A DNA stretch of 64,000 nt, from positions 10,354,001 to 10,418,000 of the forward strand of contig CP158635.1 of assembly GCA_050273025.1 (NCBI GenBank), written 5' to 3'. How positions within the stretch are numbered: the stretch's first letter is position 1; every line of letters begins with the position of its first letter. Positions 1 to 64,000 of this stretch are shown here, one piece after another. This stretch comes from Cenococcum geophilum (taxonomy: Eukaryota). The position numbers were made by a program, and so were the translations under genes. The notes beneath the pieces are model-generated. The model saw only the letters and a program-made list of their open reading frames with translations, made no database searches and had not been told where the DNA came from.

Positions 1-1974
1 CACTGCGCTTACTAGCAATTATTATAAGCGGGTTGCACCCCCTATATATAATCGCCTACGTACCTAAAACCCGCTACTAAACTTAGCCTTTAGCTCTAAC
101 TCTAATAAAGCAATACTAGGAGCTGCCTTAAATAATTCGGAAGAATTATTAATCTAAGCAGTTTTTAGGCGCTAGGAAAATGGGTCGTATATACTAAATA
201 TACTTCCTTAATAACTCTACTTGCCAGTTAACCTAGTTAAGCGATCTTAAGAGCTAAAGCCCTAAGAATTAAAGCCTTAAAAGCTAAAGTTTAGAATAAA
301 ATTTATAGAAGAGAAAGACGCACTACTTATTAATTTAAAGGAGGAATAGAATCTTTTATAGGAATAGATTAAAGACCGCTTTCTAAAAAGAAGTCTTAGA
401 TCACTATAGGCGCATTATTATTTAAAATTAAAGGCCTAGCCTGCTATATAGAAGAAAAGGGGCCAGCCTACTAGGCGGAAGAGACGGTAATAATAGTAGT
501 GCCCTTCTTTTAGCTTAAAGGTCTATTTCTTATTAACCGGAATTTAAGGCTATAAATTGTCCTAATTAGCGCTGCCAATAGGACCAGTATTTTTAGTACT
601 AGTTAGCGGTTAACATTTCTTATTATATATTTTATTTATGGCTTAATCTATTTATAACGCATTTCCTATTACATAAGGGCCGTATAAAAAGGTCCGTAAG
701 AGTATTACTTTTTTAAGGGCGGTAAGCAAGAGCTACTTATCACCACTTATAACGCTACGGACGATAGAGAATATAAGGCTGAAACTATATTCACGACTTA
801 GCCAGCCAATTAAAATTACGTAATATAGTGGAAACCAAGCGGTAGTCCAAATAATATAAAGTCGGGCGTTAATAATTAATTAACTCATATATACGACGTA
901 AAGGCGCATAAACTAGTTACAGTTAATTTGCCTTATAAATAAGAACGAGCCACGAGAATCCAATCCTTGGAGATATTTTAGTCGGCAGAGGGGCCATATA
1001 TCTAGTAACTCTAATCCCCTAGACTACGGCCAATGCATAGCTAAAATGCGCATTATAGCGGACGCCTTACCCGTTCTACTGTTTAGCTAGTAGCCTAATC
1101 ATATATATAATATTCTGCGCTAGAAAGCTTTAATAGTAGAGCAAAGCAAATCCAGCCGCAGCTCAGCCCGCTTGGCAATTCTTTTATATAACCCTTCCCG
1201 TCAGGCACTAACCTCTAAGCAGCTATAAACCTATCAGCTGCAGCAACACCTCCATTTTCCCTTATAAATTTCCTTTAACCCTACTTCGCTAATTGTTCGT
1301 AGCGTAGCTTCGTAAAGCCGCTCTCCGTTTAAGTCTACAATTTACCTCTTTTTATATTTCTTACGTTCTACCTTTTACAGTTATCCAGAAATTCTATTCT
1401 CGCTATTAAGGTAAATATTAGCTTAGCCATTTTATCCTATATAGCATATACCTAATTACTTATATCTTTTATAATAGTTATGCTTTAATGCGTATATACT
1501 TTACGGCCTTTTATTCTAAAACAAGTTCCTAAATTAGCCGCCATTTCTCCTTAGACGACTATCCGTGATTAAGAACGCTTTATAAAAGACAGCATTTACT
1601 TAATTTTTCACGTCTATAGAACACCTCTCCTTTATAGCCACCAGTCCCGCCGACTTATATAGTCGCACTTCTAGCTATATAGATTATATCCGCTAAGGCT
1701 AGGGATAAAGTATTTAGTAGGGAATAGGAGGAGATCGGAGGTTATATATTTAAGATAACGGAGGATATAACTATAACATTTAAAGGCAGATTATGTAATA
1801 TTAAAGACGGTAAAAGGAAGCTAGTTAAAGCATTAGGTATAGAAAATGGATAAGTAATAAGAGAGGTTCTTATTAGGTATAAATGTTATATAATAAGGGC
1901 ATAAATTAAGTTAAAGAAGAGGTAGTAATAAGTGGTAATCTAAAGCAATATATGCCATTTATTTGTAGATAAAA

Positions 1975-3430
1975 GTCAATCTCTAGCTTCTTCTATAGTA
2001 TTTTCCTAAAACTTTAGAGTATCTAGATCCCCTAAACCAAATAAATTAAAGATATTCTATCTATCCTGGTGGCCGATCCTAAGTATAAAGAGAGCGTCCT
2101 TATTATCCTTTTCTGGCATATATATAGACAGGCAATTCGTAACCACTAGTCCTCCTCTCTCCTTTTCCTTTCTCCATAAATTGCTCGTCTTCATCCTAGT
2201 GCAAAATAGCTTAGGGAGGTTTTTAATTATATAGCGCCTTATAAATAAGAAAGAATAGTACTAGCCCTCCCCTAGTAATACTAGATATCCTATTTAATAT
2301 TAACTATAGATGCGACATCTTATTAAAGGTCATTTTATAGACCTAAAGTCTGCTATAATTCTAACCGGGGACGCTTTAATAATGGTTTATCTGTAACTTA
2401 ATAATACGCTAGTATAATGGCGCTTAAAGGACTTTTAGAAGAGGCGTCTATTTTAGATAAGCATTAATGTATTAAATTTGGGGAACAAGGTGTCTAACTA
2501 TTGGTTTTAGGATTATTAAATAAGATTATACTTTCCTTTTATAACAAATCTGGCTCTAAAATATATAAGTAACTAATTAACAAGCACCTAAGACTTATAT
2601 ACTAAGCGTTTAATAAGCGTCCTAAGGGATCAGAGCTTTAGAATGCCTCTCCGATAACTAAGAGTCTTAGGCTAACCCTGGCGATAGTCAATACTAAGCA
2701 CCGATTATATAACTAATTAATTATTACGCACCTGAGCCTAGGTTTTAGGCTCTAGTTAACTAAGCTTCTCTATTAGGTCCAGCTTGTTAATTTAGCAACG
2801 CTGCTATAATTAATTATACTCTCTCTTTAAATAGGGAATAGAGGTTTATATACCTTTATTTTGCTTACATTTTATAGGTCGGAGCTTAATATGTGCTAAT
2901 CCGGTCAGTATAATATTATATATAAAAGAAGGGTTCGTACTTTAAGGAAATAAGGCTTATATAAAACTAAGGTAACTATAGCTGCTAGTAAAGCCCTATT
3001 CTGCGGCTATTAACTTAAGGAACTTTTTATCTATAGGCCTTAAGTTTAGACGATATAGTTCGTAGTTTTTAAAGTGAGTAAGGTACTCTACGACAATGTT
3101 AAAGCTTATTTTAGCACATTCCGTTAACGGGATAACTAATACCATAGCAAGAAAGACGTGATCGTTTGTATCCTAAATATCCGTGTATACGCGATGGGCT
3201 TGGGCCTTCCGCTATTTCGTTATATTTTGGCCGCTAGGCTCCTTAATAGGCTCGCCCTAAATAAAGTTAAGATAGGAGTTTTTTAAGAGTGCTTAATTGC
3301 CACGTATTATACCATTTGTTTTTAATTACTTAACTTTCTTATCAATCTTAATAAGGAATTTATTGATTTCCGCATTGGAACTCAGTAGGGTCAACCGACC
3401 CGCCTCGGAAGTTATATATTAGTCTATAGT
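1975..3430 (-). pseudogene. RIP-degraded hypothetical protein gene
   Basis: Manual minus-strand translation gives protein-like runs with stops at Q/W positions (QLSTLKNSYLNFI*GEP...RKAQAHRVYTDI*DTNDHVFLAMVLVIPLTEC...; C-terminal VVTNCLSIYMPEKDNKDALFILRIGHQD). Family not recognised; ends approximate. Confidence 0.5.
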
Positions 3431-4349
3431 TAGGAACGGATCTAGAATATTATAGCTAGTGACCCTCTTTATACAATAGAGTGAAATTTAATAAAGTAAG
3501 ACGGGTATGGGTAAAATGTAGTTTTATATAGATTTAGGTTTTAATTTTGGCGCCTATATGTTATAACGTGTTATATAGGGATTGGTTCAGCCAATAGGTA
3601 TATAAGGAAGATTAACCGTTAGGGTATAGCTATATATCAGCTAGTAGAACGTCTAGGGACTGTATCGTCTTATTACAGCCTATATTTCATTTCACTCCAT
3701 TTTATCTCGTTTTAGCTAAGTTTTAGACTTTAATATACCTTTAAGCTTCATTAGTTCTAATATATATGTACTCTCTTTATACCAATCCAAGACATCCTAC
3801 CTAGATCCTATATACAGTTACTTACAAAATCGGCTTCCGGTTTTTATACTTTAAAAATTATCAGCGTATAGTCCTTGCTATAGCTCTTAGTATACATTTT
3901 ACCCAATAAGTATGTAGGGAGAAGTATACCGAAACATTGTTTCTCTATATTTATCTTCATTTCATTTATCGCCGAGATTGTATTTAGATGTTCCTCGCTA
4001 AATAGCCTACCTCTCTAAGTATAAACTCGCTGTCAACTTTAGGCAAGCCGCCTTAACTAGCCTAGGGGTAAAGCTTAAACGTCTAGCACTATTTATATTA
4101 TATAGCTGTCGCTGCCACTAGACGTTATCGTCAAACGCTCCCTCTAGAACGCCCTTAAGAACTTCCTCTAGAACTCCCTACAGAACTTCCTATAGGCTCC
4201 CTTCTTAACGCCCTATCCGGCCCTCTTTAGACGCCAACTTTAGACCTTTATATTGACGGCCCTGACGCTAATAACTGTTTCCATTCCTTGTATAAAGCGT
4301 CTAAAACAATCTCCGTGGAATCTCGAAGACCTATATACTAAAGGATAAT

Positions 4350-5243
4350 ATTATACAGTATCTGCCTGGCTTAGGAGGAAGGGACGTGGTTAGTATAGGC
4401 ATTATAGCGCTCGTTATACGTCTTAATGCTGTTATAAAGTTCTCTAAGCCTTCGGAATGGCGCTTAATGGATAGAGAAAAGCTTGTTTACCAACGTCTTG
4501 GCTATAATTACTGCGGGATCCTTCGATACTTTAGGCCATGTGGGGCTATAGAAAATGCTATAATCCTATAGTTTGCGAGTTATAGATCTATATGCTAATA
4601 CTTTATAAGGTAGAAGAAACTAGTTCCGCTTTCCCTTAAACTTCAATAGGCCGAATAAATTACTAGAGCTGTTTGTTTTATCTATTTGAGAAATATACTA
4701 TATGGCGATATCTCCTGCAATAATATATTCCTTAATAAAGGGCTTAATGCGAAGCTTAGTGATTTTGCTAGGTTAGCTATTAATGACCTTCTACCCCTTA
4801 TTTGTTATAAGACTAGTTATAAGCTTCCTAATTAAGATATTTTAAAGAAAACTAAGCTCTTTGCTCTTAGTTTAACTATTTATAAGATAATAACTGGTTC
4901 TAAACTATATAATAGGCTCTTAGATAAACAAATTTGTATAGCATTTATTGAGGGACGCTTTCTAGATCTGGAGCCTCTACTTGCGTTTAGGGACGTTATT
5001 ACAAATTGTTGGAAATAGAGTTACGGAAGTGTAGACGAAGTCCTTTAAGACGTGAGATCCGAAGGTATAGCTTAATTCTTTGACTTTACTCCTAGCACTG
5101 ACCACTTTTTAGTTACTAAAAATTCGAATCTATGCTCGACTTTACTGCACTATTTATATTTATTTCCTATTATACTTACTACTTTGTTTCTATTTCTACT
5201 TCTACTCTAGGCAAAGAGTTGTAAATTACTTAATATATATTAG
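4350..5243 (+). pseudogene. Protein kinase-like gene (RIPed) with hydrophobic C-terminal exon
   Basis: Reads YGDISCNNIFLNKGLNAKLSDFA (de-RIP HGDISCNN...LGDFAG: catalytic loop and DFG-like motif) at ~4700-4770, then KLFALSLTIYKIITG and ITNCW. Intron at ~5064-5111. ORF 4386..4571 is part of this gene. The 5' end may extend to ~3990. Confidence 0.8.
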
Positions 5244-5284
5244 TAAAGACTACTGACTTACTCCTTAGTGCTTATATTGTTTTC

Positions 5285-5497
5285 TTAAAGTGGACATTAA
5301 GGGCAGTCGCCAGGTTTTTTAGATGATCCTATTACTAATACTTCGCCATTAAGACCTTTGGCCGGCGAAGCGTTAGAGCAATAATACCTATTCTTTTTCG
5401 CTTTCTCGCACTTATCCCATCTACGGTCGGACACAATGTAATAAGAGTTAGCTCCGCATTTGCTGTAGTAGAACAATTAATCATAGTAGTAATATAT
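5285..5497 (-). pseudogene. Small Cys-rich protein (~70 aa), RIPed
   Basis: Translates (I/M)YYYYD*LFYYSKCGANSYYIVSDRRWDKCEKAKKNRYYCSNASPAKGLNGEVLVIGSSKKPGDCP*CPL*, ending in a CxxC. Confidence 0.55.
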
Positions 5498-5939
5498 TTA
5501 GCGGAACGATGGTAACTAAAGTTTTAGACTAGTGTAGTAACTAGTAAATTGCTATTGGAATAAGAACCTCGCGGTCAGTGCTAGATATACCTTATTTGCA
5601 TAAAGTGTTTAACCTAACTTATTACTGCCTAAGTGATAGTTCTAAGCTGGCAATGTAGATGCAACGTAGATGTAGTATAGGTGCAGTAAGGTTTAAGTAT
5701 AGAAACCTACGTATAATGGGAAATTCCGGTTAGCTGGAAATCTCCTTTTAGTTTATCCAACTTCACCTATAATTGCACTTTGTGGGCGTGTTATACATTA
5801 ACATTTTATAGTAGCTCGAACTAATATAGGGAAGTCGCTAAGGCTGCATGGGGGCTATAAAGAGGAGTCGCGTAAAATGTGTGCCAAGAGCTGCAGTAAG
5901 GACCGTGCCTTCTTTTATATTATATAAGGGAAAATAGGA

Positions 5940-6040
5940 TAGTTATGGAGTGAGATAGAATGGAGCGAGATGGAATAGAGTAAGATGTGGAATTGGAATA
6001 AAGTGGAATAAAATGTAGTAGAATGTAGTGGAATGGCATA
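5940..6040. repeat. Degenerate (GGAAT/GAGAT)n pentamer tract
   Basis: atggagtgagatagaatggagcgagatggaatag...tggaattggaataaagtggaataaaatg. Confidence 0.6.
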
Positions 6041-6580
6041 AGCTAAGGCGAAGTGAGCACTAATTGGCATCTATTCTTCCTCCGCCTCTAGTGCTTCTTC
6101 GTATCTTTTAAAACCGTCCACCTAGCTCCTACGTATTAATCAAAACAATTATATCATTTTTAACTGTGCCCTTAGCAATTAGAACTCATAACGCCTTACC
6201 CAACTCGCTGGTATATGTTTACTTCGGTTAAAAGAGTAATCAGCTCGTTTGGTGTCAACCTTTTACGACATTATAGAATTTAAGCCGCGATCCGCGGTGC
6301 AAGCCACCCATTAAAGTCCTTCTGCATGCTACCCTCTATCAATCTAAGACGTATAGCTGGCTCCTACGCATTAACTAAGACCGGGACTGAGATCCCGGCA
6401 TGCAGTCCTATACCTTAAGCCTATTACTTAGCTTGTGGTTTCTATATTGGTAGGATACTAGTATAATCTAGCGCTCTAATGCTTGCAATTATGATTGCGT
6501 ATCTAAACCGCTAAACGATGTCTTAATAAGCAAGCCCCTCCCCACAGCTTTACTGAGTGGAGCTTTTCACTATTAAAACA

Positions 6581-9281
6581 ATGCCACTACGTATCTAGCC
6601 TCTGCTAGGATAGATAAGGGAAAGGCTATATAGCTAGAGAGGGGTGTAGTGGATATTTGCGGCATAGTGGTAATAGATTAAAAGGTATAATATTAGGTAG
6701 ATTTTCCTCTAGAGACTAGTACTATTAACCTCCTCTAGCTACTTCTCTAATTTTATACTTTAAATCAGCTCTACCCTTTAGGCAATATATAGACTATATT
6801 AAAGACCCTAAACACTCCTCTAGGTAGCCCTACTCTATTACTAGCTTAGCAGCCCCTTATTATCTAGTATACTCTACAATTCCTAAAGCTGCTAAAGGTA
6901 GCTATAATAATAAATACGTTGTCTACCTCTACCTCTACTTTAGAAGGCCTAGCTGTCAAGCCACTAGCCCCAGAAGACCCTAAAACTAAAGCAATATTAT
7001 AAGCCTCTAGGTTAGAGTATAAGACGGTAAATAAAGTGTATATCTTTACAGTCGTGCATATATAGTCCTACTAACACTATTTCTTTATAGTTGAGATAAG
7101 AAAGCTTATTAGTATAAGATTGCTAAGCCAGTGGCCTTAATAGGAGAGGTTAATAAACTGGACTAATACGTGTTTATTAATTGTATTTGAATTAGTAGGC
7201 ATAATACTCTTTATAAGTGTCTTTAATTACTAAAGATAAATTACAGATAAGAAAACTAAAGACTCTATATTTTATGTTAATATTAAGTCTAAAGGGTTGT
7301 AAGACGTTCTAAGGAAGGTCCTTAAAGATGTCTATAGGATCTGCCTAAGAGAGGACAAGCCTTTAGTGCGGAAAATCTCCGCTATTAAAACTTACCAGCT
7401 TATACCGCGTATAGGTTAAATAGAACCTCCTATATAATTTTCTTCCGGAACTAGAATTATATTAAAGTAGTATAAACGTTAACTCTAAGAACGAAGTGTA
7501 TTTAAAACATTTGGACCTCTTAATTAGCTTTATTAAAACCACCTACGCGTCTATAACTAAATGCCTTAAACCCCTTTTTAAGAACTATAAAATCACGTAT
7601 AATCTACTTTAGGCTCTCTTTAAGCTGAACTTAGAGGTCTATACTACCTATTTTAGTACCAGCAAACCGAGATACGTTAAGTTTAATTATAGTAAGGAAA
7701 AAATAAGATTAAGCGAAACTAAGTACTTCCATCTGGACTGTTGCTACTTTAATTTTAATGGGAAAGTATTTAGGGAAGCCGCCCTTAGGCTTGCTATTAA
7801 GAAGTTTCATAGAACGAAATGGATAGACCTGCTTTAGGCATTTCCTCTAGAGTATTACTAGAAATCGAGCGAGATTAGAGCACGGTTAATTAGATATAGT
7901 TGAATTTTTAATAACTTAAGAGGCGTCTACTACCGCTAGTACTAAGGGACTGCCTTCTATAAGGATAAAGACGGCAATAAGATCAAAGTCTTTGTTAAGA
8001 GCCAAATCATAGTTAATACGGCGTATTTTCGGCAAATTAACCCTAATTACGCTAGACTATAAATTAACAAGTCGCTAGGAACACTGGACTTATTAGCTAT
8101 CTTTAATTTTATAAAGGGCTTAATTAAAAGGAAAAACTAAATTAAGAGGACAGATATAGATCTAACTAAAATAAAGGATTAAGATTTCCTAATTAGCAGC
8201 CTAACTATGCTAGGTTTTAGTCTAGGTAATAAGTACTAGTGTGCGTTATCTTTACTTATATATAAGCGGCATTTGCTAACGCATTATAGTTAAGTTCGCA
8301 GTTGCTAATATTAGTAACATTATATGAAACCCTTCTTCCTTTAATAACCTTAGGATTCCTACTTAGTAGAAGGAGGTTATTTAAGCTCTTAGTAAAACCT
8401 ACTTATTTTAGGACTCTTACCCTACCTTAAATGACTTTGTATTGGGCAAAGGACGCAGACTTATTACCCTCCTATAGTATATTACCATGCCTCTATTATA
8501 AAATAATAGTTACACTATTACCTTACTAAGATAACTAAATTAGTGGGCCGCCTGGTGTTAGTAAGACCTTAACAGTAGAGGCGATGTTAGAATACCTTAT
8601 AAGACCACTTTACGTTATACGTCTCTATTTCCTTATAATTACAGTTCTTTCTAACCGAGTAGATCTTTGCTGGAGAATTAGGCACGACCGCGGATGCACT
8701 TAAGGAGAAGCTTTCTCTTATCTTTAAGATAGTAACCCACTGGAAAGCCACTCTACTTCTTAATAAGGCGGACGTGTTCGTAGAATAGCGTGCTACTAAT
8801 AATGTTTATTATAATGCCCTTATTTATATATTCTTGCACAAGCTTAAATACTATAAAGGAATCTTATTTCTTACAACTAACTAGGTAAAGACGATTAATA
8901 AAGCCATTGCAAGCAGAATACACCTCGCGCTTTAGTACGGCCCATTAAATCGGAATGCTTAAGAGGCAGTTTAAAGGAGTTTCCTTAATAAGGCGAGCAC
9001 GATAAAAGGAGCCGCAGATTTCACAGAAAAGGACCTCAATATTTTGGTAGGGAAGGATCTTAATGGCCGAGAGGTAAGAGCTTTTACGCCTATGGTAAAG
9101 CCAAGCTAATTAACTTTCTAATCTAGATTAAAAATGCTGTTTTTATGGCTTAAGCATTAGCTAGCTATAAAGAGACGTAAGTGTCCTTATTATATTTAGA
9201 ATTCGCTATTAGTGCAAATGTAGAATTTCAGTATAATTTTATAGGAGAAGGTAAGTTTAACAATATACAGTCCTACGCTTA
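6581..9281 (+). pseudogene. Fungal AAA+ ATPase gene (multi-intron), RIPed
   Basis: Walker A GPPGV(S/G)KTLT(V/A)EA at ~8545-8585. Walker B LLL(N/D)(K/E)ADVFVE at ~8753-8785. Also FLHKLKYYKGILFLTTN*V, IASRIHLAL and LNGRE/IKNAV, plus GT-AG introns. Start approximate. Confidence 0.9.
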
Positions 9282-10129
9282 GCTCTCTTAAATTTACTAG
9301 GGTATTAGGGGTCTATAGAATGCATACCTTTTTAGCGTATAGGTAGATATACGTTTAGGATTTAGCTATCTTTTTCTTTTCTTCTTTATATTTTTTCCTA
9401 TTTATACTTGTTAATAGTTGGAGGCAGTATATTACTTAACTATACTATTTATTGGCTAGTTATATATATACATATATATCCTAATAACTTTATATTATAT
9501 AGCTTTGACGTAACATAGATATATAGCCTTAATCCCAAAACGTAGAATCCAATATTATTAGATAGAGTTAGTTATATAAGTAAGTTTCCATTAAAAATAA
9601 GATAGAGAAACTGGAACTTTATTATTTTCCCAGATATACTATCTATACAGGATGGTGTAGAAAATAAGGAAAGAAAAGCTAGTAATTTTAAACGGTTTTA
9701 AATAAAGTTCTATACGGGATAGAAAATAATAAAAGTATTATTTTTATAGCCACTTTTCCCGTATAGGAGGATATTAAAAGAGGTATTTAAAAGCTGGATA
9801 TAAAAAGAGAATTTTAGTAGAAATCCCGTATAAAATATTATCTTTTATAAATATATTTTTAAAATGGAACACAAATTCCAGTTTCTATAAGATTTTTTAT
9901 TAAATTATTCTATATGGGATATTATAGGAAATAGGATATAAAATCTAGGTAATTAAATTTTAATATAGGATTAAAATATAGTAGATTATTATATTTATTA
10001 GCTGTTTATACTATATAGATAAAATTAAAAACTGCGCAGGCGAATTGCTGGTGGATTTGGGAATAGGAGAACGGAAGCCGCAGGGCATCGGTTCCTATAC
10101 GGGAGAGGAAAACGTAGCTAGTAGCTCCC

Positions 10130-10900
10130 GTGTCTGGAGGAACGTTAGTTCTAAAAGGAGTTAAATACCGCCCGAGGAAAAATGCCTGGAGGAACGTCAG
10201 TTCCGAAAGGAGTTAAATGCCTAGAGGAACGTTAGTGCCTAGAGGAACGTTAGTTCTGAAAGGAGTTGAATACCGCCCGAGAAAAAATTGGGGTGTGCTC
10301 GTCTTGCCCTCTTATTGGCCAAATCTTTCATCCTCTTATTGGTTAAATCTTTGAGCCCTCTTATTAGTCAAATTTTCTTACCCTCTTATCTGTTAAATCT
10401 TTAAGCCCTCCTATTAGTCAAATCTTTAAGCCCTCTTATCTGTTAAATCTTTAAGCCCTCTTATTTATCAAATCTTTAAGCCCTCTTATCTGTCAAATCT
10501 TTAAGCCCTCTTATTTATCAAATATTTGAGCCCCCCCCACTTATTAGATCTTTAAGCCCTCTCGTTTATCAAATCTTTAAGCCCTCTTATTCGTTAGATC
10601 TTTAAGCCCTCTTATTTATTAAATCTTTAAGCCCTCTTATTAGTTAGCTTTTTACCTCTTTAGGCTAATTAATATATTCTCTTCGGAATTTCTTCGCGCC
10701 GCCAGTATAGTCGGTTAGGAGGTATAGGTAGGAGAGGGGATCCTTAAGTGTATTCGCTTATTAAGATCGGCTTATTATTCGCTTAGGTGTAAACGTCCTA
10801 TCTCCTTTGCAAAGTAGATTATAGCTTTAACCGCGCTAATGTTTAGGAAACGCCATAAAAACAAGGGTGTGGCCAGTGCGGGTCAGCCGCCCTCCCTACT
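10130..10900 (+). repeat. Module 1 arm A: short terminal repeats, 25-bp tandem array, ~250-bp conserved block ending in core site
   Basis: Near-identical to 16520-17162 and 22835-23414. Contains tandem aaatctttaagccctcttat(n5) at ~10320-10645 and ends aagggtgtggccagtgcgggtcagccgccctccctact. Confidence 0.9.
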
Positions 10901-11635
10901 TATAGTGGCGACACCTAGCACTAAATCACTTTAATTATCGTTACATATAAGCTGTAACTATACTTATATAGCTAACTACCTCCATATTCGCACTAGCACT
11001 ATAGTTATAAATTTTAGACCTGTTTTAGACGCTGCTACTATCCCTAAACGTAATATACTATCTACCTATCTAACCTTTACTCTTAATTTGCTAAACCAGC
11101 GATATCTAACATCGGCTTCTATAAAATGTATATCGACTTTACCGTTACATCTTAAGTAGTGTTAATTAACCGTATAAGAATACGTTAAAGAGGTTATATA
11201 AGGCCGAACGGCACTATAAAGTAGTATAAATGCACTTGGGCAGTGTTGAGGGCAGAGTAAGTAGTATAGTTAGGCATATGTGTGTGGGAGTAAGAGTAAT
11301 TGCTAAGGTTTTATCCACAACGTAGGGCGTAATAAGAGGATACAATAATGTATATATAAAAGCCTTTGTAGTGTATATGTAGCGCCAAGCATATTTCTTA
11401 GTAGAGAGGGGCTTATAATTTATCTGCGCCCTACTTTATTTAGCTTTAATACTTTCCTAGCTTATATTAGCGTTATGCGCATTATAGAGAATTAAGTGCT
11501 ATAGCGTTAAGGGCGTAGTAAGCGTCGAGTTTTAGAGGTATTGCTGTCTTAGCTAGGCCTTACCCCGCTAATAAATCCCGCACAGTCCGTAATTGTAAAC
11601 TTACTATAGTGTGATTTAATACTAATTGCTAGAAA

Positions 11636-14600
11636 ATGGCGTTTGTATAGGAACAAGCTCCTTCTTAAATTTATAATAACTTTATAGACGTATATATAGA
11701 GCTTAGCTATCTAATACTAATTCTCTAACAGCAATCCTAAAATTTAGGAGGTATATAACGCTATATAAAAAGAAGAATAACTACTAACAGTAGTCTGCTT
11801 ATTGGTGTAGATAGTAAGTTAACCTATTTAAAATAGACGAGATGCAATAACTGCTAATCGTAGTCTGCTTATTAGTGTAGAGAGTAAGTTAACCTATTTA
11901 AGATGGATGAGATGCGATAACTGCTGACCATAGTCTGCTTATTGGTGTAAAGAGTAAGTTGACCTATTTAAGATAGATAAGATGCGATAACTGCTAACTA
12001 TAGTCTGCTTGTTAATGTAGGATATAAGTTAACCTATTTAAGGTGGATAAGATGCGATAACTGCTAACTATAGCCTACTTATTGGTATAGAGAGTAAGTT
12101 AACCTATTTAAGATGGACGAGATATAATAACTGCTAACCGTAATCTACTTATTAGTATAGAGAGTAAGTTAACCTATTTAAGATAGATAAGATGCAATAA
12201 CTGCTAACCATAGTCTGCTTGTTGGTGTAGTTAATAAGTTAGCCTATTTAAGATGGATGAGATATAATAACTACTAACTATGGTCTACTTATTGGTGTAG
12301 AGAGTAAGTTAACCTATTTAAGATGGATGAGATGCGATAACTACTAACTGTGGTCTACTTGTTGGTGTAGTGGGTAAGTTAACCTATTTAAGATAGACAA
12401 GATGTAATAACTGTTGACCGTGGTCTACTTATTAGTATAGTTAGTAAGTTAACCTATTTAAGATAGATAAGATACAATAACTGCTAACTATGGCCCGCTT
12501 ATTGGTGTAGGATATAAGTTAACCTATTTAAGATGGATAAGATACAATAACTACTAACCGTGGTCTGCTTATTGGTATAGAGAGTAAGTTAACCTATTTA
12601 AGATGGATAAGATATAATAACTGCTAACCGTGGCCTACTTATTAGTATAGTTAGTAAGTTAACCTATTTAAAATGGATGAGATACAATAACTGCTAACTA
12701 TAGTCTGCTTATTAGTGTAAAGAGTAAGTTAACCTATTTAAGATAGATAAGATGCAATAACTGCTAACTATAGTCTACTTATTGGTGTAGAGAGTAAGTT
12801 AACCTATTTAAGATAGACGAGATACAATAACTGCTAACCGTGGTCTGCTTATTGGTGTAGTTAGTAAGTTAACCTATTTAAGATAGATAAGATGTAATAA
12901 CTGCTAACCGTGGTCTGCTTATTGGTGTAGACAGTAAGTTAACCTATTTAAGATAGATAAGATGCGATAACTACTAACCGTGGCCTGCTTATTGGTATAG
13001 AGAGTAAGTTAACCTATTTAAAATGGATAAGATACAATAACTGCTAACTATAACCTGCTTATTGGTATAGAGAGTAAGTTAACCTATTTAAGATAGACGA
13101 GATATAATAACTGCTGACCGTAACCTGCTTATTGGTGTAGGTGGTAAGTTAACCTATTTAAAATGGATAAGATGCAATAACTACTAACTATGGTCTGCTT
13201 ATTGGTGTAGTAGGTAAGTTGACCTATTTAAGATGGATAAGATACAATAACTACTGACCGTGGTCTGCTTATTAGTGTAGAGAGTAAGTTAGCCTATTTA
13301 AGATAGATGAGATGCAATAACTACTAACCGTGGTCTACTTATTAGTGTAGTGGGTAAGTTAACCTATTTAAGATAGACGAGATATAATAACTGCTAACCG
13401 TGGCCTGCTTATTAGTATAGAGAGTAAGTTAACCTATTTAAGATGGATAAGATGCAATAACTGCTAACTATGGTCTGCTTATTGGTGTAGTAGGTAAGTT
13501 GACCTATTTAAGATAGATGAGATGCGATAACTGCTGACTGTGGTTTACTTATTAGTGTAGAGAGTAAGTTAACCTATTTAAGATAGATAAGATATAATAA
13601 CTGCTAACTATAGTCTACTTATTAGTGTAGAGAGTAAGTACTTTCTTTTTAGGTCTTTAATTTCTTTACATATCATGTTGATTTAGGGCATGACTTTAGA
13701 TATCTTAGACGCCTTTTATTAACAATCAGTTTGCTATAAGGTTTTTTAGCAACTAGCCCTAAAGCACATCTTCTAAAAATCCCGTCTCTGCTTAATTGTG
13801 TTTATACTGCGTAGATCTTATATCTTTAGACCACCCTAAAAGTGCCTTTAAATTACGCACTCTAAGAAATAATTGTCTTCTCTATAACCTGCTCCTTAAT
13901 ATAGTCCGGTGTAATTATAGTGGAGATTATTAACAGGTTCCTATAATTAGAGATGATTTAGCCCTTATAGTTACTACAGATAGTCTATATATTATTCGCC
14001 TTTATGCCAATCTAGGTTTGTCTTTACCCTCTTTTAATATATTTAACTATGTCGCTTACTACTTTATATTGGTAAAAGAACCATTAATAGATGGTAGTTA
14101 CGGTATTGAAATTGGACCTCCTATTTTATAAACAATCAATCTCTTCCAAATTTGCAGTGCTTTATACTTCCAGTTACTATATAAATGGCTTTAGGAGTGT
14201 GACCAAAGTCATATATATAACCGGTAAACACAATACTAGCTAACAAGAGTCATTTTTATTAGAGGTCTAGATCCTAACAGATTGATACTTCAGGAGTAAG
14301 CGAGTGGAGAGGACTATTTTATGCTCTCGCACTACTAGGGTAATCTAACGGATAAGGAGAAGAAGCGGTTCTACACCACTCTAAAAAACTACCGTAATTA
14401 AATAAAGGAGGGATTCAGCTATAATGATTTACTAAAGACATTTTAAGATACGGTTTAAGTGACTCGAGAACTTAGTAAAGAGTACCTTTAGATTAATTCT
14501 CTTTGTATAATTTAAGGAAATAAGGAGGATTGGAAAAGAGAAGCTGGGCGCATAGAATAGGTCTTTACCTCTACCTACTATACCATTACCGCGAGTTCGG

Positions 14601-15624
14601 CGCCTAATTGGAGAGATGGCTTCCTTAAGCGGAACTTAAGTCCTTAGTATTTTTAGATCTAAAGTAGCTCCTATAGATAGGTTTATATCTATAATAACAC
14701 ACACGACTATAGTAAAGATATAGATGAAAGCCCCCTTAATAAGAGAGCTTGGGTACTATAAGAGCGAGTGCTGTCCTATAAAACTATCCATTTTTCTGTA
14801 AAATAGACGTATTGGGAGTGTGCGGAAGATATACTTTACAAAAACTTTATAAGGCTATAATGGTAAAGCTAAAGTTAAAGGTCATAGTAGAGTAATATAC
14901 TCTAATATTATATTCTAGCCCACCGGGAAGGGAACATTTTATTCTTAATTTTAATTTTCCTAAACGGCTTACGGCGTTAGGGTACGATTATACGGTTAAC
15001 TTTGTCCAAATTCTTTTTAAGAAGTATTTACAATGCGGTCTTACCAATAAATCCAATAGGGATACTGCGATCTTTAGCTTGGTCAAGCGCATAGAAAGTG
15101 CCTTAGACACTAAAGGAAAATACGGAGTATTTTACTGTTTTTTCTCTAAACTCCTTCTATAGAAATGGTTTAATAGGGAGAATATAGATCCGATTTTTTA
15201 CAATAGTCGAAGGGTGCCATCCTAGTCTTAGATGGCATATAATGGAGGAATTGATTTTATATCGGATTTGACACTTATAGTTCCGCGCTCTAAAGATCTC
15301 GGATTTGACACCAATCGAAAGGCGTTAGTCGTAAAAATTAGATAGTTTAAACATTGTCAAATAGAACAAGAAGAGAAAGAGCATGCTATTTTTGCTAATT
15401 TAGAAAGAGTGGGGTCTTTATAGTTTAATATGGCAACCAAAATTGAGTTTAGGCATTGTGTTGTCGTTAGGATGCGTAATAATCAGGAGGAAAACCCCCA
15501 GAAGACTTACTATATACTAGTTGTCCGAGAAAAACCACTAGAGAAGGAGTATAAAAGACTTAGAGTTGGGAAAGTTAAAGCACGCTATATATTAAAGGAG
15601 AGCGATACTAAAAAGCTTATGTAA
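11636..15624 (+). pseudogene. HET-domain (PF06985-type) gene with 5' tandem intron/microexon array, RIPed
   Basis: YFMLSHY*G, DLLKTF*D, EYL*INSLCII*GNKEDWKREAGRI, PLNKRAWVL*ERVLS at ~14315-14790. Upstream LCLYC...CLL(Y/C)NLLL exon. ORF 15430..15624 is the C-terminus. Start codon tentative. Confidence 0.85.
11751..13686 (+). repeat. Tandem array, period 70 bp: 67-nt GT-AG intron + 3-nt variable microexon (27 microexons)
   Basis: Unit is GTAAGTtaacctatttaagatggatgagatgcgataaCTGCTGACcgtggtctgcttgttggtgTAG + NNN. The triplets start at 11811, 11881 ... 13631. Confidence 0.85.
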
Positions 15625-16073
15625 ATTTGTTATTAGTTTATAAGTTAGTAGTTTTCTTACGAGATATAATATAAGAGTATAAATATTAACGCTCCTAGGT
15701 TGTTAGCTTTAGTAACCCTTAATTAAAACAATATAGAGCTCCTCCTTTACTAATATAAAATTGCTAGTTCTTATACTCCTTAAGTATAGGCAATAGGTAA
15801 GCTTTAATACCTAGTAAGTATTACTAGTTCTTTTTAACAGCGAATAGGGCTCGTATATACCGTTTAATAAAAAGTTACTTATTAAAAGGTTAAGTATATA
15901 GTTGGATATATAAACGGAATATCGTATTTAAGGATAGCGGCAGTATTTAAATAGGTCCTTAAATTTATAGAATAAGACTAGTGTAAATGCGGCGCTAGTT
16001 GGCTTTATAAGCATAGTTATAATTTATATATAACGGTAATTAAAGTAATCTAGAACTAGATGTCGCTGCTATA

Positions 16074-16520
16074 AGTAGGGAGGGCGGCTAACCTGTACCA
16101 GCTATACCCTTATTAAGAGTCTACTTCTTAGGATTAAAGAATAGAGGAAATAGGGGAACTATAGTTAGTGTTGGAATAAATGGTCTTAAGTGTGGTGTTA
16201 TAGCGGTAATACACTACCTCCGCTGCTCGGCGTTTGACTTGGCGCGGTTACTAAGTTAACTAAACTATACCAAAACCCCTAACCTATATCCTCGTCAACG
16301 GAGACATATTAAAGGTATAGGCGCTCCCATAGGCGGGTCTTCTATAGGGATTAGCACTAGCCCTATAACTAGGGCTTTTTAACCCTAGGGCTCTTAATTA
16401 CACCTACACTTTTAAATTTGGCGCCATTGACGTATTTTAAACTAACCCTTTTATTTATAGTCGTCGGAGTAGAGTTTCTTTAGGCTTCGCGAAGCTACCT
16501 TTAGGGGCGATCTTTTATAC
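16074..16520 (+). repeat. Module 1 arm B: inverted core site + ~410-bp conserved block ending in palindrome and ggggcgatctcttgtac
   Basis: Near-identical to 22444-22838 and 28357-28797. Confidence 0.9.
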
Positions 16521-17162
16521 CTAGAGGAACGTAGTTCTAAAAGGTATTTAGTGCCTAGAGGAACGTCAGTTCTAAAAGGGTTAAATACCGCCCGAGGAAA
16601 AATTGGGTTAGGCTCATCTTGCCCTCTTATTAGTCAAATCTTTTCGCCCTTATTGGCTAAATTTTCTCGCCGTCTTATCGGTTAAATCTTCTCGCCCTTT
16701 TATTTATTAAATTTTCTTACCCTCTTATTTGTTAAATCTTCTTCGCTCTTATTTATTAAATCTTCTTACGCTCTTATTTATCGAACCTTCTTACGCTCTT
16801 ATTTATCAAATCTTCTCGCCCTCTTATTCGTCAAATCTTCTCGCCCTCTTATCCGCCAAATCTTCTCGCCCTCTTATTTATTAAATTTTCTCGCCCCTTT
16901 ACTAGTTAGCTTTTTACCTCTTTAGGCTAATTAATATATTCTCTTTAGAATTTCTTCACACCGCTAGTATAGTCGGTTAGGAGGTATAGGTAGGAGAGGG
17001 GATTCTTAAGTATATTCGCTTATTAAGATCGGCTTATTATTTACTTAGGTGTAAATATCTTATCTCCTTTACAAAGTAGATTATAGCTTTAACCGCGCTA
17101 ATATTTAGGAAACGCTATAAAAACAAGGGTATAGCCTTAGCGGGTTAGCCGCCCTCCCTACT
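16520..17162 (+). repeat. Module 2 arm A
   Basis: Homologous to 10130-10900; 25-bp tandem variant aaatcttctcgccctcttat(n5); ends in core site 17125-17162. Confidence 0.9.
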
Positions 17163-17594
17163 AGCGCGGCTAGGTAAAGGTAAGGATAAGGATAAAGGCT
17201 TAGCAAAAGTAAGGGTAAAAGCAAAGGCGAAGGTGAAGACCTATAAGGGTATGGCTAGAGTAGATCGGCACCCTCCCTTCTAGTACAGCCAAAGTTATAG
17301 TAGCACCGCTTAATTTAACTTTTGGTACTAATAAATTCCGCCACTTAAAGCGCGTAGTTTAAGCTACTTAGAATATTATATAGAGTTAATATCCTTACTT
17401 AACAGAGCGACTTAATAGGTTAGCGCCAGCCTAACGCCTCTTACTAGCGTATTTCCCGCCTAAGGGGGAAACTTATGTTTATATAGGTATATATCCCCCT
17501 TAACCCTCTATAAAATAGAGATATAAAGAAAATAATATATATTATATAGAAGGCTATTATAACCTTACTACTACTCTATTATACTATATAAGCT

Positions 17595-20500
17595 TTAACC
17601 CTTCTTTAAATTGGAGAAATAATATACCCCCTAATAAGTGTCCTAATATAATTATTGCATTCTAAATAGCTATATAAGTTGCTTAATAGTTAGGAGGAAG
17701 CTAAAGAATATTCCCCCCCTTTTTCTCTACCTAATTGTTTAACACAAATAGAGTATATAACTGCTCTAAAGAATCTAGCAATGCCTTAAGAGAGGATATA
17801 TTTACTACTCCTCTATCCGTTTTAAGGTATTAACCTAAAGTGGAGAATAAAAGGTTATTAATAACTATACCAATCTTAAGCATCTACAGCGCCACTCCTA
17901 TAACGGCGTCCCAGAGCCTAACTATCTCGTCGCCTAAGCTTAACGCCACTAGCTTACCGTCTAGCAAGAAGGCCACTAACGTAACCGAATTTAAATAGCC
18001 CTTAAATATCTATAGTGTTGCTCCTATAACGGCGTCCTAAAGCCTAACTGTCTTATTATATAAGCTTAACGCTACTAGCTTACCGTTTAGTAAGAAGGCC
18101 ACTAATATAACCTAATCTAAATAGCCCTTAAACGTCTATAGCGCCGCTTCTATAATAGCGTCCTAGAGCCTAACTATCTTATTATGCGAGCTTGACGCTA
18201 CTAGCTTACCATCTAGTAAAAAGGCCACTAACATAACCCAATCTAAATAGCCCTTAAACGTCTATAGCGCCGCTCCTATAACGGCGTCCTAAAGCCTAAC
18301 TATCTCATTACCCAAGCTTAACGCCACTAGCTTACTATCCGGCGAAAAGGCCACTAACGTGACCAAATCTAAATAGCCCTTAAATGTCTATAGCGCCGCT
18401 CTTATAATAGCGTCCTAGAGCCTAACTGTCTTATTATACAAGCTTAATGCTACTAGCTTACCGTCTAGCGAGAAGGCCACTAACATAACCCAATTTAAAT
18501 AGCCCTTAAACGTCTATAGCGCCGCTCCTATAACGGCGTCCTAGAGCCTAACTGTCTTATTATACAAGCTTAACGCTACTAGCTTGCCGTCTAGCAAAAA
18601 GGCCACTAACGTAACTAAATCTAAATGGCCCTTAAACGTCTATAGCGCCGCTCCTATAACGGCGTCCTAAAGCCTAACTATCTTGTTATATAAGCTTAAT
18701 GCCACCAGCTTACCGTCTAGCAAAAAGGCCACTAACGTAACTAAATCTAAATAGCCCTTAAATATCTGCAGCGCCGCTCCTATAATAGCGTCCTAGAGCC
18801 TAACTATCTTATTATACGAGCTTAACGCCACTAGCTTGCCGTTTAGCAAAAAGGCCACTAACGTAACTAAATTTAAATGGCCCTTAAACGTCTATAGCGC
18901 CGCTCCTATAACAGCGTCCTAGAGCCTAACTATCTTATTATACAAGCTTAACGCCACCAGCTTGCCATCTGGCAAAAAGGCTACTAATGTAACTAAATCT
19001 AAATAGCCCTTAAACGTCTGCAGCGCCGCTCCTATAACGGCGTCTTAGAGCCTAACTGTCTTATTATATAAGCTTAACGCCACTAGCTTGCCGTTTAGCG
19101 AGAAGGCCACTAATATAACCTAATCTAAATGGCCCTTAAACGTCTGCAGCGCCGCTCCCGTAATGGCGTCCTAGAGCCTAACTGTCTTATTATACAAGCT
19201 TAACGCCACTAGCTTGCCGTCCGGCGAGAAGGCCACTAACGTAACCCAATTTAAATAGCCCTTAAATGTCTGTAGCGCTGCTCCCGTAACGGCGTCTTAG
19301 AGCCTAACTATCTTATTGCCCAAGCTTAACGCTACCAGCTTACTATTTAGCGAGAAGGCCACTAACGTAACCTAATCTAAATAGCCCTCAAGTGTCTGCA
19401 GCGCCGCGCTTTAATTTACTTACACTTTTGGCTTTATTTGGATCCAAGTAGGGATATACTTCTTAAATCGTCTTTAAACAATACTCTTCTCTAGGGCGAA
19501 GATAAGGGCTAAGCAATATAGCTAGAGGGGTGCCTATTTAATCACTAATCAATTATATAGAATAAATCGCTTCGTATTATAAACAAACGCGTATAGGTTA
19601 GGACTTTTATTAGCCTAGGTATAAATTAGTTAGGATTACCTAGTATACTCTAATAAAGACTTATTAGAATTTAAGCCTCCAAGAATAATATTATAAGAAT
19701 CCCTTTTAAAGTCTTCCCTATCTAGCTAAGGGCCTTAAGCTAGTGAAGTAAATGCTCCTATAGAAACCAATAAACTTAGTCGTTATTATAGAGTTAAGCA
19801 CTACCCCTTTAAAGATGCTGGACCTAGTATAGATATATATATTAAACTTCCGGAGGTATATACTGCTCTAATCGACTACTATTAACCCCTTAAGTAGATA
19901 AGCCTGGAGCGTAAACGCTATAGATATCTCTTCCTAGTTTGCTAGATATAAGCCGTATATAGTATTAGGCTAAGGCTTTATACTATTGTCTCTTATTTAC
20001 CTAAAGGGCTTAATTATAGCATCTCTGCTTATCTAGGAGGAAATCTTAAAACGAGGGATGTAATAGGCGAATAGGAGCTCCCTAGTCCTTTAGTATGTTA
20101 AGTACTAAATGTAAATACTATAATCTAGAATTAATTGACTCCAGGCGAATATTAAGCAGTTTAGTAAGAGCGGTAGCAAAAAGCGGTTCTAATAGGATGG
20201 AAAGAGACCCGATTACCTATCTAAATATCTTAGCTAGCTTATCCTTATTCCGTTGGCCTATAACATTCTTAAATAAGTGCTGTAAGATTTAAGTGTATAT
20301 CTCGTTAAGCTCCTATATTGGCAATGTGTATAGAATATCGTGCTTCTAGTCGTGATAACGGTCTAACCCATTACTAGGAAGGAAGAGGTGGAGAAGATCT
20401 TACGGTAACTATTGGTCGTCGCCCTTTATAAAGCGATATACTGTTACGGCATAGATAAACAAGCTTTTAGCTCTCTGGATTAGAAGATTAATCTTCTTAT

Positions 20501-21471
20501 TACTAGGCCAATTAGTAGCGATATTTTTAAAGTCATCCCTTATCTCCCGGAATTTCACCTTTAAGAAGACTGAAATATCCTAGTTGATAATAGCCTGGGG
20601 TATATTATAGAGGACCAAATTATAATATATAATCCTTGGTATAGCCTAGAAGCTAAGCCGAAGTGGTGTATCTAGTCTGCTAGTAATAAAGATATAAAGC
20701 CGAGTAGTATTATAACCGTTTAGCTCTATTAAAAGTTAAAGGATAGCTCTAATATTATTATCCCCCTTATACTCATCTAACGCATTAACTATAATAATAA
20801 ACGGTAACTGAGGCGGATTGGCCTTAAGCTTTAATATTAGCTAGAGGATAAGCTAAGTCCACTAGTCGCGGAGACCTTAATAGGCAATATCGCGGCATTT
20901 AGCAATAACTTTGCAGATATGGCCTTTGAGAGCCTCTAACTAATATGCTAGCTAGGAGGCAATGCTAGGGAAGAACTTTACAGCATAGCTAACATCTCCA
21001 CCACCTTTTAAGAAGAAGAAGCTTACTCCTAGTCGATTTTCCTCATAGTATTTGCGTGCGATTGTATAGGCGATAGTGGACTTTCCTATACCTGCTAAGC
21101 CGTTCAGCCAGAAGATATACCTTTCGTCTTATATATCTGCCTATGACGTTATCTATTATAGAACGCCGGTGCGCGTGTTAGGGAGGTATAGAGGGTTATA
21201 TTACTTATCGTAGGAGTTAAAGGGCGCTTACTTAGCAGAAGGCAATAGTAAAAAAAGGTCCTCTAAGGAGAGAATAAAGAGTTAATAGCTGTGTTGAGCT
21301 GTCTATATAGGAATATATGCTCTACAATAATAGGTCGTCGTAGATAGTTATAGTAGTATATGATGGAAACTCACCATCTCTGTAATTGATCCCCACAAAT
21401 ACATTTGCTCTATCTATAGCCAATATCCCGCTAATATGCTGGGATATATAATAGTTATTAGTTTAGCTTAT
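17595..21471 (-). pseudogene. NACHT-WD40 NLR-like gene (NWD/HET-E family architecture) with short N-terminal amyloid-like motif, RIPed
   Basis: P-loop IFWLNGLAG(I/T)GKSTIA at ~21070-21118. Walker B IIIVNALDEY at ~20770-20800. Also IFITSRL, LFI(Y)A and LHLFLP/HDFL motifs, then 12 WD40 repeats. The N-terminus is only ~35 aa before LPSA*APFNSY. Confidence 0.92.
17884..19406 (-). repeat. 12 highly similar 126-bp WD40 repeats
   Basis: De-RIP unit GAALQTFEGHSDxVxSVAFSPDGKLVASSSxDKTVRLWDAVT; starts spaced 126 bp apart. Confidence 0.92.
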
Positions 21472-21844
21472 TTCTAGAATTTATACTAGAGAACCCACAG
21501 CAATTGCCGCCAGCGATATAGTAGTTAGAAGACTTTCTAAATCTTATACAAGCCTTACGGTATAGGGGCTTAGGCTCTATATTAGGATCTTAGAGAGAAT
21601 AGCGATATATATCTGTAAGAAGTTATAGGTAAAACGCGAACGGAGGGGTGTTAAAGCTAAGCGCCGCTAAGAATATAGTATTAGCTACACTGTGAATATA
21701 ATCTTAAGCGCCCCTCTGTAAGGATTTACGCATTTGTCCACACAATTAATACCTATACTTATTATTAAAATTGTTTATTATTTATAATGGCTTATATCTC
21801 TACTAACTCTTTTATAGGAGATTACTAACTCTTTATATAGGAGA

Positions 21845-22060
21845 TTAATCGCTCTTACCTTTAAAGAACTTATTAATATCTATATTGTTTACTATTCTAA
21901 CTATCCCCCTACTACCTTGTCCAGCCGCCACTTACTTTATATCTTGCTTAATTCCGCCTTAATCTTCTATATTAAAAAATCCTACTAGTAGGTTATCTTT
22001 ATCTGCTGTTATATTCTCAATCCTCTACCTAGTCCGGTCGTAGTATATCTTTACCACTAT
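21845..22060 (-). pseudogene. Short ORF resembling a two-repeat HET-s-related amyloid prion-forming domain
   Basis: Translates (I/M)VVKIYYDRTR*RIENITADKDNLLVGFFNIED*GGIKQDIK*VAAGQGSRGIVRIVNNIDINKFFKGKSD*: two pseudo-repeats plus an aromatic C-terminal tail, like HELLF/HRAM-type PFDs. Confidence 0.65.
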
Positions 22061-22281
22061 ATCCCTATAATTATTTTATTATTTATAAAATAGATAAAGC
22101 TATAAGCTAGCAAATAAGGCTGCAATTTTATAGCGCCACTTTTTTTATCAACCGCGTAATAGGCTAGTGTCTTATTTTGCGCGGCAGTAAGTATAGGGTA
22201 AAAGGAGCTGTAGTTAGTGTCTTTACCCCTACTAGCGCTCCCGGCGCTTTCTTTAACTCGCTACTATAATAAGGTTACGCT

Positions 22282-22838
22282 AGTAGGGAGGGTGGACGAC
22301 CCGCTCTAGCCACACCTTTATTAAAGTCGCCTTAGCTAGCTAATAATTAGTTAATAAGTTATACGCTACTACCTAGCAATAACCCGAATATTCTATATAG
22401 CTATTTGCGATTAGATAAGCTAAGTCATTATCTTGCCAGCGCTAGCAGGGAGGGCGCTAACCTGCTTAGGCCACCCTCTTATTAAGGGTCTACTTCCTAA
22501 GATTAAAGAATAGAGGAAATAGGGGAACTGTAGTTAGTGTTAAAATAAACAATCTTAAGTATAGTGTTGTGGCGGTAATACACTGCCTCCGCTGCTCGGC
22601 GTTTGGCTTAGCGCGGTTGCTAAGTCAACTAAACTATACCAAAACCCCTAACCTATATCCTTATCAACGGATACATATTAAAGGTATAGGGCTTTTTAAC
22701 CCTAGGGCTCTTAGTCACACCTATACTTTTAAATTTAGCGCTATTGACGTATTTCAGACTAACCCTTTTATTTATAGTCGTCGGAGCAAAGTTCCTTTAG
22801 GCTTCGCGAAGCTACCTCTAGGGGCGATCTCTTGTACC
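22282..22838 (+). repeat. Module 2 right end: core site, 123-bp mini-spacer, second core site, arm B
   Basis: Core sites at 22282-22319 and 22444-22480. Arm B is homologous to 16074-16520 with a ~50-bp internal deletion. Confidence 0.88.
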
Positions 22839-23414
22839 GCGCAAGAAAACTTTAGTAGCCACTCGTCTTGCCCTTTTATTAGCCAAATCTTTCACCCTCT
22901 TATTAGTTAAATCTTTAAGCCCTCTTATCAGTTAAATTTTCTTACCCTCTTATCTATTAAATCTTCAAGCCCTCCTATTAGTCAAATCTTTAAGCCCTCT
23001 TATTTATTAAATCTTTAAGCCCTCTTATTTATTAAATATTTAAGCCCCCCCTACTTATTAGATCTTTAAGCCCTCTCATTTATTAAATCTTTAAGCCCTC
23101 TTATTTATCAGATCTTTAAGCCCTCTTATTTATTAAATCTTTAAGCCCTCTTATTAGTTAGCTTTTTACCTCTTTAGGCTAATTAACATATTCTCTTCGG
23201 AATTTCTTTACGCCGCTAGTATAGTCGGTTAGGAGGTATAGGTAGGAGAGAGGATCCTTAAGTATATTTACTTATTAAGATTGGCTTATTATTCGCTTAG
23301 GTATAAACGTCCTATCTTATTTATAAAGTAGATTATAGCTTTAACCGCGCTAATGTTTAGGAAACGCCACAAAAACAAGGGTATAGCTAGTGCGGGCCGG
23401 CCGCCCTCCCTACT
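22835..23414 (+). repeat. Module 3 arm A
   Basis: Homologous to 10271-10900; core site 23377-23414. Confidence 0.9.
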
Positions 23415-23719
23415 AGCGCAGGCAGTATGCGGATAATTTAGGTTTAATTAGCTAGACAAAAATATTACTAATTATACTACAGTTAAATAGGGCTAAAGGG
23501 AGCTCGGAATACGTAGCTTAAATATAGCTCCGCAGTCTAGAGCATAATTATAGTTACTTACGTTATATAAGGTACGGGGTAGAAATCACCTCCTAGCTTA
23601 TTATCGTAGATTGTATAATCTAACTCAAAACAATAGGCCGCAGGTATACCCAGTCTTATTATCTAACAGTAATTAAAGCTTTTTATACTAAAACAGATGC
23701 TCGACTTTCAACCCTTAAA

Positions 23720-26700
23720 TTATCTTCGAAGTTAGAATATTATCAGGCTCTTAACCTTATCTAAAAGTTCTAGTTCACTAGTAAACCAGTATAGTCTAGC
23801 TTTACCTATTACCTAAAAACCCCCTATAACTAATTATAGGATAACATAGCTGTCGCATCCGAAGACCTTATAGAGTCTGTCTCCTTTTTAACTTTAAGGG
23901 TGCACCCATCCAAGTTCTCCAGTCTAAACGGTCGCGATACGCATACTACTTAATATCGTTATAACCAGAAAGCGCAAATAATTGTCTTACCCTATATTCC
24001 GATCTGTTTTCATTAGCTAAGAAGTCTAGATACTATCCTAAAAATCCATTATCTCCCCAAAGGCAATAAATGACCGATTTACATCAATCCATTCTAACAG
24101 CACCTTAAGTACATTCAGTTTCACAGGCCTAAGAAAGAACTTCTCAAGTTCGGTCTTGTCATTGAAGCTTTAAAGCCCTATAAGATCTGGCGGAAGCTCT
24201 ACGGTTGTTACCAATAGCCTTTAAGTTTTAAGTAGAGTGTTAAATATATAGGTCAAGCGGTTAAAATCGAACGGCACTAAATATGCTCCTTTTCCCGTAG
24301 TTACAACATGCGTCATAACATCGTTCCCGTTAGCAGAAAATGCACTACCTATACTATTAATAGTTCCGAGAATAGCGCTACGGACGGTAAGCGTATTTTT
24401 AAAGAAGCTCGGCTTATCCGTTTACTTAAGAAGGAACCTTAATAAACCCCATTAAATAGGCGCCTAAATCTACTTAAACTCTTACTCTACTAAGGCATTA
24501 TTTAGATCCCTCTAGTCAACCACCTATAAAGGCAGAGAGTTATATAGCCCTTAGCGTAAAGTCCAAAGGTATATTAAGTCGAGTAGGAAACCTTTCTCAA
24601 TTAAAGCTTTTAAGAAATCTATATAGGTTTCCTCAACTAATTAGCTATAGTTTGGTTTAGGGATAAATACGTCACTATTATATATAAGTCCCAGAAGCCC
24701 ATATATCTTATCTTTTAGGTCCATTAACAACGCATAGCAACTGCGGTATAATGCCTCTAGTAATTCAACAGGCTTTATAGCAAGTCTATTAATTCGAAAC
24801 TAAAGTAAGTTCTAAAACCTCGCTTTTAACTCATCACTATTAGTCCTGTTAATACCTACCGTAAAAATAGGGCGCAAAAAATGTTCAAGAGTCTCCTATA
24901 AAAGCTTATAATAACCACAGAATATAGTAATCCTTAATACTGCGGCAAGCTCTTAGATAATCCATACTCGTGTCTAGTACGGTTTTAAGAGTAACTAGAG
25001 GAAAGCACACTAAGCCAAACCCGACTGGACTTAGTAAGCCATAGCAGTATACTTAGCAGACAGAGTTTTAATATCCTCTTTTATTATATCTTATACATCG
25101 CCTAACCAAACAGCCACTTAGTTTGCTTTTTAGAATATTGCGCCCATTCTTCTAACCTAATAACTTCTTTCTTTGTCGTCCTCCTAATTAATATAAAGAG
25201 CATCCACCTAGACACGCTCCACTCTTTCTACTCTTAATCGCCTTAGAGCTAAATAAAGGTTCGCAGTCACAGGGAATCTAAGGTCATTTACAGTGAGGCT
25301 GACTTTATTAGTCAGTTCGCCCTAGTAATATAATAGGGCCGCAAACGGCGGAGCTTTAAATAGAGATATATGGTCAAGCAAACATAATAAGGGCGATATA
25401 TTCTTATCTAACGGGTGTATAGTTAGAAGCCGGATCTATTTAGCTACTTAGTTAAGGTTCTGTCCCTATAGTTGGATAGATAGATATTAGAATTCTTCCC
25501 ACTTAGAGGACGATATAGGTTAGTAGCTGGGTGTTTAGTTCTAGGCTAGATCTATTAAAGAGCCTTAGTTAGCCAATTATCCTCTTTTACCATTACGGTT
25601 TACTTACTCACTATATCCATTAAGTAGCCTTAGTTAGCTAGTCATCCTCTTCTACCATTACGGTTTACTTACAAACTATATCCATTAAAGAGCCTTAGTT
25701 AGCTAGTTATCCTCTTCTACTATTACGGTTTGCTTACAAACTATATCTATTAAAGAGCCTTAGTTAGCCAGTTATCCTCTTCTACTATTACGGTTTACTT
25801 ACTTCCTATATCTATTAAAGAGCCTTAATTAGCCAGTTATCCTCTTCTACTATTACGGTTTACTTACAAACTATATCCATTAAGGAGCCTTAGTTAGCCA
25901 ATCATCCTCTTCTACTATTATAGTTTACTTATAGGCTATATCTATTAAGGAGCCTTAGTTAGCCAGTTATCCTCTTCTACTATTACAGTTCACTTATAAG
26001 CTATATCTATTAAGGAGCCTTAGTTAGCTAGTTATCCTCTTCTACTATTATAGTTTACTTACTTCCTATATCCATTAAGGAGCCTTAGTTAGCTAGTTAT
26101 CCTCTTCTACTATTACGGTTTACTTATAAACTATATCTATTAAGGAACCTTAGTTAGCTAGTTATCCTCTTCTACTATTATAGTTTACTTACTTCCTATA
26201 TCTATTAAGGAGCCTTAGTTAGCCAGTTATCCTCTTCTACTATTATAGTTTACTTATAGGCTATATCCATTAAGGAGCCTTAGTTAGCCAGTTATTATCT
26301 TTTACTATTATAGTTTACTTACAGGCTATATCTATAAAGGAGCCTTAGTTAGCCAGTTATCCTCTTCTACTATTACAGCTTACTTACAAGCTATATCCAT
26401 TAAGGAGCCTTAGTTAGCTAGTTATCCTCTTCTACTATTACAGTTTACTTACTTCCTATATCCATTAAAGAGCCTTAATTAGCCAGTCATCCTCTTCTAC
26501 TATTATAGTTCACTTACAAACTATATCCATTAAAGAGCCTTAGTTAGCCAGTTATCCTCTTTTACTATTACGGTTTACTTACAAACTATATCCATTAAGG
26601 AGCCTTAATTAGCCAATCATCCTCTTCTACTATTATGGTTTACTTATAGGCTATATCTATTAAGGAGCCTTAGTTAGCCAGTTATCCTCTTCTACCATTA

Positions 26701-27920
26701 CAATTCACTTATAAGCTATATCTATTAAGGAACCTTAGTTAGCTAGTTACCCTCTTTTACTATTACGGTTTACTTACTTCCTATATCCATTAAGGAGCCT
26801 TAGTTAGCTAGTTATCCACTTCTACTATTATAGTTTACTTATAGGCTATATCCATCAAGGAGCCTTAATTAGCCAGTCATTCTCTTCTACTATTATAGTT
26901 TACTTACATCCTATATCCATTAAGGAGCCTTAGTTAGCCAGTTATCCTCTTCTACCATTATAGTTTACTTACAAGCTATATCCATTAAGGAGCCTTAGTT
27001 AGCTAGTTATCCTCTTCTATTATTACAGTTTACTTACTTCCTATATCCATTAAAGAGCCTTAATTAGCCAGTTATCCTCTTCTACCATTATAGTTTACTT
27101 ATAAGCTATATCCATTAAGAAGCCTTAGTTAGCCAGTTATCCTCTTCTACTATTACGGTTTACTTACAGGCTATATTTATAAAGGAGCCTTAGTTAGCCA
27201 GTTATCCTCTTCTACTATTACAGTTTACTTACAGGCTATATCTATTAAGGAGCCTTAGTTAGCCAGTTATCCTCTTCTACTATTACAGTTTACTTATAGG
27301 CTATATCTATAAAGGAGCCTTAGTTAGCCAGTTATCCTCTTTTACTATTACGGTTTACTTACAGGCTATATCCATAAAGGAGCCTTAGTTAGCCAGTTAT
27401 TCTCTTCTACCATTATAGTTTACTTACAGGCTATATCTATTAAAGAGCCTTAGTTAGCTAGTTATCCTCTTCTATTATTACGGTTTACTTACTTCCTATA
27501 TCCATAAAAGAGCCTTAGTTAGCCAGTTATCCTCTTCTACTATTACAGTTTACTTACAGGCTATATCCATTAAGGAGCCTTAATTAGCCAGTTATCCTCT
27601 TCTACTATCACAGTTTACTTACTTCCTATATCTATTAAGGAGCCTTAGTTAGCCAGTTATCCTCTTCTACTATTACAGTTCACTTACTTCCTATATCCAT
27701 AAAGGAGCCTTAGTTAGCCAGTTATCCCCTTTTACTATTACAGTTTACTTACTTCCTATATCCATCAAGGAGCTTTAGTTAGCCACTTACTGCCTATATT
27801 TATTAAGGAGCCTTAGCAAGTTATCCTCCCCCTACGGTTTATATACCATCTAGATTATAAAATTATCCTTTTAGCTATTTAACAGTACCTCTAAGGTCCT
27901 AGCTTTCTTACCTTTAACTT
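23720..27920 (-). pseudogene. HET-6-like HET-domain gene with 5' tandem intron/microexon array, RIPed
   Basis: IRLLTIHP, FAALLYY*G, VTANLYLALRRLR, VDALYIN*EDDKERSY*VRRMGAIF*KAN*VAVWLG, PY*TRVWII*ELA and DPKDKIYGLLGL motifs at ~24690-25435. Start tentative. Confidence 0.87.
25546..27846 (-). repeat. Tandem array, period 65 bp: 62-nt GT-AG intron + 3-nt variable microexon (34 regular microexons + 1 preceding a shortened intron)
   Basis: Minus-strand unit is GTAAGTgaaccgtaatggtagaagaggatgactgGCTAACtaaggctccttgatggataTAG + NNN. Triplets lie at + positions 25608, 25673 ... 27753, and 27791. Confidence 0.85.
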
Positions 27921-28195
27921 ATATATAGCTTCCTATACGGCCGTTCCGTCTCAATAGTATATATTATTCAGTTAACCAAAATAAGCTCTTACTAGCCGTA
28001 CGGCCTTACAATCCTAGGAGGTGATTTCTACCCCACACCTTATATAACGTAAGCAACTATAATTATACTCTAGACTGCAAAGCTATATTTAAGCCACGTA
28101 TTCCGAGCTCCCTTTAGCCCCATTTAACTGCAGTATAATTAGCGACATTTTTATCTAGCTGATTTAACCCAAATTATCCGCATACTGCCTACGCT

Positions 28196-28797
28196 AGTAG
28201 GGAGGGCGACTAGCCCGCACCAGCTATACCCTTATTAAAGTCGCCTTAGCTAGCTAATAATTAGTTAATAAGTTGCACGCTGCTACCTAGCGATAACCCG
28301 AATTTCTATACAGTCATTTGCGATTAAACTAGCTTCGTTATTATCTTACTAGCGCTAGCAGGGAGGGCGCCGACCTACTCAGGCTACCCTTTTTATTAAG
28401 GGTTTACTTCCTAGGATTAAAGAATAGAGGAAATAGGAACTGTGGTTAGTGTTAAAATAAACGGTCTTAAGTATAGTATTATAGCAGTAATGCACTACCT
28501 CCGCTGCTCGGCGTTTGGCTTGGCGCAGTTACTAAGTTAACTAAACCGTGCCAAAACCCCTAACCTATATCCTCGTTAACGGATACACATCAAACAGGCG
28601 CTCCCATAGGCGGGTCTTCCATAGGGATTAGCACTAACCCTATAACCAGGGCTTTTCAACCCTAGGGCTCTTAATCACACCTATACTTTTAAATTTAGCG
28701 CCATTAACGTATTTTAAACCAACCCTTTTATTTATAGTCATTAGAGCAGAGTTCTTCCAGGCTTCGCGAAGCCACCTCTAGGGGCGATCTCTTATAC
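28196..28797 (+). repeat. Module 3 right end: core site, 123-bp mini-spacer, second core site, arm B
   Basis: Core sites at 28196-28233 and 28357-28392; spacer homologous to 22320-22443; ends ggcttcgcgaagccacctctaggggcgatctcttatac. Confidence 0.88.
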
Positions 28798-28809
28798 GGG
28801 AATATAAGC

Positions 28810-29110
28810 TATAGGGGATTGGTTCCCATAGGGCGGTAAAACACGTAGGCATTGGCACCCATAGGGGATTCGTTAGCGTAGGGGATTTATTAGCGCAGGG
28901 GATTTGTTAGAGTAGGGGACTAGATCCTATAGGGGATTTATTAGCATAGGGGATTCGTTAGAGTAGGGGACTAGATCCTATAGGGGATTTATTAAAGTAG
29001 GGGACTAGTTCCCATAGGGCGGCGAAATACGTAGGCATTGGCTCCTATAGGGGATTTATTTAAATAGGGGATTGGTTAAAGTAGGGGATTGGTTAGAGTA
29101 GGGGATTAAT
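28810..29110. repeat. Irregular ~16-20-bp tandem repeat (taggggatt...)
   Basis: Many copies of taggggatt(t/g/c)(a/g)ttag; the block cccatagggcgg..aaa.acgtaggcattggc occurs twice. Confidence 0.75.
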
Positions 29111-30019
29111 TCTTTTACGGCCTCTACTTAGGTAGTATAAGGCGGCTTCTAATAGGCTAGAGAGTGGATTACGTATTTTATGGAAATATAAAGCCTATAC
29201 GGGATAGTGGGGTATAGGGACCTGGCGGAAGATTGGGTTATCCGCTTTCCTAGGTTTATTTAGCCTAGGCGACTCGCCCTACGCTGTTTTATATGCGTTT
29301 CGACCTAAGGTGGCCTTAGCCGCCCAAATCTCCGCAAAACTTCACTTGTGCAGTGAAAGAGTAATAAAATATTATTCTATCTACTCTATAAGCACCTTTA
29401 GATCCTTCCTTGCTTTTTAAAGCACCTCCTTTATTTAAGAAGGAAGTTTTTTATCCTTTCCCTTTCGCCTCCCACCGCCTGGAAATACTACCTTCCGCAA
29501 TCTATTGACCCGCTTCGGCCCGGCGGTGCTACTACTTCGGCCCTTTTAGACATAGTATTGAAACTCGGCCAAGAATTAGTTCATTAACTAGTATAATCCG
29601 GCGTAGCGGCGTTGCTGCTTAAAGCTTTATAAACTAAGGCGCTAGCCGGTGGTCTAGAGACATAAAGGGAGGAATGCTAAATATGGAATTAGGAGCCCCT
29701 GGCTGTAGTATCTCTTTATCTTTTCTTAAAATACCTTTATATCCTATGTAGTCGGACTAGCGGCTAGTAATAACGCCCTCTATATTACTCCCTCTTATTT
29801 TCCTGTTAATGTCGCTTACCTTGCCTTCTGAAAGTAAGCCATTTACATATTAACTAGAAGGTAGAAACTCATTATTATAGTTACTTTATTACTAATTTAG
29901 ACAAGATATTAAAGTAGGCTTAGGCTCTCCTTAAGATTTCGACTTATTTTCTATTTATAGAAAGCTAAAACTACTTACCTTACGGGCCGACTAAACTTCT
30001 AAGTTGGGGTAGAACTTCT

Positions 30020-31387
30020 ATAATAATAGTAAACCTAAGAGTTCGCTACTCCTATCCAACTATAAATTACATTCCCTTAGAACTCTATATAGAAATATTT
30101 AGAGGCGTCTTTAAGAGCAATCTTAAATCCATCTAGTTGGTATTAAAGAAGCTTAATACACTATCCTCTCCGCTCCTATTTACTAGAGTATATACCTCTC
30201 TCCACTTTAAGGACCTTAAAGTACTTTCTACGATATCTAGGCATCTAATACTAAGCCTCTTCGCCTAGGAAATTGTTTATTCTAATATCTTCTTTTACCT
30301 ATCTAAAATTAGAGCAAGCAGAAATATATCTAAAAAGGTGCCACTTTCGTAGCATAATTTGGAATGGGGTTGAGAGTACTATTGTTATCGTGTTAAAGAA
30401 AGCGAAATGACCCTACGGGATAGAGAAGATATCGTAATTATATTTACTGCTCTTTCCAGAATGCTAAACATCCGAATAGTTACGCTTATAAATTACTGGC
30501 GTCCTATAAGAGATCTTTTAGGCAAGTATTTGTGGTCCGAACAGTTTCTTAGGCGAGTAGACCTTCTAAAAGGCGCCCAGTTTGGCGGACCACTATCTTA
30601 AGTTTATTCCTTGTACGCGAAGGTGCCTTACGGACTTCCCCTATATATAGGGGATCCTAAGACTGGTGATATAAACATAGATTATAGCTTTAGGGTTATA
30701 AGCCGGGCACTTTTAATTGCAAACGCGCGTGTCCGAATGCTCTCTATTGATTATTTCAACGATCTATTACATAGCCTTCGCAGCCGGTTAACGGGCGGGA
30801 TCTCGCCCGGTTCATTCCACATATTACTATACAATTTTATCCATTCCTATAATGCTTTCTAATATCTTTATAAAGTAGCTTTTAGCCTCTAGATGGAGAA
30901 TATAGATAATAAATAGGATATTCTTATGCAAGGGAATATAGCAAAATTAGTTGCTGCGGCAGAAGAGCTAGAAGAATTAACTTTCGATTTTAATCGCAAA
31001 GTAGATAATATACCTCTAGAGAAATGCCTAGGTAGTCTTACTTGGCCTCGTTTACGATCTATACAACTCTTTTAGAAAGAAATGTATTAAGAGGAACTTA
31101 CGGGACTACTTAAGCGGTATTATAAGACACTTAAGGTTCTATACCTTAGTTCTATTAATCTTAAAAGTAGAACCTAGTTAGACACAGCAGAAGAAATATA
31201 TAGTTGTTTATCTCTAAAGTCTATTTCCCTCTATAAGTTAGGTAAGCGCGTAAACTCTTAAAACATTAAAATAGCTATAACCAAATATCTTAAGGATTAT
31301 ATTGTCTATAGTATATCGGATACCATCTATAAACCTAATTACTATCCTAGAATACCGATTCACTTCACTACTGCTTCTATTATATGA
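30020..31387 (+). pseudogene. F-box-like protein gene, RIPed
   Basis: N-terminal IPLELYIEIFRGVFKSNLKSI*LVLKKLNTLSSPLLFTRV matches the F-box pattern (LP.E...IF..l...dLk..rLV.k.l). ORFs 30407 and 30611 are internal fragments. Confidence 0.7.
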
Positions 31388-31799
31388 CTTTTCGTTAATA
31401 GATTAGAATTTGGGTTTATAAAGTAATCTAGCTTTGCCCATTATAGGTATAGATAAATTATAGTAGTAGAGCGTATCCTTTATAAAGAGAATAATCTCTT
31501 ATAATAAAAACATTGGAAATCCGTGGACTAAGTTTCCTACACTTATACCAGCCTTAGGTATTACGTGTTATACTACTCTCCACATTTATTAACCTAAGAG
31601 TCTAATGATTTGTGATAAGTTCTTAAGAGAATCTCTCATTACCTATAGTACAAAAATTCAACTTTAAGCTTTACGTAACTCTGCGGACATAGATAGCTCC
31701 CCTACCCTTTTAGCTTAGAGCAGTCTTAAAAATTATAAGTTTTTATATTTGCATATAGATAACCAGAACTAGGCTGTCCAGTAGGTTTAATATAGAAGT

Positions 31800-34265
31800 T
31801 AATTAACAATAGCAATCATTAGGCGCTCGCCCTTATTTATTTCTACCATTTCTAAGAAACTAGAGATCCCATTATCCCTCTAATGCTTTTAGGTTATCCT
31901 ATACTGCCCAGAGTATCTTCTTCATATTAAAGTACAGCCTTAAATTTAGATCCCTCCATCTCCCACCATTAGGGAACACCTTCCTCCATAATTTATTAAC
32001 GTAAGGGATTAATTATTAGTAATATAGCGTAAAGTTTACCTCTACGGTCTTAAGAAAATCTCTTTTATTATCTATAATACTTTTTTTAGAACCGGCCAGC
32101 TTTCTATCGCTCTTATAGTTCTAACACTTAAACTTAGTTAGCCTAATGTCTTTACTCGGGCCATTATAGTGAATGTAGATCTAGAATAGTACCCAGAAGA
32201 ATAACTCAAGATCGTGTATAAAAGAATGCTTTTTATTATCTAGAAGTACCCTAATTGCTATAAACGCTTATATGCTAGTCTTCCCCCGCGCTCCTAAAGG
32301 TCCTTCCCGCTACTTTTTAATTGCAAGATTAAAGTCAATTAAGAATGCCGGCTAAGAAGGATTATCATCTTCCTTATTCATTATTAGGTTGCCTGTTAAA
32401 ACGTTATATTAGATAATGCCGGCCCGCATATATAAAGACTCATATCCTTTAATATAACCCTCTAGTATAGTAAGTATTACAGCCCAAGAGCTTACCTTAT
32501 AAAGAGGCTTTCTATAGTCCCTAGTAATAACGCGTTAATATACGCGATTTTATATAATAGGGCGCTTAATCGGAGAGCTCAAATATATACGCTTGCTAGG
32601 CGGTAATAGGACATTAGTATAGCTAGAAGATCTCTTTCTGCTAATACTTCGGCCCTTTCTTATACTAATTTTCACTCTAGCCGGTCTTAGAGGCATTATT
32701 AAGTCTTCTAGCTTGTAGTTTATCGCTCTTATAATATCTAGCCCCTTACGGACGTTATTGTAAATGTTATCTTCTTTACCGCCTATATAAACTATCTCGT
32801 GGTAATAGTACCTGGCCATATTAACTACTTCTTTCTCCGTTACCTTACACAGTAGTTTACCTTCTTCCTCACGCTATAGGTACTGCCACGAGTCTTTAAT
32901 AACAAGGGGTATCTTAGAGGTATCCCCCTTACGGTATACTTTCTAGTAAGTAGTCGCTCGACCAGCAATATAGCGTGCCCGCTTTATAGGTTTATTAAGG
33001 ATAAGACACTTAGTCTGATTATTGCGCATAACCTCAATATATCGCTTACCGTCCGATGTTATTATGGTAGGGTTAAACCCAAGTTGCTCCTTATTTATCT
33101 AGAGAAATCCTAACATTACTAAGGTAAATTATAGTCCGTCTTTATTAATATTGAATAGTAATAATACGATGCCTCCTACCTAGTTATACTCCTATAGCCG
33201 CATAATAGATCTATAAAGGGTAAAGTTTAGGATAAAGCGACGAGTGTCCTAAGCGGCGAAGACTTCTCTTACGTATTTCCCTAAATCGAACCTTGCCTTT
33301 AAGGCTATATTAGTGTTTAGATTACTCTTTAGCTCTCCTAGCATAAGTATATACAATTAATAGCATTAGGAGCTTTCGCCAGCTATTAAATCGTCCATAA
33401 AGCCAATATCCAGCTTTTAGTCGGCCGTAGATCCTTATAAGGGCTACTGAGTATACTCTACTAGTCTTTATTATGCTTTTAGAATGAACCTATGCTCCTT
33501 TACAAAGTCTAGAAATAATATAATTAGCTTATTGAACCACTTTAGGACTCCACGTTCTTTTACGCCTTTAGGCCAGTTACGCTAACCGCCCTTCTCGGTG
33601 TATAGTAGATTATCCCCTTTTTTGCATTTCTTAAAAATAGTGGCGCTTACCGCCTTAAGACCTTCTACTTCTCTAAAGAATGCTTTATATAAGCTAGGAA
33701 TCCTAACGTAAAGGGGGCCTAGCTCCTCCTTTAAAATATAATCCACGTATTTCCTGTATTTAGACAAGTTAGTAAAGCTGCTTATATTGCGTAGATGCGG
33801 GGTTTAAACGTGGAGTGGCAGCGGTCAGGGGGGGGTATAGACTCTATTATAACGGCATAGACCTTTTCCCAAATAACCTCGTTAGGTTAAATCCGAAAGA
33901 TCGCATTTAGAAAAGGCAGGAACTGTTCAATATCGAAGTTATTAAAGATAACTGCTGAATTAAGTCTTAACAGATCACTAAGGAGGATTTTATTGCCGCT
34001 GTTAGATGGTAATAAACGAGAAGCGAGAAGGCTCTGCAGAACTAGTATTAGATTAAGCAAAATATCCTTTAGTTCTGCAAGTGTTAGATGGAAACTTATA
34101 ACAGGTACATTAGTAATTACCTTCGTCACCTATCTAGTATAACGACTTTAAAGAGCTAGAGATATCTAGATCCTAATAAGCCAAGTTAAATAAATTGCGA
34201 AAGTTATTTAGTCCTTCTCCGATAGGTTTCGTTTTAATTATCTCTAATTAGAAGAGATTCGCTAT
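31800..34265 (-). pseudogene. Fungal-specific FunK1-type kinase gene, RIPed
   Basis: FVLNFTLYRSIMRL*EYN*VG, VIKDSWQY, AGII*YNVLTGNLIMN...FLIDFNLA, GARGKTS..FIAIRVL and HSFIHDLELFFWVLF*I motifs. ORFs 32550, 33582 and 33887 are fragments. Confidence 0.88.
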
Positions 34266-35899
34266 TGCGGGTGAACGCGCCAAGAGCTACGTTGGGAGGG
34301 CCGACGTAGCAGGCGGGTAGGCAAATGAGGAGAGGAGATAGCAAAGAAGTAAATAAGTGCAGGGAGGTCGAGGACACGTCGGTGGTGTCTTGAAATAAGG
34401 ATATGATGAGGAAGAAAAGTGTGAGGAAGGAAGCAAGGTGCGAGCGGAACGCGAGGATTGAAGATTGGGCGCGGAAAAGTCAAGCCGATCCGACGTGGCT
34501 CAGACTGAGGCTTAGCGGGGCTTAGTTAAACGCTGAGCCACGATAACCCAAAGTGCGGGACACCGTTTGTAGTCTCTGGTCGTATAGGCTAAAAATGCAG
34601 TACGTATATGGGATTCTAGTATTATTAGAAAGCTATAGGCAGCATTTATTAGTCTATAACTAATCGCAAATTATCGGCTTTAATTTGTTCCGCGACGCGT
34701 AAGGCTTAAATAGAACGAGGCTCCAATACAGCGATGCGCTAGGCAAGGTACAGCTGACGACAGCGGGTTAATTATTGGGTTGGTCGTGCAAGCGCCCACG
34801 ATTAATTATATAGCTAGTTCTAAAACAAGCTAAACCTAATATTCCAAATACAGATATAGCCAACCCCATTTTACAACACTTAATCGACCTATTTCCTATA
34901 ACTGGGATCTAGTTCTTAGAACCGGAACCTTTTTCAGGATAGCGCCCTTTTTATAACAGTTAATTGGCCTACTTCGTAAACCCGAATTAGGATCTTAGTT
35001 TTAGAATCAGATTCTGTTCCTAAAATCGTAACTTAAGCCAGAACTGAAAATAGCTCCTCTCTTCCAAGAGCATTAAACCGCTTGGCTTAACGCTATACCT
35101 TTTTAATCACGTTTGGTACGTTTAGCTTAAAATTAGGATATGGTCTTTAGAATTAGGATACAGTCTTTAGAATCGGATCCAGTTCTTAAAATAAGATTCT
35201 ATTTTCGGAGTTATAACTTAGGCCAATATTAAAACAGATATCCTATATTTATTCTCAACATTCCCACCTCATTAATATAAAATTTAGAGTTAACCCACAC
35301 CCTAGTTACCCACAAAAACGCTAGAGAGCTTTATCTTAGGTACCTTAGCCGCTTTTCTAAGGAATTTATAGCGTTGCATAGCCCACTCTCTTACCACAGC
35401 CCCACTTATATAAACTCCTAAGCTAATTACTAGCGTGCACTAACTCCTGCAGACTCCTAAGCCAATAGAACGTCGCGCTACCCCCTAGACCCCTACACCC
35501 CCCCAAATTCCTCTACAAAGCGTCTAAGAGATTATAGGCGCGTATTTGCTGTAAGCTAGGCCAGATTTCCAATATATATTAACTTTAAGCAACTATAACA
35601 AGGTCAATATAGCAGCTACAACTACAGTTCGCGATACAATTAAATTGCAACCTCCTCTATTAGTATATTTTAATTAATATAGCTAGCTAACCACTATATT
35701 AAGGGTCGAAGTATAGCCTTAAAGTTCAAAAATGCGTTTTTTAAAGCCAGGCCGACCCAACCAGCCTCATCGATACAGCGACCATACTCCATCACTACAC
35801 CTCTATTCACCCTAAAACTTTATAAGGTACCTCTTATACCCTATTACAAACAGCTTACCTAATTATACTATACCTATACTAGTAGGTATGGATTTGCTT

Positions 35900-36830
35900 T
35901 GCAGTAGGGGGGAAGCTTTAGGTAGAGGCTCGTGCAGAGCTTTCGTAGAGCTTTAGTAGAGCTTTATATAGAGCTTTATATAAAGCTTTATATAGAGCTT
36001 TATATAGAGTTTTGTGTAGAGCTTTGTATAGAGCTTTATATAAAGCTTTATACAGAGCTTCGTGCAAAGCTTTATATAGAGCTTTGTGTAAAGCTTCGTA
36101 TAGAGCTTTATATAGAGCTTTATATAGAGCCTTATACAGAGCTATATATAGGCGTATAGACGTATAGATTGCAGATATGCGGACGTGTAGACATTTATAT
36201 AGGCGTTCGTGTGGGTAACTAATTAATTAATTAATTGTATGGACGTTTATAAAGCCGTTCATACAGGCGTTTAGTTAGTTAATTATATAGACGTTTATAG
36301 AGCCATTTATATAGACGATTATAGAGACTTCCTAGTATATTAGTGCTGCGTATTAGGAGAGTTTTAGAGCTCCGTATTAAGCTTTGAGTAGAGCTTTTAG
36401 TAGAGCTTTAAGTAGAGCTTTAAGCAGAGCCTTAAGTAGAGCTTTTAAGCAGAGCTTTTAAGCAAAGCTCCGTGCAGAGCCTTAAGTAGAGCTTTAAGTA
36501 GAGCGTCGTGTAGAGCTTTAAGTAAAGCGTTATATAGAGCTTCGAGCAGAGCTTTAATAGAGCTTTAAGTAGAGCGTTGTATAGAGCTTTAAGTAGAGCT
36601 TTAAGCAGAGCTTTAAATAGAGCTTCAAGCGGAGTAAAGCTTTAAGTAGAGAGCTTCCCTATATAGACCTTGTATTTAGGCTTGTTTTTAAAGGCCTTAT
36701 AAACGGCTTTATATAGAGCTTTATAGAGCTTTATATAGGCGTTTGTGTAGGCGTTCGTGTAGGCGTTTATATAGGTTTATAGGGACGTTTATAGGGACGT
36801 TTATAGGGGTATTAGGGGCACGGCTAGGCT
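35900..36830. repeat. Low-complexity 11-12-bp tandem repeats (agagctttatat / agagctttaagt)
   Basis: Visible tandem periodicity; may be a degraded repetitive minus-strand ORF beginning MEPSRAP at ~36834. Confidence 0.75.
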
Positions 36831-36991
36831 CCATTACGAATGCAATATATAGAGTAGGAGATAAGCTTTTAAATGGAGGTATTGGCGAGCTGAGAAGCGC
36901 TATATTAGGGGTCGAAGTACGACGTCAAAGGCGATACAACTGTCGTCCACTAGTGAGGCTGTACAGCCCTTATAAAACGCGCCCATAATCT

Positions 36992-37172
36992 CTTAGACCC
37001 TTAGAGAGGAATTCACCTCAGCGCCCTATAATTGGCTGCTAAAGCTAGCGCAAGCACTAACGCCTGCGGCATATATTAGCTACGGCGCCAGTCGCTAATT
37101 GGCTTAGATATGGCGGTGCCAGCCGCTTATTGGCTCAGGAGGTAAGGTAGATTTTCTCTCTAAGGGTCTAAG
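36992..37172. mobile_element. MITE-like element with ~27-bp terminal inverted repeats
   Basis: cttagacccttagagaggaattcacct ... aggtagattttctctctaagggtctaag; no coding capacity. Confidence 0.6.
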
Positions 37173-37499
37173 TTAACTAAGATAAAGAGAGCTAGGCTAT
37201 TAGTATTATAGTTATATATCTAAAGCAGAGATCACTATTAAGGTCAAAGCGAGCTATAAATAAGAATTTTCGAAAGCAAAAGGAGACCTTTGCGCCTAAG
37301 GCAATGCCGAGCCAATTAATTGTCCAATCCGATTAAAAATGCTGTATTTACGGCTCAGGCGTTGGCAGCCGCTTTGCCTTATATGGCTTTTAACAAAGTA
37401 CACAGCCTTAATTAAGCCACGGAGCGCATAATCCCCCGCTTTACGCCCCTATCACATAACCCAAACTGCTTAGCCCTTTCTTTATAGGCTGTTGGGATT

Positions 37500-38930
37500 G
37501 GTATAAAAATTTATATACCGAGTGCGCCTAGAGCATTAATTATACCAGGCCACTGTCTATTATAGTGCTTCCGTCCACTACAGTGGCCACTACTCTCTTA
37601 AAATCCTCCTTAAACCCGTTGTTCTCGTCGTCTATATAGTACTTTAGTATCTTAATATTATCGCACAAGCTTCCCTCCACCTTTAAGTATAGTAATAGGA
37701 TTGTGGGTACTACCCGCAGCACTATCCCCCTTATTTACAACCACCTTCTTTACTACCTTCTTCTTTTTCTTACGGGGTACTAGTAGTATGTATAGCGAGG
37801 TCAGCAGGGATTACTAGAACTGGGGGAGCAACGGCGCCACCGGTTGCCTGCGGTGTAATGTTATTATTAACGAATTCTTACACTGTGCTAGTATATGCTG
37901 GTAGTTCGCCTATACTAGAAGCCATAGACGCCAAGCTAGTAGAGCTCTTACCTTTAACCCACAGGTCCTTATTCCCCCACTAAGTAGGCTTAGCAACACC
38001 CTTAGGTTTATCCTTACCCTAAATTATATAGGTTATACAGTTCTTTAAGACCATATCACGGTACCGCACTAGAGACGCCGCGAACTCGTTATAGGCAGCC
38101 CGTAAGGTTACTGCTTTTAGGGAACCCTTAAGCTCCTTATAGCAGTCCTCTATCCTATTAACAAAGGTGCCTCCCTTTCCTATCACGTCGGATACAACCC
38201 TATAGTGCTCGTCTGTAGCTAGTCCAGGTTCCATAAAGGCTATTATATTTAGTAGTAATTCTTAGCTCGCAATGTCCTCTAAATAAGGAGCTATTGGGAT
38301 GTTTATAAAACGAGGTCGTCCTTAATAGCGACGTTCTATAGGTTTGTTAGGCACTTATATCTTATATTTAAAAAAGAAAGCAGCACCTTATTTAATATCC
38401 TCACTATTTTAACATAATACTATTACTTATAGGGGAATACGATAAGTAACTAGGTACTTATCTCTAATACTTACCTCTACGCCCTCAGGCACGTGTAAAT
38501 ACAGGGTTCTTTAGAGTTTATCTATGTGGAAGACATAGCCTCCTACAAGTTTAGAGGCTTTGATCTTAAATATTTAATATAACCTATTATTATGGCGAGC
38601 ACTCCAATCTAAAGCCCAGTTTTCTATATGCCGCTTATCGGCAAAGAGGGAGATAAACAAGCTATTATGCTCCTTTTTCCAACAGAGATGGTCTTCTACC
38701 ACACTACCGAAATCATTAAATATATCATCCCGATCGGTGTAAAATGTTTCTATATCCCTTACGGAGAGGCCGTAAAGAGGGCTATAGGTTGTTTTGCAAT
38801 CGTTATATTAGATACGGTAAAGGCAATCTGTTAATAGATTTATGGGATCGAGATTAAAAAATTCCATTCTGCGACAAATGGAAGCTTCCATAGAAAATGG
38901 TGAAGATTTAAATCTCGCTGCGGTATCCTC
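37500..38930 (-). pseudogene. Hypothetical fungal protein gene with LYR..FISLF..(E/K)YL motif set, RIPed
   Basis: TDCLYRI*YNDCKTTYSP...EDHLCWKKEHNSLFISLFADKRHIENWALDW...DKYLVTYRIP, then an intron and ORF fragments 38019 and 37540. Confidence 0.6.
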
Positions 38931-39249
38931 CTTTAAAGGCGCCCGAATGTAAAGAAGGGAAGCTTATAGGTACAGGAAGGTACAGTTAAGGTCGAAGCGA
39001 GCCACAAACAAGAATTTTTAAAAGCAGATGGTGACCTTAAATAAAGCTAATAGATTATAGCGGCATTACCGGGCGGATATATATGTCATCCCTTCAAATA
39101 GTGGTTCTGCTCATTTTAAACACTAAGCTTAATTAAATCTGCTAATTAAGCATATAAATACGGCAAACACTCGCTATAAAGGGCAGGGCTAGTTCTAGCT
39201 TAAATTAAATATATAAATTTCTTTTAACAAGCAAACGATACAGTAACTA

Positions 39250-39900
39250 AAGAGCGTACCATTTAAGCCAATAAATTTCCTCCTTAATTCTGCAAACTTC
39301 TTTATCCTTAGGTTAAGCGTGCCCTTTTCCTTTTAGATGCCGCAATCTTATTTCTAGCCTTTGTAACCCATTCATCTCCATAATCTAAAGTTTTATTACC
39401 GCTTCTTTTAAGAGTGTAGATTTCGTTTTAAAACCGCCTAATAATATCTCTTATTTTTTCCCGGTCACTTCTTAGGCTGTTAATCCGATCGTCAACCTTC
39501 CCTAGATAACTTATAATGTAGCAGTCGCTTTTTTTAAGACTGCTAACTTTCCTATTAAGTTAGCTAAGCCTATAGCTAAGTTAGTTAACTAAGCTACCTA
39601 GTTTCTTAATTGCCCCTAATAGAGTAAGCTAGGGGTTAATAAGCTTTATTAAAAGGAGTTACTAAGCGGACTATATTAAGACAACTTCTTCATCTTATTA
39701 GTGCGGGGTAAGTATTTCCTTACAGTTCCTTCCGTATTAGTCTCATTATTCTCTAAATTACTCTTACGTTCCAGTACTAACTGGATATTCTGCTTATATT
39801 AGTAAGCTAGTAAACAGATAAAATTACGGGGAAGCAACTATTATATACCTACCCCACTATATTAACGGCCTTATTAGAGCCCTTAGGATTAAAAGCAAGC
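39250..39900 (-). pseudogene. Possible small coiled-coil protein gene remnant
   Basis: Heptad-like translation LVN*LSYRLS*LNRKVSSLKK...LGKVDDRINSL; weak. Confidence 0.3.
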
Positions 39901-40599
39901 GGTATATCCTAGCTTAGTCAGCAGTATCCTATAAAGGATTCAATGTTTAGAGCGCACCTTAATTTAATACAATGTAGTATCCTCTATCGTGGCGTCCGAG
40001 TCGCTTATTATTAAAAAGATAAAGCAGCTAATAGTTTAAGTGTCTTTATAAGAAAGTAAGGAGGAATTTCCTTAAAGGATATTATGCTTAATATAGGTCT
40101 AGTTAAAGGATATAGAGGCCTTTTATATCCTACTCCTCTCTACCATTTAGCTAATAGGAGAGCTAACAGTAGGCTCCGCTTCAACTATGCCTCAAAAGTT
40201 AAGCCAATTTACTGGTTTAGGGATATTAGTATAGTATCACAAATGCGCTATAATACAGCCACGACAGGAGCATGATCCTTCCCCGTTTACACCCTACTTT
40301 GCTATACCTCTATAGGAGGGTTATATTAAACAATAAGGGCTAGCATTAACCCCTTTCTTCTAATTATTCCGAGACGGCGATATAAAGGCAGTTAGTTAAG
40401 CGTTACTTCGCACAGTAATGCCTATCTAGTTACGTGGCTTCACTTAAGCCCCATTACACGCCTTAATATAACTTCCTATCGCCTTAACAAATCAATAGCT
40501 AATAAGCCTAGCCTAAGGTCAAGACAAGGTAAACAGGTAACTTAGCTTTCAGACAGCCCCAACAGTATAGGGTTCGGAGGCGTTTATATAAAGTTATAA

Positions 40600-41831
40600 A
40601 CTAAAACCGGAAGCCAATAATAACCCCCTAATAACGCCTTACCTAGCCAAAATAGTATTATATAATCTACTTCTAATGCCTACCCTTTACGGAGCAGGAT
40701 ACTACTTAGGCAGTAGACTCCTCTTAGCTAGTTAATCTTATATATTTACTCCCCATCTATAGCAAAGGAGCTATTAGTGCGTTATAGGGTTATTTAATTA
40801 GTATTCTAGCTAAGCCCTTTATAAGCGCTCCGCCTTATATAGGCGGTATAACAACTCCTATTAATCTGCCTTACATTAAGGGAGGACTTATATTTAAGAC
40901 GCTAAGTAGCCAGTACTTAGAGGCACACAGACTTATACCCTTATTTATACGTTCTACTACTCTTAAGCATACCCCTTTTGCGAAGGATATTATATTATAT
41001 TAAACATTGCCGAAGGAGTTATCGTTATATTCTATATCCCTAACGGCGTCAATTGCAACTTCTCCTTAAGTAGTATCGCGCGATTCCCGAGTACCTGCGA
41101 GTGCAGCGTTCCTAAATCGTTAGCGAGTAAGTAGGCATTTATAGATAGAGAAACCGACGGCAACGCAGAGGCGTTAACTAGTAGGGAAAGTAACATTAGT
41201 AATAACGATGAAGACTAGGACGTAAAGACACTATCTAGCGGAGAAAACGGCTTTAGCATTAAGGATTAAGAAATAGGGGCGGACATTAATGAAGAGATGT
41301 TGATCGATAATAAGGCCAACGCTGTCAACCAAATATGGGCGACGATTAAATACGGTGCCCTTGACTTTATAGCCTTAAATCTGTAAGTGCAGGATATAAA
41401 TGCAAAGAAGAGTTCTAATAAAAGCTAGCAAAAGGATTAAGCTTTTACGTCCTACTATGCCCACCTTGGCCTCTCTTCGCTTAGCCTATCGCAAAATAAA
41501 ACAATATTTTACTATTCCTACTATAGTCTCTACCCGCTTAACTTATAGCGAGCTACAAAGCATTCGCGAGGATTTAGGCCTTTCCTCGGATAAACTTATT
41601 CGCTACCTTAAAAGCGATAATAGAAGGCAAATCCATGGCGACGACCCAGGATTTTTTGAATTTCTTGTAGACTTAGAACGCATGCCACTACAGCGACTAT
41701 TAATCGTGTTTAAGACCAAGGTACTTATGGACTTATACCTTAAGAATATAAATGCGTTATTCTATAGTGTTTTCTCTTTAGTTAAATTATTTCTCTGCTT
41801 ATTATATATAGCGGTTGTTCGTCTATTCTAG
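40600..41831 (+). pseudogene. Hypothetical protein gene remnant with acidic linker
   Basis: Acidic stretch at ~41150-41330 and ORF 41400..41831; family not recognised. Confidence 0.4.
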
Positions 41832-42059
41832 TATAGTGGAGTAGGGTAGTTAGGTTACGCGAGGGGGCTTAGACTTATAGCCACGCTTATAGGGCTATTT
41901 ATATAGGAACTTCTTTAGGTCGTTATAAAGTTTATAGGGGTCTTTATATAGGAACTTCTTCGATATTTTTAGGTCTGGCCTTGTATATTCCTTTAGTTTC
42001 TAGTTTTAGTATTTTTATAACATTTACTTTCTATCAATTTTACGCTAGGCGTAAATAGA

Positions 42060-42921
42060 CATAGCCTCTAACCTAGCTCGCATAATTACCTAGCCCATAT
42101 AACCAGAGCTATAATGCTAATTACGCACTAGCATAAATAAGCATTCTGCACAGACTATACGGCTTTAGTGCTGCGAGCTAGGTAATTGTGTAAGCCTAGG
42201 GGTCCTACAAGGGTTAGCTAGTATTAAGTCTTTTTACGGTTCTTAACTAGCTCGTAAGTTACCTAGCTCACACGGTTTACTAGTAATTGTTTTTAACTTT
42301 ATGGGGGCGGCGGGGCAGACTCGCGCTTAGGCCCCTACTATTACCTAGCTTATATAATCGCCGGGCTCACGCAATCACCTAGCTCGTAGGATTGACTAGC
42401 TCGCAGGATCAAAGCTGCGAAGTTATTAAACCTATTAATATCCTATTTACGCGCTAGGCGTTAATAGGGGGCGCTAGGTTAAGTCGCCCTGCTCGCGCGG
42501 TCACCCTACTCCCGCGAGCGCCATGCTCGCGCGATTACCTGGCTCGCATGATTACCCAGCTCCTACGAGCACTATGCTCACACGATCGCCCAGCTCGCAC
42601 GATCGCCCAGTTCGCACGATTACCATACTCGCACGATCACCTAGCTCGTAGGATCGCCCAGCTCGCACGATCGCCCAGTTCGCACGATCACCATGCTCGC
42701 ACGATCACCTAGCTCGTAGAATCGCCTAGCTCGCACGATCGCCCAGTTCGCACGATCACTATGCTCGCACGATTACCTAGCTCGTAGGATCGCCCAGCTC
42801 CCACGAGCATCCAACTTACACGATTACCTAGCTCGCATAATCACCTAGCTCGCACGATTACCCAGCTCGTAGGATTGCCTAGCTCGCCCATTAATATCCT
42901 ATTTACACACTAGGCGTTAAT
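42060..42921. repeat. 17-bp GC-rich tandem array (tcgcacgatcgcccagc) bracketed by ~31-bp direct repeats
   Basis: Core array at ~42490-42887; attaatatcctatttac.c.ctaggcgttaat at ~42435 and ~42890; dispersed degenerate copies back to ~42070. Confidence 0.85.
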
Positions 42922-44557
42922 TAGAGGATAAATAAAAGTTATATTGCACATTCAGCTGTAACAGGGGAGATAATCTATTAAGCACCGCTATACTATTACT
43001 AAGTCACATCTAGGAGCTTCTTAAGGCCTACAGTATACCCAAATTCTATGTCTTAATGTCTTCTATCCTTCCTACAATATTTTCTCGGTAAACATCTCTT
43101 ATTAGAGGTTAAGCAGTATCTCCTTTAAATATTAAACTTTCTCTAGATCGTTATAAGCGTTATAGTAATTAATAAGGTTTTAGAAAGCCTTATCTTCTTC
43201 GTCATCCGTTATTAACCTATAGCCTTTAAAATAAGAGTGAATAATATCGCGTTATCTCTCAAATTCCTTCTTCCAGTTATCGCTAATTTCACTCTATTTT
43301 AGCATTAGAAGTTAGATAAGCTACAATATATAAAGCTATAAAAACTTATACATAAAGGCTGGCAATCGTTCTATATATTACACACGGAACACATTACTAG
43401 GGATATGATTTTGTAAATATTAGAAACGCTAAGGGAGTGTTCTTAAAGCCAAGCGTATAACTGTCTTTAATTGACTATATACCGTATCCTTAACCTTAAT
43501 ACAAATAAATTAAATGACCAAAAATGTTAAAGAGTGAAGAGATTCGTGCGAAAGTATATGTAGGTCTAAAATTGGAGGCTTTAAATAACCTAGAAGACGA
43601 GAATAGAACGCTAATTACCTACAAAAAAAATCTATTAGTGGGCTATTGCAGGCATAGAGGCGTTTGGATAGCTAAGCTGGTAAGTACTAAAGTACTAGAT
43701 TATACTAATATCCTCCTAACTCTAAGCTAAGTAATAGGCTTAAAGTACGGGGCTATATGCTAGGGCCTAGTTCCGGTTTTAGTTATACATAAGAGCTAAA
43801 TATATATCTTATATTAATAAGTAGGAGGGAGTTAAGTCGTAGGCTATATGCCATTTCGTTTACGACGTGTCTTATAACCTGCATACTAATCGCTAGTTTA
43901 TATCATTCGTGTAGCATATAAGATGGGTACTATAGGATATATAGCAGCGAAACAAGGCATATTATCTACGCGCGCACCTTAGCTATAAGATTGCCGTATA
44001 GCTTATATTCGGAAGGCTAATAAGAAAAGATAGAATGAAATGGAATAAAATAAGAAGGGGATTATATCACTATAACAACCCTAGCCAATCCCTAACTAAT
44101 ACGTAGCTCGTAGGATAGTGCAGTGTAAGCCGGATGTTAATATATCAATCGCATTCATTTCATTCTACTTTACTTTATTCCTTCTATAATATAACTATAT
44201 AAGTAATAAACGTTGTATACTTTATAGTAATCCCTTTTAACATATTAGGAGGCGTATTCTGTCGCTAAGCCTCTTAATATAAGCATAACTTTATAAAATT
44301 TCGGATAAGATTGATCCGCTAGTTAAGGTACACTAGCTTTGCAAGATCTCTATCTATTCTATTAAACACTAGAATAGGACTGGATAATAATAGACTAAAA
44401 TAAATAAAAAGCGATAAAGAATAATAAAATAAGCACGCAATAACTAAGAAAAGGTTCCATATATACTAAGCGCATAGTTCTAAATTTACCAGTTATGTGC
44501 CTTTCTATTAGTACTAGAGGGTTAGCATAGGATTCTCGTATAAGCAAGGCGACTTAC

Positions 44558-47072
44558 CTAGTAGTGCCTCTTAATTGGATGCCATACGCCATGCATAAGG
44601 GCTGCATAATTTTTGAAATGCTTAAGTCCTTTAATCCACTCTAAATAACAAGGATATTTATAGCGGAACCTCTACCTAAACACTCCTTCTGTAACGTGAT
44701 TATTAAGATACTTCTATAGTATATCCTTCTTTGTAAATAGGCAGGTCTGCCTTAGCATTAAGAGTTGGTTATTGCTAATATAGATAAGGTAAATAAGATT
44801 AGTAAACGTTATAGGATGCGGCAGCTGTATTATCTTAACACCCTTTTCCTTAATTGGGACCGCGCTCCACGTCTTATCCGGGTTTTCTTAGAAAGGCGAG
44901 TCTAAGCTAATATATTCTTTCTGCCGCTTTACCTATTAATAGATACTAGTATTAGTGTCACTTGCACCTCTTTTTACGCCTATTATACTTTGGTCTACTT
45001 TAGACCCAAGTCAAAGTCCAATAGCCTTACTTAGGATCCTATTCTACTAGCTCTCTTATTAATTATAATACTTAATAAGATTGCGGATAAACTTTATATG
45101 GAGTTTTATAGCATACCCTTCTTTAAACTCGTTTAGCGGCTAAGATAGCAGTTTGGCAATAGTAGTATGTTCGCGAAATTTATACTATATAGCTAAACGG
45201 GTAGAAATGTCCGTCCTAACGCTACCACTAAGCTGTCTTTTAATATTGTAATCGTTAATAGCGTTATAAAAATTAAGAATAACCTAGTCCTCTTTTCGTT
45301 TATGTAGGACGTTTATAACACTATAAAGTTTATATCTAGCTTCGTCGTAACGGTTATATAGTTTCGTTCCCTTTGCGGCGTCAATAGGGTAATATCCCCG
45401 GCTCCTAATCTTTCGCTTATATCGCTCTCGTTTCTCGTAAAGCTGTAGAATATTAGGGTGTTAATTAAGTTCTAACTGGAATTCAAGCTTCTACTTATTA
45501 GTTAGACCTATAGGGGCCCGCTTATCCCTTAAAATCCCTATCTATACGGCATGTTAGATAAGGTCGTCCTATAATAAAGTCCTAAAGTAAATTAACTGGA
45601 AATCGCGCTCAATTAAATCAGGTAAATAAAACCGTTAGTAGGTATCGCCGTGATAACCTATTATCTGATTTCGCTCTTCTAGAGTAAGGGTACCTAAAAA
45701 GGTTAGTTAATAAATATATTTATATTAAATTAGACACTTACTATTTAATTTCCTTCTAGACGCTTATCGCAGCTAGTAAAGTTTAAGCGATTGTTTAAAC
45801 CTAGCTACTTAGCCTAACTATACGTAGTAATCGCGGCATTTCTAGTAAGGGAATGCTTTGGTATCCGATACTCCCCTATAACTAGCTATTATCTTAATAT
45901 TTTAAAAGATAGGTCGTTCCTCCATCTACTTCTTAAACTTCACTTTAAGACTCTCTTTATTTACTAGGATTTTAAGTTTAAAAATCTCTTCTGGCGAAGT
46001 GTAATGGCGTTAAAATATATTATTTGCGATGGCAAGGCTTATAAGATAGAATAGAATATAAAAAGCTAGGATGCTTTTAAGACGGAAAATAAACCTCTTA
46101 CTACAGGTCTATTAGCGCCATTCGCGCCGTCTTTAATTGGCGTCGCTATATACCGTCTACCTATGCCTCTAGAATTCTTAATATGCATAAGACTTATAAG
46201 GGTGACAGTTATGGTTTAATTGAAGTTCTTCGTATTGCGAACTTTTAGGATTATAATATGTTTATATAAAAGCGCTTTATTAGAGCCTCTTATGCTTAAA
46301 CTTTCAACAAGAGCTTAGGGTCTTATTGCTGTGGCACCAGAGAGGAGGAGGATTGCCCCTATTTACACTCGAAAACGACTATAGCGAGGCTTCGCGTCCA
46401 TTATCCAATAGGTATTAATAATTGTATATAAGTCTTGCATATATATTGCATGCTTTTCTTTCTCCAACGTATCTAGCTTATATATTAGCGTTAAGTAGGT
46501 TAGAATCCACTATAATAAATTAGCTAAGTTTTTTTTTTAAAAGGTTAAAAATCGCCCTATATCTTATATATTAAGTTCTACGCTATTGTTTATACTATGG
46601 CCTGCCACATCTATGAATTTGCACAGAATTTGTCTCTAGTACGCCTTAATCGCGCTTTCCTTTTTAATTCAAGAATTCTTTACGCGCCATTTAAGGTATA
46701 TTTTAAACGTGTCGGCCACGCACTAACAAAGGGCCTTAGTTGGGTTAGATTTAACTTTTAAGCAGTATAAATCGTTAGTATTATAAGGTAAATCTTAGTT
46801 TAAATATAAACAAACTTTTCCTAATTCTAGAACTTACGCTTAACAAGAAAAGTAGACTAGGGCTTCCGTTTTAACTTCGCTCTTCCTTAGCCCTTATAAT
46901 ACGCAATCCTCTACCATAAATATTCCCCCTTGGACTTGGCGTCTTCCCTAGCTCTAGAGTTAGAGCTTAAATCTAAGTCTAAAGCTGGCTTAGAACAAGA
47001 CGGCTTGCCTAGTTCAAGGTCTAAGCTAAAGGCTAAATCTATATTTTGCCATTTCTTACTTTAAGAGGGCAT
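44558..47072 (-). pseudogene. DUF3435-type tyrosine recombinase (Starship 'captain'-like) with C-terminal Cys/His finger region, RIPed
   Basis: LLLSGATA(I/T)RP*ALVE, HIKNSRG, LISLAIANN, LY*LR*AS (YQLRR), ERNQI(I/M)G(Y/H)HGDTY*RFY and ERDFQ match DUF3435 catalytic motifs. C-terminal ...HFKN(Y/H)AALMHG. ATG at 47072; multiple introns; 3' end uncertain. Confidence 0.85.
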
Positions 47073-48222
47073 GGTGGTTAAACGCGTGGTGTTTTAATGC
47101 TTTAGTAGCTGCCAGTTACCTACATATAGAAGCTAGCTTAAGAGTGACTGCTATTAATAGGAACGCTAAAAAAGGCTTTACGGGAGATAGGCGTTCTTAA
47201 GAGCGGGATAGGGCTAAAAAACCCTATAAGTAGAAACCTAGAAATTGAGTATTAGAAGTAAACGATATAATAGCAGGGGAAAATGTATACGTAGCTACTG
47301 TGGGAAAAGGGTTAAAGAAGCGTAGTGCAGAAGGGAGGTTTCGTTGGGTAAGGGTAGTGCTTTTGGCGGAGGATGAGGACGAAGGTGGAAACTAGATCAG
47401 GTAGGCGGCGGACGTCTATAGCTTCTTAAATAGCCACCAAGGGACGTTTGGGGAGCTTCGAGAGGTGCACGCGCGCTTCTAGGTTTGGTGGGTAAGGGAG
47501 ACCCTACCGCCCTTGGCACGCTTAGCACGTTACAAAAGCAGCGATAGATATGGGTCTAAGCGAGGAGAAACAGCCTCCTAAAACGGGGGGTAGGAACCTC
47601 CAAATCCGGCTGCGTCTTCCCCAACAACAAGATTCTAGTAGTAATAATAATACCTAATTATTCTATGCGTAATTAATATAATGCCTTAAATACTATTCTA
47701 GTGTCTAATTTAATCTTTCTGTTTAACCGTCTGTCTGTAGATAATATACGGTAAAAGTTACTACTCTAACTTTTTATTCCGCTAAGAATACCTCCTAGAA
47801 TACTGCTATAAATCTTAAATCTCTATTTAATATAATTTTACTTAGTGCTTTATATCTTATAAACACATCTTTAATATAGATTCTAGCAATATCTTCCGCT
47901 AAGATTTCTTCTATATATACTATAAAGTATCCCCACTTTATAAGCTTATTTACTATTACTAAGATTATATTATAATCTTATTCGGTAATAGGATCTTTTA
48001 ACTTTAGTAACTTAATAATAAAGTCCTATAATATAACCTCCTATAGTCTTTCTAGTATTTTAATAGGTTATAGCCCTCTATATAGCTTATACCTTATTAG
48101 TTTATTCCTTTAGTAATCTAAATATTTCTTAGTAACTTTCCGCGCTAAGCCCTAGATTCTATTAATAATATACTCCTCTTAGAGTCTTAATATTAAGCCT
48201 ATAGCTCTATTATATCCTTAAG

Positions 48223-51200
48223 ACAATTAGCCGCTATAGCAGCAGAACACGCCTACCACCTACCCAATAAAGAAATAACCATCTCCAATCAAATCTACGG
48301 CATATTATGCCCTAGAACCAATGTATACAGCACAGCTGGAAAGCCTGCGCGACCCTAGGGGGTCGTAGTAGACTTAAAGGGGAGGCGCTATATAGGAAAA
48401 CGCGACACAACAACAAATATAATAAAGGGTGACATAACTATAATAACCAAAGGACACCGACCAGAAATGGCAGAAACTTATAGATATCCTAAAAGACATC
48501 AAGGAAAATCTAGGGAAGGGAGAAGATAAACACCTACGCGTAGGGGTAGCGTGTGCGGCTTAAAAAGCAGGTTAAATCGCCCGGGAACTTTAGATAAAGC
48601 ATAATAGGAACTAGAATATAGTAGAGGATAGGCTTAGGCGCATTAAAGACGCTATAAAAGAGTGGAAACCACTAACAACGCAAGTAGCAAAACTATTATA
48701 GGCTAATATCGCAGCAGGCGTCTAACTAGCGACCCTCCTTCGCCTACCTACGGTAGCACTAGTAAGAGCCACAGTTAGGGTTTATATACTAATAGTAGTA
48801 GGAACGGACCCGGAATAGATCCTTATATTAATCAAAGTATATATACTAAAGGCAGTGGCGGTAAGGGTTTTACGCAGCGGCAATATAGAGGTTACGCTCC
48901 CTAACCAGGAGGTAAAGGACCAGACCCTTACCTAGGGAGACACCCCTAAGTGCAAGATTCTCCGCCAGGATTTCCCAGTTAAAATAATTGGGGTACCTCT
49001 TACTATATAAGTGGAAAGTGGGAAAGGCGCTATAAATATATAGATTATTTAAAGGATTACAAAGGCTACTAAAAAACTAGTCCTAGGGATCACTATAACC
49101 AGAATCGCATAGCTATATAAAAAAAAGCGTATAATATATATAGGGGAGACACCAGGGCCTTAAAGGATTAAAACACGCGGCACCCTAATAATCAACCTAC
49201 TAACCTAAGAAATGTAGGCTATAGTAGCCCGCAAAGGAGTAGTTATAGATAGCCTCTAGTACGAAGCCCGACTATACCACTACGCGGTAGAAGTTTAATA
49301 ATGCTTTAAATGCTAATAGTAGGGGCACACCTAAAGCAGATGCGGGAAGGACGCAAGGTGTAGGATATACGCCAATATATATAACACTAAGGACTGCCGC
49401 AAGGACAAGGGAGATAGATGTATAAACTATAGAAAAGGATACAGAGTATAGCAGAAGACGGCGTATAAAACCTACCAGGTGTACCTAGAAGCTACTATAA
49501 TAAGACGCATTAAACTATACTGGAATATAGCTATAGTACGGGAAAACGCTTATAAGGAGAAGGAGATAAGTAGGGTAAATAACGCAAATAACAGAACCTA
49601 GTTAATCGCACAGTGAAAAAAATCTAGGTTACCTACCCTAATAGAAGCACCCTCTGCCTAACTAGCAGCAAAACGGGCTATAGAACGCTTGTAAGGCAGC
49701 ACTAACGCCGCCAGAGACCCGTCCTAGCAGAGAATCCCAATTATAACAATCCCGGATAGGACGCCCCAGACACAAAGGGAAGGCGCTAGTAAGTTACCAG
49801 ACTAATCACCACTATAAAATTAATAATAATAGTTTAATATAACTGCGGACACTTAAACTACAGAGCTACACGCCCTCTATTTAATAGTCTAGACCTAGAG
49901 GAATACTAGATAATTATAATATAGGAACTAGCATTTAATAAGCAAACCTAAAAAATATACCAACTAAAAGGATACTACCTCCTATATAAACTAGACCTAG
50001 CTACCCGTGCGTACTTCTTAATTAGTAAATACATTAACATATAGGTATAGAGCTACCGCTCTATTAGCCCTAATATAGCTAAACTATAAATAGCTACAGA
50101 GAGGGGCCAAATTAGTATAATTAATGTCTATAACCTAAGTAACAATAGACCCCAGATAACCACGTAGGGCCTACTCTAATAAACCATTAACTTAGCAGAA
50201 GGCGAGATAATAGTCCTAGGGGACTTTAATACACATTATACGGCATAGGGAGGACTATAGGCTACAGTAGAAGCATAAGCGACTTACCTACTTAACGAAC
50301 TAGCAATATAAGACATTATCTTAACTACCTTAACTAGTAAACCTATATAGAAAAGAGGAACCTAAGAGAGTATAATCGACCTTACATTTATATAAGAAGC
50401 GCTCGCAGACCAACTAGGATTCTATAGACCAGAAGATATATAGGCACTAACCGCAAACTATATACCTATACGGATAGCTCTTAATGTCGCTGTCCCAGCG
50501 CTATATACTTACCAGAGATACGCCATCAAAAAACTTAATTAGGAAAAATACTCCCAGGAAATTAATAATAGACTAGTAGTGACCCCTAAAGCAACGCTAG
50601 AGGATATCTAAAGGACCATAAGCAACTGCCTAGAGGAATACTGCCTAAAGGCCAGGCCTAATAAATATGCTCGGCGTAAGTGGTCGCCAGAGGCAGTACA
50701 GCTACTCGCAGGCTTAAGGAGGGCGAGGCGACAGTATAGCGTAATAGGCGAGGCCTACCACTAATAGAGCTACAAGGCCCTAAAGAATAGGCTTAAGAAG
50801 ATAATGCGGAAGGAAAGTAAAAATAGCTGGCGTTAATTCCTAGAGGAAATTACCTTAGATATTACTAAACCATATAACTAAGGCCTCTGGCGCATGTTAA
50901 AGTGGAGTAGAAGAGTAGTTAGTGAAATGCTAGAAGACCCCTATCTACCTATACTCCGCAGGATAGAATAGGATTAATACATAAACGATAACGGGGAAAA
51001 AACGAAAATACTAGTAGAGAGGTTCTTCCCTGGCGTAGTCTAAGCGGACCTATAGAACACTAGCAGTTAAGAAGACCCTATACCTCTAGAGATAAGCCAG
51101 ATAGTTATAATAAAGGAGATAAAGGACGCTATATGGAAGCTCCCTAATAGGAAAGCAGTAGGACTAGATAGGATCCTAAATAAGGCAATTAAAGCTGCAT

Positions 51201-53451
51201 TAGAAGCTCTAATAATACCACTAGCTAATATTGTAACTACCTGCCTATATAAAGGTAAGCTACCAGAATGCTGTAAAGCAACAACTACAGTTGTCCTACG
51301 AAAGGCAAATAAAAAGGACTACTCTCTACCAGGAAGTTACTAACCAATCGCCCTTAAAAACACACTAGGAAAGCTCCTAGAAAAAATAGTCGTAGAGCGC
51401 ATATAAGAAGCCGCAGAAGCATATAAGCTACTACTACGGATATAAATAGGCGTAAGGAAGAAGCGATTAACCCTATTAGCTATCTCCCTAATTACTTCTA
51501 GCGTCTAGGCAGCGTAGCAAGCTAGGCCAGGCTGTGTAGTATTTATACTAAGCCTAGATATAAGCGGAGCCTTTAACCACGTATTACACGAGAGGCTCCT
51601 ATAAATCCTAAGAAAGAAGGGCCTTCTAGAATAGATAATCAAGTTTACCCAATCCTTCTTAATAGGGCGTAATACTAAAATAGTATTTAAGGGATATAAA
51701 AGTGAAATAATACCAACACGTACAGGAATCCCATAGGGATCACCCCTATCGCCAATCCTATTCCTATTCTTTATATCTAAGCTACTAGAGATATTTAACA
51801 ACGACTAGGAAACAATAGCCCTAGGCTTTATAGACGACACAAACCTTATTATATGGGGAAACACAGCAGCAGAAAACTGCACTAGGCTAAATTAGGTATA
51901 TAATAGGTGTATCGCATAGGCAAAATAACATGGTGCCAAATTTGCACCAGACAAATACCAGCTTATCTATTTTATAAGGAAAAGGAGGGTAAATAACGAC
52001 CTAGCGTCGACGGTGAGTATCTAGGGATGCGAAGCAAAGCCGGAAGCCATACTTAAGGTCCTAGGGGTCTAGGTGGACACTAAACTAAACTAAAATACAC
52101 ACATTACAAAGGCGACCACTAAGGGTGCAGTAGTATTTGCAGTAGCATCACGAATTACAGCCTTGACCTGGGGACTATCATTTAGACGTACATAACTACT
52201 ATATACGGCAGTAGTAAGACTAATAATGCTATATAGAGCCCAGATCTAGGGCCTCGGACTAAACGGCAAGCTAATAACAAAAAGCTCCCTAGCGCCACTA
52301 GAAAAACTATAGAACTAATGCCTATATAGAATTACAGGAGCCTATAAGCGGACACCATATGCCGTAATAAAACGCGAAGCAGCAGTACCACCACTTAATA
52401 TCTATATAGACATAACTACTATGTAAAGAGCAGCCATAGTATAAGGACACCCGGTAGAGAAAGATATATACTAAGTACTAGAACGCATACGCAAAGCAAG
52501 GCCTTACTAAAGAGGAGTAAGGTCCTACCAAAGGCGTAACGCGCCTAAGTACACAAGCCAAGAGGCCCTACGCCTATGAGTAGTAAAGAGAGAATAAGAA
52601 ATACGGGAGCTACTATAACACTAAGCAGAGACCCGGCGCCACGCCAGTAGAGCACCGCTACGGCAACAGAGGATAGGAGGCCACTAATATAGGTGGAGAT
52701 TAACTATATATATCGCAAGATGGGCAGATATAGAGTGGAAGTAACGCTAGAAGAAGGCGGCGAAGACATAGAGAGCAGCCACGTAGAACACCCCATAGAC
52801 GACACCGACTTTCCCCCTATATAAGGGACAGATAAAGGCAGAATCTATAGCTGGCTTTCTACTACGGATAAAGGTAATAGGGCTAAACGCATGGCTAGCA
52901 AGCATCCATGTCCTATAAACTATACCACACTATACGTGCGGATGGCCTATACAATTAGTACGCCATGTACTACTCTTTTGCAACCACCATACAGCTAAAG
53001 ACTAGCTATTTGCTAGGGTGGGCACAAATAATATTACCCAAATGCTCTTTACTAGTAGAGGCCTACATGCAACGGCAAAATGGCTAATAAGCTAAGGAGT
53101 CCTCTAGTAATTCTAAACAGCATACAAGATCCAACAGGAGGATACTAGAGGATACGCCCCCTTCTAGCCCCTTAGGGACTGGACACCCCCGCCTAGTTAA
53201 AGGCGACACGCAGGCGAACCACCCAACCCTCCTACTACCCCCTAGATCTTCTAAGATACCCTAGAAGTATAGTATAAAAGGCAAATAAACTACAAAGATA
53301 TATAGGCTAGGCGAAGGTGGAGCGCGTAAGACTAGCTAAAAGGATACACCTAGGTTTTCCCCTAATTAGGGATTTTTCCTATATAGAAGGTAGAAGCCTG
53401 TATGGACCTAGAATAGGGACCGAATCGGGCGATAAATAGAATTAATAATAA
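48223..53451 (+). mobile_element. Full-length Tad1-like LINE, RIPed
   Basis: ORF1 with CCHC knuckles (~49300-49440). ORF2 with endonuclease (INVYN, LGDFN, IDLT) and RT (GIP*GSPLSPILF, GFIDDTN at ~51823). (TAA)n tail; 15-bp TSD tattatatccttaag at 48208-48222 and 53452-53466. Confidence 0.93.
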
Positions 53452-53667
53452 TATTATATCCTTAAGTTATTTCCTTATAGAATTCTTCTATAAATTGCTC
53501 TGCTATACTTCTTAGGATATACTTTACTTCTTAATTTTTATATATATCCGTCTATAGATCTTCTAGGTATACTTTTAGAATTTTTTATACCTAAAAGCTT
53601 TTTAGTAACTTATAAACTCTCTCTAGTTCTTCCTAAGTTGCTAAAATTTTTAGATAATTATACCTAA

Positions 53668-53748
53668 GTGTAATATGAGCTTTTCCCATAGGAATTAGTC
53701 TGCGTGGACCTATTAGGGGGATCGGGTCGGACGGTAAATTGAATTTAC
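53668..53748 (+). mobile_element. Extremely 5'-truncated LINE 3' end
   Basis: Resembles the 3' end of the adjacent LINE (tggaccta...ggga.cg..tcgg.cg.taaat.gaatt); 13-bp TSD taattatacctaa at 53655-53667 and 53749-53761. Confidence 0.7.
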
Positions 53749-53900
53749 TAATTATACCTAATTAATCTGTTTATATCTTTTCGTAGTAAAGCCCCTAATA
53801 GCTTCTTATTATTTTATAGTTTAGCCTTTTAACTTAGAGTATCTACTTATATATTATCTATACCCTTAGTATACTAAATCTTAAAATAGTATTCTATAAG

Positions 53901-56900
53901 TGTAGCTAAAAGCGTTAGACATATCGCGAGGACGGCCAATGCGCTAGTGGTAAGCGAACTAATAGTATAATGGCAGAATATGGCAGAATATGGCAGGATA
54001 CGGCCAACACGCTAGTGGTAAGCGAGCTAATGGCGAGGTAGCAGAATATAGTAAAATATGGCAGGACGCGCCTAATATATATATGTGACACGCGTTGCAA
54101 GTAGAAAAATAATAATCCACTAATAATACCGCATAGTATATATTATTGTGATATATATATTCTATATATTATTAAAGCATACTAATACTAATTAGTAAGC
54201 GCGTATAGATTAGGAAATATATATTAGTTTAGAAGACGTCTAACGCTCCACCTTATAACGGCCTTATTTTAGTTAAAGAAAGTACTAAGGATAATCTGGA
54301 AGCTTAATAGCTTGCTATTACCTATAGACCCTTATTACTGCTAAGAATTAAATAATATACTCTAGATTTGGAAGGATATTGCTTCCCACCTTATTAAAAG
54401 TTAAGTTTTTAACAACTTGTGTTAACTACCCTTTCTCCCTCCTTACGAATACTATAAACACTCTTTCTTTATAAACACCGACACCCTCTATTAACAACCT
54501 CTTTATAACTAGATAAGATGGCTATACCTATAGACTAGAAGGTAGAAGTAGAGCGATAGAAGAATAGAATTGATATATAAACTGCGACTAACGATAATAT
54601 TACAGACTATATTTAGTTTAAGACATAGGAATATAATAACGATAACTCTGTTAATAGCGCTTTATAGGACTACTTTTAAGAAGACTTTAAAGAGTTTATT
54701 ATGGATATATTCTCTTAAGCTAGTACTAAAACCCTTAAGAATCTTTTCCTCCTTCTTTATAAAGGAGGAGTATACATATATAAGAATGATAAACGTACTA
54801 AGCTTATATAAGTTTTGGCTAATATACTACTTAAAGAAACTTAATATAAATAGAGCTAAGAAGAATTTAATAAAGCCTATAAGGAGTAATTTGATAGCAC
54901 CTTTAAGTCTAATATACTCACTAACGTATTTATACGCGGCTTAAAATATAAGACTGTATAAACCCTTATACCTTAATTAATACCTAAAAGCATACCTGTA
55001 ATAACTTTACTAATGTCTTAAACAACTCCGCCTCTAAGTCTACTACTTTTACCTCTATAGGCCATAACACCTGCTACCACTATACCCGTTGCTATAGCAC
55101 CTACTTCTATACTAGGGTATGGAAAGGAACTAGTAAATGCAGCTAAGTTATATACGGACGACTAGAAATATAGTAGTACTAGCGGAAACTTTGACTTTAA
55201 GTTAATAATCTTCTATAATATCTGTAATAGAGCAGACGTTCTACCTAATGCCTACCTTAAGGCTCTCCTACTTATGCTATAAGGCCTAGCTTTGGATTAC
55301 TACTACAATGCTAGACTTACTATACTTACGTTTAAGGACGCTTGTAAGTTACTTTATAGCTTCTTTAGAGGACCTAGTTCTAAACGCAAAAGCCTTAATA
55401 AATGGAATTTAATATTACTATAGATAGTTATGCAAAAGAATGCGGACAAATTAACTAGTTAATGTCTTTAGATACTGGTTACTGAGCTCTCTTAACTATA
55501 GTATGGACTGAATTCAGAACTATAAGGAGTCCTATTCCTCTATAATAAGCTTATTATATTTTATTAGGGGATTCCCGTATATTAAATTACTGTATTAGAT
55601 CCACTAGATAAACTAGGCCCCCTTATTAATAAACTATAATCCTTAATTACGGCTTATAAAAAGCAGAACTTAAAATAAGTTTAAGCCTATTATATAGACC
55701 GCCGATACCTTAGGAGGAGAGACAACTATAACTAAAATCGCAATTATAATTAACCTCGATTCCCTCCTTAATATAAACTACGTTGCTTTATATATAATAA
55801 GGAGGACTGTTACTTATAGAAGTATAGTAAGGAAGAATAAGAAGAGGCGAAGGCTTAGTTTAGAAGTATTAATAAGGATAAGTTTAATAATCGCTTTACT
55901 TAACGCCTTAATTAATATATTGCCGACTATAAGGATAATAATGGTATTAACTTAGAAGAAGAGCTTAAAGAAGTCTTTTATATACTAACTATTAATATAA
56001 GTACTAAGATAGTTAACCAGAATAATTAGTTGCATATTAATTACTTCTATATATCCTTTAGTTAAGTTAAGTAATAGGAAGTAACTCTTATGGCTACTAA
56101 CCTAGCAAATAAGGCCTTTAGTTATTTAGTTATAACTATAGATAGCGTAACTCCTTTTATATAAATACCTCTCGTAACTAACGAAGACCTATTTACTTAT
56201 AACATAACCACGTCCCGCTATACTATAGACCGCTTTTTAGGTATTATAATTAATATAGGAGCCTCTAAACGCTCTATAGTAGGATATAGTTAGTTTTTGG
56301 TATTTTAAAGACTTAATACTAATGTACAACTTGATATAACTATATAAGGCATAGTTAACGTATAATTTAGTATTAGATTAACCTTATTAATTAAATTAGC
56401 TAAAGTGGCTACCCTTATTAGCATAATCGAGTTTTATATTATTAAGGTTAATACCCTATTTTTACTTTACTTAGCAGATATAGACTACCTATAAGTATAT
56501 TTTAATAACTTAAAGAACTTACTGGTTATATCTCGTAGTATAGTACCAGTTGTATATTATTTCGGCCACCCTTTCCTACTTTAAAATATATCCCTATATA
56601 CTTATTTAACTAAGTTATTTAAGTAAAACCCTTGCTACTTAACCGATGTGGAACTAAAACGACTATATCGCCGTTTTAGCCACCCTTTAGTTAAGCGCCT
56701 TACGCGAGTACTTAAGCGCTTAGGATATAACGTCAATAGTAAGACCTTAAACTATCTTATACGCTACTACTATTATTATTAAAAATATAGAAAATTACCC
56801 GGTAGATTTAGATTTATAATATATAATAATGTTAATTTTAACTACTTAATTATAGTTAACATTATGTATATTAACGGCGCACCCCTTCTATATATTATTA

Positions 56901-59756
56901 ATAAAGGAATATAATTTTAAGCTAGTAGATAGCTATAAAGCATTAGCGCCAAATATATATAGGATATACTACAAATATGCTAAATTAATATATATTTGGG
57001 ACCTCCTAATATAATTACATATAATACAGGCAAGAACTTTATAAGTAAGGAATTTAAGCAATATACTATAATATTTAGAACGATTATAAAAAGCGTACCC
57101 GTTAAAGCCTATAACTTAATTAGAATGGTAGAACGCTATTACAGTCCCCTTTGCTGTATATACCGTATTATTACCACAGAACTACTGGACATTAATAAAG
57201 ATATGGCTCTATAAATGGCTTTTAAGGCAATTAATGATTTAGTAGGCCCTAACGGCCTTATACCCATTTTGCTAGTATTTGGAGCTTACCCGCGTATAGT
57301 GGAATCTAATATACCTAACCCTATAGTTACATAATAAGCTATAGCCCTTAGGAAAGCTATAAAAGAAGTTAAGAAGATTAGAGCCAAATGTTAAGTAGTA
57401 AATACTCTTAATATGCGCAACGGCCCTAAAATAACTGTAATTTACGACCTACTACTTAACTTACTTGTACTGGTATGGAGAGAAGGACCTATAGGCCAGC
57501 CTAGTTTCTAGTTAGGTCCCTATAATCTACTTAGTATTAATAATAAGACCTATACTATATAACTCTTTTACGGCCCTATTAACTTTTATAGTATAGTTAT
57601 AAAACTATACTTATAAGAACCTAGAGATATAGAGGATGTATAACCTAATAACAAGAACAAACTACCTTAGTTAATTGTGGAACTACCTTAGGAACCTTAA
57701 CTAGTTAAGCAAGGACGAGGCAGACTACGTAAGTATCCTATTATAGTTAATACTATAAATATATCTATATACTTATAAGATGAGAATAAAACTAATAGTT
57801 AGTTTATAGCCTTATAATAGAAAGAGGTTAAAGGACTACTTAAGAAAGGAGTCTTTAAATTGGTTAATATTAAGGACGTACCTTAAGGCAATAGAGTATT
57901 TAACTCTAGATTTGTTAATGAAATTAAGAATCCTAGTACTAATAAGGCCTTTAAGAAATTAAGACTAGTTATATAGGCCTATAACGACCTAGAAAAAGAC
58001 CTTATACTAACCCAATTACCTATAATTTAATAAGTTAGCTAACGCCTTATTCTCTATATTACGGCTATAACCTAGACTAATAATATATACCTTTACTTAC
58101 GAGATATCTTATAAGCCTATATTTAGTTAATTATAAAACTAAATTAAGACTTCTATATCTAAGCACCTCTTAAACTTGGTATAGCACTTAAAGTCTTATA
58201 AGGCATAATCCTTAAGGTCGTTAGACCTTTATATAGTATCCTAGAAGTAGGCAATTATTGGTTTAAGATCTATTATAACTACTATACTAAGGAGTTAAAT
58301 ATAAACTAATCCACTTATAACCCCTGCTTACTCTACCTTAATAATTCTATAAGCTTTAGAATAGTTAGCCTTTAGACTAATAATACCCTCTTCTTAGCTA
58401 ATTTGGTTTTTGTAGCTTTAGAACAAGAAAAGATTAAGAAAGCGAAGTTTTTAACTAAGGAACGTAAGTACCTTATACTAGAGCACTTAATTAAGTTTAA
58501 TAGAGGCATTATTTAATAATAGGACTATATAATTATACTTATATAGGAGCGCCAATACTAGAACCTAACCCTTATTAATATTAAGGAAGCTATTATAATA
58601 ACTAGCTCCAGAGGTATTATTTGTATAGTATTTATACCTAAGGACTAATACGTTGCCTAATAAGCAAGAGGAGCTTATATTACGTCTATATGCCAGCCTA
58701 AAGCTTTTTTTAATTTATCCTACGCTGCCTAGGTAATTAACCCTAATAAGAAAGACATAAAACTACTTAATAAGAGAATTTAGTAGCAAATTAAAAACTT
58801 AATAAGAGGTTTAGGCTTTATTAAACTTAATATAAAGACACTTTAACTGCTTATATTTACCAATTCCTTATTTATAAATAATAAGGACCTCTTATTACAA
58901 ATTGGATATATCTTAGTACTAGCAGACTTATTAAATAAGGCGAACATCGTCTACTAGTCCTTAGTTAAGTGTAAGAGAGTCACTAGAAGCGTACTAGCCT
59001 CTAAATTATATACTATGGCCTATAGTTTTAACATCAGCGCTGTAATTAAGGCTATAGTTAAACTATAACTTAATATTAGCCTACCACTTATCCTTTGCAC
59101 CAATTTTAAGTTAATCTATAAATGCCTTATTAAGCTAGGAACAACACAGGAGAAGAGACTTATAATTAATATTATGTGCCTACGCCAGTTATATAAAAGA
59201 CGTAAAATAGCTAAAGTTAAGTGGATTAATGGAGATAATAACCTTATAGACGCTATAACTAAAAGCAAACCGTTATTAGCCCTTAAGCGACTTATTAATA
59301 TAAACCGAATTAAGTTGGAGATAGTAGAATGGGTAGAACGTTCTACCAATAATAGTATTAATTTAGAGGCATAGGGCAGGGAAGGAAGAGAGGAGAAGTG
59401 TGTATATGGATTTCTTGGACTACATAGTTATAGCCTACTAGTTCTTTATATTTTCTAAAGTACTTCTAGTATAGCTAGAAGCGTTAGATATATCGCAAGG
59501 ACGGCTAACGCGCTAGTGGTAAGCGAACTAATAGTATAATAGTAGAATATGGTAGAATATGGCAGGACACGGCTAACACGCTAATGGTAAGTGAGCTAAT
59601 AGTAAGGTGGCAGAACATAGCAGAACATAGCAGGACGCGCCTAATATATATATGTGACGCGCGTTATAAGTAGAAAAACAATAATCTACTAATAACACCG
59701 TATAGTACATATTATTGTAATATATGTATTCTGCACGTTGTTAAAGCATACTAACA
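53901..59756 (+). mobile_element. Full-length Ty1/Copia LTR retrotransposon, RIPed
   Basis: 287-bp LTRs at 53901-54187 and 59470-59756; TSD ataag. Domain order is protease (IIINIGAS), LYRRFSHP, integrase, RT (KLRLVI*AYND, LYSILEVGNYWF, L*TNNTL), RNase H (IDAITK). Confidence 0.93.
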
Positions 59757-62368
59757 ATAAGTATCTCTACCTATTTAACCTATCTTTAGTTAAGTTCCTT
59801 TATTATTAAAAATCCTATTAGGTTCTTATAATCCGTTTTAACTATAAATAATTTCTCTATACCTTATAAGAATACTCTTTATTTCTTTAGTACTATAACT
59901 ATACCTAATAACTCCTTATTATAGATGTTATAGTTTAACTCTAGTAGTATTATTTTTTAACTATAATATGCCACTAGGTGCTATTTATCTTAATATTTCT
60001 ATATAAAGCACGCCCCTAGTATATAGTCTAATATATTTATTTCTATAACCGTTTTTAATCCTAGTTAATAGATTTTAAGAACTGGCTCCTAGGTAAATAG
60101 TTCCTTAACTTTTTTAAATAATTCTTATTACTCATTTCCCTATACCTATAGTTCTTCTTTTTTTATTAATTACGTAAATAGCTTAATATCCTTTAACTAC
60201 TGCGCTATAAACCGTTTACAGTAATTACAAAACCCTAAAAATAATCTTAATTATATAACATTCTCTAGTTCTTACTAATTTACTATAGTCTTAATCTTCT
60301 TTAGATCTATATTAAGTTAGCCTAGTTTAATAATAAATTTAATAAAATTAGTCTTCTTAGTAAAGAACTCGTATTTCTTAATTGCTACTAGCATCTATTC
60401 TTCTTATAGTCTCTTTAAGACCTATTTAATGTGTTTTCTATACTCTTCCTTAGTTATTAAATAGATAATAATAATATTAAGATATACTATAACAAATTTA
60501 TCTAAGTATTCTCCTAATATATTATTAATACGCTTTTAGAACGTCGCTAGTGCGTTTATAAGCCCGAATTATATAATTAATAGTTTATATAGTCCTTCCT
60601 TTAACCTAAAGGCTGCCTTCTATTTATTGCCTTTCTTAATCCTAATCTAATAGTACGCCTATCTTAGATCTATCTTTATAAAGATTTGCGCATTACCTAT
60701 CCTTTTTAGTAATGCTGTTTAACTATTTATAGTTAATGCACAGTCTTAGTTTGCCATTCTTCTTTAGTATAAATAGTACTAGATAACCTACTAATAACTG
60801 CGATAGTCTAATATATCCCTTTTATAAGTTTTTCTAGATAAACTCTTTTAACGCTCTACCTTCTTCTTTAATAAGCTTATAGATTGGAAAAAATCTTAAA
60901 CTTATTTCTGGTTTTAATTCTATCTTATAGTTCTATACTATATACTTTAACAGCTTTTTACTTTCTAGTAACTATAGTTTCTTACCATATTTATAGTATC
61001 TTTTTAGTATATAGCTTAGTCCCCTTTCTGTTTCTTTATAGGTTGCTCCTACTTAGTACTATACTAACTTAGCTTACTATTATATCTTATAGCGTTAAGT
61101 ATTTTTAATATTAACCTAACCTATAACCTAATTAATTCTTAAATTATATTCCTATAACTAAGGCATTCTTAGTACTGCCTTATCCCGTCCTAATAGTAGG
61201 ATATTAAAAGATATCTTAATTTGTCTCCCTTTAATAGTTAGCTAAATAGGTCCTATTTCCAGATTAATAATACCTCCTCTATAGGCTATTAGATCTCCTA
61301 AAATTATAACTAATAGGTAAAGTTATTCCTTCTATTTATAAGGTAGTTCTATTCTCTTAACTACTACTAGTAAGATATAGTTTCGCGTTGCTCTACTATC
61401 TATTAGCGCTTTAAACTATTAATCTTACTATTTAACTTATAAATTTAGGTGTTGTTCTTAAATTCCTTTAAGGGTTTAAGGCTCTACTACTAGTTCCCTT
61501 TAGTTTTATAGGCCTCTGCTTTTCCTAACTATTAGCTACTTAATCCTATTTATATTTAGCCCTCTTTTAGCTAATACTTAATTTATTTTTTATCTTTAAT
61601 ATACTATAAATACGTATTCTCTAGGTATTTCTATTACTATTATCCGTTTAAGTATTCTTCTATAAGGAATCTTTCTAGTTAAAGTATTAAGTCCCCTAAC
61701 TCTTAAACTTCTACTAGGTGCCAACTATATATATACTTAATATTTCTATATTTCGCCTTATCTAATAACTAATATATCCTTACTAGGTACTTTCGGTTCT
61801 TATCTTTTAGTACTCTATATATATTGCACGCATTATTTACGTATACAATCTATACTAATATATAGTATACTTAGTATTTTAGGTTAACTCTTAGCTCGTC
61901 TTTATCCTTAAGTTTAAACCTCTCTTATATTAATCTAAGTGTTATAACTTCGTTCGCAGGTACTATAATTTATCTCTTACTTTTCTAGTCCTCTAATTAC
62001 TCCTCTAGATTTTTTAATATTATAATTAAGGCTCCTTTAATATAACTTATAGCCTTTTCTATAATTAGGTGGTTTTAGATAACTTTCTTATCTAACTATA
62101 TATAGAAATCTTCCTACTTATTGTTATGTCGTTGCTTATACCACTTTTAGTATAGCCTTTTAAGTATATATAGCTTATCCGTAAGGAAGTATCTTTTTAT
62201 TACTGCGTTATAATAGCCCTTTATATATTATTTTTTTAAACCTAATAGGGATTCCTAGATCCTCTTTATTCTCCAGTTTAGTAAGCTACTTAGCTCTTAA
62301 TATGCCTGCCCTAGGCCTATTAGTAATTCTTTATACTAGTGCTCTATCCCTTATACGTCCTAATATAT

Positions 62369-63443
62369 AAAAATGTCTATTCAAAGCGAAGTCACGCCTT
62401 CCCTCCGAACAGCAACATCAATATCTATCACAATCAGCCTTTTGGCTTTTCGCTTTGAAATAAGGCTTATTTGATAGAGATTTTGTTGTTCATTCGTCTT
62501 ATAGCCTTGATAATGCTATGCCGTACGGCGTTGTGTTGTCGTCGCGATAAAACGTCTTACCCCTGGAGGATCGCGAAGTTTCGCGTCGCGTCTTTCCACA
62601 GCTGATAAGTAGTCTTTCCTGATAATTTTTCCCATAGGGTTTTTCAACAGGTTTTGAATTGACGCTTTCCAGCTTCCTTCTCCTATCGTCGTCGTCGTTA
62701 ATAGCCTTCGATATTACCTACCCGAACGGTTATTAATGATACTCTATGGGCGCAAAGAGACGACATATATTCCTACTCCTATATTGGTTATTAGGCGCAG
62801 GCCTTATACCGCTAGGTTTGTCGTTAATAGCCTTTGATATTACCTAGGTTCTGGGTTACCCAAATGGTCTTTTAACAATACCCTACGGGCGCAAAAAAAG
62901 ACGAGATATATTCCTACTTCTATATTGGTTGTGGGGCAGGCCTCGTACCGCTAGCTTCTAACGGTACGCGTTGTTTGGGGCAATAAGTATGTAATCATCT
63001 ACCACTGCTTAAGATAGTAGGGAACCTACTATGCAATACAGCAGGCTGAGATGATTACCCTCTCCTTGGGCCTACACCCCCCAATACAATACACTATTCA
63101 GAATATATCTCTATCTCTGCGAGCAAGTGAATAGATAAAAATGTCTATTTAAAGCGAAGTCATGCCTTCCCTCCGAACAGCAACATCAATATCTATCACA
63201 ATTAGCCTTTCGGCTTTTCGCTTTCCCACCCTCCACCCTATAGATAGATTTTGCAGCCTCTTAGGCTTGCGGTAGGCCCGAGGGGGGCAATAAGTGTGTA
63301 ATCATCTACCACTGCTTGAGATAGTAGGGAACCTACTATGCAATACAGCAGGCTGAGGTAATTACCCTCTCCTTAGGCCTATACCCCCCAATATAATACA
63401 CTATTTAGAATATATCTCTATCTCTGCGAGTAAGTAAATAGAT
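62369..63443 (+). mobile_element. Non-autonomous element with split direct repeats A...B-A'-B' (Ngaro/PAT-like layout)
   Basis: A at 62369-62456 and 63137-63224; B at 62977-63136 and 63284-63443; no long ORF; only lightly RIPed; inserted in the Gypsy. Confidence 0.7.
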
Positions 63444-64000
63444 TAGATCTTTTATCTAGTTTCTATTCTTACTATGCGATAATTCTTTACCTAAATTCTT
63501 TTATAGTTTCTTTTAGTTTGCGTCTTATAGATAGATTCTTAAAGTCTTTCTACTTTTTAATCTTAGTATTAATTCTTTAATCTTTAGGCCGAACACTATG
63601 TCCTCCTAGTAAGTCCTCTAGGTCTATATATTTGTCTTCTAGTCTAGTTACTATTTATACTGTAGATTCTCTAATCTATAAAGAAACCTCTTGCCTTTTA
63701 TTTATGGGTGTCCTTATTTATACTCCGAATTCTTAACCCCTTTAAATTGTTAATCCTAAGCTTACTTCTATCTTAAGCTTTGCTTTAGCCTTAGTCTAAC
63801 TAGGCTTACTTAATATTCTTATCTTATCTTAAGAATCTTAAATCTTACTTATCTTGTTTTAAGAATCTTATACCTATAGGAAACTCTATTCTAAGCTTAT
63901 TCTTATATCTTTAAACTAAGCTACTGCTCTGCTCTATTAGTTATCGTCTATTATAGGTCCTTAAGCTTACCTTATCTTATCTTAAGAATCTTAGTTATCT

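Follow-up and report, generated by a model that had tools for sequence, protein, structure and literature searches.

The 18.7-kb block at positions 10130-28797 of our window (the whole 64-kb stretch of DNA that was analysed) raises the question of how whole NLR or HET genes, one per unit, came to stand between repeated arms and inverted short sites. The preliminary description had proposed a vector with exchangeable cassettes, integron- or shufflon-like and possibly driven by a site-specific recombinase. With moderate confidence, we instead read the block as a RIP-inactivated head-to-tail trio of nested, two-layer, non-autonomous elements, whose cassettes landed at one fixed point of a carrier, the whole lying in a high-copy repeat.

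A RIP-degraded block of three head-to-tail units

Three units of ~6.3 kb fill the block, each running from arm A through a core, a ~5-kb interior and an inverted core to arm B (Table 1). The threefold head-to-tail repetition of arms A and B, already noticed in the preliminary description, was borne out by self-BLAST of the window, and a four-way alignment of the units recovered the same layout. In the self-BLAST, 10232-10900 aligned with 16548-17162 (78%), 10355-10900 with 22870-23414 (90.7%), 16074-17167 with 22444-23419 (74.8%), 16110-16520 with 28393-28797 (88%), and 22276-22837 with 28190-28797 (80%). The arrangement of M remnant and degenerate core at 22320-22481 recurs at 28234-28394 and in one related locus (L061). 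No Rfam family matched anywhere in the window at gathering thresholds.

Table 1. Features of the three-unit block and its surroundings, in window coordinates.
Feature	Position	Strand	Parts and content	Evidence
Host repeat H, left part (high-copy; block inserted into H)	9500-10129	.		L043/L073 homologues, Logan contigs
Arm A copy 1, putative left carrier arm	10130-10862	+	53-bp x3 repeats 10130-10288; 25-bp x13 array 10306-10641; A-tail 10706-10862	Self-BLAST, four-way alignment
Core, outer 38 bp of cassette 1 left inverted repeat	10863-10900	+		Pattern scans, profile HMM
Cassette 1 interior	10901-16073	+	70-bp x26 array 11776-13639; RIP-killed HET gene (+), HET domain 14315-14764	Inner repeat arms 10901-11048 and 15927-16073
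Core, right end of cassette 1	16074-16111	-		Ungapped scan, profile HMM
Arm B copy 1, putative right carrier arm	16112-16520	+	Palindrome GGCTTCGCGAAGC ~22 nt before arm end	
Arm A copy 2, after 2-nt AC joint	16521-17124	+		Alignments
Core and 82-bp left remnant of miniature family member M	17125-17244	+		Core variant pairs with 22444 core
Cassette 2	17245-22319	-	Own cores 17245-17281 and 22282-22319; RIP-killed NLR gene (-), WD40 repeats 17875-19407, NACHT-type NTPase (NPHP3_N) 20676-21125	Profile HMM, domain matches
124-bp right remnant of M and degenerate core (22444-22481)	22320-22481	-		Alignment, profile HMM
Arm B copy 2	22482-22838	+		Alignments
Arm A copy 3	22839-23376	+	53-bp repeat part missing	Alignments
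Cassette 3	23377-28233	-	Cores 23377-23414 and 28196-28233; inner repeat arms 23415-23596 and 28014-28195; 65-bp x34 array 25545-27789; RIP-killed HET gene (-), HET domain 24950-25342	Self-BLAST, profile HMM
123-bp right remnant of M and degenerate core (28357-28394)	28234-28394	-		Alignment, profile HMM
Arm B copy 3, block end	28395-28797	+		Alignments
Host repeat H, right part	28798-29400	.	17-bp tandem repeats	L043/L073 homologues, Logan contigs

RIP is recognised by TpA/ApT above 0.89, by (CpA+TpG)/(ApC+GpT) below 1.03, and by C-to-T and G-to-A differences between copies. Both indices lay within these limits in all 32 two-kb bins of the window (1.38-1.99 and 0.26-0.75, respectively), and differences among copies were dominated by transitions: the non-repetitive parts of the arm copies were 89-93% identical, with 164 transitions and 5 transversions over six arm comparisons. 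The best explanation is that the arms of all three units were near-identical when RIP acted. Each domain match in the cargo contains 7-23 in-frame stops, and only three ORFs of at least 80 aa occur within 8000-31000. The window copies are RIP-dead relics, not a working system.

The domains and strands assigned to the cargo in the preliminary description (HET on the forward strand, NACHT-WD40 and a HET-6-like gene on the reverse) agree with ours, for genes that are all RIP-killed pseudogenes, while the N-terminal region called 'PFD' beside NACHT-WD40 matches no family. Nor are the interiors wholly unrelated, as had been claimed: the 70-bp array of interior 1 is homologous to the 65-bp array of interior 3, in inverse orientation. 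The two RIP-damaged HET readings gave no BLASTP match to each other at E 0.01.

Cores are linked to the cargo, and arms and cargo assort independently

Inward-facing cores bracket every interior. The originally proposed consensus, with up to 3 mismatches, matched only two sites in the window (0 expected, 100 shuffles), and six were matched by an ungapped scan that tolerated as many as 12. A profile HMM built from 160 instances, the check that the preliminary description had suggested, returned exactly the nine sites listed there (10863+, 16074-, 17125+, 17245+, 22282-, 22444-, 23377+, 28196- and 28357-) and no other site in the 64 kb. Three of these nine (17245, 22444 and 28357) are degenerate. 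The inverted sequence does not end at ~38 bp, as had been supposed, for the symmetry passes from the core into the interiors of cassette 1 (10860-11048 with 15927-16114) and cassette 3 (23374-23596 with 28014-28236). RIP-prone dinucleotides are almost absent from the 38 bp, so the core survived RIP. Judging from these sequences, the core is the RIP-proof outermost part of a cassette terminal inverted repeat of ~55 bp or more, because core variants go with the interior and not with the arms.

This linkage was seen in 1.05 Mb of related metagenome loci, a set biased towards cores. The core profile matched 181 times in non-overlapping loci and the window, a degenerate core pattern matched at least 127 metagenome stretches, and every core in the related DNA has one sequence family on its outer side and another on its inner side. 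Core positions 7, 11, 15, 20 and 27 co-varied with the inner family (z 4-8; 104 instances, five largest inner families), and none co-varied with the outer family (z about 0; 100 instances, five largest outer families), whose linkage begins at -3, placing the breakpoint between -3 and +1. Arm and cargo families assort independently (mutual information 0.164, null 0.195 +/- 0.058, p = 0.69, n = 68). In a shufflon, the crossover falls inside a repeated site and the site halves stay with opposite flanks. Because whole-core variants, positions 7 and 11 included, co-segregate with the interior and never with an arm, exchange here took place without a crossover inside the site, unlike in a shufflon.

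Relatives of cassette 1 occur in L010 (between other arms and inverted relative to them), L022, L035 and others, and the cassette 3 relative in L053 is 2.8 kb long, with its array shrunk to 193 bp. The same cargo in opposite orientation, which the preliminary description had recommended looking for, was found in L010 and between L040 and L013, where a 4.2-4.5-kb cassette (90% identity, same right neighbour) is inverted and takes both of its own core variants along. Head-to-tail module chains were seen in the window and in L010. Tabulating the content between inverted sites, another of its suggestions, gave NLR or HET domains or homology in 14 of the 24 inward-facing core pairs longer than 1.5 kb; most cargo with a recognisable domain is of these two kinds. 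Intact genes include a 986-aa NACHT-ankyrin ORF ~690 bp inside a core in L073, and HET and NB-ARC-TPR ORFs in the core-bounded cargo of L006. The long 'ORFs' of L040 and L013 were rejected as genes, being antisense readings of TPR repeats. L040 has a gene-less miniature of ~720 bp and L049 one of ~480 bp, which lies in unique, GC-normal DNA. Among the Logan matches listed, which cover 15 of 336 joints, the match begins at the outer edge of the core in 8 (X1), 10 (X5) and 15 (X8) contigs, and the sequence before that edge varies (agreement 0.41-0.6).

Two inverted sites per cassette, core-interior linkage and miniatures are transposon-like traits, and the terminal inverted repeats seen here on a discrete unit in different flanks are a mark of class II transposons. 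An account with no mobility would invoke segmental duplication of NLR/HET clusters with a conserved inverted regulatory motif at gene borders, RIP having erased the rest. NLR families are large and duplication-prone, and cores lie 300-700 bp from gene ends in the intact loci (L006 and L073), as such an account would have it. It is nevertheless very improbable in view of the gene-less miniatures, the same cassette between different flanks, the independent assortment of flank families, and sharp arm ends followed by nine different flanks.

Putative carrier arms, a probable landing site and the search for an enzyme

The arms have ends of their own. In L043 and L073 the homologue of 10045-10129 continues directly into that of 28798 onward, and among the Logan matches listed, one contig each of X1 and X8 connects 10119 to 28795 through 27 other letters. 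The point at which the end of arm B abuts repeat H differs between the window and L043/L073. The A-tail adjoins cores in other loci, with the same start (A position 577) in five, and the 636-bp O3 arm has an identical start in 10 loci, where 9 different sequences lie outside it. In the metagenome loci, cores bordered by the A-tail and B-head families lead into at least 8 further interior families; arms confined to this block, with no further cargo, were the outcome that the preliminary description had set against itself. One 'GCCACC-type' flank (O2 or O3) was paired with one of another type in 9/9 pairs with matching inner ends (~43% by chance); such ends were found in only 9 of the 20 inward-facing pairs, and 5 of the 20 violate this rule. 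With their own outer ends, varied flanks, and left and right types, the arms look, at the sequence level, like polar carriers. Summed Logan contig depth, which is not a copy number, was higher over arms than over interiors. As a description, then, vector plus exchangeable cassette stands: the same arm ends occur with other interiors, and the same cassettes with other arms.

Arms and cargo might also form one composite polar element (arm-core-cargo-core-arm), perhaps of a rolling-circle, Helitron-like kind, with new combinations made by template switching or recombination at the core boundary. A rolling-circle type would account for the tandems in the window and L010, and the arms' own ends and varied flanks, the pairing of left and right types and the absence of a target duplication are all consistent with it. 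Arm B has a palindrome (GGCTTCGCGAAGCC) ~22 nt before its end, deleted in L073, and also matches the start of arm A over 7 bp in inverse orientation (CTGGAGG/CCTCCAG); hairpins are among the traits given for fungal Helitron2-type elements in the relevant parts of PMC5148889. Where outer-family sequence reaches the junction, a core follows in 777 BLAST hits and is missing at 14 other places in this core-biased DNA, most of which are cores with an indel, leaving about 4 true exceptions. However, the 7-bp match is weak, no Rep/helicase was found in 243 ORFs of the related loci, and the arm ends (CTRGAGG... and ...CTCTTAT in the window, TAACGTCC... for O3, ...GACTTAA for O1) are not the canonical 5'-TC and 3'-CTRR. 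Some cores have unique outer flanks (20 singletons among those listed), the 480-bp miniature lies in unique DNA, and a cassette inverted beside the same neighbour is not readily made by template switching. We regard the composite element as doubtful.

Neither a transposase with these ends, nor a DUF3435 domain, nor a recombinase domain of the tyrosine or serine type was found among the same 243 ORFs, and no ORF of at least 80 aa within 8000-31000 matched a recombinase. No consistent fixed-length target-site duplication appeared at the several offsets tried, nor one of the 9-11-bp Pack-MULE type; within a pair, the two flanks repeat each other in inverted rather than direct orientation. The dinucleotide at -3/-2 is not fixed (AA 68, TA 37, GA 28, CA 18), with TA on both sides only in the L049 miniature. 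An unoccupied palindromic target (GCCACCT..AGGTGGC type) had 0 matches in the loci and window, and flank extension turned up ~4 places lacking a core, none being an arm-to-arm joint; the empty modules anticipated in the preliminary description were thus absent from the core-biased related DNA. With transposase, recombinase, target duplication and empty site all sought in vain, the integron- or shufflon-like mechanism proposed there is unproven, and none of our tests lent it support.

A piggyBac origin was considered and rejected. The only DDE match is a DDE_Tnp_1_7 relic in L005 (profile positions 3-229 of 349), a nested insertion; family homology there ends 174 bp inside the core, and the flanks are not the TTAA that piggyBac requires. 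A weak 34-aa tblastn match (E 2e-4), also a piggyBac lead, lies inside the L040 miniature, and we put no weight on it.

A dedicated exchange, in which a trans-acting site-specific enzyme inserts, swaps and flips whole NLR/HET cassettes by their inverted 38-bp sites at one fixed junction in polar carriers, seems unlikely to us, and an attC-like crossover at the outer edge of the core, by which such an enzyme would swap and flip cassettes between carriers, quite unlikely. Independent assortment, the precise breakpoint, a cassette that is inverted while its neighbours remain of the same kind, and the lack of target duplication and empty site all speak for such an enzyme. So does a 4.4-kb segment between two direct cores, present in L013 and L076 and absent from the paralogous L040. 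The ~70-bp site, read from the sequences, is a rough palindrome with an 8-bp centre, but six DNA folds gave hairpins no more stable than shuffles (z -1.43 to +0.85). No recombinase domain was encoded in the 243 ORFs, two inverted sites per cassette make circular excision impossible by simple site-specific recombination, and miniatures, as well as single copies lying in unique DNA, have the look of transposon products.

We therefore keep to nested, two-layer elements. The first layer would be a polar carrier, with arm A on the left, arm B on the right and a separate outer end to each; the second would be a cassette within terminal inverted repeats of ~55 bp or more, holding one whole NLR or HET gene. 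We infer that the cassettes would behave as inverted-repeat transposons that are non-autonomous, depend for their movement on an enzyme encoded elsewhere, and insert, in whichever orientation, at a single fixed point with a left-type arm on one side and a right-type arm on the other. For the window copies, this point probably lay within the resident miniature M or at its border, and remnants of M would have stayed in units 2 and 3. The trio may have arisen by repeated insertion at element ends, or by triplication followed by cassette replacement; all three tandem units are occupied, which calls for either a very strong target preference or cassette replacement.

Significance and comparison with known systems

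In fungi, the families of NLR and HET genes are very large, have a fast turnover and lie near transposons. The relevant parts of PMC13449251 give only a statistical association of these genes with transposons and suggest that transposons may move them. The cassettes offer a concrete, countable vehicle, with inverted repeats around a whole NLR/HET gene at well over a hundred sites and free recombination with a small set of carrier arms. Their core motif makes it simple to catalogue such cassettes across genomes, and the window copies, although dead, are valuable as a clear anatomical example. If active copies exist, growth and diversification of the immune-gene repertoire by cassette mobility would be directly testable. 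If the exchange system were true, it would be a eukaryotic counterpart of integron/shufflon logic, spreading and reshuffling allorecognition and cell-death genes.

Pack-MULEs and similar plant elements are gene-carrying non-autonomous DNA transposons with Mutator-type long inverted repeats and a 9-11-bp target duplication. Common terminal inverted repeats, differing host-gene cargo, many copies and the lack of a transposase of their own liken our cassettes to these Pack-type elements. The cassettes differ in carrying whole NLR/HET genes rather than fragments, in lacking that duplication, and in lying inside a second layer of polar arms where the same junction is used repeatedly.

In an integron, an IntI tyrosine recombinase stands beside attI at the head of the array, and each cassette has one attC, all in one shared orientation. 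Integrons and the R64 shufflon resemble our loci in modular cargo between conserved sites, combinatorial joining, and segment inversion between inverted sites. Here, in contrast, no recombinase was found (an IntI-type gene is absent from the 243 ORFs), each cassette has two inverted cores and occurs in both orientations, the whole site stays with the cargo, and copies, miniature derivatives included, are spread over the genome. In the 'targeted replacement' of P elements by gap repair, known to our knowledge only from Drosophila experiments, one element likewise gives way to another of its family at the site that it occupied, in either orientation and via shared ends, but there is no sign of excision or repair here.

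Fungal Helitron2-type elements, in the relevant parts of PMC5148889, have differing ends, hairpins, tandem copies, multiple 5' ends, gene capture and no target duplication. Our elements resemble them in having 5' and 3' ends that differ, a possible hairpin close to the 3' end, head-to-tail tandems and no such duplication, as well as in gene capture, multiple 5' ends and chimeric combinations of ends. They differ in the Rep/helicase, of which none was found, in ends unlike the published motifs, and in long inverted repeats around the cargo, which are absent from the Helitron descriptions in those parts. Starships, according to the corresponding parts of PMC9156397, span tens to hundreds of kb and begin with a DUF3435 tyrosine-recombinase 'captain', whereas our units, at ~6.3 kb, are below the size expected of a Starship (above ~20 kb) and the 243 ORFs include no captain; what the two have in common is that both are fungal mobile elements with NLR and HET cargo.

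Anatomy and composition of the tandem block

The block at 10130-28797 consists of three head-to-tail units, each made up of arm A, a 38-bp core, an interior of ~5 kb, an inverted core, and arm B. We refer to an interior together with its own cores as a cassette. This arrangement, proposed in a preliminary description of the sequence, was upheld by self-BLAST and a four-way alignment. The nine core sites listed in that description were exactly those recovered in the window by a profile built from 160 instances, with no additional site; the strict consensus detected two sites and an ungapped scan six. Interiors 1 and 3 continue the inverted symmetry for 150-180 bp beyond the core.

Units 2 and 3 have an extra degenerate core on the B side, at a conserved 123-124 bp from the first core, and in unit 2 a further one lies 82 bp away on the A side. 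Core variants pair the site at 17125 with that at 22444, and 17245 with 22282. We read this arrangement as a putative miniature family member (M) of ~280 bp that formerly lay between arms A and B. Cassette 2 would have landed within M, and cassette 3 at its left edge, with the left part of M lost. No remnant of M is present in unit 1. The joint between units is 2 nt (AC). Arm B ends in ...GGGGCGATCTCTTAT, with a palindrome (GGCTTCGCGAAGCC) ~22 nt upstream of this terminus, and arm A starts with CTRGAGGAACG, a motif that recurs several times inside the arm. The block interrupts a high-copy repeat (H): its left and right flanks are contiguous in the metagenome loci L043 and L073, and single Logan contigs in two runs (X1 and X8) bridge position 10119 to 28795. 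Repeat H, also present at 9500-10129, carries 17-bp tandem units (TAGGGGATTTGTTAGCG) at 28812-29111 and its summed contig depth in the Logan runs was far above that of any other part of the window.

The window is AT-rich throughout its 64 kb (GC 0.26-0.48), and in 32 of its 32 two-kb bins TpA/ApT was 1.38-1.99 and (CpA+TpG)/(ApC+GpT) was 0.26-0.75. Repeat-induced point mutation (RIP) has left its signature across the entire window. Only three stop-free stretches of at least 80 aa overlap 8000-31000, and Rfam gave no matches over the window, which is a transposon graveyard in a genome of ascomycete type. The non-repetitive parts of the arm copies are 89-93% identical, and because their differences comprise 164 transitions and 5 transversions, the copies must have been near-identical at the time of RIP.

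Other repeats lie outside the block. Several 12-bp tandem arrays (TAGAGCTTTATA, AGCTTTAAGTAG), in part mutually palindromic, occupy 35946-36805, and a GC-richer 17-bp array of 21 copies (GCTCGCACGATCACCCA), with a higher-order period of 51/68 bp, occupies 42485-42887. A strong AT skew (0.17-0.31) over ~5 kb at 48000-53000 is unlike the remaining window. Dispersed direct repeats, 86-95% identical and unrelated to the modules, occur at 53899-54194 and 59468-59763, and also at 62362-63443, where the window is richest in AT.

Assortment of arms and cassettes among related loci

A degenerate core pattern matched at least 127 stretches in public metagenome contigs, and 126 loci totaling 1.05 Mb were fetched. 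These loci yielded 160 distinct strict core instances (the window's six included); by profile, the non-overlapping loci and the window together hold 181. Instances were oriented alike, and the 120 bp outside and 120 bp inside the core were clustered. The outer families included O1 (33 instances; start of arm B), O2 (29; tail of arm A), and O3 (21), and the inner families I1 (50; cassette-1 type), I2 (17), I3 (16), and I4 (14; cassette-3 type). Other outer and inner families were also present, and 22 outer flanks remained singletons. The assortment of outer with inner families is independent (mutual information 0.164, null 0.195 +/- 0.058, p = 0.69, n = 68), and the A-tail and B-head families were each linked to at least eight inner families. 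As to what the arms carry elsewhere, a question raised in the preliminary description, the same arms with different cargo and the same cargo with different arms are therefore both general.

Several individual copies point to mobility. In L010, O3 and O1 arms enclose a relative of cassette 1 that is inverted with respect to the window, and partial copies occur in L022, L035, L036, L037, L080, and L109. In L053, a relative of cassette 3 is flanked by O2 and O5 and has a repeat array shrunk to 193 bp from 2.2 kb. Miniature forms without a gene were found in L040 (~720 bp) and L049 (~480 bp). The latter (L049:14867-15345), which has a diverged core variant (TACAAGGGGGTAAC...) and TA on both sides and sits in unique, gene-rich DNA of normal GC content, is the cleanest insertion-like copy among the loci. 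Cores abut back to back, overlapping or 4 nt apart, at L046:479-571 and L057:6311-6404; these junctions look like either two end-to-end cassettes or a partly collapsed palindrome. Both L013 and L076 contain a 4.4-kb segment between two direct cores that is missing from the paralogous L040.

Core positions 7, 11, 15, 20, and 27, which are located in both halves of the site and include transversions, co-vary with the inner family (z 4-8; 104 instances). No co-variation of the core with the outer family was found (z about 0; 100 instances), and linkage to the outer family starts at -3. Loci L040 and L013 have in common a 4.2-4.5-kb cassette (90% identity), beside the same right-hand neighbor but inverted in one locus relative to the other, that keeps its own core variant at each end and whose homology ends 2-15 nt beyond the cores. 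Logan contigs that first match at the outer edge of the core numbered 8 in X1, 10 in X5 (a run of a second strain, which contains 63% of the sequence words), and 15 in X8, and the sequence preceding the core varied. Because of this inner co-variation, the inversion, and the contig edges, we assign the core to the cassette, whose terminal inverted repeat has the core as its outer tip. The right half of the core contains no CpA or TpG, the contexts favored by RIP, so that the core alone remains conspicuous in RIP-degraded DNA.

Outside the core, the 636-bp O3 arm starts with TAACGTCCGTCCCTGGG... in 10 loci, where it is met by nine different outside sequences. The O1 arm terminus (...GCAATGACTTAA) is followed by different sequences in L010 and L055. 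Arm ends read TAACGTCC..., ...GACTTAA, and ...CTCTTAT. In L010, two cassettes are separated by an O1 arm whose end directly meets the end of an O3 arm, the module chain also found in the window, and the joint of arm B and H in L043 and L073 is displaced about 90-107 bp from the window's insertion point. Flank types are polar: all nine pairs with matching inner ends (9/9) combine a GCCACC-type flank (O2 or O3) with a flank of another type, a combination expected by chance in about 43%. Across 20 pairs, 15 have exactly one GCCACC-type flank, one has two, and four have none. Given these arm ends and this polarity, we infer a carrier layer whose left and right ends differ and which holds cassettes in either orientation.

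Cargo genes of the cassettes

Domain matches bore out the HET, NACHT-WD40, and HET cargo of the preliminary description (see table); its "PFD" N-terminal region was matched by no family. Each cargo gene in the window has a single reading frame, yet 7-23 stops fall within the domain matches, and all three are RIP-killed pseudogenes. The interiors had been called unrelated, which does not hold for 1 and 3: a homologous 65-70-bp minisatellite is common to both, in opposite orientation and upstream of each HET gene. These two interiors are distantly related and lie in opposite orientations with respect to the arms. The minisatellite, whose period is not divisible by three, occurs in about a dozen loci (L010, L018, L022, L024, L030, L054, and others) and varies in length (193 bp in L053, ~5 kb in L024 and L054).

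We also ran a Pfam scan of 243 ORFs from the loci (149 of at least 110 aa, plus 94 from a list of 157 shorter ones). Recognizable proteins on the inner side of cores were mostly NLR parts or HET, both fungal immune or cell-death gene classes. NLR/HET domains or homology were present in 14 of the 24 inward-facing core pairs >1.5 kb (window counted), and the other 10 had no NLR or HET match. The intact ORF in L073 may be a live cassette gene; no partner core was found in the 5.8 kb beyond it. Copies of the L073 and L075 type have normal GC content and are free of RIP.

Cargo genes, minisatellite arrays, and proteins found on the inner side of cores
Feature	Location	Strand	Basis or position
HET gene, cassette 1	window, domain 14315-14764	+	domain match
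NLR gene, cassette 2	window, NACHT-type NTPase 20676-21125; twelve 126-bp WD40 repeats 17875-19407	-	domain match
HET gene, cassette 3	window, domain 24950-25342	-	domain match
Minisatellite array, cassette 1	window 11776-13639		just upstream of HET gene
Minisatellite array, cassette 3	window 25545-27789		just upstream of HET gene
Intact 986-aa NACHT (NPHP3_N)-ankyrin ORF	L073:10718-13675	-	~690 bp inside core
HET then NB-ARC-TPR	L006		inner side of core
TPR_10 arrays	L020, L043, L045, L048, L064, L075		inner side of cores
Ankyrin and WD40	L077		inner side of core
NACHT plus WD40	L015		inner side of core
PNP_UDP	L071		inner side of core

Proposed mode of movement and known systems

Some features are at odds with a plain transposon. 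The cassette flanks are mutual inverted repeats of up to about 17 nt (consensus ...CGCCACCTYRAY adjoining the core) with a variable dinucleotide at -3/-2, and no fixed target duplication was found there. No empty site was found either: in 777 BLAST hits, a core-biased sample, outer-family sequence that reached the junction was followed by the core, with about four true exceptions. A search for a palindromic target was also negative. The site itself is a rough palindrome whose predicted hairpins show no unusual stability.

No DDE transposase with these ends, Rep/helicase, or recombinase was found among the 243 ORFs. The sole transposase match, at L005:10510-11279 (+), is a RIP-damaged, frameshifted, and truncated piggyBac-type relic (DDE_Tnp_1_7, profile positions 3-229 of 349). 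We rejected it as the enzyme of the cassette, as it is nested in a cassette and begins beyond +174, where family homology ends. PiggyBac-like elements are uncommon in fungi.

The best-supported reading is one of nested, non-autonomous mobile elements, in which inverted-repeat gene cassettes would land at one preferred junction within polar carriers; the window block is then best read as a RIP-dead tandem trio of such elements. A vector with exchangeable, invertible cassettes carrying immune or cell-death genes, as first proposed, is a correct description that is general across the loci. The integron- or shufflon-like recombination suggested with it found no support, and two of the features that define it, one site per cassette and a crossover inside the site, fail.

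A serious alternative is a single composite family, possibly rolling-circle-like, whose copies would form chimeras at the core boundary. Fungal Helitron2 elements are described as tandem, polar, and duplication-free like our modules (PMC5148889), but neither their defining protein nor their end motif was found in the window or the fetched loci. Full-text searches of the literature gave no account of small inverted-repeat cassettes with whole NLR or HET genes. The closest accounts that they gave were of Starships and, from a study of Podospora, of a statistical association of NLRs with transposons (PMC13449251).

Follow-up and report, generated by a model that had tools for sequence, protein, structure and literature searches.

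The array and the HET gene in the window

The window, a stretch of 64,000 nucleotides of the Cenococcum geophilum genome, contains on its forward strand a HET-domain gene that is preceded by a tandem array of 70-bp units (Table 1). The HET domain (PF06985) lies at positions 14315–14764 and was matched over the entire profile (1–146 of 146; E=2.5e-18, 67.2 bits against a Pfam cut-off of 22.5 bits, stops being read through), and the Pfam scan of the + strand between 13600 and 16600 found the HET domain only, with no NACHT or ANK domain. The domain lies downstream on the same strand, phase 0 joins the array to exon 2, and the array belongs to the HET gene, as had been predicted. The protein has 110 homologues, spread over many Pezizomycotina, and it shares a full-length HET match with the HET proteins of filamentous ascomycetes of the het-6, tol and pin-c types, which have a role in incompatibility. 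Two published studies report that HET gene families are expanded in Cenococcum (PMC5023957, PMC9293092). A WD40-repeat-type NLR adjoins the HET gene. A P-loop motif lies just downstream of a DUF7025 gene, between a kinase fragment and the HET gene; the kinase fragment (4557–4935, + strand) was itself considered as an N-terminal partner and rejected, because the DUF7025 gene intervenes and exon 1 has its own ATG at 11637.

The gene model was built by comparison with L001, L002 and L004, which are all three of the closest metagenome loci with upstream sequence, and with P0117, a protein of 700 aa from Logan contigs.

Table 1. Window positions of the parts of the array-bearing HET gene and of the second array-bearing gene
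Feature	Position	Strand	Basis
Exon 1, ATG plus 17 codons (MAFV*EQAPS*IYNNFID; asterisks, stops)	11637..11690	+	Alignment to L001, L002, both L004 copies and P0117
Intron 1, 58 nt; donor GTATAT (GTATGT in L001), branch CTCTAAC, acceptor TTTAG	11691..11748	+	Cross-locus comparison
First single-codon exon, GAG (E)	11749..11751	+	Cross-locus conservation; P0117 residue 19
Intron 2, 59 nt; 3′ half already array-type (ACTACTAAC...GTGTAG)	11752..11810	+	Sequence; cross-locus comparison
Array, 27 single-codon exons and 26 introns of 67 nt	11811..13633	+	Period, motifs, column variation
Last intron, 66 nt; donor GTAAGT, branch GTTGAT (GTTGAC in L002), acceptor TTTAG ending at 13699	13634..13699	+	
Exon 2, N-terminal Cys-containing region and HET domain	13700..14823	+	Pfam HET; homology to P0001/P0002/P0117 from 13709 onward
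Diverged exon end and conventional intron of ~56 nt	14824..14917	+	RNA-run contigs
Last exon, C-terminal part of the HET protein	14918..15624	+	
Second, unrelated array	25541..27849	-	Tandem Repeats Finder: period 65, 34.5 copies, score 3244
Exon after the second array, into a RIP-degraded HET domain (25339–24949)	24949..25540	-	Pfam HET, E=3.3e-16

The copy in the window is a RIP-degraded pseudogene, with stops in exon 1, in two microexons and in the HET body. Both stops of exon 1 (TAG and TAA) are of the RIP type, the two microexons read tag, and the two body frames hold 34 stops, of which 28 fall among the 396 codons of 13700–14887 (all TAA or TAG) and six among the 243 codons of 14896–15624. 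The sequence is AT-rich, with C-to-T/G-to-A changes, a high TpA/ApT ratio and a low (CpA+TpG)/(ApC+GpT) ratio; the two indices are 1.6 and 0.59 for the whole window and 1.4 and 0.69 for its HET body, compared with 0.86 and 1.16 for the HET body of L002. After de-RIPing of the array, the mutated cells were distributed over CpA (130), CpG (122), CpC (74) and CpT (7), a CpG share so strong that methylation-linked deamination is inseparable from RIP.

The repeat unit and its reading phase

Tandem Repeats Finder reported a period of 70 with 26.6 copies at 11776–13639 (85% matches, 0% indels, score 2376), and TAAGT recurs 27 times, from 11815 to 13635, at an exact spacing of 70 nt. Each unit is composed of a 67-nt intron and one 3-nt slot between TAG and GTAAGT. 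Column analysis covered 26 full aligned units of the 27: the donor is GTAAGT in 23/26 (ATAAGT in the remaining three), the branch site RCTRAC is present in all 26, and the acceptor is TAG in 24/26 (TAA in the other two). The period, the exact spacing and the splice motifs confirm the original prediction of 27 codon-sized microexons separated by near-identical 67-nt introns, and the triplets that we extracted independently are identical to the 27 that it listed.

Its further claim, that the introns differ by RIP-type transitions, agrees with the column data, in which all 28 variable columns among the 67 of the intron show C/T or G/A only. Transversions occur solely in columns 68–70, the triplet (8, 6 and 2 cells differing from the majority base), where they affect 16 of 78 cells, against none of the 1742 cells in the intron columns (Fisher p=2.7e-23); the triplet is thus more variable in this respect than the rest of the unit, the opposite of what had been named as grounds for abandoning the idea. 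The array therefore consists of tandem exons of exactly 3 nt, each with its own short intron bearing canonical splice signals, and its triplets, in which the variation is concentrated, are in frame with the flanking exons.

These features bear on a very improbable alternative, in which the repeat would be a minisatellite without coding function, located in the promoter or 5′ UTR and with incidental splice motifs, and the corresponding stretch of P0117 (see below) would derive from an ordinary exon. The called homologues do begin ~70 nt past the array, and the unit is multi-copy in the genome, with a depth of 2355 on one unit against ~36–145 on the gene body (X5). However, all three splice signals (donor, branch site and acceptor) have canonical forms; in the five arrays compared, transversions are confined to the 3 nt between acceptor and donor; an exon 1 with an ATG and a phase-0 donor is conserved upstream of the array in five loci; un-RIPed arrays draw on E, F, R, N and W, in agreement with the residue composition of P0117; and the gap between the array and exon 2 is only 66 nt, which leaves no room for a promoter.

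In what phase are the triplets read? First, exon 1 of the intact L001 gene (MAFIQEQAPLWIHSNFTD, followed by GTATGT) and residues 1–18 of P0117 (MAPVEEQAPPWIHNNFED) both align to window positions 11637–11690. Second, the string TAG/GAG/GTATAT is kept in L001, L002, L004 and the inverted copy in L004, and residue 19 of P0117 is E; GAG at 11749–11751 is a 28th single-codon exon, just before the repeat. A 19-nt exon at 11733–11751 was also tried, and was discarded because it breaks the phase; intron 1 followed by the GAG microexon is common to all loci. Third, an exon 2 that begins at 13700 continues into the HET frame in phase 0, and this start is matched in L001 (TTTAG/ACATCTTGG), L002 (TTTAG/ACAACTTGG) and P0117 (KSWTSF). 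The ATG at 13690 was rejected as a start, its frame being different from that of the HET domain.

The original prediction had placed the array at 11751–13686; the array stands, with the addition of the GAG exon that had been missed, and the acceptor at 13686 does not, because the arrays of L001, L002 and L004 agree with exons 1 and 2 on phase 0 and on an acceptor at 13699. The earlier model, with phase-2 introns and an acidic peptide (QEExEDQDGQ...), drew on GATTTAG at 13680–13686, which is acceptor-like, and we now find it scarcely tenable. Exon 1 ends in phase 0 (GAC/GTATAT; GAT/GTATGT in L001); phase 2 would require upstream coding sequence whose length is 2 mod 3, and no combination of an upstream ATG and a donor yields one; in L001, L002 and P0117 the first residues of exon 2 (xSWT...) fall at the position equivalent to 13700; and intact arrays are stop-free in phase 0. 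Read in that phase, the array of this copy gives E-IRRDRRLRWLDRLRRLTRRV*RWR*RR, a peptide rich in R, L and W in place of the acidic one.

Related loci and the P0117 paralogue

The same array, flanked by the same two exons (1 and 2), is present in L001, L002 and L004, and also in the inverted copy in L004. Phase-0 stops are absent from the 33 microexons of L001, the 23 of L002 and the 28 of the inverted L004 copy, and one was found among the 29 of L004. The L001 gene is intact, its array being RIP-marked and its body not; L002 is un-RIPed (TpA/ApT 0.84), and its codons are GAG (6), TTC (5), TGG (3), AAT (3), AGA (2) and GGG (1). Both unit number and codon order vary among the paralogues: the counts run from at least 20 to 33 units for the loci, with 79 residues in P0117, a pattern that fits the gain and loss of whole intron-plus-codon units.

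P0117 was seen on three contigs and shares a 90% cluster with P0116 (NCBI: heterokaryon incompatibility protein, partial, Cenococcum geophilum 1.58). Its leader, MAPVEEQAPPWIHNNFED, is followed by 79 residues (E38 F20 R18 Q1 K1 N1), by KSWTSFINHQFAAS and by the HET body, and its first and last microexon residues, E and N, match the GAG that comes first and the AAT that comes last in L001 and L004. Transcripts starting downstream of the array, or removing it as one intron, had been set out in advance as findings that would overturn the prediction; P0117 starts with exon 1 and has its 79 residues at the position of the array. Judged from these contigs, at least one intact relative appears to be expressed and spliced. 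The 79 residues probably correspond one-to-one to array triplets; a less likely origin of the stretch is an ordinary exon or a processed copy.

Two further contigs, X22 (1896 nt, depth 184) and X23 (1847 nt, depth 265), match the HET body at ~80% identity; their runs are listed as RNA, and the labels of the Logan contigs and of the RNA runs are in part automated guesses. They differ from the window mainly where it has A and the RNA has G (129 and 124 positions, respectively) or where it has T and the RNA has C (75 and 82). Both are without the ~56-nt conventional intron: the 94 nt of the window at 14824–14917 are replaced in them by 38 letters. The loose end of the contigs translates as KHQKCRKRIS, which matches P0002 and P0117. 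These two proteins read through 14824–14917, in which the ORFs of P0118 and P0119 break. X22 and X23 both end at nucleotide 289 of the P0117 CDS, by arithmetic codon 97, the last microexon residue. No RNA data sets were found listed for window positions 11400–15700, and no transcript of the window copy itself was seen, in that 0 of 32 raw RNA reads from X21 reached 95% likeness and none of them lay on the last array unit. When homologues of P0117 residues 1–135 were sought, none of 3856 candidates had E≤0.001, and the first 145 residues had 0 matches among 1.84 billion representatives; low-complexity filtering is a likely cause of these blank results.

Might the array be transcribed and then mostly removed, as one large intron or stepwise (recursively), so that microexons are included sporadically and the functional protein has no such stretch? 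The AG/NNN/GTAAGT junctions resemble recursive splice sites, the models of P0116, P0001 and P0115 are without the stretch, and the RNA-run contigs end at the edge of the microexon region. We nevertheless consider this unlikely: P0117 has 79 in-frame residues at the array position on three contigs, intact arrays have no stops among their phase-0 triplets and draw these from small alphabets specific to each paralogue, which implies selection on coding, and assembly alone would be expected to break contigs in low-complexity sequence. As for the called or annotated homologues that begin downstream of the array (P0001, P0115, P0006 and P0116), we take their starts to be artefacts of gene calling, given that the P0115 ATG is ACG in the window and in L002 and T in P0117; they could also reflect real use of a downstream start.

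We propose, with a probability of roughly 0.88, that the 70-bp repeat forms the 5′ part of the coding region of the HET-domain gene, with one intron and one codon per unit, joined in phase 0. The intended transcript would start upstream of exon 1, and phase-0 splicing would join the 18 leader codons, GAG and the 27 single-codon exons to the large exon that encodes the Cys-containing region and the HET cell-death domain, each unit serving as a complete 67-nt spliceosomal intron (GTAAGT, a TACTAAC-type branch and TAG) plus a codon. Presumably every unit is spliced one-to-one, and the product would have, between its leader and its body, a low-complexity stretch of ~28 residues drawn from a small codon alphabet. 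Because the unit is exactly an intron plus a codon, the gain or loss of a unit would change the peptide by whole residues, the skipping of any microexon would preserve the frame, and any retained intron would give an early stop (GTA AGT TAA). The peptide may evolve rapidly and act as a disordered, possibly sticky, module at the N-terminus by which the activity or specificity of the HET protein is tuned, and the array may have grown by unequal crossing-over.

A second array and known microexon systems

On the minus strand, the second array begins with an ATG (27849–27847), followed by single-codon exons, 34 of which lie at an exact spacing of 65 nt (62-nt introns); their codons are CCT (11), GAA (10), TTT (6), CTT (5), GAT (1) and TGA (1). 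Transversions affect 10, 11 and 10 cells of the three triplet columns, against nine cells over the 62 intron columns, six of them in a single column. By manual reading, an exon that starts at 25540, after the acceptor CCTAG, continues into the second HET frame in phase 0; a start at 25545 proved to be out of frame, and the next acceptor, that of 25540, fits. One-codon-exon architecture occurs twice, independently, within 16 kb, each time ahead of a HET gene.

The closest known case is that of the Tuber nank (NACHT-ANK) genes, which, in the descriptions given by citing papers, have tandem 3-nt exons, tens per gene (Iotti et al. 2012, Fungal Biol 116:261; cited in PMC9815663, PMC4986451, PMC3689799, PMC13449251). 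On the basis of those descriptions, the two systems have in common tandem exons of exactly 3 nt, tens per gene, whose skipping is frame-safe by construction, as well as their occurrence in a gene family of self/non-self type that has expanded in a root-symbiotic ascomycete. They differ in gene family, which is HET (PF06985) here, with no NACHT-ankyrin host gene, and NACHT-ANK in Tuber; in position, which is N-terminal here, between the 18-codon leader and the body, whereas in truffles the diversity is located, according to one citing paper, in the C-terminal recognition domain; and in host class, which appears to be Dothideomycete here, the closest named protein being that of Cenococcum geophilum, and is Pezizomycete for Tuber. 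Our copy is also RIP-dead.

WD40-repeat NLRs (Podospora HNWD type) are described as having highly similar repeats that diversify by reshuffling (PMC9815663, PMC13449251). Like these repeats, the HET array is a tandem DNA repeat in a non-self-type gene, and unequal exchange can change the number and order of its units; the HNWD unit, in contrast, is a 42-residue protein repeat within one exon, whereas here it is an intron plus one codon, so that nearly all of the repeated DNA would be removed from the mRNA. Another point of comparison is the micro-exon genes (MEGs) of Schistosoma, an animal parasite, which encode secreted proteins and have symmetric exons of 6–36 nt and introns that are not known to be tandem copies of one another. 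The HET array resembles the MEGs in its many very short symmetric exons, the skipping of which preserves the frame and varies the protein, and differs from them in that its exons are 3 nt long and its introns are tandem copies of one another.

Our literature searches found no HET gene described as having a microexon-encoded N-terminal stretch, and no paper that links Cenococcum or HET with microexons or mini-exons. One-codon-exon arrays have so far been treated as a truffle-specific NACHT-ankyrin curiosity, and a 2026 paper still presents the truffle and brown-alga mechanisms as lineage-specific strategies (PMC13449251); the array in the window belongs to what appears to be another fungal class, and to the HET family. 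If our proposal is correct, dozens of consecutive 3-nt exons would need to be defined by the fungal spliceosome, and the HET families of Cenococcum would hide an unannotated N-terminal module, the NCBI model being partial and the metagenome callers using an internal ATG. Likewise, what is scored as a minisatellite or as RIPed junk may be a coding tandem repeat, and the question of whether fungal cell-death effectors are diversified by splicing becomes directly testable.

A broader and rather doubtful extension is that intron-plus-codon units might be a general, evolvable cassette of the HET genes of this fungus, in which subfamilies independently amplified different introns (70-bp and 65-bp families), yielding paralogue-specific, few-letter disordered tails and, for each gene, a large repertoire of N-terminal variants subject to recoding by RIP. 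If so, each paralogue would have one tail of its own (E/F/R, E/P, R/L/W and so on), and array length, unit order and skipping would set the threshold or specificity of HET-triggered death, as a splicing-based counterpart of WD-repeat shuffling. The codon alphabets would then be biased to codons that tolerate RIP, and RIP of an array would recode residues, usually without creating stops; the series CCT, CTT, TTT (P, L, F) in the second array would be an example.

The HET gene and its tandem array

Tandem Repeats Finder (TRF) detected a period-70 tandem repeat at 11776-13639 (26.6 copies, 0 indels, score 2376), within which TAAGT occurs 27 times at a spacing of exactly 70 nt. Each unit comprises a 67-nt intron and a 3-nt microexon. 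When the 26 full units were aligned, 28 of the 67 columns parsed as intron were variable, each by C/T or G/A only, and transversions were restricted to the triplet that separates the TAG acceptor from the GTAAGT donor (16 of 78 triplet cells versus 0 of 1742 intron cells; Fisher p = 2.7e-23). After the array was de-RIPed, the mutated cells fell into the contexts CpA (130), CpG (122), CpC (74) and CpT (7). The repeat period, the TAAGT spacing and the column counts confirm the original prediction of a tandem 70-bp repeat whose introns differ by RIP transitions and whose triplets vary by transversions; its 27 triplets are identical to those that we extracted, and the triplet is indeed more variable than the rest of the unit.

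Where does the coding sequence begin? Searching with the HET region of the window yielded 514 candidates, of which 110 proteins had E <= 0.001. P0001 (68% identity), P0002 (69%) and two Zopfia rhizophila proteins (66% and 60%) matched best. The N-terminus of P0001, MPSINNQFAASFF, aligns to window codons from 13709, TPFINNQFAIRFF, approximately 70 nt past the array, and because conserved coding sequence begins so soon, there is no space for a promoter between the two. The called start of P0001 and of the homologue P0115 is an internal ATG (6001 in the metagenome locus L001); its counterpart is ACG (T) at 13709 in the window, in locus L002 and in the expressed paralogue P0117. In the NCBI model P0116, the N-terminus is incomplete. 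Gene callers overlook both exon 1 and the array.

The phase-0 model (see table) joins exon 1, the microexons, exon 2 and the HET domain, with the array ahead of the HET exons as predicted. Exon 1 reads MAFV*EQAPS*IYNNFID, directly followed by GTATAT, and the microexons read E and then IRRDRRLRWLDRLRRLTRRV*RWR*RR. The acceptor first proposed at 13686 has to be given up, in that it requires phase 2, which no upstream exon supplies; the acidic peptide derived from it is therefore in the wrong frame, since the array reads in phase 0. The microexon-array architecture is real and striking, and the gene model is corrected.

The window copy itself is dead. In-frame stops occupy 28 of 396 codons at 13700-14887, every one TAA or TAG, and 6 of 243 codons at 14896-15624, which makes this copy a pseudogene. 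The window is AT-rich throughout (GC per kb, 26-48%), with RIP-type indices of 1.6 for TpA/ApT and 0.59 for (CpA+TpG)/(ApC+GpT).

Features of the HET genes and arrays in the window and at related metagenome loci
Sequence	Feature	Position	Strand	Phase	Remarks
Window	Exon 1	11637-11690	+	0	starts with ATG
Window	Intron 1	11691-11748	+
Window	Microexon GAG	11749-11751	+	0
Window	Intron 2	11752-11810	+
Window	27 microexons	11811-13633	+	0
Window	Last intron	13634-13699	+		branch GTTGAT (L002: GTTGAC)
Window	Exon 2	from 13700	+	0	ATA TCT TAG ACG = I S W* T
Window	HET domain PF06985, full-length	14315-14764	+		E=2.5e-18, stops read through
Window	Second array	27849-25541	-		ATG then donor, then single-codon exons
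Window	Second HET domain	24949-25339	-		E=3.3e-16; another subtype, RIP-degraded
L001	Array	3755-5931		0	100% identity to P0115; microexons EWDRSEEESFRSFRFERFKREESRRRSSREELN
L002	Array	2750-4236		0	75% identity to P0115; microexons EWERERNENFFFEFENFREFWWG
L004	Array	2741-4649		0	56% identity to P0115; microexons EELVSELELEWERFLVGKERAVK*LLGVN
L004	Array, inverted second copy	1-1908		0	microexons EELVELELFVEKLLLEKELELEWERFLA

Arrays at related loci and elsewhere in the window

Metagenome contigs scanned with P0115 contained 23 related loci. In the three closest ones having upstream sequence (L001, L002 and L004), the 70-bp array lies directly 5′ of the HET ORF, and all three share a 17-18-codon exon 1 with a donor at its end (GTATGT in L001), a microexon GAG and an exon 2 starting with xSWT. 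In four of the five arrays, transversions are concentrated at the triplet; two intron columns of L002 also show them. L002 is without RIP (indices 0.84 and 0.99). The alphabet of P0117 is matched by the L002 codons GAG, TTC, AGA, AAT and TGG. L001 carries RIP marks in its array (1.43 and 0.76 at 3727-5925) but not in its HET body (0.91 and 1.13 at 5990-7900); the gene is otherwise intact and its microexons remain stop-free, and RIP seems to be attracted by the tandem array itself. In L004, exon 1 and the array occur twice, head to head, at 1-1945 (-) and 2597-4664 (+). The two copies, arranged around an axis near 2318, form an inverted duplication of the gene's 5′ portion, and the left one is cut off by the contig end.

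A looser scan found chains of at least six microexon-like sites in 6 of the 23 loci and on both strands of the window. In L011, a relative with 35% identity, five single-codon exons (TAC, AAG, TTT, CCA and AAA) at 3405-3815 precede the homologous exon, separated by introns of ~75 nt that are unique and without repetition. The pattern points to a small number of old microexons and a later tandem amplification; the state of L011 may be ancestral. Loci L012 and L005 were noted together with L011.

The second array in the window has 34 single-codon exons at an exact 65-nt spacing (TRF period 65, 34.5 copies, score 3244), with 62-nt introns of a sequence unrelated to the 70-bp units, and runs in phase 0 from 25540 into the second HET domain. 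Its codons are CCT (11), GAA (10), TTT (6), CTT (5), GAT (1) and TGA (1). CCT, CTT and TTT differ by successive C-to-T changes, and RIP is therefore likely to have turned P into L and L into F.

Expression and the possible role of the array

The gene family is alive, with at least one expressed member. P0002 shares its 90% cluster with P0116 (heterokaryon incompatibility protein, partial; Cenococcum geophilum 1.58) and with P0117, a 700-aa protein from Logan contigs in which MAPVEEQAPPWIHNNFED is followed by 79 residues (E38, F20, R18, Q, K, N), by KSWTSFINHQFAASFFSNQPW and by the HET body. Residues 1-18 of P0117 align with the window ORF from the ATG at 11637, and several of the exon 1 differences, window versus P0117, fit C-to-T or G-to-A changes in the window: F (TTT)/P, S (TCT)/P, TAA/W and Y (TAT)/H. 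Since an uninterrupted ORF could not arise from array-bearing genomic DNA, its sequence indicates that P0117 is a spliced message or a processed copy.

Reads and contigs were compared over 13560-16400. Two runs labelled RNA by an automated guess each gave a contig, one of 1896 nt at depth 184 and one of 1847 nt at depth 265, with ~80% identity to 14233-14823 and 14918-15676. The differences are mainly window A/RNA G (129 and 124) and window T/RNA C (75 and 82), and run in the RIP direction. In place of the 94 window bases at 14824-14917 the contigs carry 38 letters, which fits the loss of a conventional intron of ~56 nt, and their loose end before 14233 reads KHQKCRKRIS, as in P0002 and P0117. 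By arithmetic, both stop at P0117 CDS nucleotide 289, in codon 97, which encodes the last microexon residue; the end point is consistent with assembly having broken in a low-complexity or variable region and proves nothing further. Under a second label, 32 of 9.29 million raw RNA records aligned, over 13655-14414 and on the strand expected for + strand RNA; among these 32 reads, none had at least 95% likeness to the window over the region compared and none lay on the last array unit. The DNA contigs under this label (898 aligned) have a depth of 2355 on a single unit versus roughly 36-145 on the gene body and carry further unit variants with other triplets, so the genome has several arrays and many HET paralogues.

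How might such an array work? With a complete intron and one codon per unit, each gain or loss of a unit would add or remove a whole residue, and skipping a microexon would preserve the frame, while a retained intron would bring in a stop no later than its third codon (GTA AGT TAA). The predicted product is a short leader, a low-complexity stretch of few letters, the alphabet of which varies between paralogues, and the HET protein. We infer that this stretch is most likely a disordered module, evolving fast, by which HET activation or specificity is tuned; putative diversification through alternative splicing is possible.

Codon-sized microexons are described for the nank family of Tuber melanosporum (Iotti et al., Fungal Biol 116:261, 2012, as cited in later papers), the only microexon-array case found in the literature searched; in contrast, the host gene here is HET. 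Full-text literature searches turned up no microexon arrays described for either HET genes or Cenococcum. Published work reports the HET, NACHT and WD40 families as expanded in C. geophilum.

Convergent with the HET gene, at ~17890-21900 (-), lies a RIP-degraded NLR with NPHP3_N/NACHT (E=1.2e-21) and an array of highly similar WD40 repeats. WD-type 126-bp repeats occupy the same relative position in L002, and the HET and NLR genes therefore seem to have been duplicated together, as one segment. An element with a 25-bp minisatellite is present in three copies (10232-10900, 16548-17162 and 22870-23414; 78-91% alike), two of which flank the HET gene unit; a mobile element or a boundary of the duplicated segment are possible identities. 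Fragments with RIP-type stops are a degraded protein kinase at 4557-4935 (+; Pkinase E=1.3e-5) and a DUF7025 gene at ~7570-8700 (+), just downstream of which is a GPPGxxKT P-loop motif.

Follow-up and report, generated by a model that had tools for sequence, protein, structure and literature searches.

The window analysed here, a 64-kb stretch of DNA from Cenococcum geophilum, carries three modules, each consisting of a gene-bearing cassette set between two arms. Module 1 opens with a left arm (10131..10861, + strand), a Helitron2-like 5′ end of the TGCCT type that has four starts (10131, 10183, 10218 and 10236), tandem repeats of 25 bp and an inner part of ~150 bp derived from a LINE. The left end of cassette 1 is a 43-bp core, a Tc1-type terminal inverted repeat (TIR; 10862..10904, +), which belongs to the left copy of an inverted repeat (10860..11048, +; core plus ~145 bp, 76% identical to the right copy), and the right copy (15927..16114, −) ends in the core 16070-16112. 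Between them lie a 70-bp tandem array upstream of the HET gene (11776..13639, +) and the HET domain of the RIP-broken cargo gene (14315..14764, +; E 1.8e-13). The spacer between modules 1 and 2 (16113..17123, +) joins the module 1 right arm and the module 2 left arm head to tail, and is followed by the left core of cassette 2 (17124..17166, +) and a second, degenerate core at about 17244-17286. Cargo 2 is a RIP-broken NLR gene (17875..21125, −) with a NACHT domain (20676-21125, E 1.3e-17) and WD40 repeats (17875-19407, −; E 2.9e-34), and its cassette closes with a core that has no inner extension (22278..22320, −).

The spacer between modules 2 and 3 (22321..23375, +) comprises a 115-bp piece, a second degenerate core (22439-22483), a right arm up to 22837 and then the module 3 left arm. 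Module 3 has a left repeat copy (23374..23596, +; core 23376-23418 plus 178 bp), a RIP-broken gene with a HET domain (24950..25342, −; E 3.1e-11), a 65-bp tandem array (25545..27789, −), a right repeat copy ending in the core 28192-28234 (28014..28236, −) and a right end (28235..28795, +) made of a 115-bp piece, a second degenerate core (28352-28394) and a right arm that finishes in a CTCTTGT-type 3′ terminus and repeats the 5′ start, inverted, in subterminal position. Both tandem arrays were read from the sequence and resemble introns split by variable 3-nt microexons. The difference in gene orientation reported in the preliminary description was confirmed (the HET genes lie on + in module 1 and on − in module 3, the NACHT-WD40 gene of module 2 on −), and sequencing runs confirmed the assembly of 19450-25500. 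The RNA reads (n = 38) fit the window only partly and originate from other copies.

Throughout the family, cassettes carry entire host-type immune genes of 2-14 kb and the cargo is strongly skewed toward NLR/HET genes, the types found being HET, NACHT-WD40, TPR and ankyrin NLR. The multi-member gene clusters found on the cassette side of the cores are of TPR-NLR, HET, ankyrin and WD40 types, and there are non-immune cargos (SBF, FMN reductase, zinc finger).

The long inverted repeats were first described as cargo-specific extensions inward from the cores. The module 3 repeat is real, but it is not an exact complement: 23377-23596 and 28014-28233 agree at 199 of 220 positions, differing by 20 transitions and one transversion, and BLAST extends the pair to 223 bp (23374-23596/28014-28236, 90.1%, E 1e-82). 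The ~118-bp pair given for module 1 matches at 95/118 positions and proved too short, the BLAST alignment covering 190 bp (10860-11048/15927-16114, 76.3%, E 5e-30). For module 2, where a loose match over ~25 bp beyond the core had been suggested, the two cores agree at 32/43 positions and the adjoining 25 bases at only 9/25, so the repeat does not extend past the 43-bp core. The inner repeat sequences do differ among the three modules; strict cargo specificity, in contrast, did not hold, since the first ~100 bases of the module 1 repeat form an end family present in 34 of 116 core-like ends. The module 3 end family was seen solely on relatives of cargo 3. The long repeats are end families, cargo-specific in part only. 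Inner repeats of at least 150 bp past the core were found in 6/29 true pairs, compared with 7/250 random end pairs, and the blocks reach 2.3 kb; in 13 of the 29 the extension was below 50 bp. The pair finder behind these 29 was incomplete and overlooked, for instance, module 2, the C4 copy of cargo 3 and a long C6 palindrome.

The core aligns ungapped, at 33/43 positions, with the TIR of a 1,380-bp TA-flanked Tc1 element that has its own TIR and codes for a transposase with DDE_3 and HTH_Tnp_Tc3_2 domains (relative A). This homology indicates that each cargo, judged from its sequence, is a gene-carrying non-autonomous Tc1/mariner-type element with the core as its TIR. The cassettes hold captured host-type genes and no transposase of their own, the transposases inside cargos being nested elements with their own TIRs. 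At the junctions read there was no direct repeat of the Pack-MULE-like 9-11 bp type. TA is present at 43/44 ends of a related MITE; among the cores it flanks 46 of 242 ends and is missing from 196, and none of the window's six cassette ends has it. The non-TA junctions have a common outer motif. TA lies on both sides of 5/29 complete pairs and 2/9 further true pairs (L189/L190, which are not partners, were left out), for example in arm-less copies. The preliminary description had named repeat-bounded cargo without arms and with target duplications as the sign of an ordinary Pack-type TIR element; the arm-less copies between TA dinucleotides are such a case and speak against a purely site-specific system. 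Its alternative of a hairpin- or TIR-bounded unit stands for the TIR, given the Tc1-type ends and the arm-less TA copies, but not for a special hairpin: four folds examined for an attC-like structure were no better than shuffles (z 0.17-1.05). In sequence, a TA duplication is indistinguishable from a blunt insertion that splits the T from the A. When the empty allele of a TA-flanked cassette was sought at one locus, the site was filled and the cassette flipped.

Searches around the cores found relatives A and B and no transposase element with the exact core TIR. Near cores there were also piggyBac, pogo and MULE transposases and a further one of Tc1 type, all of which either carry different TIRs or are located outside the cassettes. 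Viral contigs gave 0 matches to the core and none to the transposase. The core had also been considered as a Helitron2 3′ end, its outward-read tip resembling the arm end, a reading abandoned after the Tc1 element turned up.

The arms form a wrapper of their own, Helitron2-like and non-autonomous. They share with FoHeli3-5 of Fusarium oxysporum (PMC5148889) and with ToxB-HLE (bioRxiv 10.1101/2025.11.13.688278) the TGCCT start, a CTC(C/T)TGT end, an asymmetric TIR and several 5′ termini; the CTCTTGT end is one base off the published CTCCTGT-type motif. In the arms the asymmetric TIR is an inverted 12-bp copy of the start placed 33-45 bases from the end, compared with 13-16 bp at 20-40 bp from the 3′ end in FoHeli3-5 (PMC5148889). 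An empty site of the wrapper was found near C3:8036100; insertion points differ, the joints between right and left arms are tandem and there is no target duplication. No RepHel lies between the arms in the window, and Helitron_like_N has 150 matches elsewhere.

Cassettes are also found flipped and with exchanged ends. At one locus, a cassette of metagenome contig L251 is reversed relative to G000:C5:12067880-12072630 of this genome, with identical junction bases and a right flank that aligns on + (91% over 573 bp) while the cargo aligns on −. The L251 repeats are only 46 bp and both TA junctions are exact; the flipped G000 copy has small deletions within both cores, not at the tip. On C5, a right-plus-left-arm spacer of the type at 22321..23375 is inverted between cores. 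The C4 copy of cargo 3 has three transversions private to its two ends among eight ends, and its left end has right-type bases beyond the usual boundary; in the C7:10535375 copy of the module 1 family the ends are alike (three transversions), right type over a left-type interior. Hence the earlier proposal that inversion or gene conversion homogenises the cargo ends is borne out in part by the L251 flip, the C5 spacer and the private C4 transversions, although not for the window: the module 1 ends are 13 transversions apart and each is 0-1 from its own C5 paralogue, and the module 3 ends resemble their paralogues at least as closely as they resemble each other. Conversion between the two ends of one cassette is documented for copies elsewhere and for none of the pairs within the window. 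Likewise, of the two orientations suggested for search, both exist at the L251 locus, but no strand-changing joint appeared within 19450-25500 in four sequencing runs, mostly contigs, which drop rare forms. L244, which resembles a palindromic assembly artefact, was not used as flip evidence. The exact pattern of a cargo-less joint of left and right arm gave 0 matches and is a weak probe in a RIP genome. Since one core variant is found beside several different outer flanks, exchange falls at the tip, and a single arm type is joined to 20 end types.

Taken together, we consider it probable (roughly two chances in three) that the cassettes are Tc1-type elements whose TIRs were lengthened by transposase cuts and break repair, within a Helitron2-like wrapper. 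We infer the enzyme, the cut site and the repair path. A transposase supplied in trans would cut the TIR tips, and the broken end would be repaired on the other end of the cassette or on another cassette. Repair would copy subterminal sequence inward over a variable distance, creating or extending the repeat and overwriting old differences. A cut cassette or spacer could be rejoined reversed or onto another flank, with no new target duplication, and flips and many-to-many joins of arms and cargos would follow because every end has the same tip. RIP would add transitions afterwards, and the wrapper would have copied the cassettes head to tail. Against this model stand the 196/242 ends without TA, the non-TA junctions and their common outer motif being unexplained by it, together with the deletions inside flipped cores and the failure to find an exact-TIR transposase element or a strand-changing joint in the searches above.

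An enzyme of the element may be unneeded if the old TIRs act as short dispersed homologies and ordinary repair of breaks, made by the tip-targeting LINE or otherwise, accounts for inversions, swaps and inverted duplications. At 61/194 ends a LINE is present outside the core and no more than 120 nt from it, with its 5′ side toward the core in 60, compared with 0/196 inside the cassette, and its 12-bp duplication begins exactly at the tip in 14/26 cases; these registered insertions and the small deletions in both cores of the flipped copy fit such repair. This account overlaps the transposase-and-repair model at the repair step. However, the L251 flip occurred on 46-bp repeats with both TA junctions exact, a transposase must have acted at some stage to place TA-flanked cassettes into unrelated flanks, and 113 near-exact copies attest to strong conservation of the core, and we regard the enzyme-free account as rather unlikely.

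The candidate enzyme, on sequence grounds, is Tc1 subfamily B, whose gene, probably lacking a TIR of its own, lies just outside some tips. Of 22 B loci, eight have a known core within 30 kb (background 4.1%, p 1.5e-6), compared with 3/36 and 1/42 in control Tc1 groups. The B gene sits about 0.4-0.9 kb outside the tip and is directed away from it at C7:526380, C2:7657787 and L223, the C7:526380 copy being split by an insertion, and no terminal repeat was found around it at L327. In a quick tree B forms one clade of 18 rows, and several open frames have an intact DD34E. Corynespora, another dothideomycete, also gave a B hit. These data, along with the immune-type clusters inside cores and the one arm type on 20 end types, would also suit a dedicated shuffling system, in which B is a domesticated TIR-less transposase that, like an integron integrase or RAG, flips and swaps immune cassettes at fixed landing pads in an arrangement kept by selection. 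That reading is doubtful, as 14/22 B loci lie more than 30 kb from any listed core, none occurs in the window or the preceding 20 kb, most G000 B copies are RIP-broken, some cargos are non-immune and no flipping was seen in the reads; moreover, B copies were possibly co-duplicated inside larger elements and are then not independent.

The core could also be a loxP-like site for a tyrosine recombinase, for which a Starship captain would be one candidate, with crossover in its middle 8 bp as in shufflons and the 2-micron plasmid. The core is indeed an imperfect palindrome around 8 bp and DUF3435 captains are abundant (165 matches), some near clusters, as at C3:7969165 upstream of the C3 cluster, yet we judge this very improbable, given that the core is homologous to a Tc1 TIR, that variants of the core's outer half are found next to a number of unrelated flanks (in a small sample), which does not fit a central crossover, that PF00589 gave no match and folding was no better than shuffles (z 0.4-0.7), and that the captains closest to the window among the matches listed precede it by about 360 kb and follow it by about 490 kb.

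We found no prior description of this cassette family in the open-access full texts searched. For the rapid reshuffling of fungal NLR/HET repertoires the family offers a concrete route: immune genes bounded by a common 43-bp end, cassettes that differ in orientation or in their ends from copy to copy and from genome to genome, and a candidate enzyme whose intact relatives can be assayed. By such cassettes a fungus may rearrange its self/non-self recognition genes. The ordinary reading is still that of an immune-biased gene-carrying Tc1 family, nested in Helitron2 elements and hit by a tip-registered LINE.

Among known systems, Pack-type non-autonomous TIR elements (Pack-MULE, Pack-TIR, Ant1 of Aspergillus niger) are likewise TIR-bounded, with captured genes, no transposase of their own and some copies between TA; the cassettes differ in that about four-fifths of ends lack TA and in the NLR/HET skew, the few flanks common to many ends and the in-place flips. 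In Galileo, a P-superfamily element of Drosophila, TIRs have been lengthened after breaks by taking up internal sequence, their length varies, some copies have unlike ends and no matching target duplication, and inversions occur between copies (PMC3573991), all of which recalls the cassettes. Unlike Galileo, these have a Tc1-type TIR, whole immune genes of 2-14 kb, Helitron wrappers and LINE targets. The arms further share head-to-tail copies, lack of target duplication and gene cargo with FoHeli3-5 and ToxB-HLE, and the FoHeli4/5 interiors are inverted relative to FoHeli3 (PMC5148889). Unlike FoHeli3-5, the arms have no RepHel and their interior is a separate, exchangeable TIR-bounded cassette.

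Many cassettes with one end site, inversion and exchange, and a candidate enzyme gene outside also recall integrons, shufflons and RAG/RSS; here, unlike in those systems, no tyrosine recombinase was found, the candidate enzyme is known by its sequence and there is no sign of programmed or somatic switching. It is possible, if doubtful, that filamentous fungi have a transposase-derived immune-gene cassette system, in which Tc1 TIRs flanking NLR/HET genes serve as universal recombination signals, a domesticated TIR-less transposase next to the arrays inverts the cassettes, exchanges them and gives them new partners, and the arrays are spread by Helitron wrappers and Starship-like elements. If this is true, fungi would have a counterpart to integrons and to the way V(D)J recombination arose from RAG.

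Comparison of the window with itself confirmed the inverted repeat claimed for module 3, one of three units made of arms and a cassette (a cargo gene between two 43-bp cores): 199 of 220 bases are identical between 23377-23596 and 28014-28233, and BLAST returned 223 bp at 90.1% (E 1e-82). Transitions account for 20 of the 21 differences, as expected from RIP; only three ORFs of at least 100 aa occur in the window, its genes are full of TAA and TAG stops, and its copies are RIP-broken relics. The module 1 repeat is present and longer than the approximately 118 bp of the preliminary description (190 bp at 76%), and the loose match of about 25 bp past the module 2 core came down to 9 of 25 bases, i.e., no extension. 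The opposite gene orientations were borne out, with HET on + in module 1, NACHT-WD40 on - in module 2 and HET on - in module 3. Cargo specificity holds for the module 3 end family, which was found only with cargo 3 relatives and has an identical inner boundary in the window, on contig C4 and in two metagenome ends, but not for module 1: among 116 core-like ends compared, its inner type occurs in 34 ends and is joined to 20 outer types. The opening ~100 bases of this repeat are therefore those of a common end family. One arm type, in turn, joins 20 inner end types.

Judged by its sequence, the core is a Tc1 TIR. It matches, ungapped, 33 of 43 positions of the TIR of a 1,380-bp element (C1:8170890-8172269), which has a perfect 46-bp TIR between TA dinucleotides and encodes a broken DDE_3 plus HTH_Tnp_Tc3_2 gene. 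A near-exact core pattern gave 113 matches in this genome (reversed control, 0), and exact matches lie in 105 metagenome stretches. The largest ORF clusters of the metagenome loci fall on the inner, cargo side (17/18, 10/10, 5/5, 5/5 and 3/3; representatives TPR, HET, ankyrin, WD40 and HET proteins; domain scan of 114 of 134 non-redundant ORFs), and outer-side ORFs are often housekeeping genes. PD-(D/E)XK nuclease genes lie outside cores in two loci (L227:3588-5228, L256:6443-7144). In core variants at G000:C4:11264731, C4:12552702, C3:8026058, L260 and L280, a 5-bp micro-inversion puts CCC where GGG normally stands close to the tip. Transcription passes through some cores: about 29 RNA reads (run X7, window 23392-23424) traverse one at a different locus.

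Cassette-end repeats are a real phenomenon. Inner extensions of at least 100 bp were seen in 8/29 complete pairs versus 24/250 random pairings, those of at least 150 bp in 6/29 versus 7/250, and mirrored outer flanks of at least 50 bp in 6/29 versus 19/250; further cassettes have 675-bp inner repeats and 2.3-kb blocks. The cassette at G000:C6:14701412-14709386 is an almost complete palindrome with a unique centre of ~1.2 kb. Since RIP does not affect transversions, we used these to test for conversion. The proposed homogenisation of cargo ends by inversion or conversion was supported in copies elsewhere, but not in the window's own pairs. Among eight ends of the cargo 3 family, three transversions are found in the C4 copy only, at both of its ends, and right-type bases run on for ~7 nt beyond the usual boundary at its left end, indicating that the repeat grew at this copy; the C7:10535375 copy (module 1 family) has two alike right-type ends over a left-type interior. 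No conversion signal was found between the window's module 1 ends, which differ by 13 transversions and are matched by C5 paralogues at 0 and 1, nor between its module 3 ends, 1 transversion apart versus 0-1 to paralogues.

The suggestion that the same cargo occurs in both orientations held at one locus, the only one tested between genomes. Metagenome locus L251 and G000:C5:12067880-12072630 have both junctions in common and a right flank 91% identical over 573 bp on +, with the HET cargo on -, flipped between the two; the repeat at this locus is only 46 bp, and the genomic copy shows small internal deletions in both cores and a left flank differing by an insertion. For 19450-25500 of the window, the arrangement agreed with contigs from three DNA runs and with reads from a single RNA run, none of which contained a strand-changing joint. 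On C5, an R+L spacer (right arm joined to the next left arm) sits in reverse orientation between cores, so that one cargo is bounded by two left arms and a cargo 1 copy by two flanks of right type. In the C4 copy of cargo 3, the first core is joined at its tip to the tip of the preceding cassette, and the other end adjoins a left-arm-type flank. Tip-to-tip fused core pairs with a few bases lost (G000:C4:18292127, L048) resemble a signal joint after spacer loss.

The most likely reading, to which we give a probability of roughly two in three, is that a putative Tc1 transposase supplied in trans would cut at the TIR tips (the cleavage chemistry presumably being that known for Tc1 enzymes), that the broken end would be repaired on the partner end, copying sequence inward over variable lengths, and that the symmetric ends would allow the cut piece to rejoin flipped or onto another flank. 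A core variant that occurs with several different outer flanks points to exchange at the tip and not within the central 8 bp. Searching with the Tc1 protein yielded a second subfamily, B (~40% identity), as the candidate enzyme. Its 18 rows group as a single clade (SH-aLRT 100 in a quick tree of 89 rows that excluded proteins below 280 aa), the DD34E triad is intact in several of them, and close homologues (70-95%) exist in public assemblies, one from Corynespora. At C7:526380, C2:7657787 and L223, a B gene is located outside the tip and directed away from it. Of the B loci, 8/22 lay no more than 30 kb from one of the 171 cores listed, versus 4.1% of random places and 3/36 and 1/42 in control groups (100 loci grouped by identity from 127 rows, short or weak rows left out), in an incomplete core list and with copies that may not be independent. 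The window and the preceding 20 kb yielded no B gene, and no terminal repeat was found around the L327 copy. B transposases outside core tips with no TIR seen occur at L327, L328, L046 and L223, with intact homologues in public assemblies.

As a rival, breaks made by a LINE could drive the repair. A 5.7-kb LINE encoding RT and endonuclease lies within 120 nt outside 61/194 core ends, turning its 5' side toward the core at 60 of them, and inside 0/196; ~25 of the 61 descend from a single arm fragment. Its 12-bp duplication begins at the tip in 14/26 cases, and such tip-registered insertion lends support to the rival. Some process operates at the tip with a precision of one base. The duplication begins exactly at the TIR tip, LINE 5' end facing the TIR, at L280, L288, L225, L227 and G000:C1:8162300-8168120, and tip-registered LINEs also occur beside related MITEs.

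Pack-type TIR elements are a known kind of element, and arm-less cargo between target duplications, named beforehand as the sign of one that would refute the preliminary reading, was found in part: TA flanks both sides in 5/29 complete cassette pairs (one of the five RIP-altered and motif-flanked) and 2/9 further pairs. In the related MITE family TA is present at 43/44 ends; 196/242 core ends lack it (AA 104, CA 48, GA 34), and 146 of these 196 bear an outer motif from a small shared set, which counts against a plain Pack element. A domesticated-transposase system shuffling immune genes appears unlikely.

Other window features include arrays upstream of the HET genes, of 70-bp units at 11776-13639 and 65-bp units at 25545-27789, both reading as GTAAGT...CTAAC...AG introns with variable 3-nt exons between; they resemble the codon-sized microexons that occur in Tuber. 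A 1.5-kb element at 35506-37013 has 41-bp inverted ends, internal 12-bp repeats and an unrelated TIR, and 296-bp direct repeats 5.6 kb apart (53899-54194, 59468-59763) are probably LTRs of a degraded retrotransposon.

The arms are an element distinct from the cassettes, of Helitron2-like type. They begin with TGCCT, four times in module 1, and a 12-bp stretch near the right end repeats the start in inverted orientation. A LINE fragment makes up the inner ~150 bp of the left arm. Near C3:8036100 the array flanks are joined without the array. This empty site has a DUF7025-AAA gene on one side and a fungal kinase gene on the other and lies downstream of a DUF3435 captain; the insertion points of copies in this region differ. 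Broken kinase, DUF7025-AAA-like and fungal-kinase-like genes at window ~2600-9600 and 32000-35300, which also flank other arrays, are typical large-element cargo.

In the open-access full texts searched we found no description of fungal NLR/HET genes carried in invertible TIR-bounded cassettes; the component parts are of known kinds, namely Pack-type TIR elements, Galileo-like TIR growth and Helitron2 wrappers. FoHeli3-5 have a TGCCT start, a CTCCTGT end and asymmetric TIRs, in some cases with more than one 5' end (PMC5148889); the arms share the start, its inverted copy and, in module 1, the several starts, and their terminus is of CTCTTGT type, a single base away from that motif. Tandem ToxB-HLE provides an example of a Helitron2 wrapper (bioRxiv 10.1101/2025.11.13.688278). 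Galileo offers a precedent for the repair step: its TIRs grow by recruiting internal sequence, and it has chimeric copies without matching duplications (PMC3573991).

Follow-up and report, generated by a model that had tools for sequence, protein, structure and literature searches.

Fungal NLR and HET genes form a candidate system of innate immunity and allorecognition in fungi. To our knowledge, the mini-exon case described in 2012 for NACHT-ANK genes of a truffle has stayed an isolated observation. The micro-exon genes (MEGs) of Schistosoma carry runs of very short symmetric exons, from which alternative splicing makes variants that keep the frame. They share with mini-exon arrays the very short exons and the in-frame variants, but their exons measure 6-36 nt and lie in unrelated long introns rather than between tandem copies of one intron, and they encode secreted parasite proteins, not the products of fungal cell-death genes.

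According to papers that cite the original description, the NACHT-ANK (nank) genes of Tuber melanosporum contain "tens of codon-sized (3 bp) mini-exons" and undergo alternative splicing (Iotti et al. 2012, Fungal Biol 116:261-275, via PMC4986451, PMC3689799, PMC9815663 and PMC13449251). As these papers present it, the architecture of an intron plus 3 nt is already described for truffle NACHT-ANK genes, so that the device at the locus studied here cannot count as novel. In the literature that we searched, no such arrays were reported on HET genes or outside Tuber, with the proviso that Iotti et al. (2012) may say more than is quoted elsewhere. In Coprinopsis, long-read data have confirmed exons of 3 nt, 27 of them in 26 genes. 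Two other systems of repeated units are also relevant, again as summarized in other papers: the HIC repeats of fungal NLRs (Paoletti 2007 and Chevanne 2010, as cited in PMC9815663; Dyrka 2014, PMC4986451) and the exon-per-repeat receptors of brown algae (Zambounis 2012 and Teng 2024, as described in PMC13449251).

The locus analyzed here lies in a stretch of 64,000 nucleotides from Cenococcum geophilum (hereafter, the window) and carries, 5' of a HET-6-like gene, a 65-bp tandem array. We consider this array, with a probability of roughly 65%, to be a codon-sized mini-exon array in decay, whose triplets would have been translated as phase-0 codons before repeat-induced point mutation (RIP) struck. 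The features that we use below are as follows.

27841..27914, minus strand: diverged 5' edge unit, from sequence and alignment to the regular units
27794..27840, minus strand: 5'-truncated unit that has no donor, with its acceptor TAG at 27796-27794
27756..27793, minus strand: triplet GCA (27793-27791) and an internally deleted 35-nt unit (27790-27756)
25546..27755, minus strand: 34 regular 65-bp units (3-nt triplet plus 62-nt intron look-alike), the core of the finding
25502..25545, minus strand: last triplet CCT (25545-25543) and a diverged tail (25542-25502), from alignment
23735..25501, minus strand: body of a stand-alone HET-6-like gene, RIP-inactivated, from Pfam and tblastn
17875..21125, minus strand: neighbouring NLR, full of stops, probably a separate gene, from Pfam and tandem repeats
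11776..13639, plus strand: 70-bp array (67-nt intron plus 3 nt, 26.6 copies) 5' of a second HET-domain pseudogene, from tandem repeats

On the minus strand, the regular expression TAG-NNN-[G/A]TAAG[T/C] detected 35 junctions of the form TAG-NNN-(G/A)TAAGT at a period of 65 bp, and exactly 3 nt separate the acceptor AG from the donor position in 35/35 of them. Tandem Repeats Finder, run on the window, placed the repeat at 25545-27789 (period 65, 34.5 copies, 88% matches, 0% indels, score 3244). The 65-bp unit consists of 3 nt and a 62-nt intron look-alike, which starts with GTAAGT, ends with ATAG and has a GGCTAAC branch motif 23 nt ahead of its 3' AG. The triplets of the 35 junctions read GCA GAA GAA GAA CCT GAA CCTx5 CTT ... 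TTT TTT TGA, and both this order and the unit on the minus strand are identical to those of the original prediction. The core of the extent given there (25546..27846) also held, while its limits did not: the array is slightly longer, with diverged units at both ends. The complete intron-plus-junction pattern GTAAGT..CTAAC..TAG-NNN-RTAAGT gave 34 matches in the window, every one of them inside the 65-bp or the 70-bp array, and 0 matches in 100 dinucleotide-preserving shuffles. All 34 regular units have kept the AG. CTAAC is preserved in 28 and reads CTAAT in the other six, the donor GT is preserved in 25, and 21 units have all three signals intact. ATAAGT donors are found only behind triplets that end in T, which corresponds to the TpG>TpA change typical of RIP, and the splice-signal losses of the array are RIP-type transitions. 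An array hosting snoRNAs or miRNAs was rejected, since Rfam gave 0 matches at E<=1 over 11000-29000 and since the fold stability of the units is not unusual (z-scores of -0.78 to +1.56).

Downstream of the array, Pfam identified a HET domain (PF06985, E 3.9e-11) at 25342-24950 on the minus strand, which bears out the HET-6-like domain of the original prediction. A tblastn search with an intact relative (P0001) aligned 545/545 residues to 25369-23735 at 72% identity and with 0 gaps. Compared with P0001, the gene contains 35 stops, at positions where the relative has Q (21), W (9), R (4) or H (1), and its amino-acid replacements are of the kind S>L, E>K, D>N, A>V and T>I. TpA/ApT is 1.60 in the window and 1.97 in the array, and (CpA+TpG)/(ApC+GpT) is 0.59 and 0.42, respectively. 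The features of RIP are thus present together: TpA is in excess, CpA and TpG are depleted, the changes are of the C>T and G>A types, and stops stand where Q, W and R codons used to be. The HET gene and its array are RIP-inactivated and lie in an AT-rich, RIP-riddled region. In one RNA run (X18; ~12% of it read, possibly from a different strain), depth was 0 over 25424-28428. The locus is today a dead relic that has no function.

The closest relatives of the HET gene are HET-only proteins of 516-555 aa that are colinear with it down to 23735, and the closest named ones belong to Dothideomycetes. A gene with a NACHT-type NTPase domain (NPHP3_N, 21125-20676, Pfam E 2.1e-17) and twelve 126-bp WD40 repeats (19407-17875; tandem period 126, 12.2 copies) is found on the same strand further downstream, so that the window also holds a WD40 array of the HIC type, 6 kb from the 65-bp array. 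A single HET-NACHT-WD40 fusion gene was rejected, given the colinear HET-only relatives.

The 70-bp array precedes a second HET-domain pseudogene (PF06985, E 5.4e-13, at 14315-14764). The 65-bp array had been described as a second one that arose independently. When the shared splice ends were removed, the introns of the two arrays gave a mean pair score of 23.6, versus -5.7 for shuffles (z 13.4), while unrelated intron families gave z-scores of 0.3 to 4.2 in the same comparison. The introns of both arrays are therefore homologous and the arrays not independent. The same intron family also occurs in three loci from a scan of metagenomes (L013, L089 and L109). Near-identical introns multiplied in one genome are described as a hallmark of introner-like elements (PMC4457414), and such a family at two loci of the window and in three others could suggest a mobile intron that inserts repeatedly beside itself, with the triplets as target-site or junction remnants. 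Against this, the copies are strictly tandem at 3-nt spacing instead of being dispersed in unrelated genes (34/34 pattern matches in the 64-kb window fall inside the two tandem arrays), side-by-side insertion with a 3-bp duplication would be expected to give identical or 6-nt spacers, and the folds of the units are unremarkable, which together make a mobile intron very improbable.

The metagenome scan for repeats of this kind gave 38 runs of at least five junctions that carried at least three distinct triplets. In four loci (L049, L078, L040 and L027), ORFs with NACHT, NLR winged-helix or ankyrin domains lie directly upstream on the strand of the array, and in a fifth (L021) an intact HET gene is preceded by four 3-nt exons. 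No domain could be recognised in 13 of the 21 scanned array loci of eukaryote-like character, so that the association with NLR and HET genes rests on five loci. The proposal of a general mechanism rather than a chance minisatellite was thus strengthened by these runs and by the NACHT, ankyrin and HET loci, while the word "barcode" has to give way to the published reading, which is diversification by alternative splicing. Several pattern matches were rejected: a CRISPR array beside Cas1 and Cas4 (L010), a bacterial contig (L060), two GTAAGT microsatellites (L036 and L056) and three loci with constant triplets (L025, L038 and L104).

Related arrays also indicate the phase in which the triplets would be read, which had been given as unresolved. 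Among 341 triplets from 29 loci, we counted three stops versus 21.1 expected (TAA 1 vs 11.3, TGA 0 vs 5.6, TAG 2 vs 4.2), and none of 2000 base shuffles had fewer than ten. In L049, a 537-aa NACHT ORF is followed by one ordinary phase-0 intron and then by CAG|GGA|GTGAGT; in L040, the first donor directly follows 450 ankyrin codons; in L021, the HET ORF starts right behind the last acceptor in phase 0, with no start codon found when reading through its mini-exons in that phase; and in L013, 125 codons are open in phase 0 after the last acceptor, versus 11 and 46 in the other phases. On this comparative evidence, the triplets of the class can be taken as phase-0 codons. In the 65-bp array itself, phase 0 meets a single stop, the final TGA, which can be reached from TGG by a G>A change of the RIP type. 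Phase 1 had been proposed to provide a switch, in which CCT-GAA junctions make TGA and the choice of splicing turns the protein on or off. There are indeed eight stops in phase 1 of the 65-bp array, and phase 1 continues into the HET frame provided that the exon starts again directly behind the last TAG. Since 38/311 codons (12%) are stops in phase 1 of the related arrays, phase 1 cannot be their reading frame, and with phase 0 nearly stop-free and the intact examples joining their ORFs in phase 0, we regard such a switch as hardly credible.

Substitutions are distributed very unevenly within the units. In the 65-bp array, 44 of 54 transversions fall in the three triplet columns and 10 in the 62 intron columns. 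The same bias recurs across 15 arrays from unrelated intron families (the 65-bp array, the 70-bp array and 13 metagenome arrays), with transversion fractions of 0.15-0.47 in the triplets versus 0.000-0.13 in the intron interior. In the metagenome arrays, variation peaks in the triplets, and codon positions 1 and 2 are the most variable sites of every unit, a signature expected of selection for amino-acid variety. These data bear on whether the array is a functionless minisatellite, which would have grown by slippage or unequal exchange and would have been tolerated since an intron plus 3n keeps the frame, the variety of triplets then being meaningless. Its perfect 65-bp periodicity that has no indels, its small triplet alphabet (GAA and CCT plus C>T derivatives) and the silence of a dead locus in the RNA run would agree with that history. 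Neutral decay, in contrast, would spread transversions over all 65 columns, and it would account neither for the avoidance of stop triplets nor for the splice signals, which persist in arrays with diverged intron interiors and also in L021, whose introns are not alike. We therefore find a mere minisatellite improbable.

The edges of the array show how it meets its surroundings. In the diverged edge unit at its 5' end, GTAAGA at 27911-27906 resembles a donor, the branch motif is replaced by AGCTAA, and the unit terminates in GATGGTATAT; aligned to the regular units, it has a GTAAG.AA.C start, a GCTAA motif and an ATGG.TAT end in common with them. ATG|GTATAT at 27849 was rejected as a start codon, as its ATGG is the conserved 3' motif of the intron, as in L013. 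No convincing upstream exon with a start codon was found in the 5' flank of the array. In the 35-nt unit, GTAAGT is joined straight to GGCTAAC...TAG. In a separate observation, one contig of DNA run X1 links the 5' end of the HET gene to an array unit via 34 different letters, which hints at a diverged second copy. DNA runs gave a raised contig depth over the arrays, which is explained by collapsed repeat words, and we drew no copy number from it.

At the 3' end, the diverged tail (25542-25502) contains GCTACTAAC and terminates in TCTAAG; when it is aligned with the 3' half of a unit, its AAG (25504-25502) falls at the acceptor position. Base 25501 is in the HET reading frame (25558-25501=57 and 25501-25369=132, both multiples of 3), and a phase-0 join to the HET ORF works only via this AAG, an uncommon acceptor. 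Splicing to the last TAG (25546) would put the exon behind it out of the HET frame, with a stop after 33 codons. The HET frame also has a possible former start codon of its own, ATA at 25516-25514, just upstream of the IRLL motif of the HET domain. An array of the same kind could then have been an untranslated stack of leader introns in the 5' UTR, with translation starting from the former ATG. The N-terminus that this predicts, (M)SSSKWEEF.YLSIQL.GQNLN.VAK.IRLLTIHP, is plausible, M>I (ATG>ATA) changes occur four times elsewhere in the HET gene, and the missing start exon upstream and the frame break behind the last TAG would be explained as well. The avoidance of stops and the phase-0 joins of related arrays speak against such a leader, as do the AAG of the tail, which aligns with the acceptor of a unit and restores the HET frame, and the single, RIP-type stop of the 65-bp array in phase 0. 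We judge an untranslated array rather unlikely, and the triplets of this HET gene may well have been translated.

Under our preferred reading of a decayed mini-exon array, a short spliceosomal intron of 62 nt and one 3-nt exon would have multiplied into a head-to-tail series of 35 or more copies at the 5' end of the HET-6-like gene, whose main exon would span 25501-23735. By analogy with intact members, in which each triplet would be a phase-0 codon, the 65-bp units were presumably spliced. Since each unit is an intron plus 3 nt, any donor could join any downstream acceptor in frame: full splicing would give one residue per unit, and skipping would give shorter in-frame variants. The near-identical introns would at the same time offer a long homologous substrate for unequal recombination, by which codons could be added, removed or reordered, and the codons would stay free to differ while the introns remain near-identical. 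Variety would then come from both alternative splicing and recombination. Before mutation, the triplets would have been essentially GAA and CCT, with CTT and TTT as C>T derivatives, and would have encoded a stretch rich in Glu and Pro. RIP then struck the gene and the array, and expression would have been lost.

We tentatively suggest, as an idea that we hold at somewhat less than even odds, that codon-sized mini-exon arrays are a widespread diversity device of fungi, in which single codons sit in a near-identical intron scaffold, are reshuffled by recombination in the germ line and sampled by the choice of splice sites, at the N-termini of HET death effectors as well as in NACHT/ANK receptors, a device that would have originated or persisted in many unrelated intron families. 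Members appear to exist in Ascomycota (the window, L013, L089 and L109, with their one intron family) and in Basidiomycota (L049, whose NACHT ORF is, among named proteins, closest to Mycena proteins at ~40% identity). Here, the device is found with genes for HET-domain proteins, in an ascomycete of another kind than the truffle; the quick metagenome scan suggests that it is frequent in fungi of soil and roots and that it bears marks of selection in its hypervariable codons, stop avoidance and conserved splice signals. Gene models for NACHT proteins near the L049 ORF end by reading into the intron, and gene callers that have no model of a 3-nt exon would leave such genes truncated in databases.

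Compared with known systems, and as far as the cited parts of the sources go, the 65-bp array is closest to the nank arrays of Tuber, with which it shares serial 3-nt exons, short introns, a place in non-self-recognition genes and splice choices that stay in frame; in the nank arrays, alternative splicing is described as diversifying the protein. Unlike nank, the host is a stand-alone HET-6-like gene with colinear 545-aa HET-only relatives and not a NACHT-ANK gene, the array is located at the 5' end rather than in the C-terminal recognition part, the genome is heavily marked by RIP, and this copy is a pseudogene that had no reads in one RNA run. By analogy, it would thus have worked like the nank arrays while not being a nank gene. 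With the HIC repeats (WD40, ANK and TPR of fungal NLRs), it shares near-identical tandem units that vary at few positions, unequal crossing-over as the proposed shuffling engine and a link to NLR and HET genes (PMC9815663, PMC4986451), but a HIC unit is described as wholly coding (~42 aa), whereas 62 of 65 nt are intron here, with one codon per unit. Introner-like elements of Dothideomycetes and other fungi are likewise near-identical spliceosomal introns that multiplied, although they are reported as dispersed singly in unrelated genes, in contrast to the strictly tandem copies with 3-nt spacers seen here (PMC4457414). Finally, the immune receptor candidates of brown algae resemble the array in that their repeats are separated by introns and that shuffling by splicing and recombination has been proposed for them, yet each of their exons is described as carrying a whole LRR or TPR repeat, where the array described here has single codons (PMC13449251).

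On the minus strand, 5' of a HET-6-like gene, Tandem Repeats Finder delimited an array at 25545-27789 (period 65, 34.5 copies, 88% matches, no indels, score 3244), hereafter the main array, each unit combining 3 nt with a complete 62-nt intron of the short fungal type (GTAAGT, GGCTAAC 23 nt before the end, TAG). A regular expression found 35 junctions TAG-NNN-(G/A)TAAG(T/C) on this strand, and their triplets were identical to those listed in the original prediction, which had left the array slightly short at its edges, as judged from the sequence and from alignment to the units. All of the 34 matches to the full pattern donor..CTAAC..acceptor-NNN-donor in the window fell inside the main array or inside a second array of 70-bp units, while 100 dinucleotide-preserving shuffles gave 0 matches. 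The parts concerned are:

27914-27841, minus strand: diverged edge unit of the main array
27840-27794, minus strand: truncated unit of the main array
27790-27756, minus strand: 35-nt unit of the main array
25542-25502, minus strand: tail of the main array, aligning with the 3' half of a unit
11776-13639, plus strand: 70-bp array

The two arrays had been thought to be independently derived. Once the donor hexamer and the acceptor common to all introns were removed before scoring, 65-bp and 70-bp units still reached a mean score of 23.6 versus -5.7 for shuffled units (z 13.4; 0/200 shuffles as high), while unrelated intron families scored against the units of the window arrays gave z values of 0.3 to 4.2. 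Their introns are thus homologous, which refutes an independent origin, and have GTAAGT(A/T)AAC, ATAACTG(G)CTAAC and CT.CTT.(A/T)TGG.T.TAG in common when aligned. The same intron family was also found in three metagenome contigs (L109, L013 and L089). In L109 (whole contig, minus strand), the intron is almost the 70-bp unit (z 32.6) and the triplets differ (GGG, TTT, GAA, CGG, TAG, TTA, GAC), showing that one intron family bears different codon sets at different loci or strains.

Variation was counted by column over the stack of 34 regular units of the main array. The three triplet columns contained 44 transversions and 8 transitions, and the 62 intron columns only 10 transversions, all their remaining changes being transitions. 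ATAAGT replaced GTAAGT only where the preceding triplet ended in T, that is, as TpG>TpA. Since the CTT and TTT triplets are C>T derivatives of CCT and since TCT is absent, the array before mutation would have been essentially made of GAA and CCT units, plus one each of GCA, GAT and TGA/TGG. The 70-bp array displayed a similar pattern with a richer alphabet (AGA, TTA, GAT, TGG/TAG, GTG, ACA, ATA). Splice signals were intact in the main array at 25/34 donor GT, 28/34 CTAAC and 34/34 AG positions, with all three intact in 21/34 units.

A domain search on the minus strand downstream of the main array, with stop codons translated as X, together with a second HET domain near the 70-bp array, gave the following neighbours:

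25342-24950, minus strand: HET domain PF06985 (E 3.9e-11)
21125-20676, minus strand: NACHT-type NTPase, NPHP3_N (E 2.1e-17)
19407-17875, minus strand: twelve WD40 repeats of 126 bp (42 aa) each, showing high internal conservation, part of the NACHT NLR
14315-14764, plus strand: second HET domain, 3' of the 70-bp array (E 5.4e-13)

A single HET-NACHT-WD40 gene was rejected, as HET-only proteins of 516-555 aa came out nearest to the HET part and as the closest intact one (P0001) aligned by tblastn to 25369-23735 across 545/545 residues with 72% identity and no gap; the gene to which the main array belongs is therefore a stand-alone HET-6-like one, and the NLR is a neighbour, probably a separate gene. 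Three arrays of 25-bp units (10306-10641, 16617-16896 and 22870-23160; 11-13 copies each, near-identical consensus) lie between the HET and NLR genes and look like pieces of a dispersed repeat element.

This locus is a silent pseudogene, a relic killed by repeat-induced point mutation (RIP). The window is AT-rich throughout (GC 0.27-0.42) with classic RIP indices (TpA/ApT 1.60; (CpA+TpG)/(ApC+GpT) 0.59), and the main array alone gave values of 1.97 and 0.42. The P0001-aligned part of the HET gene contains 35 stops, opposite Q (21), W (9), R (4) and H (1), and its residue changes (S>L, E>K, D>N, A>V, T>I, P>L, M>I) fit C>T and G>A transitions. The WD40 repeats at 17875-19407 are likewise full of RIP-type stops. 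When raw reads of RNA run X18 (about 12% of the run sampled) were matched at ≥90% likeness, depth over 25424-28428 was 0, and the HET gene received almost no reads. Coverage was limited to partial matches on the WD40 repeats, where 93% of matched reads continued into unlike sequence; these presumably come from paralogues, and intact ones are probably expressed elsewhere. At 25499-26249, one contig from DNA run X1 links an array unit and the 5' end of HET via 34 letters, mostly with transition differences from the window. The same genome may thus hold another, diverged copy of the array-HET junction, which, if present, would account for RIP having struck.

Since the locus is silent, its own transcripts cannot decide how the array was used. 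A tandem-junction scan, suggested in the original prediction for fungal genomes, was run on a metagenome collection for three consecutive junctions and returned at least 114 stretches. With duplicate loci L026 and L064 and the CRISPR array L010 left out, 42 runs had at least 5 junctions among the matches listed, and 38 of these 42 had at least 3 distinct triplets, so that the architecture recurs, on many unrelated intron families among these matches. L010 (adjoining Cas1 and Cas4) and L060 (a repeat on a contig of bacterial origin that also carries genes for flagellin and an ABC transporter) were rejected as mini-exon arrays; since the junction pattern also catches such repeats, genome-wide scans need filters against them. 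In the 15 arrays analyzed by column, the two window arrays included, the first two triplet positions were among the most variable (1.3-1.9 bits in most arrays, versus an intron-interior mean of 0.15-1.1), and the transversion fraction was 0.15-0.47 in triplets versus 0-0.13 in intron interiors. Splice signals were retained despite diverged intron interiors in L049 (GTRAGT, YTNAYYAAC, YAG) and L013 (CTRAC). The third triplet base is nearly fixed as T and the first two are variable in L013, L003, L082 and L033, the opposite of ordinary coding sequence; selection for amino-acid change may explain this, as may a donor-site constraint on the last exon base.

Domains were then sought at 13 loci in 140 stop-free ORFs from either strand (100 aa or longer) and at 21 loci in 143 ORFs from the array strand (70 aa or longer). 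The hits on the array strand adjoining eukaryote-type variable arrays were:

L049, array strand: NACHT/NPHP3_N
L078, array strand: winged-helix domain PF22939, typical of fungal NACHT proteins
L040:465-1829, minus strand: ankyrin-repeat ORF running straight into the mini-exon array
L027:2202-2474, plus strand: ankyrin-repeat ORF running straight into the mini-exon array

Other hits were Ras/Roc (L018) and retroelement pieces (L033, L013), L003 had neighbours on the opposite strand only, and these ORF scans gave no recognisable domain at 13 loci. A tblastn search with P0001 found an intact HET gene in L021 (E 9.5e-27; HET domain at about 1831-2274), for which no start codon could be assigned. 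Six canonical, mutually dissimilar introns lie before it (L021:660-1190, plus strand) with spacers TAT, CGA, AAC, GCG and the 6-nt ATAGAG, which may be an old, diverged mini-exon array; mini-exons before a HET domain are thus not peculiar to the window. The NACHT ORF of L049 has Mycena proteins as its nearest named relatives (about 40% identity), indicating that the device is also present in a basidiomycete-like genome.

The reading phase, left unresolved in the original prediction, was settled as phase 0 (each triplet a whole codon) by stop avoidance and by the joins to flanking ORFs in the metagenome arrays. Among the matches listed (341 triplets, 29 loci, L060 also dropped), 3 stop triplets were seen, where first-letter and last-two-letter frequencies predict 21.1 (TAA 1 versus 11.3, TGA 0 versus 5.6, TAG 2 versus 4.2). 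With L060 included, 17.1 were expected from position-specific composition and 23.1 ± 4.5 from base shuffles, never fewer than 10 in 2000. A frame shifted by 2 nt gave 38/311 stop codons (12%), and a frame shifted by 1 nt gave 5/311 versus 5.2 in order-shuffled triplets, making the latter uninformative. The joins decide for phase 0: in L049 (1798-5724, plus strand), a 537-aa NACHT ORF ends in ...CAA CTA AAG|GT, followed by one ordinary intron and then CAG|GGA|GTGAGT, the 31 mini-exon units after the ORF reading G F Q E Q E E E F Q E F Q Q P E E Q ... when taken in phase 0; in L040, the first donor falls exactly at the end of 450 ankyrin codons; in L021, the last acceptor leads straight into the HET ORF; and in L013, 125 open codons follow the last acceptor in phase 0 versus 11 and 46 in the other phases. 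The proposed switch based on phase-1 TGA codons is accordingly rejected. Database gene models of close relatives of L049 terminate by running into the intron at the matching spot (...QLK|V..).

For the HET gene of the window, splicing to the last TAG of the main array (25546) would leave the downstream exon out of frame with HET, which was the phase-1 problem of the original prediction. The 44 nt past this TAG consist of the final triplet CCT and the diverged tail, which aligns with the unit 3' half, GCTACTAAC serving as branch motif and AAG taking the place of the acceptor. Base 25501, directly after this AAG, shares the reading frame of HET, so the array can be connected to the HET ORF in phase 0, via an uncommon acceptor. 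From this sequence layout, the array may have been translated as a Glu/Pro-rich N-terminal extension of the HET protein, at roughly even odds (about 0.5). That it instead formed the 5' UTR is rather unlikely, even if an ATA at 25516 may be a former start of the HET frame and no start exon was found upstream of the array. An ATG at 27849 was rejected as a start codon, as it belongs to the intron's own ATGG motif.

With every unit made of intron plus 3 nt, the frame would survive pairing of any donor with any later acceptor, so that the array could contribute a single residue for each unit or else any subset of them in frame. Near-identical introns would also provide a long homologous substrate for recombination, keeping the units alike and leaving the single codon free to differ. 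We infer that splicing and recombination act thus on the arrays, in part from second-hand literature seen in excerpts. The reading as a general mechanism is supported in substance, but excerpts of other articles place it already in print for another gene family: an expanded Tuber melanosporum NACHT-ANK family carrying 'tens' or 'dozens' of 'codon-sized' or '3 bp' mini-exons, the alternative splicing of which is described as diversifying the C-terminal recognition domain (Iotti et al. 2012, known to us second-hand as cited in PMC4986451, PMC3689799, PMC9815663 and PMC13449251). Excerpts on Coprinopsis long-read data also confirm the splicing of 3-nt exons in fungi (27 exons in 26 genes). Arrays of this kind, whether on HET genes or outside Tuber, did not come up in our literature search. 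The wider interest of the pattern lies in HET as a host gene, in the many intron families and in the marks of selection on codons. The arrangement reported in these excerpts for Tuber is matched by the ankyrin ORFs leading into arrays in L040 and L027. Fungal NLRs follow a comparable logic in their highly conserved WD40, ANK and TPR repeats, and the window contains one such repeat array; in contrast to these, the repeat constraint of mini-exon arrays sits in the intron and not in the protein.
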